A DNA stretch of 32,000 nucleotides from Mycolicibacterium smegmatis (lineage in GTDB: Bacteria > Actinomycetota > Actinomycetes > Mycobacteriales > Mycobacteriaceae): assembly GCF_001457595.1 (NCBI RefSeq), contig NZ_LN831039.1, positions 900,001 through 932,000 on the forward strand, read 5' to 3'. Positions 1-32,000 of this stretch are shown here, piece after piece. How positions within the stretch are numbered: the first letter of the stretch is position 1; each line of letters begins with the position of its first letter. Made by a program: the position numbers and the translations under genes. The notes below the pieces were generated by a model that worked only from the letters and a program-made list of their open reading frames with translations, did no database searches and was not told where the DNA came from.

Positions 1-686
1 CGGAACAGGTCGTAGGCGTATTCGAACGGCCTGCCCGTGTCGTCGCGGGTCACCCGCGTGATCGCCAGCAGCGGTTTGCGATGCGCGACATCGAGCCACT
101 GGGCCTCGCGGGGGCTGGCGCTGACCACCTCGATGGTCTCGGTCGTGGTGGCGGGTGTCAGACCGTAGCGCACCTGCAGCAGTTCGTAGAGCGACCCGCC
201 GAGCGGCTGTTCCAGCAGGTCGTTCATGCGTCCGGCGACGAAGCAGGCGAGGTCCACCGACAGGGGCACCCCGTCGGCGAACCGCAACCGCCGGATCGTG
301 AAAATGTCTGTGCCCAGGGGCACTTCGAGGGCCTCGGCCTCGATGGCGGTCGCGGGCCTGCGGTCGGTGCCCAGTACACGGCTGGTGCTGGTGTGCCCGC
401 CGCTGTGCAGGCGTGCGGGCAGACCGACCAGCTCGGCGGCATTGCGCTGCACCACGTCGGCCCGCACGAACGTGCCGCCGTTGCGGCCGGTGCGACGCTC
501 CAGCACACCGGCCTGGCTCAACGGCAGCAGGGCGCTGCGCAGGGTGGACCGCGACACCGCGAAGGTCTCCGCCATCTCGCGCTCGGTGCCCAGCCGCGAA
601 CCCGGACGCAGCATGCCCTGGGCCAGCATCGACAAAATCCGGCGGCGTACGTCTTCGGCCACCGGACCGCCCGACGTCTCCTCCAT
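1..686 (-). CDS. GntR/HutC-family transcriptional regulator (C-terminal end runs off the window)
   Basis: Missing from the ORF track because it is open at the window edge. The reverse complement from ATG (684-686) reads to base 1 with no stop: MEETSGGPVAEDVRRRILSMLAQGMLRPGSRLGTEREMAETFAVSRSTLRSALLPLSQAGVLERRTGRNGGTFV... This is a GntR winged-HTH followed by a UTRA-like effector domain (...RRLRFADGVPLSVDLACF...RPFEYAYDLF). It lies 9 nt downstream of the SDR stop on the same strand. Confidence 0.8.
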   Translation of the reverse strand, partial: MEETSGGPVAEDVRRRILSMLAQGMLRPGSRLGTEREMAETFAVSRSTLRSALLPLSQAGVLERRTGRNGGTFVRADVVQRNAAELVGLPARLHSGGHTSTSRVLGTDRRPATAIEAEALEVPLGTDIFTIRRLRFADGVPLSVDLACFVAGRMNDLLEQPLGGSLYELLQVRYGLTPATTTETIEVVSASPREAQWLDVAHRKPLLAITRVTRDDTGRPFEYAYDLF

Positions 687-694
687 GGCCGGTG

Positions 695-1471
695 CTACGT
701 CGCGATCGCGTCCAGGGACTCGGGCAGCACCTGTCCACCGTCGACGGCGATGGCCTGACCGGTGATGTAGCCGGCCTCCTTGGTGGCCAGGAACGCCGCG
801 AGGTGGCCGATGTCCTCCGGGGTGCCCAGCGCGCCCGCGGGGATGGAGCGCGCCATGCTCGCGATGTACTCCTCGCCGTTCTCCAGCAGACCCTCGGTCA
901 TGATGTTGCCGGGCATGATCGCGTTGACGGTGATCTTGTGCGTCGCCAATTCGATTGCGGCCGTGCGCATGAAGCCCAACTGCGCGGCCTTGGTGGCGCC
1001 GTAGTGCGACCAGCCGGGGTACCCGGTGATGGGACCGGTGATCGACGACGTCAGCACCACGCGCCCGCTGCCCGACGCGATCAGCGCGTCCAGGCAGGCC
1101 TGTACCGCGTAGAACGTGCCGTTGACGTTGACCGCGAAGATCCCGTTGAGCTGCTCGGGCGTCATGGTGGCCAGCGGCGCGTCGGGGAAGACGCCCGCGT
1201 TGGCGCACACGACGTCGATGCCACCGAACTCCTCAACGGCGCGCCCGGCGAGCGCATCGCACTGGGCGCGGTCGCTGACATCGGTCTGCACGCCGATGAC
1301 CTTGCCGGAACCCAACTGGTCGAGATCGGCCACACACGCGTCGATGTCGGCGGTCGAACGGCCCGCCACCGCCACATTGGCGCCGGCCCGCGCGAACACC
1401 GTGGCGATGCCGCGGCCGATGCCCTTGGTGCCGCCGGTGACCACCACTGAGCGGCCCTGCAGGTCGAACAT
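695..1471 (-). CDS. Short-chain dehydrogenase/reductase (FabG-like SDR)
   Basis: ORF 695..1771(-) trimmed to ATG 1471 ([23 protein letters not shown]...), with GGAG 4 nt upstream. It has the TGxxxGxG Rossmann motif and the catalytic YxxxK (SHYGATKAA). The alternative ATG at 1486 adds 5 aa. The longer N-terminal extension has no SDR-like sequence. Confidence 0.85.
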
Positions 1472-1482
1472 GTTTCTCCTTG

Positions 1483-2520
1483 TCATGCTGTCGGGGTGAG
1501 GGGTGACGCAAAAACCGCGTCCTGTAGCCAGCTTTGGTCGCCGAGGTAACGCTCGGCCAGACGCGCGGTGCCGCGCGCATAGTCGGCGCCGACGGAGATC
1601 GCGGCGTCGGCGTCGGCGTGCGAGGCGATCCACGCCGTCAACTGCACACGACGCAGCATGACGAACGTCGGGATCAACGCCAGGTGCTCCTCGGACAGCA
1701 CCCGCACCGCCTGGTATCCGCGCAGCCAGTCGGCGATCATGGCGTCGGCCTCCGGGGTGTCCTCGAGCCACGACACCACAGCGGCCAGATCGGCCAGATG
1801 CCAGCCCCAGCCGCAGTCGTCGAAATCGATCACGGTGATGCCCGCGCCCGGCGAGGACGGGTCGACCATGAGGTTGGACAGCCGCAGGTCGGCATGGATG
1901 AGCCCGAACCGGTCCGAACCGGTGCCGAATTTGCTGATCCGCGAGGTGATCTCGGTCACGGCGCGCTCGATCGCCGCTGTGTCGCCCTTGGTGAGCGCCG
2001 GCGCGTCACGCCAGTTGCCCCAGCGGGCGTCGGGACCGAGGATCGCGTCGAGATCCCAACCGAACCGCGTGAACGACGCGGGCGCGGTCCAGCTCTGGGC
2101 GTGATCGTGCATGATCGCCGTCAACTCGCCGAGTTCGGCGAACCCCACGACGTCGGGCGCCTCCTCGGCCGTGCACCCAGGCACGAAGCTCACGGCGTCG
2201 ACGTAGAGGGTGCGGTCGCCGACGGTGGCCGCGACCACCTGATCGCCGCCTTGGGCTGCCACGAGTTCCGGTGTCCTGACAGTGGTTTCGCGTCGCAACG
2301 CGGCCATCCAGGCCAGTTCGGAGGTGATGCCTGCCACCGAGTGGTAGTCGGGGCGGTGCACGCGCAGCACCAATGGCTCGGTGTCACCGCCCGGCTCGCC
2401 GGCCAGATACGTCGCGTTCTCCGACAGGCTGAGCAAGCGCAGCGGGGTGTTCGGATCGCGCTGGTAGGCGCCCAGTGCGGCGCGCGCGAACAGTTCGTGG
2501 TCAGCTGGAAGTCCCGGCAT
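1483..2520 (-). CDS. APH-fold phosphotransferase (aminoglycoside/choline-kinase-like small-molecule kinase)
   Basis: ORF 1483..2727(-) trimmed to ATG 2520 ([20 protein letters not shown]...). It carries the catalytic loop [11 protein letters not shown] (HxDxxxxN) and the metal-binding VIDFDDCG motif of the APH/ChoK kinase fold. The upstream extension runs into the low-GC intergenic region. Confidence 0.8.
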
Positions 2521-2714
2521 GTCGAAGAGTGTGGACCAAAAGCCGAACCAGAGCAGACCAAATCGAGAATTTTTACGCTGCCGTTGCATGGCTCCCAGCT
2601 TCGAAACATGTTTGCAACAAACCCGCATATGTACAGGTAATTCCAAGTTGACCAACGAATCTGGGCGCGGTAACAATTGCCAGCGTCGCAGCACAACGTC
2701 GTCGGCGACATTCT

Positions 2715-2760
2715 CAGACCAGACCAAAAAATGGTCCGGTAATTTCCCTGTTCAGGGACG
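2715..2760. promoter_or_regulatory. Candidate operator palindromes in the divergent kinase/permease promoter region
   Basis: The 254-bp low-GC intergenic region (2521-2774) contains the inverted repeat GACCA-A5-TGGTC (2722-2736), preceded by a direct AGACC/AGACC repeat. It also has a perfect TCCCTG-TT-CAGGGA palindrome (2745-2758) 16 nt before the permease ATG. GACCA/TGGTC resembles HutC-subfamily half-sites. No experimental support. Confidence 0.3.
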
Positions 2761-2774
2761 GATTAGGACCCTCA

Positions 2775-4352
2775 ATGAGCGAGATCATCGATCCGTCGGC
2801 GCCAGGAAAAGCGCCGAGCGGAAAGTCTTCAGAAGCCATCCAGCGCCTCAAACCCAATGCGGTGGGCCTGGTGGGCGTCATGTTCATGGCGGTGGCCACC
2901 GCCGCCCCCATCACCGCCATGGTCGGCAACGTCCCCATCGCGGTGGGCTTCGGCAACGGCGCGTACGCGCCCGCCGGTTACTTCGTCGCGACCATCGTGC
3001 TGACGCTGTTCGCCATCGGCTACGCCGCGATGAGCAAGCACATCACCGCGACCGGCGCGTTCTACGGCTACATCAGCCACGGTCTCGGCCGCATCGTCGG
3101 CCTGGGCGCCGGATTCCTGACGGCGTTGGCCTACATGGTCTTCGAGGCCTCGTTGATCGGCATCTTCTCGTTCTTCGGCAACGACCTGTTCAAATCGTTC
3201 TTCGATGTCGACGTGCCGTGGATCGTGTTCGCGGTGGTCATGCTCGCGGTCAACACGGTGCTGACCTACTTCGACATCAACCTCGCGGCCAAGGTGCTCG
3301 GGGTGTTCCTCATCACCGAGATCGTGATGCTGGCCCTGATGGCGCTGTCGGTGGTGTTCACCGGCGGTGGCCCGCAGGGTTGGTCACTCGGATCGCTCAA
3401 CCCGCTCAACGGTTTTCAGAGCCTCACCGGTGAGGTCGCGGGCACGGACGGCAGCATGATCGCCGTCGCCGGATCCGCCGGCGTGGGCCTGTTCTTCGCG
3501 TTCTGGTCCTGGGTGGGCTTCGAGTCGAGCGCCATGTACGGCGAGGAGTCGCGCAACCCCAAGAAGATCATCCCGATCGCGGTCGTCAGCTCGGTGATCG
3601 GTATCGGCGCGTTCTACGTCATCGTGTCGTGGTTGGCGATCGTCGGCACCGGTCCGCAGAATGCCATTGCCCTGGCACAGGATTCGGAGACCGCGGGCAA
3701 CATCTTCTTCAACCCCGTGCACGAGCACCTGGGGACCTGGGCGGTCGATCTGTTCAAGATCCTGCTGATGACGGGATCGTTCGCGTGCGGCATGGCGTTC
3801 CACAACTGCGCGGCCCGCTACCTCTACGCCATAGGCCGCGAGAATGTCGTCCCCGGTATGCGCAAGACCATCGGCGCGACCCACCCGGTGCACGGTTCGC
3901 CGTACATCGCCGGGTTCGTCCAGACCGCGTTCGCGGCCGTGGTGGTGCTGTTCTTCGACCTCAGCGGCCGTGATCCCTACACCGAGTTGTACGGGCTGAT
4001 GGCCCTGCTGGGCACCACTGCGATCATGATCGTGCAGGCGCTGGCGGCGTTCTCGGTGATCTCCTACTTCCATGTGCACAAGCGGCACCCGGAGACCGCC
4101 CATTGGTTCAAGACGTTCCTCGCGCCGCTTCTGGGCGGCACGGGCATGCTCTATGTGATCTACCTGCTGGCCAAGAACGCGTCGTTCGCCGCGGGCGATG
4201 CCGCGACCGACTGGATCTTCGCCGCGATCCCGTATGTTGTTGGCATCGTCGGAATCGGCGGAGTGCTGCTGGCGCTGTTCTTGAAGTTCAAGGACCCCAA
4301 CCGCTATGCCGAACTCGGCCGCACCGTGTTGCAGGAATCACACGAACGCTGA
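2775..4352 (+). CDS. APC-superfamily amino acid/amine permease
   Basis: 525-aa ORF with ATG at 2775. It has many hydrophobic helices (…GVMFMAVATAAPITAMVG…, …FFAFWSWVGFESSAMYGEESRNPKK…), typical of amino acid-polyamine-organocation transporters. Confidence 0.85.
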   Translation: MSEIIDPSAPGKAPSGKSSEAIQRLKPNAVGLVGVMFMAVATAAPITAMVGNVPIAVGFGNGAYAPAGYFVATIVLTLFAIGYAAMSKHITATGAFYGYISHGLGRIVGLGAGFLTALAYMVFEASLIGIFSFFGNDLFKSFFDVDVPWIVFAVVMLAVNTVLTYFDINLAAKVLGVFLITEIVMLALMALSVVFTGGGPQGWSLGSLNPLNGFQSLTGEVAGTDGSMIAVAGSAGVGLFFAFWSWVGFESSAMYGEESRNPKKIIPIAVVSSVIGIGAFYVIVSWLAIVGTGPQNAIALAQDSETAGNIFFNPVHEHLGTWAVDLFKILLMTGSFACGMAFHNCAARYLYAIGRENVVPGMRKTIGATHPVHGSPYIAGFVQTAFAAVVVLFFDLSGRDPYTELYGLMALLGTTAIMIVQALAAFSVISYFHVHKRHPETAHWFKTFLAPLLGGTGMLYVIYLLAKNASFAAGDAATDWIFAAIPYVVGIVGIGGVLLALFLKFKDPNRYAELGRTVLQESHER

Positions 4353-4409
4353 CAGAGGGTGCGGGCCGAGGTTGTGACAACTGACATGGGTACGAAAGGG
4401 GTTGGGAAC

Positions 4410-5732
4410 ATGAGGTTTTCCAACATCATGGATTCCAACAGCTACACGGGTGATCAGTCGATCGACCCGGGTACCGAGCAGTTGATCTCGGCCCGCACCC
4501 GGCTGCTCGGGCCGGCGTACCGGTTGTTCTACGAACGGCCGGTGCACCTGGTCCGCGGCCGCGGCAGCCACATGTTCGACGCCGACGGCGTGCGCTACCT
4601 CGACGCCTACAACAACGTCGTCAGCGTCGGGCACTGCCATCCTCACGTCGTGGCCCAGGTGACCCGGCAACTGGAAACCCTCAACACCCACACCCGCTAC
4701 CTGCACGACGGCATCGTCGCGTACTCGGAGCGGTTGCTGGCGACCATGCCCGACGAGGTCGACCAGGTGATGTACGCGTGCACGGGATCCGAGGCCAACG
4801 ATCTCGCGCTGCGCGTCGCGCAGATGTACACCGGCGCGCGCGGAGTGATCGTCACGCGTGACGCCTATCACGGCAATACCGAAGCGGTGACGGCGATTTC
4901 GCCGTCCATCGGCGGCGAGACGGTGACCGGGCCGCACGTGCGCACCGTCCCCGCGCCCGACAGCTACCGGGCGGGAGACGACGTGGCGGCGCGGTTCCGC
5001 GCCGACGTCGAGGCCGCCATCGCCGACCTGCAGCGCTGCGGCCACGGCGTCAGCGCTCTGATCGTCGACACCTTCTTCTCGTCGGACGGCATCTACCCGG
5101 ACACCTCGGTGCTCGCACCCGCCGTGGAAGCCGTGCGCGCTGCCGGCGGCGTCTTCATCGCCGACGAGGTGCAGCCCGGCTTCGGGCGCACCGGCGACGA
5201 CATGTGGGGTTTCGCGCGCCACAACGTGGTGCCCGACCTGGTGACCATGGGCAAACCGATGGCCAACGGGCTGCCGGTCGCCGCGATGGCCGCGCGCAGT
5301 GCCGTGCTGGAACCGTTCGCCGTCGGCGTGCCCTACTTCAACACCTTCGGCGGCAACCCCGTGTCGATGGCGGCGGCCGCCGCGGTGCTCGACGTCATCG
5401 AGAACGAGGAACTGGTGACCAGCGCGGCAACCGTCGGCGCCGCGCTGCGCCACGAGCTCACCCGCATCACCGCCGACCATCCGCACATCGGCGACGTCCG
5501 CGGCGCCGGGCTGTACGTCGGCGTCGAGTTGGTCGAGGACCGCGACGCCGCCACGCCGGACCGCACCCGCGCCCACGACCTGGTCAACGAGATGCGTGAT
5601 CGGCACGTCCTGATCTCGGTGTGCGGCACCTACGGCAACGTTCTCAAGATCAGGCCGCCGCTGGTGTTCTCGATGGCCGACGTCGACTGGTTCTGCACGG
5701 AGTTTGCGGGGGCGCTGGCACATCTGCCCTGA
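4410..5732 (+). CDS. Class-III (PLP) aminotransferase-fold enzyme, possibly a phospho-lyase
   Basis: ORF 4359..5732. Motifs: CTGSEANDLALR, IADEVQPGFGRTG, and the PLP-lysine region LVTMGKPMANG. The start is uncertain (GTG 4359, ATG 4386, ATG 4410, ATG 4428). ATG 4410 has AAAGGGG about 10 nt upstream. Confidence 0.85.
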   Translation: MRFSNIMDSNSYTGDQSIDPGTEQLISARTRLLGPAYRLFYERPVHLVRGRGSHMFDADGVRYLDAYNNVVSVGHCHPHVVAQVTRQLETLNTHTRYLHDGIVAYSERLLATMPDEVDQVMYACTGSEANDLALRVAQMYTGARGVIVTRDAYHGNTEAVTAISPSIGGETVTGPHVRTVPAPDSYRAGDDVAARFRADVEAAIADLQRCGHGVSALIVDTFFSSDGIYPDTSVLAPAVEAVRAAGGVFIADEVQPGFGRTGDDMWGFARHNVVPDLVTMGKPMANGLPVAAMAARSAVLEPFAVGVPYFNTFGGNPVSMAAAAAVLDVIENEELVTSAATVGAALRHELTRITADHPHIGDVRGAGLYVGVELVEDRDAATPDRTRAHDLVNEMRDRHVLISVCGTYGNVLKIRPPLVFSMADVDWFCTEFAGALAHLP

Positions 5733-5753
5733 CCAAGTGGGATGCTGTAGGTC

Positions 5754-7832
5754 GTGCCCGAGGGAGAAGCAGCCACCGCGATCTACATCGCCTCACCCGA
5801 GGGCGACACCGGTAAGTCGACGATCGCGCTGGGCATCCTGCACCGGTTGGCCGCGACCGTGCCCAAGGTCGGGGTGTTCCGCCCCATCACGCGGCTGGGC
5901 GAGGACCGCGACTACATCCTGGAGCTGCTACTGGCGGGAACCACCGCCGGGTTGCCCTACGAAGACTGCGTCGGCGTCAGCTACCAGCAGGTTCACGAGG
6001 ATCCCGACGCCGCGATCGCCGAGATCGTCGATCGGTACCACCGCGTCGCCGACCAGTGCGACGCGGTGCTGATCGTCGGCAGCGACTACACCGACATCGC
6101 CACCCCCAGCGAACTGAGCATGAACGCGCGCATCGCGGTCAACCTCGGCGCGCCCGTCGTCCTCGCCGTCAAGGCCGCCGACCGCACCCCCGACGAGGTG
6201 GTCCACGTCGTCGAGGTGTGCCTCGCCGAACTGGCCGGCCAGCACGCACACACCTCGGCCGTCGTCGCCAACCGCTGCGATCCGGCACAGTTGACGGCCG
6301 TGTCCGAGGCGCTGCGCCCGCTCGGACCGCCGGCCTACGTGCTGCCCGAGGAGCCGCTGTTGGTGGCGCCGTCGGTTGCTGAGCTGCAGAAAGCCGTCGA
6401 CGGCACGGTCGTGGCGGGCGATCCCGCGCTGCTCTCGCGCGAGGCGCTCGGCGTGCTGGTGGCCGGCATGACCGCCGAACACGTGCTGGAACGCCTCACC
6501 GAAGGCGTCGCCGTCGTCACCCCCGGTGACCGCTCCGACGTGGTGCTCGCGGTGGTCAGCGCCCACGCCGCCGAGGGCTTCCCGTCGCTGTCGACGATCA
6601 TCCTCAACGGCGGCCTCGACCTGCACCCGGCGATCGCCAAGCTGGTGGACGGGCTGGGCCTCAAGCTGCCGATCATCGCGACGCCGTACGGCACGTTCGA
6701 GACCGCGAGCCGTGTCGCATCCGCGCGCGGCCGGGTGACCTCGACGTCGCAGCGCAAGATCGACACCGCGCTGCAGATCATGGAACGTCACGTCGACATC
6801 GACGACCTGCTGGCACGGCTGCGGCTGCCGATCCCCGAGGTCACGACGCCGCAGATGTTCACCTACCAGCTGCTGGACCGGGCCCGCGCCGACCGCAAGC
6901 GCATCGTGCTGCCCGAAGGCGACGACGACCGCATCCTCAAGGCCGCAGGCCGGCTGCTGCGACGCGGCGTCGCCGACCTGACCATCCTCGGCGACGAGAG
7001 CCAGATCCGCTCGCGCGGTGCGGAACTCGGTGTCGACCTGACGAACGCCACCGTGCTCAATCCACGCACCAGCGACCTGTGCGACCAGTTCGCGCAGCAG
7101 TACGCCGAACTGCGCAAGCACAAGGGCATCACCGTCGACCAGGCCCGCGAGATCATCAACGACGTGTCCTACTTCGGCACCATGCTGGTGCACAACGACA
7201 TGGTCGACGGCATGGTCTCCGGCGCCGCCCACACCACCGCCCACACCGTGCGGCCCGCGTTCGAGATCATCAAGACCCTGCCGGATGTGTCCACCGTGTC
7301 CAGCATCTTCCTGATGTGCCTGCAGGATCGCGTACTCGCCTACGGCGACTGCGCGATCGTGCCCGACCCGACGGCTGAGGAGCTGGCCGACATCGCGATC
7401 TCGTCGGCGCGCACCGCAGCACAGTTCGGCATCGAACCCCGCGTGGCGATGCTGTCCTATTCGACCGGCACCTCAGGCACCGGGGCCGACGTCGACAAGG
7501 TCAGGGCGGCAACAGAACTGGTGCGTGAGAGGGACAAGACGTTGCTCGTGGAAGGGCCCATCCAGTACGACGCGGCGGTCGAACCGTCGGTGGCCAAGAC
7601 CAAGATGCCCGATTCGGAGGTGGCGGGGCGCGCGACCGTGTTGATCTTCCCCGACCTCAACACCGGCAACAACACGTACAAGGCCGTGCAACGCAGCGCG
7701 GGTGCCATCGCGATCGGCCCTGTGCTGCAAGGGCTCAACAAGCCCGTCAACGACCTGTCCCGAGGCGCGCTGGTGGAGGACATCGTCAACACCGTCGCCA
7801 TCACCGCGATCCAGGCGCAGGGCCGGTCGTGA
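5754..7832 (+). CDS. pta: Phosphate acetyltransferase (long form with N-terminal P-loop/DRTGG region)
   Basis: 692 aa. The N-terminus [20 protein letters not shown] matches the start of mycobacterial Pta. The C-terminal PTA_PTB domain is present (…[16 protein letters not shown]…, …[17 protein letters not shown]…). Same position as Rv0408. Confidence 0.95.
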
Positions 7833-8959
7833 CAGTACTCGTCGTCAACTCAGGGTCGTCGTCGCTGAAATACGCCGTGGTGCGGCCGGCCAGCGGGGAA
7901 TTCCTGGCCGACGGCATCATCGAGGAGATCGGGTCGGGCGCGGTGCCCGACCATGACGCCGCGTTGCGCGCCGCGTTCGACGAACTCGCCGCCGCGGGTC
8001 TCCATCTGGAAGACCTCGATCTGAAGGCCGTCGGGCACCGGATGGTCCACGGCGGCAAGACGTTCTACAAGCCGTCGGTGGTCGACGACGAGCTCATCGC
8101 CAAGGCGCGCGAACTCTCCCCGCTGGCGCCGCTGCACAACCCGCCCGCCATCAAGGGCATCGAGGTCGCGCGCAAGCTACTGCCGAACCTGCCGCACATC
8201 GCGGTGTTCGACACCGCGTTCTTCCACAACCTGCCCGCGGCGGCGTGCACCTACGCCATCGACCACGAGGTCGCCGAGAAGTGGCACGTCAAGCGGTACG
8301 GCTTCCACGGCACATCCCATGAATACGTCAGCCAGCAGGCCGCAATCTTCCTCGACCGACCGCTGGAATCGCTGAATCAGATTGTGCTGCACCTGGGTAA
8401 CGGTGCATCGGCCAGCGCGGTCGCGGGCGGCAAGGCCGTCGACACGTCGATGGGGCTCACGCCGATGGAGGGCCTGGTGATGGGTACCCGCAGCGGTGAC
8501 ATCGACCCCGGCGCGATCATGTACCTGTGGCGCGCCGCGGGGATGAGCGTCGAGGACATCGAGTCGATGCTCAACCGGCGCTCCGGCGTGCTCGGCCTCG
8601 GTGGCGCCAGCGACTTCCGCAAGCTCCGCGAGCTCATGGATTCCGGTGACACCCACGCGAAACTGGCCTACGACGTCTACATCCACCGACTGCGCAAGTA
8701 CATCGGCGCGTACATGGCCGTGCTCGGTACCACCGACGTCATCAGCTTCACCGCAGGCGTCGGCGAGAACGCCCCGTCGGTCCGCCATGACGCGCTCGCC
8801 GGGCTGAGCGGTCTGGGAATCGAGATCGACGACGAGCTGAACTCTGCGAAATCCGATGAGCCCCGCCGCATCTCGACCCCGGATTCGCGTGTGACCGTGC
8901 TCGTGGTGCCCACCAACGAGGAACTCGCGATCGCCCGTGCGTGTGTGGGCGTGGTGTAG
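7829..8959 (+). CDS. ackA: Acetate kinase
   Basis: 376 aa, starting [18 protein letters not shown] (acetate kinase signature 1), with …[12 protein letters not shown]… The GTG start overlaps the pta stop (GTGA at 7829-7832). Confidence 0.95.
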
Positions 8960-8970
8960 CTCGTTTTGCG

Positions 8971-9030
8971 TCGAGTGTGCGTGTGGGGCGGGTTTTCAGC
9001 TGGCTTTCCGCCGTGAGCGCACGCTGGATT
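8971..9030. repeat. Solo degenerate copy of the 82-bp ackA/pknG intergenic repeat
   Basis: tcgagtgtgcgtgtggggcggg (8971-8992) is identical to the first 22 nt of the units at 9957, 10039 and 10121. The next 37 nt or so are about 65% identical by hand alignment. It overlaps the 3' end and stop of the DUF559-like ORF. Confidence 0.6.
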
Positions 9031-9865
9031 GCCTGGCGGTCAACGCAGTCCGGATTCTGCGGAGGATTTCGGCGGTGCCGTCCTCGGCGACCACACGGAT
9101 CACGATCCAGCCGAGTTCAGCGAGCAGCTCGAGGCGCCGGATGTCCCTGACGTACTGCCGTCGATCGGTGCGGTGCTGATCTCCGTCGTACTCCACAGCG
9201 ACCATCCACTCCTCCCAACCCATGTCGAGATAGGCCAGCGGTGTACCGTCATCCGCCAACACCGGGATCTGGGTGGTGGGCTTGGGAAGCCCGTCACGGA
9301 CGATGAGCAGACGCAGCCAGGTTTCTTTCGGGGATTGTGCGCCGGCATCAACCAATGGCAGCGTCGCCTCCAGCCGACGCAGACCGCGTGCGCCGCGATG
9401 GCGGTTGGCGAGATCCGCGATGTCGGCGACCGTGCACCCCGTGGCTCGGAGCAGCGCGTCGAGGTGGGCGACTCCGCGATTCGTCGGCGAACGGCGTCCG
9501 ATGTCGAAAGCTGTTCTGGCAGAAGATGTCAGCAGCATCCCGCCGATGACGACCGTCTCGCCAGGGAGCAGGGTGTCGCGTCGGGTCGTGATGCCACGCG
9601 GTTGGCGCGGGTTGTCGTGGATGAGGTCAATGGGAATTGACGGGTCGATCCATTTGGCGCCGTGCAATGCCGCAGCGGCGGGCCCGGCGATGACAGCGCG
9701 GCGGCCGGACCACAGCCACGCGCCGACGGTCCGCTGCTCAAGTGTCGGCTCGGAGGTCTTGGGCACATACACATTGGGATACAGCGTTCTGAATCGCGTG
9801 CGCAGTTGATGGCGGTTCAATGTGCCGTCGGCAAGGGCTTCACTGCCGAGGAATGGTGCGGTCAT
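8996..9865 (-). CDS. DUF559/Vsr-like (PD-(D/E)xK-type) endonuclease-domain protein with N-terminal wHTH-like region
   Basis: 289 aa with ATG at 9865. The C-terminal part …LAYLDMGWEEWMVAVEYDGDQHRTDRRQYVRDIRRLELLAELGWIVIRV… is typical of the multi-copy actinobacterial DUF559 family. The last 12 codons or so are encoded by the repeat copy at 8971-9030. Confidence 0.75.
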   Translation of the reverse strand: MTAPFLGSEALADGTLNRHQLRTRFRTLYPNVYVPKTSEPTLEQRTVGAWLWSGRRAVIAGPAAAALHGAKWIDPSIPIDLIHDNPRQPRGITTRRDTLLPGETVVIGGMLLTSSARTAFDIGRRSPTNRGVAHLDALLRATGCTVADIADLANRHRGARGLRRLEATLPLVDAGAQSPKETWLRLLIVRDGLPKPTTQIPVLADDGTPLAYLDMGWEEWMVAVEYDGDQHRTDRRQYVRDIRRLELLAELGWIVIRVVAEDGTAEILRRIRTALTARQSSVRSRRKAS

Positions 9866-9956
9866 GGCCGCAGAATTGCAGCGCTTGCCGACACATCGCT
9901 GCGCGCGTGAGTGATTTATCCACAGCTCGGACGTTCATCCACAGGTGCACTATCTG

Positions 9957-10191
9957 TCGAGTGTGCGTGTGGGGCGGGCTTGGGCGTGTTTTTCCGCCGT
10001 GGGTGCACGGTCGACATATGGGTGGGCTGGGCGTCGCATCGAGTGTGCGTGTGGGGCGGGCTTGGGCGTGATTTTCCGCCTTGGGCGCACGGTCGACGTG
10101 TGGGTGGGCCGAGCATCGCATCGAGCGTGCGTGTGGGGCGGGCTTGGGCGTGTTTTTCCGCCATGAAAGCACGGTCGACGTGTGGGTTGAG

Positions 10192-10192
<1 letters not shown>
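9957..10192. repeat. Tandem 82-bp repeat, about 2.9 copies (MIRU-like intergenic repeat)
   Basis: Units at 9957-10038, 10039-10120 and 10121-~10192. Copies 1 and 2 differ at about 8 of 82 positions by hand alignment. Each unit has internal complementarity: tcgagYgtgc pairs with gcacggtcga, and GGCGG…CCGCC can pair. The unit length is not a multiple of 3. The third copy abuts the pknG stop codon. Confidence 0.9.
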
Positions 10193-13437
<3,245 letters not shown>

Positions 13438-13442
<5 letters not shown>

Positions 13443-13541
13443 CGGTGGTCTCTTCTTCGCGCAAGCGCTCATCAGTGCTGGTCTCTTCTTCGCGCAAGCG
13501 CTCATCAGTGCTTGTCTCTTCTTCGCGCAAGCGCTCATCAT
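13438..13541. repeat. 33-bp tandem repeat (about 3.2 copies) filling the glnX-glnH junction, in frame with glnH
   Basis: Plus-strand units are ctcatcagtgctKgtctcttcttcgcgcaagcg at 13501-13533 and 13468-13500, a 30-bp variant at 13438-13467, and a partial copy at 13534-13541. On the coding strand each unit reads ATG AGC GCT TGC GCG AAG AAG AGA CMA GCA CTG (MSACAKKR[Q/P]AL). Confidence 0.9.
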
Positions 13542-14857
13542 CGGTACTCACTCAGTCGTGGCCAGATCCCCAACGCCACCGCGACGGCCGCGGCCACGCT
13601 GAGCAGCGCGGCGCCCACGGTCGCGCCGGACAGCACGCGGCGGGCGTTGGCGATGTCGGTGCGCAATTGGTTACGGCTGTGCTCGATCGCCTTGGACAAC
13701 GCCTGGTCGAGCTTGTCGAACGCGGGCGTGGAGTCGTCCTCGCCGGTGCCCAGCGCCACCTGCGTGGCGGCCTGGTAGTTGCCGACGGCGATGTAGGCGT
13801 TGATGCGGTCGTCGGCCGCGCGCCAGCGGGTCAGTAGTTGCTCCGCACCCGCCAGATCGCTCTTGTCGATGCCGATGTCGCGGGCCAGGTAGTCCGAAAG
13901 CTGCTGCTGCATCACGTCGATGCGCTGATAGTAGGACTGCTTGCGCACGTTTTCGTCACCCCGGCGGATCAGCGCCAGCGTTTCGTCGGCGCGGGCCTGC
14001 TGCGCGGTGATGGCGAGTGTGGTGATGGTCTTCAGCGATTCGGCGGCGGTCTCTTTGGCGCTGCGACTGTCCGACGTCGAGATCACCAGCGCGGTCGACA
14101 CCCAGATGAGCATGATCAGCACGGCCAGGCCGCCCGCGACGAAGCCGATGTTGACCCGGCGCCTCGTGCGCCGCGCCAGCCACCGGTTGGCGAAGGCGCC
14201 GAACAACAGCGTCGCGAGCACCACCAGGATCACGGGCAGCGGGATCTGGGTGGACGCCGTGGTCTCGGCGTCCACGCGCGCCGAGGTCTCCTCGTAGAGG
14301 CGCTGCGCGTCGGGCAGGATCTGCGTCTGCATCATCGACGACGCCTCGGACAGGTACGACGAGCCGACGGGGTTGCCCGCGCGGTTATTGGTGCGCGCGG
14401 TTTCGATGAGGCCGGTGTAGACGGCCAGCCGCGCGTTGATCCGGCCCAGCAACTGGATCAGCGCCTCGTCGGTGAGCCCGCTGGAGGCGCGGGTGACGGC
14501 GACGGACGCGTCGACGATGGCCTGCTCGTAGCGCTGGCGCACGTCACGCGGTTCGGCGCCCGCGATGAACGCCGTCGCCGCGGCCGCGTCGGCCACCGAC
14601 AGCGTCGTGTACAGCCGGCCCGCCGCGAACGACAGGGGTTCGGTGTGGTCGAGCACCGTCGTCAGCGCCTGCTGACGGTCGTTGACCGTCGTCGACGTCG
14701 CGAACGCGCTCGCGATGACCAGCGCGGACAGCACCAGGCCGATGGTGAGGATGCGGCCGGGAGTGGTCCACAGGAACCACCAACGCGGGTGGGCAGGTGT
14801 GGTCGGCGACCGGGACGCGAGGGGTTCGGTCGAGGGATGTGCCAACTCCACAGTCAC
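13538..14857 (-). CDS. glnX: Integral membrane protein GlnX (Rv0412c-like)
   Basis: 439 aa with a GTG start at 14857. It has N-terminal (…RILTIGLVLSALVIASAF…), central and C-terminal hydrophobic helices flanking large helical extracytoplasmic regions. It sits first in the conserved glnX-glnH-pknG order. The exact start is uncertain. Confidence 0.85.
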   Translation of the reverse strand: MTVELAHPSTEPLASRSPTTPAHPRWWFLWTTPGRILTIGLVLSALVIASAFATSTTVNDRQQALTTVLDHTEPLSFAAGRLYTTLSVADAAAATAFIAGAEPRDVRQRYEQAIVDASVAVTRASSGLTDEALIQLLGRINARLAVYTGLIETARTNNRAGNPVGSSYLSEASSMMQTQILPDAQRLYEETSARVDAETTASTQIPLPVILVVLATLLFGAFANRWLARRTRRRVNIGFVAGGLAVLIMLIWVSTALVISTSDSRSAKETAAESLKTITTLAITAQQARADETLALIRRGDENVRKQSYYQRIDVMQQQLSDYLARDIGIDKSDLAGAEQLLTRWRAADDRINAYIAVGNYQAATQVALGTGEDDSTPAFDKLDQALSKAIEHSRNQLRTDIANARRVLSGATVGAALLSVAAAVAVALGIWPRLSEYR

Positions 14858-15013
14858 CTGCGCGCGAACCTCACTGCGTTTCGATGCTTACGGCTCTTCG
14901 TCCAAAGCAACTCTATAAAAGAATTCTAAGATTTTCCGGCACGCCTCGCCCTGGAATCACGGCCGGTTCAAAGTGGCCGAACTATTTAGCGTGTCGTTCC
15001 TTATCCTGTACGG
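14858..15013. promoter_or_regulatory. Divergent promoter region, glnX operon / mutT3
   Basis: 156-bp gap with an AT-rich core, ctctataaaagaattctaagattttcc (14911-14937), including the AGAATTCT palindrome (14920-14927). A TATAGA -10-like hexamer is present on the minus strand. No transcript data. Confidence 0.3.
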
Positions 15014-15517
15014 GTGCGTGGCGACGGAGATGGCTGGGTGATGTCGGAGAACGGCGCCCGGTTCTGGGGTCGCCACGGCGCGGCCGGTTTGCTGTTGCGG
15101 GCCCCGATGCCCGGCGGCGCGGCGGCGGTGCTGTTGCAGCACCGCGCGCCGTGGAGTCATCAGGGCGGAACGTGGGCGCTGCCCGGCGGTGCACGCGACA
15201 GTCATGAGACCCCTGAGCAGGCCGCGGTGCGCGAGGCGCACGAAGAGGCCGGCCTACCCGCCGAGCAACTGACGGTGCGCACGACGGTGGTGACCGCCGA
15301 GGTCGCAGGCATCGGCGGCACGCAGTGGACGTACACGACGGTGATCGCCGACGCGGCCGAACCCCTGCACACCGTGCCCAACCGGGAGAGCGCCGAGTTG
15401 CGCTGGGTCCTCGAGGATCAGGTCGCGGACCTGCCGCTGCATCCCGGGTTTGCCGCGAGTTGGCAGCGCCTACGTGAGGTGACCGCGACGATCCCGTTGC
15501 TCAACCGGCAGCGCTGA
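15014..15517 (+). CDS. mutT3: Nudix hydrolase (MutT3-like)
   Basis: 167 aa. Nudix box [24 protein letters not shown]. The N-terminus (V)RGDGDGWV matches my recollection of Rv0413. Its 3' end overlaps the convergent thiE by 17 bp. Confidence 0.85.
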
Positions 15518-16184
15518 TCGCGGCCTTGAGGTCCTCGGCGGCGGCCTTCGGGTCGTCGGCAGCGGTGATCGCGCGCACGACGACGACTCGCCGCGCGCCC
15601 GCGGCGAGCACCTCGGGCAGACGCTCCTGGTCGATGCCGCCGATCGCGAACCACGGCTTGCCGGGACTGTGCGCAGCGGTGGCCCGCACCAGATCCAGAC
15701 CCGGCGCGGGACGCCCCGGTTTGGTGGGTGTCGGCCAGCACGGCCCGACGCAGAAGTAGTCCACCCGCTCCTCGATGGCCACGGCCATCTGCGCGGCGTC
15801 ATGGGTCGAGCGTCCGATGACCGGCCTGCGGCCGATGATGCCGCGCGCGACATCCAGCGGCAGGTCGTCCTGGCCGAGATGCAGCACGTCGGCCCCGGCG
15901 GCCAGGGCGATATCGGCGCGATCGTTGACGGCCAGCAGAGCGCCGTGGCGGCGTGCGGCGTCGGCCAGGATCTCGAGCGCTTCGAGTTCCTGACGGGCCT
16001 CAAGCGGCCCGAACTGTTTCTCACCCGCGGAGCCCTTGTCACGCAGCTGGATCAGGTCGACGCCGCCGGCGAGTGCCGCGTCGGCGAATTCGGCCAGGTC
16101 ACCGCGTTCACGACGGGCGTCGGTGCACAGATACAACGAGGCGCGCTGCAGGCGCTGGACGGGAAGTTCGACGGCTTGGTCCAC
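15501..16184 (-). CDS. thiE: Thiamine-phosphate synthase
   Basis: ORF 15501..16265(-) trimmed to GTG 16184 ([30 protein letters not shown]…). It is collinear with ThiE (…IQLRDKG…, …[17 protein letters not shown]…). The longer extension would overlap the opposite-strand TPP riboswitch and has no ThiE-like sequence. The start is uncertain. Confidence 0.85.
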
Positions 16185-16221
16185 ACGGTGACGGTAGTCG
16201 GTGTTCTTTGAGTAATCTGGA

Positions 16222-16318
16222 CGGGCAACACGGGAGTCCCGGGAACGGGGACTGAGAGTGGGCATCGCCGGCCCTTACCGTCACACCTGATCCGGGTCAT
16301 GCCGGCGAAGGGAGCAGG
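16222..16318 (+). promoter_or_regulatory. TPP (THI-box) riboswitch upstream of thiO
   Basis: …cacgggagtcccgggaacggggaCTGAGAgtgggcatcgccggcccttaccgtcacACCTGATCCGGGTCATGCCGGCGAAGGGAgc… It contains the universally conserved CUGAGA and ACCUGAUC-N-GG-N-AAUGCC-GCG-AGGGA cores of Rfam RF00059. Its 3' end runs into the thiO SD (GGGAGCAGGA), 5 nt before ATG 16323. Confidence 0.8.
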
Positions 16319-16322
16319 ATCT

Positions 16323-17323
16323 ATGACACGTACGGTCGCCGTCATCGGCGGTGGCGTCATCGGGCTGTCCGTCGCGCGACGCGCAGCGCTCGACGGGTGG
16401 ACGGTGCGCCTGCACTGCACCACCGAGCGCGGCGCGTCGTGGGTGGCCGGCGGCATGCTGGCGCCCCACAGCGAAGGCTGGCCCGGTGAGGAGCAGTTGC
16501 TCCAGCTGGGGCTGGAATCGCTGCGGTTGTGGCACTCCGGGTTTCTCGACGGCCTGCCCGAGACGGTGGTGACCGCGCGGGAATCGCTCGTGGTGGCGGT
16601 GGACCGCGCCGACGCCGCCGATTTGCGCACCGTTGCCGAGTGGCTTGCCGCCCAGGGGCATCCGGTCGAGTTGACCACCGCCGCCCGTGATGTGGAACCT
16701 TTGCTGGCTCAAGGTATTCGGCACGGATTCCGCGCGACGACAGAGCTGGCGGTGGACAACCGCGGGGTGGTCGACGCGCTGGCCGCGCACTGCGAGCGGT
16801 TGGCCGTGCGGTGGGCGGGGCAGGTCGACGACCTCGCCGATGTCGACGCCGACGCCGTGGTGATCGCCAACGGCATCGACGCGCCGCGGCTGTGGCCGGA
16901 CCTGCCGGTGCGCCCGGTCAAGGGTGAGGTGCTGCGGCTGCGGTGGCGCAAGGGGTGTATGCCGGTGCCGCAGCGTGTGATCCGCGCCCGTGTGCACGGC
17001 AGGCAGGTGTACCTGGTGCCCCGCGCCGACGGCGTCGTGGTCGGTGCCACGCAGTACGAGCACGGCCGCGACACCGCACCGGTGGTCAGCGGCGTGCGGG
17101 ATCTGCTGGAGGACGCCTGCGCGGTGATGCCCGCGCTGGGGGAGTACGAACTGGCCGAGATCGCGGCCGGGCTGCGGCCGATGACGCCGGACGGTTTGCC
17201 CGTCGTGGAACGTGTCGACGAGCGCACCGTGGTCGCCGTCGGGCACGGACGGAACGGATTTCTGTTGGCGCCGTGGACCGCTGAGCGGGTCGCGGCAGAA
17301 CTCGAAGTGGGTGTGGGAGCGAA

Positions 17324-17327
<4 letters not shown>
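16323..17327 (+). CDS. thiO: Glycine oxidase ThiO (FAD-dependent)
   Basis: ORF 16299..17327 trimmed to ATG 16323 (MTRTVAVIGGGVIGLSVA, a GxGxxG dinucleotide fold). DAO-family length. Position equivalent to Rv0415. Confidence 0.9.
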
Positions 17328-19045
<1,718 letters not shown>

Positions 19046-19049
19046 GATC

Positions 19050-19970
19050 ATGGTGGCAATGATCGAACTCGCCGGGCTGACAAAGCTCTACGGAACCCAC
19101 CGCGCCGTCGACGACCTCAGCTTCACCGTCGAACCGGGCGTGGTCACCGGCTTCCTCGGGCCCAACGGCGCGGGCAAGACCACCACCATGCGGCTGATCC
19201 TCGGCCTGGATCACCCCACGTCCGGCACCGCGACCATCGACGGCAAGCGCTACCGCGAGCTCAAGAATCCGCTGCGCACCGTCGGCGCCCTGCTCGACGC
19301 GCGGCAGGCGCATCCCAACCGCTCGGCCCGCAGCCACCTGCGGTGGATCGCCGCGGCCAACCGCATTCCGGCGTCCCGCGTGGACGAGGTGCTGGAGATG
19401 GTCGGGCTGGCCTCGGCCGCCGACCGCAACGCCGGGGCGCTGTCGCTGGGGATGAGCCAGCGGCTGGGCATCGCCGCGGCGCTGCTGGGAGATCCGCCGG
19501 TGCTGTTGTTCGACGAACCGGTCAACGGGCTGGATCCCGAGGGCATCCACTGGGTACGCACGCTGATGCGCGAGCTGGCCGGTGAAGGTCGCACGGTGTT
19601 CGTGTCGAGCCATCTGCTGGCCGAGATGGCGAATACCGCCGACCGCCTGGTGGTGATCGGGCAGGGCAAGCTGATCGCGTCGACCACGGTCACGGAGTTC
19701 GTCAACGGCTCCGACGCCGACACCGTGCGGGTGCGCAGCCCGCAGTTGGAGACGCTGCGCGACGTGCTCTCGGACGCCGGACTCGACGTCGTCACCGAAC
19801 CCGACGGCGGTGCCCTCAACGTGCACGGGGTGGCGATCGAGGTGATCGGCGATCTCGCGGCCCGCAACGCCATCACACTGCACGAGTTGAGCCGCAGGCA
19901 GGCGTCGCTGGAGGAGGCGTACTTGAAGCTCACCGATGATGCCGTCGACTACCGGGCGGTGCAGCCGTGA
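19050..19970 (+). CDS. ABC transporter ATP-binding protein (ABC-2/DrrA-like)
   Basis: ORF 18597..19970 trimmed to ATG 19050 (MVAMIELAGLTKLYG…). Walker A GPNGAGKTT, signature LSLGMSQRL, Walker B VLLFDEP. The upstream extension overlaps the SGNH gene. Confidence 0.9.
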   Translation: MVAMIELAGLTKLYGTHRAVDDLSFTVEPGVVTGFLGPNGAGKTTTMRLILGLDHPTSGTATIDGKRYRELKNPLRTVGALLDARQAHPNRSARSHLRWIAAANRIPASRVDEVLEMVGLASAADRNAGALSLGMSQRLGIAAALLGDPPVLLFDEPVNGLDPEGIHWVRTLMRELAGEGRTVFVSSHLLAEMANTADRLVVIGQGKLIASTTVTEFVNGSDADTVRVRSPQLETLRDVLSDAGLDVVTEPDGGALNVHGVAIEVIGDLAARNAITLHELSRRQASLEEAYLKLTDDAVDYRAVQP

Positions 19971-20725
19971 GCGCGCTTGCAGCGCTGGACGCCGAGCGCA
20001 TCAAACTCTCCACGACGCGCTCGCCGCTGTGGTCGGTGGTCGGTGCCGCCGTGCTGAGCTTCGCCATCGCGGCGCTGCAGGGCTGGAGCGCCTATGGCTA
20101 CACGCCGTTGCCACCAGGCAAGGCCGCGCTGGGCGTCGCGGTGTTCGGGGTTCCGGTGCTCATGGTGCTGGCGTCGATGACCATGACGGGCGAGTACCGC
20201 ACCGGATTGATCCGCACGACGTTCATGGCCACACCGAACCGGTCCGTGGTGCTCGCCGCGAAAGCCATTGTGTGCGCCGCGTTTTCCTCGGTCGCGGCGA
20301 TCGTCATGGTGCTGGGCGCGGTGCTGGTGGCCCGGTTGTTCACCGATCCGCTGATCGCGGTGGATCTCTCGCCGACCAATCCCGCGACCTGGCAGGTGGC
20401 CGGGAGCTTCGCGTTGTATGCCGCGTTGGCCGCGATCCTCGGTGTGGCCGTCGGCGCGTTGGTGCGGTTCTCGGCGGGCGCCGTCGCGGTGCTGCTGTTG
20501 TGGCCGCTGGTCGCCGAGCCGCTGCTGGCCAACATGCCCGGCAACGGCGCCCAAATCGGGCCGTGGCTGCCGTTCGTGCACATGTACCGGTTCCTCGACG
20601 TCGACTGGTTGTTCCCGAGTTACGCCATGCCGTGGGGTCCGGTGGGGTCGCTGATCTACTTCGTGGTGCTGGTCGTGGTGGTCTTCGTCGCTGCCGTCGT
20701 GGCGCTCAACCGGCGGGATGCGTAG
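19967..20725 (+). CDS. ABC-2 type transporter permease
   Basis: 252 aa with about six hydrophobic helices. The GTG start overlaps the ATPase stop (GTGA). Confidence 0.8.
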   Translation: MSALAALDAERIKLSTTRSPLWSVVGAAVLSFAIAALQGWSAYGYTPLPPGKAALGVAVFGVPVLMVLASMTMTGEYRTGLIRTTFMATPNRSVVLAAKAIVCAAFSSVAAIVMVLGAVLVARLFTDPLIAVDLSPTNPATWQVAGSFALYAALAAILGVAVGALVRFSAGAVAVLLLWPLVAEPLLANMPGNGAQIGPWLPFVHMYRFLDVDWLFPSYAMPWGPVGSLIYFVVLVVVVFVAAVVALNRRDA

Positions 20726-20793
20726 GTCGTCCGGTTGTTGCTGAACCGCCTGCCTCTCGGCCGCTAAGCTGCTGGATAGCTTGACGGAGTCAC

Positions 20794-23166
20794 GTGTCGA
20801 GGGGGCCATCTGTGAGTGTGCTCGACGGGTTTTATTCGACGCTGTCGAAGGCTAGGCAGACGTTCGGTGAGGGACCGCCGAGTGACGGTGCGGAGTTCGA
20901 CCAGAGCTCGCAGCTTCTGCAAATGAAGGCGAATGTGGAGGCGGCGGCTCCCGACGATCGCTGGCAGGGGTCGGGTGCGAATGCCTACGCGGCGGCGAAC
21001 AGGGAGCACGCCGCGGTCTACGAGAAGCTCGCAGATCTGGACCGCAGGATGGCAGCCGAGGTCAAGAATGCTGCCGGTGTGGTGTCCAGCGGGCGCCAAG
21101 GTCTGGACTCGACGGCAAACTGGGTCAACAGCGCCGTTCAATCCCTGCCGCCCACGTCGGAACAGGACCGGGAACGCAAGCTTCTGCCGATCGCCCGTGA
21201 AGGCATCAGCCAGGTCAACGGGATCGTGCAGTCGGCCACCGCCCAGATGGTGGAGATCAAGGGTCGCATCACCGGTCTCAAGGGCGAGTACGAGGCACTG
21301 AGCAACCAAAAGTTCGCGCCGGGCGGCGACAAGTCCGAGGAGGACAAGAACGAGAAAGACGACGACGTCCAGAAGGTGACGGGCGACGACGCCGACAAAG
21401 ACGAGCGCGACGGGAAGGCGGACGGCGAAGCCTTGGCGGAACAGGCGAACCTGCCCTCGGCGCATCGTGATCCGGCGGTGCTGGATGAGGTTGCCGCGAA
21501 TCTCCCGGAGTCTCCCCTCACGGCCGAGCAGATGGCCGCTCTCGCAGCCGGTGAAGAAGTCAACGACGTCCCGAAGGAGACGCTCGACTATTACCGGGAC
21601 TTCTACAATGCCGCGGGCAAGGACGGCCTGCTTCTGCTCGACCGGCACCTGGAGTCGCAGGAGGCGGGCGGCGATGCCGAGGTAGGAGCCCAACGAGACA
21701 GGCTCGCCAACGGATTGACACTTACCAGCAACGAGAAGGTGGTTGAACTCAACCCGGACGGTTCGGTCGCGGCACGCGGTGGCTACGACCAGTTGCCGGC
21801 TGACCTGCGCGAAATGCTCGAGGTACGTCGCGCGGATCCGACCTATCCGGGTTGGGAGAATCTTGGACCTACCGATGCGAAGAACCAGCATGTCGCTGAT
21901 GTGGTGCAGTTCAGTGAGCTGATGGGTGAAGCCAACCCGGGTTACCAGCCCGGGACGAAGCTGGGCACCGAGATGTACCTGAAGTCGGCCGACATGGTCG
22001 AGAACTCCACCGGTGGTTGGGGAATGACCGATACACCACCGGAAGCCTATGAGCGCGCGGCGAGTTCGTTGGCCGAGATCGCGGGCCGCAACAACGAGTC
22101 GTCGTATCAGATCTGGTCCGGAGACGGAATGCCCGAGGGATATGACCCTAAGGAAACGGTCCGCACATTGATCGGCCACGACTGGTCGCAGAGCGGGGGT
22201 GGGGGAAGCGGTGCGGCGACCCTGCTGGACTGGATGACCGAGGACACCCAACGTCCGATCGGCGACCCCATCGGTGACCGCGCGCGGCAGGCGTTCGTCG
22301 ACCTTCCGGACTACCTGGCGCCCAGCGACACCGACCCGGTATGGGACAGCCAGCGCGACGCATTCGCTCGCAATCCTGCGATCTCTACAGAGATGAGTCA
22401 ACTTCTGGCTTCACACACTGGTGCGCTGGTGGCGCCCGGCCAGCAGAACGGCTTTGTCGACACCAGGATCGATCCGGAAGGCTATCCGCGGATCAGCGCG
22501 GACGACGCCAACCGCCTGTTGGAACTCGGCTCCTACTCCGAGGAGGGGAGGACGACACTGACCACTGCGGCCGAACCTGCCCGCATCGAAGAGTTGCAGA
22601 CAGCCATGGGGAATCACCCGGGCAACCTGGCCGACTATGTGGCCAATAGCCCCGCAGGCGCGTTGTCAGGGCGCATCGACCACGCGATGACGGAAGCCAT
22701 CACCAACCAGAACGAGGTGCTCCAGCAGGACGTCGTGGCGAAGGACGCGGTCTATCGCGCGAAAGTCGCCGGTGCCGAGCTAGCAGGCTCGCTCGCCGAC
22801 GAACTGACACCGAAGATTCCTCGTGCCGGTGAGGTCATCGGCTATACCGGGCTGGACCCGGGCGCAACTGTCGAGAACGCCATCAAGCACTTCATCGAGG
22901 CCCCCGAGTACAAAGCGCTCACGGTGCCCGACGACGACATCTTGATGGCGGGGTCGAACGTACAGGCGCAGCAGACGGTGCTGGAAGCGGCGATGAAGGC
23001 TGGTGAGCTGCCCGACGAGTTGAAGCGCGGCGATTCACCCGTACAGATCTCCGAATTGGGGCCGGACAGTCGGGCGTACCAGATCGTCCAGAAGTACCTC
23101 ATCGAGCGTGGCTTGGCACAGTATGTCACCGACTATGCGCAGAGCTACTCAATCGCCCTGAAATAA
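20794..23166 (+). CDS. Large protein with an EspA/EspE-like (WxG) N-terminal domain, putative type VII secretion substrate/effector
   Basis: 790 aa. GTG 20794 has GGAG 4 nt upstream. Residues ~55-100, DDRWQGSGANAYAAANREHAAVYEKLADLDRRMAAEV, match the W-x-G…N-R-x-H…ELADLDR core I recall from EspA (Rv3616c) and EspE. An acidic low-complexity linker follows (GGDKSEEDKNEKDDDVQKVTGDDADKDERDGKADGE, about 21320-21430). The remaining ~580 aa are a helical-looking domain of unknown function. Confidence 0.8.
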   Translation: MSRGPSVSVLDGFYSTLSKARQTFGEGPPSDGAEFDQSSQLLQMKANVEAAAPDDRWQGSGANAYAAANREHAAVYEKLADLDRRMAAEVKNAAGVVSSGRQGLDSTANWVNSAVQSLPPTSEQDRERKLLPIAREGISQVNGIVQSATAQMVEIKGRITGLKGEYEALSNQKFAPGGDKSEEDKNEKDDDVQKVTGDDADKDERDGKADGEALAEQANLPSAHRDPAVLDEVAANLPESPLTAEQMAALAAGEEVNDVPKETLDYYRDFYNAAGKDGLLLLDRHLESQEAGGDAEVGAQRDRLANGLTLTSNEKVVELNPDGSVAARGGYDQLPADLREMLEVRRADPTYPGWENLGPTDAKNQHVADVVQFSELMGEANPGYQPGTKLGTEMYLKSADMVENSTGGWGMTDTPPEAYERAASSLAEIAGRNNESSYQIWSGDGMPEGYDPKETVRTLIGHDWSQSGGGGSGAATLLDWMTEDTQRPIGDPIGDRARQAFVDLPDYLAPSDTDPVWDSQRDAFARNPAISTEMSQLLASHTGALVAPGQQNGFVDTRIDPEGYPRISADDANRLLELGSYSEEGRTTLTTAAEPARIEELQTAMGNHPGNLADYVANSPAGALSGRIDHAMTEAITNQNEVLQQDVVAKDAVYRAKVAGAELAGSLADELTPKIPRAGEVIGYTGLDPGATVENAIKHFIEAPEYKALTVPDDDILMAGSNVQAQQTVLEAAMKAGELPDELKRGDSPVQISELGPDSRAYQIVQKYLIERGLAQYVTDYAQSYSIALK

Positions 23167-23187
23167 CTTGAGTACAAGGGAGACCTG

Positions 23188-23913
23188 TTGATAGAACCGA
23201 CGCGACGGCGATCGTCTGTGGATGCGTCAGGCGCGTTGACCCGTATGAGCGTCGTCATACTGGCTGCGGTCGCGGTTGCCTTCTTCGGCGGATGCGGTAC
23301 CGACACTGAATTCTCGACACCGACGACGTCGGCTGCGGTCGATTTCCCCTATCCGCCGTTTGAAATTCGGACCGACATTGCGGTCCCGCTTCCGCCTCGT
23401 CTCAGAGACGCTGCCCAGTTCGCGCTGGACATGTCGGTCGACGACCGCCGGAAGAACGATCCCAACGACGACGAAGCTGACCGACGGTTCCGAAGCCAGA
23501 TCGCGCCGGAGGCCGACATCGCGGACCTTCCGCCAGGCCCCGATACTGCTATCGGAGAGACGGGGGGCGCGCTTCACCGTGCGGTGGGTGCTCGGGGTCT
23601 ACCCGATGACACGGTCGAAGTGACGATTTGTCAGTACGACACCCCGGGTCTCTACACGAAGTTGAAGGACGGACGGATTGTCAGCTCCGACATTCCGATG
23701 AGTGTCCAACGTCCTCTGGTGCAGTGGACCGGTCGGCCCGCAGCTGATGGCACCACTCCTGCTGGCCCTCGGTGGCTTTGGGTTGGCGAGACCGCTTCGT
23801 ACAACCTGCCTGCCCAACAAGTTGCTGAGCTTTGCGATCCGTTCAAACCCGAACCGTTCATCCAGAAGATGCCCGACCCGACGACAGCAGCATCCGCGAC
23901 GCCGAGCGGATAG
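23188..23913 (+). CDS. Hypothetical secreted/lipoprotein-like protein
   Basis: 241 aa. TTG 23188 has GGGAG 5 nt upstream; the alternative ATG is at 23245. The N-terminus has a basic region (TRRRSS), a hydrophobic core VVILAAVAVAFFGG and then Cys (a non-canonical lipobox). I recognise no family. It starts 21 nt after the 790-aa gene. Confidence 0.6.
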   Translation: MIEPTRRRSSVDASGALTRMSVVILAAVAVAFFGGCGTDTEFSTPTTSAAVDFPYPPFEIRTDIAVPLPPRLRDAAQFALDMSVDDRRKNDPNDDEADRRFRSQIAPEADIADLPPGPDTAIGETGGALHRAVGARGLPDDTVEVTICQYDTPGLYTKLKDGRIVSSDIPMSVQRPLVQWTGRPAADGTTPAGPRWLWVGETASYNLPAQQVAELCDPFKPEPFIQKMPDPTTAASATPSG

Positions 23914-24271
23914 CGTAGTCAAGTTAGATTCCGTCGAGCATCTAGAGAAATGTCAGCCTTTGGAAGGCCAGCTAAGTACGTCACCGGTTACGGCCAGAGC
24001 TATTCGTTCGTACTGAAGGGTTAGCAGTGGAAACGCTACCGAATCCGATTCTGTGTTGAGCATGACCAATTGGCGAAAGAGCAGCGTGCTCGGGCCGAAT
24101 CCGGTGCCGGGTATACCGGTGCCACCGCCGACAAGGCCCCTGTCGCGCCGTCGACCACTGGTTCCGAGAACACCACTGCATCGCCCGACACCGCGCCGGT
24201 GCGTCCGCCGACCAGAGTTCCCACTGATTCGTCAATTCTGTTGTGACCGTTGAGTTCCTCGACCTGAAGGT

Positions 24272-24502
24272 GTGTTGATGAGTTTGCCTCCCCCGCCGGA
24301 TTCGTTTGGTTCTCAGCCGCCGAATGGTGGTGGGGTTCCGCCGCGGGGTGGGGGGCCTGGTGGTCAGGGATCGTATGGTGCGCCGCAGCCGGGTCAGCAG
24401 CCGTATGGGCAGTATCCGGGTCAGCCTGGTCAACCGCAGTGGGGTCCGCCGCCGCAGCAGTGGGGAGCTGCGCCGCCACCGCCGAACAGGGGGGCGCGGT
24501 AA
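24272..24502 (+). CDS. ORF fragment: Pro/Gly/Gln-rich N-terminal region of the disrupted membrane protein (would be called a small hypothetical protein)
   Basis: Track ORF of 76 aa. The likely ATG is 24278, with GAAGG 7 nt upstream. It ends at TAA 24500-24502, just after a G6 run (24489-24494). Removing one G fuses it in frame to the TM segment. Confidence 0.4.
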   Translation: MLMSLPPPPDSFGSQPPNGGGVPPRGGGPGGQGSYGAPQPGQQPYGQYPGQPGQPQWGPPPQQWGAAPPPPNRGAR

Positions 24503-24594
24503 ATGGGTGCTGATCGGCTTGGCGTTAGTCGCGGTGATCGCGTTGAGCATCGCGGGCACTGCGGTGGTTCTGAAATCAGACTCTGGCGACGGTA

Positions 24595-25023
24595 ATGGTT
24601 CGACGCCCTCGGCGCAGCGATTCAGAATTCGCAAGCGCCAACGACACGGGCCCGGCGAACCTCATCACCGAGGATCCGACGTGTGGGGCGTGGGGGCGTA
24701 TTTCCCGCGAGTTAAGCACCGCGACTAAGGCCGTGGATTGGGCTGAGCGCGATGACTCCGTTCCTGCAGATGCGTGGGACCCGGATCTGCGTGCAGCGTA
24801 CGAGGCTGCTGGGCGGGCGATGAGTAATGCGGCAGAAGGTGTGCGGGCGCTAGTTAGTGCGACGCCCCACCGGGTTATGCGAGAATTATACGGCCAATTC
24901 AATACTTTCACGAATGGCGTCGTGGAAAAAACTCCTATTTACACTGCGGCTGATTCTGAGTTAGCCACCATGTCCACTACAATTGCCTCCGCGTTATCGT
25001 CAATATGTTCTGCCGTCCAATAA
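24595..25023 (+). CDS. ORF fragment: first extracytoplasmic domain of the disrupted membrane protein (would be called a hypothetical protein)
   Basis: Track ORF of 142 aa. It has no signal peptide or TM of its own. The sequence from SEFASANDTGP…EDPTC onward looks like the ectodomain of mycobacterial Pro-rich membrane proteins. It ends at an in-frame TAA, after which the same frame continues. Confidence 0.4.
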   Translation: MVRRPRRSDSEFASANDTGPANLITEDPTCGAWGRISRELSTATKAVDWAERDDSVPADAWDPDLRAAYEAAGRAMSNAAEGVRALVSATPHRVMRELYGQFNTFTNGVVEKTPIYTAADSELATMSTTIASALSSICSAVQ

Positions 25024-25187
25024 CAAGTTGCAGCGGCAATCGCGCCGATGCTGCCTCCCTTGGATGGTACGTCAGGATCTGGCGGGGCTAACGCGGCCGC
25101 TGACCAAGAACCATTTTTAGACAGTTCCAGTTCGATCTGTTCAGACTGGAAAGCAGAGGTTGAGGATTCTAACAAAAACTTAGCAGA

Positions 25188-25538
25188 TTGCAAGGAATCG
25201 ACCCCGCAATTCCAGCAAGTGCTTGGACTCCAGAGCAGCGCTCCATAAACGAAGCGCTAAGGCCGGTGCTTGTGGAAGCTGCTAACAATTTTGAAACCAT
25301 TGGGAAACGTGCGAACGGTAACATTAATGATTTCTTGGCGGAACCTGCCACCTTAGACCAAAATCTAAAGACAGTAATTCACGGCTCGAAGTCTCCAGAG
25401 GCCGTTAGCGACATCCAAACCGCAATACCGAGGGACAACGCGGCGCCAGGTTTGGCTCCAGTGGTTTCTGATTCTGGCCAAAAAAATGCGATTCATGGGA
25501 CTCGCGAAGTTGAATCCAGTTCTGCACCAGAACCTTAG
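25188..25538 (+). CDS. ORF fragment: second repeat domain of the disrupted membrane protein (would be called a hypothetical protein)
   Basis: Track ORF of 116 aa starting at TTG. The region is AT-rich (about 44% GC by hand count over 25261-25380). Its sequence parallels the second half of the 24595-25023 domain. Confidence 0.35.
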   Translation: MQGIDPAIPASAWTPEQRSINEALRPVLVEAANNFETIGKRANGNINDFLAEPATLDQNLKTVIHGSKSPEAVSDIQTAIPRDNAAPGLAPVVSDSGQKNAIHGTREVESSSAPEP

Positions 25539-25606
25539 GTAGTTGAACCAAAGGTGCCAGTCGAACCCGTAAAGGACTTCGTTCCTGTGGCACCTGGACC
25601 CATCAG

Positions 25607-27037
25607 GTGCCTCATGCACAACAGCCGGGAGCTCCTGCGAAACCGGCGATTTCCGGTTTGCCAGGTTCCGCTCAGGCACCCGCCACGCCGAGCGGGCCAG
25701 GCATCGGTGGATCCCCCTCCGCTCCTGCCATGCCTTCAGCCCCCTCCGCTGGCGCAAGCCCACTGAGCAGCAGCAGCGGACTGGCCTCGTCCGGAACGAG
25801 CGGGGCCGAGCGAGCAGCAGACGCCACGGCCGCCGCCAGCGCTGCCGGCCCTCGTGCGCCGGTCGATCCGCTGCAACAGTTCGCGCAGTCGTTCGCGAAC
25901 TCGTCGAATCCGTCGATCCAGCCGGCATCCACGTACTCGCCGCCGATGTCGTTGGAGCCGCTCGACACCACGCCGAATCCGAGCACGCCCGCCGCCGCGA
26001 CGGTGACGCCGAGCAGCAGCCAGGCGCCGGCGGCGCCGCCACCCGCAGCGCCAACAGGCGGCGGCGGCACGCCGACCGGCATGGGCGGCGGCGGAATGGG
26101 TGGTGGCATGGGCGCGATGCCGCTGGGGCCCCGCCGACTCCGCCACCAGCGGCGCCCACCCCGGGTTGCACCCACGGCGGCCCCACCGCCCCCACCGGTG
26201 GCGCCGACGCAGGCTGGTGGCGCACAGGTCGCGCCGATCCCGGTATCGGCGGCTCGAGCCGAACGCGAAGCCGCCGCCGCGGCACGCCGGTCTGGCGTAG
26301 AGCCGTTGGAGATCGCGCGACGCGTCGCCGCGGTGTTGAACGCCGGGCCGCGTGAGCCGAAGTTCATGTGGCTGACCGGTTTGACGACCGACGGAACGAT
26401 CGTCGTTGCCAACAACTATGGCTTGGGCTACATCTCGCCGTGGGTGAAGCTGCCGGCGCCGGTGAAGTTCGCCTTCGCCGATGAGTCGATTCCGATTGCG
26501 GAGCGGGCGAAGTGGGTGACATTCCCGATCGCGGCGCTGCAAGGTTGGGCCGAGTCGCACCACACGGCGTTGCGGGCGGTGATCGCCATGGAGGACCAGT
26601 TCGAGGGATTCGACTCTGGTTGTGCCGAGATCAAGCTGCAGCCCGACGACATCCCCACCGCCGGGAAGATGGAGGGCCGCTCGCGGTTGGAGGTGCTCGC
26701 CCCTGACGTCGCGATACGGTTGGCGAGTGTTCCGGACACTGCGCTGGCCGACCTGTTGCCCCCACCGCCGGCAGACCCGGAGCCACCGGAGGACCGGCGA
26801 ATGAACCTGCTGATGGAGGTCTTCCGGCCTCTGCTGAGCAGCGACTCTGGGCGAATTCCGTTGCAGCTCAAGGCTATGGCCGAGTTCGCCGATCACATGC
26901 AGAAAATGGCGCTGCACAGTGCCTACACCGCGGCCGATGCGGAGGCCCTGCGTATCGACACCGAGGACGCCATCTACTGGCAGCACGTGGGTGTGCTGTC
27001 ACGCGACGCGCTGGGAACCATGCCCGAAGGCTCCTAG
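25607..27037 (+). CDS. Pro/Ala/Gly-rich protein with an EspK-like C-terminal domain (the 5' end may be truncated or frameshifted)
   Basis: 476 aa from GTG 25607, with no SD. The first ~210 aa are low complexity (PAPS…GGGMGGGMG…PPPPP). The C-terminal ~260 aa read IPVSAARAEREAAAAARR…LEIARRVAAVLNAG…LTTDGTIVVANNYGLGYISP…ALRAVIA…LQPDDIPTAGKMEGRSRLEVLAP…LADLLPPPP…IYWQHVG. This is collinear with the C-terminal domain of ESX-1 protein EspK (Rv3879c) as I recall it. There is no WxG-like N-terminal domain. Confidence 0.7.
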   Translation: MPHAQQPGAPAKPAISGLPGSAQAPATPSGPGIGGSPSAPAMPSAPSAGASPLSSSSGLASSGTSGAERAADATAAASAAGPRAPVDPLQQFAQSFANSSNPSIQPASTYSPPMSLEPLDTTPNPSTPAAATVTPSSSQAPAAPPPAAPTGGGGTPTGMGGGGMGGGMGAMPLGPRRLRHQRRPPRVAPTAAPPPPPVAPTQAGGAQVAPIPVSAARAEREAAAAARRSGVEPLEIARRVAAVLNAGPREPKFMWLTGLTTDGTIVVANNYGLGYISPWVKLPAPVKFAFADESIPIAERAKWVTFPIAALQGWAESHHTALRAVIAMEDQFEGFDSGCAEIKLQPDDIPTAGKMEGRSRLEVLAPDVAIRLASVPDTALADLLPPPPADPEPPEDRRMNLLMEVFRPLLSSDSGRIPLQLKAMAEFADHMQKMALHSAYTAADAEALRIDTEDAIYWQHVGVLSRDALGTMPEGS

Positions 27038-27064
27038 TCGAGTGAGCGGCACCGCTCGAGAAAA
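27038..27064 (+). terminator. Possible stem-loop terminator after the EspK-like ORF
   Basis: GAGCGG-CA-CCGCTC hairpin (27044-27057) lies 7 nt after the TAG stop. It is followed by GAGAAAAT with no U-tract, so at best it is an I-shaped mycobacterial-type terminator. Confidence 0.25.
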
Positions 27065-27137
27065 TGGCGCCGAAGAGTTACCCGCCACGCATTCGACCTC
27101 TCCGGGCCCGCCGAAAGCACCCGCTACCGTGGGTGCA

Positions 27138-28640
27138 ATGCGACGTAGTTTGACGGGGGCCGTGCTGGGCACGGTGGTGCTGGCCGGGGCGTTGGCCGGG
27201 TGTGACGCGAAGACCGAACTGCAGGCGCCGCAGGCGCAGCCGACGCCGGAGGGCGTATCGGCCGCGGCTGTGGAGTTCGCGAATCAGCTGCGCGAACGCG
27301 TCACGATCGACGCGATGATGGGCCACCTGGAGAAGCTGCAGGAGATCGCCGACAACAACGACGGCAACCGCGCGCTGGGCACCCCGGGTTACGACGCCAG
27401 CGTGGACTATGTCGTCAGCGCGCTACGCGACAAGGGTTTCGACGTGGAGACCCCGGAGTTCGAGGTGCGGTTGCCCTACGCGGAGGACCCGCAGGTGACG
27501 GTCCGCGGTCAGGCGGTCACCGCGAAGCCACTGGAGTTCACGATAGGCACCGAGGGCGTCTCGGGCCCGCTGGTGCCGGCGAAGGTGGAGGACACCCCGG
27601 GCTGTGAGGCCGGCGACTACGACGGACTCAACGTGGCCGGCGCGGTGGTGCTGGTGGATCGCGGCGCGTGCGCGTTCTCGATCAAGCAGGCCGTGGCCGC
27701 CGAGCGCGGCGCGGTCGCGATGATCGTCGCCAACAACACCGACGGCGACGAGATGGGCGGCACGCTGGGCCGGCGCACCGACGTCAAGATCCCGGTGGTC
27801 AGTGTCACCAAGGCCGAGGGCGCCCGGCTCCGCGCGAACCCTGGCCCCACGACCATCAGCCTCGTTGCGGGTGTGCGGGTCGAGAAGACGCGCAACGTGA
27901 TCGCCCAGACCGACACCGGATCGTCGTCGGACGTCGTGATGGTCGGCGCGCACCTCGACAGCGTCGCCGAGGGCCCCGGCATCAACGACAACGGCTCCGG
28001 CGTGGCCGCGGTGCTGGAGACCGCGCTGCAACTCGGCAGCAGCCCCGACGTGAACTACGCCGTGCGGTTCGGCTTCTGGGGCGCGGAGGAGGAGGGCCTG
28101 CTGGGCTCCACCAACTACGTCGAATCGCTGAACGAAGACCAGCTCAAAGACATTGCGCTGTATCTGAACTTCGACATGCTCGGTTCGCCGAACCCCGGCT
28201 ACTTCACCTATGACGGTGACCAGTCGGCCCCGCCCGAGCCGCGGGTGCCGCGCGTGCCCGAGGGCTCCGCGGGTATCGAGCGCACCCTGGCCGCCTACCT
28301 GGCCGACGCCGGGAAGATGCCGCAGGACACCAGCTTTGACGGCCGTTCGGACTACGACGCGTTCACCCTCGCCGGCATCCCTGCGGGCGGACTGTTCTCC
28401 GGCGCGGAGGAGAAGATGTCCCCGGAGGAGGCCGAGGAGTGGGGCGGCGCGGCCGACGAACCGTTCGACCCGAATTATCACAAGAACACCGATACCCTCG
28501 AACACGTGGACCGGGACGCTCTGCAGATCCACGGCGAAGGCGTGGCCTTCACCGTCGGCCTGTACTCACAAGATCAGCGGGGACGCAACGGGATACCGGT
28601 CCGCGACGACCGCACCCGCCATCAGATCAGCCCACAGTGA
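27138..28640 (+). CDS. lpqL: M28-family aminopeptidase lipoprotein with PA domain (LpqL-like), copy 1
   Basis: ORF 26919..28640 trimmed to ATG 27138; the alternative is GTG 27129. It starts MRRSLTGAVLGTVVLAGALAGC (LAGC lipobox). PA insert: GCEAGDYDGLNVAGAVVLVDRGACAF. M28 zinc ligands: GAHLDSV…[32 protein letters not shown]. 500 aa, the length I recall for Rv0418. Confidence 0.9.
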   Translation: MRRSLTGAVLGTVVLAGALAGCDAKTELQAPQAQPTPEGVSAAAVEFANQLRERVTIDAMMGHLEKLQEIADNNDGNRALGTPGYDASVDYVVSALRDKGFDVETPEFEVRLPYAEDPQVTVRGQAVTAKPLEFTIGTEGVSGPLVPAKVEDTPGCEAGDYDGLNVAGAVVLVDRGACAFSIKQAVAAERGAVAMIVANNTDGDEMGGTLGRRTDVKIPVVSVTKAEGARLRANPGPTTISLVAGVRVEKTRNVIAQTDTGSSSDVVMVGAHLDSVAEGPGINDNGSGVAAVLETALQLGSSPDVNYAVRFGFWGAEEEGLLGSTNYVESLNEDQLKDIALYLNFDMLGSPNPGYFTYDGDQSAPPEPRVPRVPEGSAGIERTLAAYLADAGKMPQDTSFDGRSDYDAFTLAGIPAGGLFSGAEEKMSPEEAEEWGGAADEPFDPNYHKNTDTLEHVDRDALQIHGEGVAFTVGLYSQDQRGRNGIPVRDDRTRHQISPQ

Positions 28641-30088
28641 CGCGGCGCCGGCTGGCCGCCGCCCTGGCCACCGCAGCCGCTGTCGCGGTGACGGCCGTGG
28701 CCTGTTCGCAGGAACCGGCCGCGCCGTCGAACGAGTTGCCGCACGACCTCGCGCAGGCGGTCACGGTCGACGCCATGTTCGGGCACCTGCGCAAGCTCCA
28801 GGAGATCGCCGACGCGAACGGCGGCAACCGCGCGCAGGGCACACCGGGTTACGACGCCAGTCTCGACTATGTCGCAGGTTTGTTGCGCGACAAAGGCTTC
28901 GAGGTCGAGACGCCCGAGTTCGAGCGACTGGGCACCGTGGGCGGCGGAAACCCGTCGCTGACCGTGTCGAGTCAGCGCTTCTCGGCGGAGCAGGCCTCGC
29001 TACTGGTACCGACCCCCGACGGTGGCCTCAACGCGCCGACGCTGCGGCCCGGGAAACCGGCGGGCTGCGCGGCGTCGGACTACAAGGGTGTCACGGTCAA
29101 AGGCGCCATCTCGGTGGTGGATGACACCGGGTGCTCGATCGTCGTCAAGCAGAACGTCGCCCTCGCCGAAGGCGCGGTCGGGTTGCTGGTGGTCAGTACC
29201 AGCCGCCCCAGCCCGGCCGGTTTGTTCACCTCCGGCTACTACGGCCAACTGAAAGTCCCGGTCGGGGTGATCGACAAGACCGCCGACGCCGCGCTGCGAC
29301 GCACTACGAGGTCCGTGCGGCTGGTGCTGGACAACAAGGCGCAGATGGTCACGTCACGGAACTTGTTGGCGCAGACGAAAACCGGATCGACCGACAATGT
29401 GGTGGTGGTCGGGGCGCACCTGGACAGCATCGCCGGTGGCCCCGGCATCAACGACAACGGTTCCGGCGTGTCCGCGATACTGGAAACCGCGCTGCAACTC
29501 GGCGGCTCACCGGCGATCAACAACGCGGTGCGGTTCGCGTTCTGGGGAGCCGAGGAGACCGGGCTGGAAGGGTCGTCGCAGTACATCCGTAAGCTCTCGC
29601 CCGAGCAACTCGACGAGCTGGCGCTCTACCTGAACTTCGACATGCTGGGCTCGACGAACACCGGCTACTTCACCTACGACGGCGACCAGTCGGCGCAGGC
29701 CGGCGACCCCAAGCCGGTGCCGGAGGGTTCGGCGGGCGTCGAGCGCACCCTCGCCGGATTCCTGAACCTGCAGGGTGTGCGTCCGGCGGACATGCCGTTG
29801 AGCGCCAACACCGACTACAGCGCGTTCATGAACGCCGGCGTGCCGATCGGCGGCGCCACCACCGGGTCGTCGCAACGTAAGACCGAGGTGCAGGCGCGGT
29901 TGTGGGGCGGCAAGTCCGGGGTCGCGTTCGACCCGAACTACCACACCCGCCGCGACAACATCGACAACGTCGACGCGCACGCGTTGTCGGTCATGGGGCC
30001 CGCCGTCGCCTTCGCGGTGGGCACCTACGCGCTGTCCACCGACGGGCCCAACGGCGTCCCAGGACGTGACCAGAGAAAGCGCAGCTGA
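28637..30088 (+). CDS. M28-family aminopeptidase (lipo)protein with PA domain, tandem paralogue, copy 2
   Basis: ORF 28439..30088 trimmed to GTG 28637, which overlaps the copy-1 stop (GTGA). It starts (M)[22 protein letters not shown]. Same motif set (GAHLDSI…[32 protein letters not shown]). Confidence 0.9.
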
Positions 30089-30159
30089 CACACCATTTCT
30101 TGACAGCTACTTGGCAGTTCGGAATTGAACCAGGGTGCGGCATAACCCGTGTTAGGGGT

Positions 30160-31248
30160 ATGGAAAACACCGCCTTCACGCCGTCGGGCACTTGCACCAT
30201 TGCAGGCGTTCACGGTGTACTCCCGCCCCACCGTTACACGCAGGCCGAGGTCACCGAGGCCCTACTCGACCTGCCCGGATATGCCGATTTCGAAGGCATC
30301 GTCCGGTCGCTGCACAAAAGTGCAAAAGTGAACAGCCGATATCTGACGCTTCCGCTCGAGGAATACGCCGCACTCGACGATTTCGGTGAAACGAACGGTT
30401 TGTTCATCGAACACGCCACCGAATTGGGCTGCGCCGCCCTGACGGGTGCGCTCGACGAGGCGGGCCTGCGCCCCGAGGACGTCGACCTGATCATCACCAC
30501 CACCGTCACCGGCGCGGTGGTCCCGTCGCTCGACGCCCGCATCGCCGGGCGCGTCGGGCTACGGCCCGATGTGCGGCGCGTCCCGATCTTCGGGCTCGGG
30601 TGCGTCGCCGGCGCGGCCGGGGTTGCACGGCTCAACGACTACCTGCGCGGCGCCCCGGACAAGGTCGCCGTCCTGGTGTCGGTCGAACTGTGTTCGCTGA
30701 CGCACAAGCACACACCGTCGATGCCGACCCTGGTGGCCGGGGCCCTGTTCGGCGACGGCGCCTCGGCCGTCGTCGCCGTCGGCGCCGGGCGCGCCGAACA
30801 ACTCGACCCCATCGGTCCCGACGTCCTGGACTCCCGCAGCCACCTGTACCCGGACTCGCTGCACGCGATGGGATGGGACATCGGCACCAAGGGATTCGAG
30901 ATCGTCCTGAGCGCCGAGGTGCCCGGTTTCGTGGGCCGTTACCTGGGTGACGACGTCACCGAGTTCCTCGGTGAGCACGGAGTGGCCACCGACGACGTCA
31001 GCGCGTGGGTGAGCCACCCGGGCGGGCCGAAGGTGATCGAGGCGATCATCGAGACACTGGACCTGCCTTCGGACGCACTGGATCTCACGTGGCAGTCGCT
31101 CGCCGAGGTGGGCAACCTCTCGTCGTCGTCGGTGCTGCACGTGCTGCGCGACACGATCCGCAAACGCCCACCCGCAGGAACGCCGGGTGTGCTGATGGCC
31201 ATGGGACCCGGCTTCTGCTCCGAACTCGTCCTGCTGCGGTGGCGTTGA
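30160..31248 (+). CDS. Type III polyketide synthase (chalcone/stilbene synthase family)
   Basis: ORF 30100..31248 trimmed to ATG 30160 ([31 protein letters not shown]…). Catalytic triad contexts: [11 protein letters not shown] (Cys), VSHPGGPKV (His), VGNLSSSSV (Asn). The TTG at 30100 lies inside a TTGACA hexamer that may instead be a -35 element. Confidence 0.9.
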
Positions 31249-31751
31249 TGAAGGCATTCACAGCCCTGGTCGCCGCCGTGGCCGCCGAACGGCTCGCCGA
31301 GCTCGTGGTGTCCAAACGCAACCTCGAGTGGAGTAAGACCCACGGCGGCAAGGAGTTCGGCGCCGGCCATTACCCGGTGATGGTGGCTTTGCACACCGGC
31401 CTGCTGGCCGGTGCCGCCCTGGAGGCCCGTCGGCGCCGGGTCCGCCCGGCGCTCGGCCGGCCCATGTTCGCGGTGGTGCTCGCAGCGCAGGGCCTGCGCT
31501 GGTGGTGCATCAAAACGCTGGGGCCACAGTGGAACACCCGCGTCATCGTGGTGCCCGGCGCGACGCGGGTGCTCGCCGGGCCGTACCGATTCCTGCCGCA
31601 CCCCAACTACGTCGCGGTGGTGGCCGAAGGCGTTGCGCTGCCGCTGGTCGGCGGCGCATGGCGCACGGCGCTGGGATTCACGATCGCCAACGCGCTGCTG
31701 CTGCGGACCCGCATCCGCGTCGAGAACGACGCGCTACGTAGCCTGACATGA
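31248..31751 (+). CDS. Isoprenylcysteine carboxyl methyltransferase-like (ICMT/PEMT fold) membrane methyltransferase
   Basis: ORF 31005..31751 trimmed to ATG 31248, which shares 1 nt with the PKS stop (TGATG). 167 aa with hydrophobic helices and the motif …GPYRFLPHPNYVAVVAEGVALPL… typical of ICMT-family enzymes. Confidence 0.85.
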   Translation: MKAFTALVAAVAAERLAELVVSKRNLEWSKTHGGKEFGAGHYPVMVALHTGLLAGAALEARRRRVRPALGRPMFAVVLAAQGLRWWCIKTLGPQWNTRVIVVPGATRVLAGPYRFLPHPNYVAVVAEGVALPLVGGAWRTALGFTIANALLLRTRIRVENDALRSLT

Positions 31752-32000
31752 TCGATCTGCTCGTGGCTGGCGGCGGCCCGGCCGGGCTGGCCACCGCGAT
31801 ATACGCCGCGCGCGCCGGACTGGTAACAGTCGTCGTCGAACCACGACCCGGCCCGATCGACAAGGCCTGCGGCGAAGGCCTCATGCCCCACGCCGTGCGG
31901 CAACTCGACCGCCTCGACGTCCACCCCGATGGCCGGGCGTTCCGCGGCATCCGCTACCTCGACGGCAGGCACACCGCTGAGGCACGGTTCCGCGACGGCA
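31748..32000 (+). CDS. FAD-dependent oxidoreductase (geranylgeranyl-reductase/monooxygenase-like), 5' part only
   Basis: Not in the ORF track because it is open at the window edge. ATG 31748 overlaps the methyltransferase stop (ATGA). It reads MIDLLVAGGGPAGLATAIYAARAGLVTVVVEPRPGPIDKACGEGLMPHAV…, with a GxGxxG FAD fold and the CGEG motif. Confidence 0.8.
   Translation, partial: MIDLLVAGGGPAGLATAIYAARAGLVTVVVEPRPGPIDKACGEGLMPHAVRQLDRLDVHPDGRAFRGIRYLDGRHTAEARFRDG

Follow-up and report, generated by a model that had tools for sequence, protein, structure and literature searches.

[quoted passage not shown] The effector and lipoprotein genes are conserved as a two-gene module, which is sited differently in other species. 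We lean towards reading the block as a satellite ESX-1-type locus, consisting of a functional effector-lipoprotein module and a decayed Msmeg0070/0071 duplicate. The stretch of DNA analyzed (the window, 32,000 nt) was 100% identical to M. smegmatis CP082846.1. The original prediction, an island of ESX-related genes, had listed elements that were all present, approximately where it placed them:

19967-20725, plus strand: ABC-2 type permease gene, left boundary, outside the island; weak ABC2_membrane_4 match (Pfam, identical gene in L017-L021); GC3 91%
20812-23166, plus strand: intact T7SS substrate-like gene, 784 aa (790 aa from the GTG at 20794); in order, EspA_EspE (Pfam), an acidic linker, TPR_23 (Pfam) and a C-terminal domain (CTD) specific to the family
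20863-21108, plus strand: EspA_EspE (WXG-like) N-terminal domain (PF18879, E 5.1e-24, 84.9 bits, cutoff 27)
21514-22233, plus strand: TPR_23 domain, EspA-like TPR repeats (PF23275, E 2e-49)
22216-23163, plus strand: CTD, about 310 aa, all alpha-helical, no recognizable fold (AlphaFold2 pLDDT 83, pTM 0.83)
23188-23913, plus strand: lipoprotein gene, 241 aa, with the lipobox cysteine (Cys36) encoded at 23293-23295; this Cys and the signal peptide are kept across the family
24278-25406 (end approximate), plus strand: pseudogene, Msmeg0070 paralog (PF27060), with Pro-rich N-terminus, one TM segment and two extracytoplasmic-domain repeats
24489-24494, plus strand: G6 homopolymer tract, first frameshift of the pseudogene; G8 in mc2155, restoring the frame between Pro-rich N-terminus and TM segment
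24882-25448, no strand assigned: 567-bp low-GC segment with part of the pseudogene, swapped for a 2.26-kb IS in mc2155 and Jucho
25021-25023, plus strand: in-frame stop in the pseudogene; remaining frameshifts located near 24610-24616 and within 25155-25209
25607-27037, plus strand: EspK (Msmeg0071) paralog, 476 aa, without the N-terminal ~260 aa; Pro/Ala-rich linker and EspK_C domain (26303-27004)
27138-28640, plus strand: LpqL-like M28 aminopeptidase lipoprotein gene, right boundary, outside the island; PA and Peptidase_M28 matches (Pfam, identical gene); GC3 89%

Composition and codon usage of the block differed from the flanks, as predicted. The GC content of the island (20760-27040) was 63.1%, compared to 68.1% in the remaining window, and the 6.3-kb stretch with the lowest GC content of the window (62.7%, from 19501) coincided almost wholly with it. 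GC3 was 44-79% inside the island (effector 78%, lipoprotein 66%, pseudogene ORFs 57% and 44%, EspK-like ORF 79%) and 89-91% in the flanking genes. A GC trough had been placed near 44%; the trough was there, but its lowest value per 200 bp was 46.5% (25101-25300). Pfam annotations of identical or syntenic loci revealed no Ecc, MycP, EspG, PE/PPE or Esx genes in the window; the ESX-related content is indeed distant from all ESX core genes. No EspC/EspF-like, WXG100 or Tap-like partner gene was found within the island. In M. tuberculosis, lpqL adjoins thiG directly (Rv0417-Rv0418).

The likely start of the effector gene is 20812, since residue 7 of the 790-aa ORF (20794-23166) is the start in homologs and in public gene calls. 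Pfam placed EspA_EspE at residues 24-105 and TPR_23 at residues 241-480 of this ORF. The EspA/EspE-like WxG domain claimed for the 790-aa protein was thus verified; its WxG motif in the 784-aa protein is W-Q-G (residues 51-53). A YxxxD/E motif was sought in the N-terminal domain and was absent. The TPR_23 domain was the best-conserved effector region across orthologs (mean identity 71%). This domain, the third effector domain, the effector-lipoprotein pairing and the Msmeg0070/Msmeg0071 identity of the decayed genes were missing from the original prediction. The identical 784-aa product was indexed in 58 blocks of a public assembly collection, and 23 contigs were read for it, among them three complete M. 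smegmatis genomes.

The effector shares its EspA_EspE and TPR_23 domains with EspA (Rv3616c, espACD operon) and EspE (Rv3864), which M. tuberculosis and M. marinum secrete via ESX-1. Orphan loci for ESX-1 substrates such as espACD are of a known kind, and like espACD the effector gene is distant from the esx1 core genes. The effector, a putative substrate, differs by about twice the length, by the acidic linker and the 310-aa helical CTD, by a downstream lipoprotein gene where EspA/EspE have an espC/espF-type partner, and by its occurrence in saprophytic fast-growers and Nocardia.

Comparison of the CTD model to PDB and viral folds gave no match (best E 0.2) and no enzymatic or toxin fold. The CTD matched 15 clusters among 1.84 billion representative proteins. 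It stood at the C-terminus of 770-850-aa proteins in 12 of these, the remaining three being proteins of 80, 114 and 530 aa, and it was not found on other delivery domains in this collection. Classical polymorphic toxin domains, by comparison, are shuffled among delivery domains. A paralog locus contains an orphan CTD gene.

Of only 29 members of the lipoprotein family, at least nine were on the same contig as an effector ortholog (one, Nocardia-like, has a differing N-terminus). The pair was conserved in at least 10 species plus Nocardia. In M. goodii it occupies the same chromosomal site as in M. smegmatis, while M. porcinum and Mycobacterium sp. WMMD1722 carry orthologous pairs elsewhere, near topA/holB, which supports the prediction of an accessory block, at the level of the genus. 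Downstream of effector paralogs in M. smegmatis and M. lutetiense there are likewise lipoprotein genes, of other families, and M. goodii and sp. 21AC1 have lipoprotein paralogs in tandem. Pairwise lipoprotein identity correlated best with that of the CTD (Spearman 0.75; N-terminus 0.57, TPR 0.52), a correlation confounded by the common phylogeny. The AlphaFold2 model of the lipoprotein (pLDDT 76) gave weak, not significant NTF2/VirB8-like matches.

EatA/EatI/TapA1-2 comprises an ESX-4-secreted arabinanase toxin and a lipoprotein inhibitor (Benedict et al., Nat Commun 2026, PMC13444075) and shows that in mycobacteria a T7SS effector can be paired with a downstream lipoprotein that confers immunity. 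According to that paper, toxins with extracellular targets occur together with lipoprotein immunities, and 47% of the candidates had no predicted function (PMC13444075). The effector resembles EatA in that it is a large protein of T7SS type whose N-terminal targeting domain is helical and whose payload is C-terminal; as for EatA/EatI, a small lipoprotein gene lies immediately downstream and chromosomal sites vary. An Eat-like antibacterial toxin-immunity pair, whose CTD would damage the membrane or envelope of neighboring mycobacteria, possibly via ESX-4 rather than ESX-1, with the lipoprotein conferring immunity, is conceivable but in our judgement rather unlikely. The conserved downstream lipoprotein with its tandem paralogs, the orphan CTD and the joint divergence of CTD and lipoprotein fit such a pair, and in other proteins the EspA_EspE-type N-terminal domain is fused with alpha/beta hydrolases (PF06259), an indication that it serves as a modular delivery domain. 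In these respects (helical N-terminal domain reused with varied C-terminal parts, here TPR plus CTD or alpha/beta hydrolase, downstream partner gene, tandem partner paralogs, orphan C-terminal modules) the effector also resembles the LXG polymorphic toxins of Bacillota (T7SSb), from which it differs in the secretion-domain family and in the CTDs of its paralogs, which are mutually homologous and not on other delivery systems. However, no tap/Lap-like genes lie upstream, where the effector gene begins 87 bp past the permease gene; its N-terminal domain belongs to the EspA_EspE (T7SSa) type, whereas that of EatA is LXG-like; and its neighbor genes point to ESX-1 rather than ESX-4. The payload lacks a recognizable toxin or enzyme fold and is limited to one architecture. 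Furthermore, one allele recurs in many M. smegmatis assemblies and the CTD showed a dN/dS of 0.12, whereas diversifying selection is expected for a competition toxin.

The Pro-rich membrane-protein gene described as multiply disrupted is a paralog of Msmeg0070, an ESX-1 mid self-identity determinant. A tblastn search with Msmeg0070 of mc2155 (Fig S2, PMC9040860) matched the pseudogene with E 2e-54, spread over three frames, and the pseudogene could also be aligned with an intact 377-aa homolog in L022. Three frameshifts and one in-frame stop distinguished it from intact homologs; PF27060 was recorded for its 142-aa ORF. Residues 233-466 of the 476-aa ORF matched the EspK C-terminal domain (PDB 8ako_B) with E 3.4e-64, which confirmed the predicted EspK-like domain. 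DUF5632 was weak in the profile search, and PF27215 EspK_C was found in precomputed annotation. The ORF corresponds colinearly to the last two-thirds of EspK homologs of ~740 aa, its linker carries a compensated frameshift near 26120-26170, and the EspK N-terminal domain was absent from the window. EspK (Rv3879c) is the EspB chaperone (PDB 8AKO; PMC9811218), and its C-terminal domain aligned over the full length; unlike EspK, the ORF lacks the N-terminal domain and is not beside espB. It may be a remnant and, if expressed, could supply only the substrate-binding half.

The mid region Msmeg0069-0071 of M. smegmatis esx1 determines self-identity in distributive conjugal transfer, and in some species Msmeg0069/0070 homologs may be located outside esx1 (mBio 2022, PMC9040860). 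The gene order in esx1 of M. wolinskyi is eccD1, espJ-like gene, PF27060, EspK, EspB. In the island, the pseudogene is homologous to Msmeg0070 over its whole length and is followed by the EspK-type gene in esx1 order and orientation. Because these neighbors are a broken paralog of Msmeg0070 and an N-terminally truncated paralog of Msmeg0071/EspK, the right half is a decayed copy of the esx1 gene pair. It is an additional, not the sole copy, without the 0069/espJ-like gene, with three frameshifts and a stop in the Msmeg0070 copy, and with an EspK copy that lacks the N-terminal third and does not adjoin espB. The duplicate (24278-27037) has probably lost its function.

The association with Msmeg0070/0071 paralogs, seen here and in M. 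fortunisiensis, and an 823-aa effector-family member just outside mycP1, adjoining esx1, in M. lutetiense would suit a non-toxic surface or structural ESX-1 substrate comparable to M. marinum EspE. In that case the lipoprotein would anchor it in the envelope or help in its assembly, and the role would lie in contact between cells, in conjugation or in recognition of kin instead of killing. Membership in the EspA/EspE family with a complete EspA-like TPR domain, purifying selection with little polymorphism and the weak VirB8/NTF2-like matches agree with this. The one-to-one pairing and the lipoprotein tandem duplication, however, suit immunity better than anchoring, and with the neighboring mid paralogs dead the association may be historical only; we consider this explanation possible but doubtful.

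For a satellite ESX-1-type locus we infer the following scheme of how the effector is secreted, which ESX system exports it, and how and why it interacts with the lipoprotein. The N-terminal domain of the effector would pair with an EspC/EspF-like partner encoded elsewhere and target the protein to ESX-1. The Sec-exported lipoprotein would sit on the outer face of the cytoplasmic membrane and bind the CTD once this has passed the membrane. Most likely the lipoprotein would be immunity-like and shield the cell from its own or a sibling's effector; alternatively, it may be a docking or anchoring partner. Points against this reading are the CTD without toxin or enzyme fold and its lack of shuffling, the missing partner gene and YxxxD/E motif, the broken effector of mc2155 and Jucho, the phylogeny-confounded correlation and the non-significant lipoprotein fold matches.

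The block is old and under purifying selection in the smegmatis/goodii clade. M. goodii shares its order and site with 89% nucleotide identity (effector ortholog 92% identity), and between the two species dN/dS was 0.083 (effector) and 0.23 (lipoprotein) at a dS close to that of the flanking genes. This disagrees with the claim of a horizontally acquired or fast-evolving cassette. Recent horizontal transfer into M. smegmatis would account for GC and GC3 below the flanks, differing chromosomal sites in other species and IS elements at the locus, but we consider it very improbable given M. goodii, the flank-like dS, borders at which no tRNA, integrase or flanking/direct repeats were found, and database matches without phages and with a single, non-mobilizable Nocardia record among plasmids. 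Only the recent time scale is contradicted by this; ancient acquisition before the smegmatis-goodii ancestor is possible. The claim that the module is undescribed did not hold for its families, which are catalogued as PF18879, PF23275, PF27215 and PF27060 and under the NCBI name 'EspA/EspE family type VII secretion system effector'; for the effector-lipoprotein pairing and the broken mid copies we found no description in the literature searched.

We concluded that the module (20812-23913) is functional because of these dN/dS values at flank-like dS and the exact product in 58 public assembly blocks. The description of one large intact gene beside decayed neighbors was therefore right for the genes of the right half but not for the lipoprotein, the conserved partner of the effector. 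That esx1 was once partly duplicated and the whole island is now its decaying, functionless remnant, in which the effector ORF survives temporarily, is highly unlikely: selection since the smegmatis-goodii split was as in housekeeping neighbors, and the pair was kept across species and in Nocardia. On the other side stand two broken genes out of four, the lowered GC content and the strain variation. In M. goodii, the Msmeg0070 paralog is gone and hardly anything of the EspK paralog is left. The effector gene is frameshifted in the lab strain mc2155 and in Jucho, without known phenotype, and is therefore dispensable in culture; other isolates have it intact. The IS in these two strains encodes an ISL3-family transposase and a PRiA4_ORF3 protein and is IS1096-like. 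The same IS is a simple insertion near 25450 in CP089215.1, and in Nishi it sits near 23940, so that IS elements hit the locus at three distinct positions among strains.

GC content of the island (20760-27040) was 63.1%, compared with 68.1% in the remainder of the window, and the window's lowest-GC stretch of 6.3 kb coincided almost wholly with it. The 200-bp GC minimum was 46.5% at 25101-25300. GC3 was 78% for the effector gene, 66% for the lipoprotein gene, 57% and 44% for the two ORFs of the pseudogene and 79% for the EspK-like ORF, against 89-91% for the flanking genes. The profile searches returned EspA_EspE (PF18879, Pfam; 84.9 bits versus a cutoff of 27, E 5.1e-24) for the N-terminus of the effector, and EspK_C (PF27215) is recorded among the precomputed Pfam matches of the EspK-like ORF. 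The original prediction of a segment with low GC and deviating codon usage that carries an EspA_EspE ORF, a lipoprotein-like ORF, a broken gene and an ORF with the EspK C-terminal domain was thus correct, since both the sliding composition, which deviates from the flanks, and the gene checks agreed with it. The locus is arranged as follows:

Left of the island: pta-ackA-pknG-glnH-glnX-mutT3-thiE-thiO-thiS-thiG-GDSL lipase-ABC ATPase-ABC-2 permease
20812..23166 (+): effector gene, 784 aa (790 aa if read from 20794)
23188..23913 (+): lipoprotein gene, 241 aa
24278..25406 (+): pseudogene similar to Msmeg0070
25607..27037 (+): EspK-like ORF, 476 aa
Right of the island: two M28 peptidases (lpqL/lpqM-like), chalcone synthase-like gene, ICMT

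In M. tuberculosis, lpqL (Rv0418) follows directly after thiG (Rv0417). Ecc, MycP, EspG, PE/PPE or Esx genes were not found within the 32-kb window. We read the island as a satellite locus of the ESX-1 type; orphan loci for ESX-1 substrates have been known before.

Translation of the effector likely starts at 20812, giving 784 rather than 790 aa. The helical hairpin of its EspA_EspE domain has a WxG motif (W-Q-G at residues 51-53 of the 784-aa protein) and is followed by a TPR_23 domain (PF23275; 169 bits, E 2e-49, profile positions 4-234 of 234) and by a C-terminal domain (CTD) of about 310 residues. NCBI names the homologs 'EspA/EspE family type VII secretion system effector' or 'TPR repeat region-containing protein', and the NCBIfam search gave no useful matches. 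The family is modular in its domain make-up. The N-terminal 185 residues or so share 56-66% identity with the N-termini of alpha/beta hydrolase (PF06259) proteins and with shorter proteins of about 455 aa, and in Nocardia and some Mycobacterium the unit of TPR and CTD follows another type of N-terminus that is weakly WXG100-like. The M. goodii and M. smegmatis paralogs have the N-terminus and TPR in common and diverge after residue ~490. No gene for an EspC/EspF-type partner (PF10824) was present among the called genes of the identical locus or the island ORFs scanned; such genes were found at paralogous effector loci.

The lipoprotein gene begins 22 bp after the effector gene, and the signal peptide and lipobox are conserved in its family. 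A homolog of 225-243 aa lies directly 3' of the effector orthologs in M. goodii, M. porcinum and Mycobacterium sp. WMMD1722, and in the latter two species the pair is located near topA/holB, not near thiG/lpqL. Two tandem copies of the lipoprotein gene are present in M. goodii and sp. 21AC1. Only 29 members of the family could be detected, and at least nine of them (one being Nocardia-like) share a contig with an effector ortholog. Between M. smegmatis and M. goodii, dN/dS was 0.083 for the effector (0.12 for the CTD alone) and 0.23 for the lipoprotein, with 0.06-0.11 for the flanking genes and similar dS values throughout. From these values we concluded that both genes are kept by selection and were inherited vertically in the M. 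smegmatis-M. goodii clade. The left half of the island thus appears to be a working effector-lipoprotein module. Over 11 loci, pairwise lipoprotein identity correlated with that of the CTD (Spearman 0.75) and with those of the N-terminus (0.57) and TPR (0.52), as raw values that ignore phylogeny; this is suggestive of lipoprotein divergence following the CTD better than the other two domains. The lipoprotein model (pLDDT 76) showed a weak resemblance to NTF2/VirB8-like cones (E 0.005 or worse), a likeness that we regard as tentative.

The CTD (residues 475-790) was modelled as all-helical with a pLDDT of 83 and a pTM of 0.83, and neither solved nor viral structures gave a significant match to the model. 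When 1.84 billion representative proteins were searched exhaustively with phmmer, the CTD turned up in only 15 clusters. In 12 of these it matched the C-terminus of proteins of 770-850 aa, and the other three proteins have 80, 114 and 530 aa. The CTDs of the effector paralogs are still homologous, with 25-38% identity. Since no fold match was obtained and the domain is confined to 15 clusters, we concluded that it is a family-specific module and not a shuffled toxin domain. Polymorphic toxin systems exchange unrelated C-terminal toxin domains and carry the same domains on other delivery systems, a pattern that the CTD does not fit.

The 142-aa ORF of the pseudogene carries the PF27060 domain 'Mycobact_ESX1_assoc'. 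An intact homolog of 377 aa in [M.] fortunisiensis, with a Pro-rich N-terminus, one TM segment and two domain repeats, shares 43% identity with the pseudogene and aligns to the window in three blocks:

24501-24599 (+): frame +1
24616-25155 (+): frame +2, across the stop at 25021
25209-25334 (+): frame +1

Msmeg0070 is a determinant of self-identity in distributive conjugal transfer (DCT) (PMC9040860). Its mc2155 allele (Fig S2, PMC9040860) matched the window by tblastn with an E value of 2e-54 and 36-44% identity, and the match covers the Pro-rich N-terminus, the TM segment and both repeats; the resemblance includes the Cys-containing extracytoplasmic domain. Based on this match, the pseudogene is judged to be a paralog of Msmeg0070. 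It has no intact frame of ~380 aa due to three frameshifts and one in-frame stop, and in mc2155 an IS element truncates it further. The canonical ESX-1 region of M. wolinskyi has the order eccD1, espJ-like gene (282 aa), PF27060 gene (404 aa), EspK (741 aa) and EspB, and the order in M. lutetiense esx1 is identical. The PF27060 gene in both species has the position and architecture of Msmeg0070. The M. wolinskyi esx1 locus also has a 406-aa 'Conj_beta_prop_9' gene between espB and espL (L023 15267-16487), which adjoins extra EspA_EspE and EspC-like genes.

Residues 233-466 of the EspK-like ORF match the crystallised C-terminal EspB-binding domain of EspK (8ako_B, E 3.4e-64), and EspK homologs of about 740 aa align colinearly with the ORF over their C-terminal two-thirds. 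From its position and the conserved C-terminal third we infer that it is a paralog of Msmeg0071/EspK. [quoted passage not shown] The sequence 5' of the ORF was considered as home of the missing domain and rejected, since tblastn showed the Msmeg0070-like second repeat there instead. The ORF has no espB neighbor; lpqL comes next, and the window is devoid of EspB_PE/PPE genes. At 26120-26170, in the Pro-rich linker, the ORF reads 'GPRRLRHQRRPPRV' where the homologs read 'GPPPTAPPAAPV'. Because the homologous peptide shows up in another frame for ~12 codons, this segment is interpreted as a compensated frameshift pair. Taken together, the right half of the island is probably a duplicate of the esx1 0070-0071 pair that is no longer functional. 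An intact, similar satellite in [M.] fortunisiensis comprises an EspA/E-TPR paralog, an espJ-like gene, a Msmeg0070-like gene and EspK_C, and fits the earlier remark that homologs of Msmeg0069/0070 can sit outside esx1 (PMC9040860).

The state of the locus differs between strains. CP082846.1 is 100% identical to the window over 21,189 bp and has no IS at the locus, mc2155 (CP009494.1, about 0.88 Mb) shows 99.7% identity, and M. goodii X7B about 89%. In both mc2155 and Jucho (CP080274), the loss of 1 bp at window position 21815 breaks the effector into parts of 369 and 421 aa, G8 instead of the window's G6 at 24489-24494 restores one pseudogene junction, and 24882-25448 is replaced by a 2.26-kb ISL3-type element (IS1096-like). 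In CP089215.1 the IS is simply inserted near 25450, and in Nishi (CP080273), which has an intact effector, it lies near 23940. In M. goodii an IS21 element is present, and 130 bp remain of the espK-like 3' end. Sequencing error as the source of the frameshifts was ruled out, since they are common to independent assemblies. As to the origin of the island, its composition deviates and the pair occupies different sites in other species, while M. goodii has it at the same site with dS like that of the flanks. Scans for tRNAs and repeats revealed no mobility marks (tRNA, integrase, flanking repeats) at the borders, and promoter and terminator scans gave chance-level results only. A prophage-borne polymorphic toxin cassette was ruled out because searches of phage and plasmid collections gave no matches except for one Nocardia chromosome-like record.

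EatA/EatI are an ESX-4 toxin and its immunity protein, encoded as a T7SS protein followed by a lipoprotein (PMC13444075). They are the closest functional precedent for the arrangement in the island. In Eat-type loci, toxins acting outside the cytoplasm have an immunity gene with a lipoprotein signal downstream, and the island likewise has a lipoprotein gene there. However, Eat-type toxin genes are preceded by one or two small tap/Lap-like genes, whereas the island is without tap genes and only 87 bp separate the stop of the ABC-2 permease gene (20725) from the effector start. The effector also uses a different N-terminal family, and the confidently predicted CTD, unlike the Eat toxin C-terminus, has no recognisable toxin fold. 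We infer that the effector would be secreted in an ESX-1-type manner and that its CTD may be bound outside the membrane by the cognate lipoprotein. Such binding would more likely serve immunity, with docking as the alternative. A far-reaching and rather improbable extension is that in environmental mycobacteria, EspA/EspE-TPR effectors, cognate lipoproteins and Msmeg0070/EspK-type genes combine into movable 'identity and antagonism' cassettes, coupling ESX-1-dependent kin recognition before conjugation to an effector exchange tolerated only by kin with a matching lipoprotein. The M. smegmatis locus would then be a half-decayed example, and the state of the effector allele (intact in Nishi and others, frameshifted in mc2155/Jucho) would contribute to strain compatibility.

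The protein families are already catalogued. The literature searched held no description of the EspA_EspE, TPR_23 and CTD architecture with a dedicated lipoprotein, of the recurrence of effector and lipoprotein as a movable pair, of Msmeg0070/0071 remnants at thiG-lpqL, or of the mc2155 effector frameshift. M. smegmatis serves as the principal model of both ESX-1 biology and DCT. Should the effector of the pair be secreted and have its cognate lipoprotein in the envelope, the pair would represent an ESX-1-type equivalent to the recently described Eat toxins of ESX-4 and would provide ESX-1 of saprophytic mycobacteria with a concrete cargo beyond EsxAB and EspB. Natural isolates keep the effector gene intact, whereas the standard laboratory strain mc2155 has a frameshifted effector and an IS-truncated locus; therefore, work in mc2155 would miss any phenotype. 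The decayed Msmeg0070/0071 copy shows that duplication of the self-identity genes to a place outside esx1 has occurred in M. smegmatis itself, which bears on the evolution of the hypervariable mid region (Msmeg0069-0071) of esx1.

At a second M. smegmatis locus and beside mycP1 in M. lutetiense, paralogous effectors are followed by lipoproteins of other families, and both loci also hold an EspC-like gene. The M. smegmatis paralog locus, next to an AAA_22 ATPase gene, has strain-dependent effector alleles at the same site (L013-L016, 8001-10289; P0039 with 752 aa, P0040 with 762 aa), each with its own version of the downstream lipoprotein (59% identity), and IS elements in some strains. In CP102342.1 (L013 11212-12180), an orphan C-terminal module of 322 aa, homologous to the TPR_23 end and CTD, sits downstream of the paralogous effector and lipoprotein and has a signal/lipobox-like N-terminus of its own. 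In M. porcinum (L007/L008 13391-15267), the genes after the pair are one for a second EspA_EspE protein, which is shorter (455 aa), and an ORF of 130 aa, and one assembly has a prophage-like block (portal, terminase, capsid) just past the genes downstream of the pair.

Further observations concern the flanks. A second low-GC stretch at 2501-4500 (58-64% GC, 200-bp minimum of 50% at 2551) takes in an amino-acid permease gene (2775-4352) from its start through its body. Between ackA and pknG, a 289-aa ORF (8996-9865, minus strand) has a sub-threshold match to REase_MTES_1575 (28 bits versus a cutoff of 38). ARAGORN called a 'tRNA-???' with a four-base anticodon (gcca) at 13287-13379 (+), near glnH/glnX by coordinates, which is probably a false positive. 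The lpqL/lpqM-like tandem M28 aminopeptidase paralogs (27138-28640 and 28637-30088) overlap by their stop and start codons and have internal segments with 75-80% nucleotide identity.

Follow-up and report, generated by a model that had tools for sequence, protein, structure and literature searches.

A modular EspA/EspE-family protein of Mycolicibacterium smegmatis with an all-helical cargo region and a neighbouring lipoprotein gene

The window that we analysed, a 32,000-nt stretch of M. smegmatis DNA (contig NZ_LN831039.1, positions 900,001 to 932,000), contains a gene whose product joins an EspA/EspE-type N-terminal domain via an acidic linker to a large, predicted all-helical cargo region, and which is directly followed by a lipoprotein gene. 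On balance, we favour the view that this protein is an ESX substrate that brings a non-enzymatic cargo into the cell envelope and acts there in concert with the downstream lipoprotein. To our knowledge, only few cargo-bearing mycobacterial type VII substrates have a known function, and few effectors have been assigned to ESX-4, or to ESX-1 in species that are not pathogenic.

The gene and its modular product

The preliminary description of this DNA reported a 790-aa reading frame. The frame exists and its translation agrees exactly with the one quoted earlier; its start, however, is likely to lie further downstream, at GTG 20812, which yields a 784-aa protein. All orthologues possess the N-terminus M-S/G-A-L-D-G, a Shine-Dalgarno sequence precedes this GTG in three species, and the 784-aa product is on record as an exact match in M. 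smegmatis genomes, while the 790-aa form is not. We therefore moved the start to GTG 20812; a start at 20794 would add six codons. Residue numbers throughout follow the 790-aa form. The reading frame is coding and does not represent a chance ORF, as evidenced by its GC content by codon position (0.67/0.45/0.78), by the 86 homologues found for the protein, and by a dN/dS ratio versus M. goodii of 0.083 for the whole gene (0.106 for module B), indicating purifying selection. The opposite strand carries a 545-aa shadow ORF (20764..22401). The features discussed in the following are:

20794..23166, + strand: full ORF, 790 aa
20812..23166, + strand: gene for EspA/EspE N-domain, TPR_23 and module B, from the likely true start (784 aa)
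20799..20805, + strand: Shine-Dalgarno sequence GAGGGGG, 6 nt upstream of GTG 20812, kept in M. goodii and M. porcinum
20812..21309, + strand: N-terminal export domain, residues 7-172, with helical hairpins H9-24, H38-50, H60-116 and H123-170 (AlphaFold model)
20863..21108, + strand: match to Pfam PF18879 (EspA_EspE), residues 24-105 (E=5e-24)
20962..20970, + strand: WxG motif W57-Q58-G59
21310..21405, + strand: acidic, disordered Lys/Asp/Glu linker, residues 173-204
21406..22098, + strand: cargo module A, residues 205-435, all-alpha plus one small beta-hairpin
21815..21815, + strand: site of a 1-nt deletion by which the gene is broken in two in the mc2 155 lineage
22099..23163, + strand: cargo module B, residues 436-790, all-alpha, with the W464 motif DWSxxGxxGxGAATLLDW at its beginning
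23188..23913, + strand: partner lipoprotein gene (241 aa), 21 nt past the effector stop
23293..23295, + strand: Cys codon of the lipobox FFGG-C36, which ends the signal peptide

The gene is an ordinary, already annotated member of a family that is named in the databases and yet functionally unexplored. NCBI lists the exact protein as "EspA/EspE family type VII secretion system effector", and UniRef names the family as well. Our literature searches returned nothing relevant on MSMEG_0795-0806 or MSMEI_0781-0783, and no secretion data for the protein or any member of its family. The whole protein has a pI of 4.4 and contains neither a cysteine residue nor a hydrophobic segment or hydrophobic hairpin.

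An EspA/EspE-like N-domain had been proposed from the first reading of the sequence, and this assignment is borne out by Pfam PF18879, which matches with 84.9 bits (cut-off 27) over profile positions 1-83 of 84. The domain forms a helical hairpin of the EspA/EspE type; the model places its WxG motif in the turn that separates H38-50 from H60-116, and W57 and G59 of this motif are invariant across 21 orthologues. A profile built from the orthologues weakly matched WXG100 EsxA structures in the PDB with residues 30-100 (3zbh, E=0.006). No YxxxD/E follows the helical hairpin in the protein itself. When homologues were searched with the N-domain only, ten short or fragmentary proteins and no new cargo classes were recovered.

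The layout of export domain, linker and large cargo had also been recognised correctly, including the acidic character of the linker (pI 4.2; pLDDT <50 at residues 174-202), whose length and sequence vary among the orthologues. In the AlphaFold (AF2) model (pLDDT 85.4 overall), residues 205-790 mostly score above 90, and the cargo is predicted to consist of two all-helical modules. The earlier statement that the C-terminal region is uncharacterised has to be divided: Pfam PF23275, TPR_23 ('EspA-like, TPR repeats'), spans residues 241-480 with an E-value of 2e-49 (169 bits, cut-off 27; profile positions 4-234 of 234), whereas residues 480-790 have no Pfam model. Module A corresponds approximately to the first 190 positions of TPR_23 and is the best-conserved part among the orthologues (60-82% identity); module B comprises the TPR_23 tail and the 310 aa that follow it. 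Consistent with the initial impression that the cargo bears no obvious catalytic signature, structure and sequence searches with it found no toxin enzyme. No toxin domain emerged from Pfam, NCBIfam (where no model matches at all), PDB sequence searches or Foldseek; modules A and B had no match in sequence and profile searches of the PDB, and Foldseek against the PDB and BFVD gave no match at E<=1e-3, with TM scores of at most 0.26 and generic armadillo/HEAT matches only. Across the wide family, P335 and W464 are the only invariant residues. We infer from this evidence, all of it negative in kind (no Pfam, PDB or Foldseek match, two invariant residues), that the cargo would serve as an alpha-solenoid for binding or scaffolding and not as an enzyme.

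A profile search with module B retrieved 601 cluster representatives (clusters at 50% identity), and the family is confined to Mycobacteriales among the members seen. Module B also occurs in free-standing form. All 15 of the short members (298-365 aa) that were fetched contain a lipobox, and these free-standing module B lipoproteins carry a Sec-type signal peptide. One such lipoprotein, whose gene is the second one downstream of that for the paralogue P0039, shares 31% identity with residues 400-583 of this paralogue (E=3e-18). Judged from these sequences, the cargo thus probably works outside the cytoplasm.

Recombination of N-domains with cargo-plus-lipoprotein cassettes

The small envelope protein gene noted earlier 21 nt downstream of the effector gene starts at 23188, and its product, judged by a lipobox cysteine and a conserved cysteine pair, is a true lipoprotein. 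In an alignment of the lipoprotein family, the lipobox cysteine is aligned in 20 of 25 members, three others being N-terminally truncated, and that of the window protein is displaced by one column; C148 and C216 hardly vary. An alpha+beta, NTF2-like fold is predicted, and sequence and profile searches of the PDB with the lipoprotein gave no match. In M. goodii, M. porcinum, Nocardia and Mycobacterium, the lipoprotein gene is always the next gene after the cargo gene, with identities to the window copy of 88, 60, 45 and 31%, respectively, and the M. porcinum pair sits at a different chromosomal site. Hence, cargo and lipoprotein are co-inherited in three genera (Mycolicibacterium, Mycobacterium and Nocardia), irrespective of the N-domain that precedes the cargo.

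The suggestion that paralogues might combine a common N-domain with different C-terminal domains proved correct. Paralogues share 56-73% identity in the N-domain and only 14-23% in the cargo, whereas in Nocardia-type homologues the relation is reversed (37-50% in the cargo, only 13-23% in the N-domain). Behind the common N-domain, we found TPR_23, Abhydrolase_8, or about 280 aa that match no Pfam model; P0039 (TPR_23) and P0046 (Abhydrolase_8) are 78% identical over residues 1-179 and show no similarity beyond. Two M. smegmatis strains were compared at a paralogous locus, where their proteins are 100% identical over residues 1-447 and about 60% identical in the remainder, and the downstream lipoproteins are likewise only 59% identical, while the product of the flanking EspC-domain gene is conserved at 95%. 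Module B and its lipoprotein have accordingly been replaced at this locus as one cassette between conserved flanks, and in another species the same site is occupied by an Abhydrolase_8 (alpha/beta-hydrolase) cargo together with an LppA-type lipoprotein. N-domains and cargo-plus-lipoprotein cassettes are thus recombined within the family. The earlier reading of the protein as a modular effector is supported by this shuffling, by the exchange of module B and lipoprotein as a cassette, and by the hydrolase cargo at the same site.

These findings lend themselves to a broader, tentative proposal, which we regard as possible and yet doubtful: environmental mycobacteria and Nocardia may possess a polymorphic ESX effector system in which EspA/EspE-type or other WXG-type domains carry interchangeable all-alpha cargo, matched by cognate lipoproteins and exchanged as cassettes from strain to strain, and which might serve contact-dependent antagonism or kin recognition tied to ESX-1/ESX-4-dependent conjugation. 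The gene in the window would then be a conserved allele of that system, lost through a frameshift in mc2 155 and intact in MKD8.

The same cassette exchange invites a comparison with antibacterial toxin-immunity pairs such as T6SS Tle-Tli or the streptococcal LXG pair TelC-TipC, where a polymorphic toxin, here delivered by type VII secretion, would hit the envelope of neighbouring mycobacteria and the lipoprotein would confer periplasm-facing immunity. A constant N-domain with swapped cargo, the equal divergence of cargo and lipoprotein at the paralogous locus, the hydrolase cargo with its LppA-type neighbour, and the fact that the lipoproteins of divergent cargoes are mutually non-homologous would all fit; the window lipoprotein and the 272-aa lipoprotein of the paralogue, for instance, share no homology beyond the signal peptide. 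We nevertheless consider this explanation unlikely. Neither a toxin domain nor a toxin fold was detected, and the LXG-type toxin reading of the preliminary description was not upheld by Pfam, PDB sequence or Foldseek searches; an LXG domain had no Pfam match at E<=0.1, the trafficking domain being of the EspA_EspE type. The notion of a polymorphic locus fails for the window gene, since only 1-4 of 784 residues differ among M. smegmatis strains and purifying selection (dN/dS 0.08) is as in the housekeeping neighbours. The pair is kept vertically across genera at 45-60% identity, unlike hypervariable toxin-immunity pairs, and a toxin domain would hardly be expected to occur as self-anchored lipoproteins too, as module B does.

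Export, partner proteins and genomic setting

The role in the envelope that we favour can be phrased as a sequence of putative steps. The N-domain would pair with a PE/EspC-like partner bearing a YxxxD motif and encoded elsewhere, the EspC-domain protein from the paralogous locus (Y85xxxD89) being a candidate; export may then proceed via ESX-1 or ESX-4, and the exported cargo would bind its own lipoprotein on the outside of the plasma membrane, with the lipoprotein serving as anchor, receptor or neutralising partner. Against this view, no PE/EspC-like partner gene was found in the window by tblastn with the EspC-domain protein and a scan of small ORFs, and the lack of YxxxD/E behind the hairpin and of an exact SigM -35 motif upstream (see below) also speaks against it. 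Relatives that are not of the EspA type adjoin EspG and DUF3558 genes and a gene for a partner of about 100 aa with YxxxD (FxxxD in Nocardia).

The gene is located in a thiG-lpqL island, outside any esx locus or espACD operon; next to it lie an EspK paralogue and a Pro-rich transmembrane gene in a degraded state. The EspK-like gene was considered as a dedicated chaperone and rejected as a general partner, because the orthologous loci of M. porcinum, Nocardia and Mycobacterium contain no such gene, and EspK-like loci elsewhere lack EspA-TPR genes. We detected no phage or plasmid relatives; the single "plasmid" match is a 2.66-Mb Nocardia replicon. [quoted passage not shown] No exact SigM -35 motif (GGAACCG) is present on the + strand upstream of our gene, and the sequence TGAACCG at 20742-20748, which deviates from it by one mismatch and is not kept in M. 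goodii, was discounted.

This genomic setting bears on a further explanation, namely that the exported alpha-solenoid acts with its lipoprotein in recognition or contact at the cell surface and contributes to cell-cell communication, kin discrimination or envelope remodelling in connection with the ESX-1/ESX-4-dependent conjugation of M. smegmatis. Allelic cassettes are exchanged among M. smegmatis isolates at the paralogous locus, the conjugation donor mc2 155 carries a frameshifted and the recipient MKD8 an intact allele, and genes of similar design in the SigM/ESX-4 regulon are needed for conjugation (PMC13491425). Moreover, the EspK paralogue and its degraded Pro-rich neighbour match the mid genes Msmeg0070-0071 as their architecture is described in the literature (PMC9040860). 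All of these indications are circumstantial; the EspK-like cassette is unlinked to EspA-TPR genes in other species, and the locus in the window is not polymorphic, so that we judge this explanation improbable. Even less credible, indeed hardly so, is an unsecreted cytoplasmic TPR-like scaffold or chaperone whose EspA-like N-domain merely docks to ESX components or substrates: alpha-solenoids are typical adaptors, the Foldseek matches are of generic armadillo/HEAT type and an EspK-type chaperone gene lies nearby, but module B is found behind lipoprotein signal peptides, the gene is invariably followed by that of an exported lipoprotein whose disulfide pair is conserved, and the protein is Cys-free and acidic like ESX substrates.

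Relation to known systems and choice of strain

EspA (Rv3616c) and EspE (Rv3864) are substrates of ESX-1 in M. tuberculosis and M. marinum; in their canonical form they comprise about 400 aa and are not known to carry the TPR_23/module B cargo. The N-terminal EspA_EspE domain of about 85 aa with its WxG motif is common to them and the window protein, whose match covers the profile at full length. By analogy with the pairs EspA-EspC and EspE-EspF, a small EspC/EspF-type partner would be expected for the window protein, although the partner gene is adjacent in those systems and none is adjacent in the window; the settings differ as well, with an esx locus or the espACD operon there and the thiG-lpqL island here. 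LipY and CpnT deliver their C-terminal domain to the envelope or the exterior, and these PE/PPE- or Esx-linked proteins follow the same plan, in which a linker connects an N-terminal helical domain for type VII export to the functional domain at the C-terminus. Their cargo is a lipase or an NAD+ glycohydrolase, in contrast to the uncharacterised all-alpha cargo described here, and the partner in our case is a lipoprotein instead of a cytosolic antitoxin such as IFT.

With Firmicutes LXG toxins (TelC-TipC), the family shares a T7SS-targeting N-domain, variable cargo and a cognate downstream envelope protein, the likeness in cassette replacement deriving from the paralogous locus. The window protein differs in having neither an LXG domain nor a toxin fold and in being conserved instead of hypervariable, and its host is a diderm with an ESX-type T7SSa. 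The layout of T6SS Tle-Tli pairs, an envelope-acting effector followed directly by a periplasm-facing lipoprotein, is also alike; the secretion system is different and the window protein has no hydrolase. The sibling with Abhydrolase_8 and LppA-type lipoprotein is the best fit to this pattern. A further comparison is with two M. abscessus operons of the SigM/ESX-4 regulon, Mab_1286c-1285c-1284c (WXG100, EspA-like, lipoprotein-like) and Mab_0251-0252-0253 (helix-bundle alpha/beta hydrolase and LppV) (PMC13491425). They share with the family the order of an export-domain/cargo gene and a lipoprotein gene, and also the architecture of the hydrolase-cargo sibling. The locus in the window departs from these operons in lacking the SigM -35 motif and an upstream WXG100 or PE gene.

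The size of the family, its built-in partner lipoprotein, and natural domain swaps that delimit the functional units (export domain, linker, module A, and module B-plus-lipoprotein cassette) make M. smegmatis a tractable model both for the targeting of ESX substrates and for their role in the envelope. In the standard strain mc2 155, the copy is broken into MSMEI_0781 (375 aa) and MSMEI_0782 (421 aa), while the lipoprotein gene is retained; loss of the effector with retention of the lipoprotein is uninformative, either way, on a toxin-immunity function. Experiments on the protein consequently require an isolate with the intact allele, such as MKD8.

Gene, start codon and domain architecture

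The open reading frame 20794..23166(+) exists, its translation matches the protein quoted in the preliminary description, and it is coding, with a GC content of 0.67/0.45/0.78 at codon positions 1/2/3. Databases hold 86 homologues of its product, and the dN/dS value of the gene against its M. goodii orthologue (0.083) lies near those of both thiG (0.041) and the ABC-2 permease gene (0.089). GTG 20812 is likely the true start codon, giving a product of 784 aa: the motif M-S/G-A-L-D-G opens 20 of 20 orthologues, a Shine-Dalgarno sequence (GAGGGGG) kept in three species lies just 5' of this codon, and the exact 784-aa product is recorded in the M. smegmatis genomes CP082846.1 and CP089215.1, unlike the 790-aa form, for which we found no exact record. 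Residues are nevertheless counted here in the 790-aa numbering.

Features of the window protein
aa 24-105: EspA_EspE (Pfam), E=5e-24
aa 57-59: WxG motif
aa 241-480: TPR_23 (Pfam), "ESX-1 secretion-associated protein EspA-like, TPR repeats", E=2e-49

The architecture initially proposed, an EspA/EspE-type N-domain followed by a linker and a large cargo, is thus right, and the acidic character of the linker is borne out as well. The description of the C-terminal domain as uncharacterised holds only in part, as TPR_23 gives a name to aa 241-480, whereas no NCBIfam model matches the protein and a PDB sequence search with aa 205-790 returned nothing similar. An AlphaFold2 model built from a 66-sequence alignment (pLDDT 85.4) predicts N-terminal helices at residues 9-24, 38-50, 60-116 and 123-170, disorder at aa 174-202, and an almost wholly helical segment from 205 to 790, mostly with pLDDT >90. 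The protein is acidic (pI 4.4), without Cys or a hydrophobic segment. Between aa 30 and 100, a profile of its orthologues shows weak similarity to WXG100 EsxA structures (3zbh, E=0.006); Foldseek with aa 205-790 yielded generic armadillo/HEAT repeats only (best E=3.4e-3, TM <=0.26), and BFVD likewise held no match for this segment. The window gene genuinely belongs, as an already named but unstudied member, to a modular family of putative ESX substrates of Mycobacteriales.

The adjacent lipoprotein and the exchange of modules

The next gene, 23188..23913(+), follows after the 21-nt gap noted previously and encodes a lipoprotein with the lipobox FFGG-C36; C148 and C216 are nearly invariant in its family. 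Its alpha+beta model (pLDDT 76.6) found only weak NTF2-like, SnoaL, VirB8 and TcpC matches in Foldseek (E>=0.013). In every locus compared, the gene for this lipoprotein directly follows that for the cargo-bearing protein. Identity to the window lipoprotein amounts to 88% in M. goodii (syntenic locus), 60% in M. porcinum (different chromosomal site), and 45% in Nocardia brasiliensis and 31% in a Mycobacterium sp., in both of which the cargo protein carries a different N-domain. Locus tags place cargo and lipoprotein genes side by side in three further genomes.

Identity to the window protein was computed domain by domain, with the cargo divided into module A (aa 205-435) and module B (aa 436-790).

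Amino acid identity to the window protein
Orthologues by cargo: N-domain 37-64%, module A 60-82%, module B 47-61%
Nocardia and some Mycobacterium homologues: N-domain 13-23%, module A 41-70%, module B 37-66%
Paralogues: N-domain 56-73%, module A 17-23%, module B 13-20%

The different N-domain of the Nocardia and some of the Mycobacterium homologues is weakly WXG100-like. The search for paralogues with the same N-domain and other C-domains, which the preliminary description had proposed, is therefore positive: differing cargos share the EspA-type N-domain, namely TPR_23, Abhydrolase_8 (PF06259) and tails of ~280 aa without a Pfam match.

A paralogous M. smegmatis locus has the order fadD, LOG, AAA_22 gene, effector, at least one lipoprotein gene and EspC-domain gene. 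Between two strains (L002 10001-14180 vs L012 8001-11098), its effector alleles show 100% identity up to aa 447 and about 60% beyond; the next lipoprotein has diverged along with them (59% identity), and identity is 95% for the flanking EspC-domain protein and 95-100% for the flanking genes, and one of the two strains has an extra module B lipoprotein. At the same chromosomal site, another Mycolicibacterium (L011 5001-8078) encodes a 526-aa EspA_N + Abhydrolase_8 protein, followed by an LppA-family lipoprotein and an EspC-domain gene.

Probable export and function of the cargo

No PE/EspC-like partner gene was found in the 32,000-nt window. The EspC-domain protein of the paralogous locus carries Y85-x-x-x-D89, and cargo homologues with a non-EspA N-domain (L006, L018/L019) are directly preceded by a ~100-aa gene, which adjoins or overlaps the start of the effector gene and encodes a YxxxD (Mycobacterium) or FxxxD (Nocardia) motif; these operons also hold a DUF3558 lipoprotein gene and, in Nocardia, EspG. 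The SigM-induced, ESX-4-linked regulon of M. abscessus contains an operon of WXG100, EspA-like and lipoprotein-like proteins and another with a helix-bundle alpha/beta hydrolase and LppV (PMC13491425). Upstream of the window gene, we found no SigM -35 motif.

The module B profile retrieved 601 cluster representatives at E<=1e-3, most of them 700-870-aa proteins with the architecture of the window protein. In a short class (298-365 aa), the match begins at residue 35-50, all 15 proteins fetched possess a lipoprotein signal peptide with lipobox, and Pfam detects only the last ~45 positions of TPR_23. One such lipoprotein, the product of the second gene after that of the M. smegmatis paralogue P0039, is 31% identical to aa 400-583 of the latter (E=3e-18). 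Module B hence occurs both in lipoproteins and in type VII fusions, as one domain with two routes out of the cytoplasm, and no other observation speaks as strongly for a cargo that would work in the cell envelope. On balance, we favor the view that the window protein leaves the cytoplasm by type VII secretion, presumably through ESX-1 or ESX-4, and that its non-enzymatic cargo acts in the envelope together with the cognate lipoprotein.

A toxin-immunity pair, the analogy drawn at the outset, is unlikely at this locus. For the family, the analogy stays alive through the exchange of cassettes seen at the paralogous locus; however, searches with the window copy gave no toxin, LXG or enzyme signature, M. 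smegmatis strains show just 1-4 differences in 784 residues, every domain is under purifying selection, the cargo-lipoprotein pair is kept across genera, and the wide family has no invariant residues other than P335 and W464. The mc2 155 lineage has lost one nucleotide at 21815, which breaks the gene up into MSMEI_0781 (375 aa) and MSMEI_0782 (421 aa), and retains an intact lipoprotein gene, MSMEI_0783. Most sequenced samples share this 1-nt deletion with mc2 155, and the reading frame is whole in MKD8 and other isolates; laboratory growth can thus do without the gene. A role in recognition or conjugation is still less probable than a toxin-immunity pair.

Genomic neighborhood

The window represents the natural-isolate type of Mycolicibacterium smegmatis, not mc2 155. 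Housekeeping genes flank the region upstream (pta-ackA, pknG, glnH, thiE/O/S/G) and downstream (two M28 peptidases of lpqL type and a type III PKS).

18272-26900, in order: GDSL hydrolase, ABC ATPase, permease, window gene, lipoprotein gene, degraded membrane-protein gene, EspK paralogue
24272-25538, + strand: degraded gene; Pro/Gly/Gln-rich N-terminus, one TM helix, two tandem Cys-containing domains of ~130 aa
25607-27037, + strand: EspK paralogue outside the esx1 locus; Pro/Ala-rich N-half

GC content is 0.59-0.62 across 23000-26000, where the lipoprotein gene, its degraded neighbor and the 5' portion of the EspK paralogue lie, vs 0.64-0.72 elsewhere. Synteny with M. goodii extends up to 23913 and resumes at 26817; in between (L001 13225-16602), a second lipoprotein paralogue (58% identity) and an IS21 element take the place of the two M. 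smegmatis genes, degraded gene and EspK paralogue, and a 130-bp remnant of an EspK-like 3' end survives.

The coding sequence of the degraded gene is now scattered among three frames and contains an in-frame stop. Three M. smegmatis assemblies agree here without gaps and at 99.8-100% identity, bar one ISL3 insertion, so the broken frames are not a sequencing error. In four other mycobacterial loci, an intact homologue closely precedes an EspK-like gene, and the architecture of the gene resembles that described in print for the kin-identity gene Msmeg0070, which adjoins Msmeg0071 (PMC9040860). In strain CP089215.1 (L010 14761-16792, ~window 25446), an ISL3 transposase and a PRiA4_ORF3 gene are inserted in the degraded region; L002 and L003 have the same pair at their paralogous locus.

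The C-domain of the EspK paralogue (aa 233-466) matches that of M. tuberculosis EspK (8AKO_B, E=3e-64). NCBI names the protein 'secretion protein EccK' or EspK, and its start varies by gene caller (197 to 513 aa). No linkage to EspA-TPR genes was found in other species.

Elsewhere in the window, a 289-aa ORF between ackA and pknG (8996-9865, minus strand) has weak DUF559 and REase_MTES_1575 matches below Pfam cut-offs, and a 33-bp tandem repeat (2.9 copies, 98% match) occupies 13446-13540, at the 5' end of the minus-strand glnH-like solute-binding protein gene.
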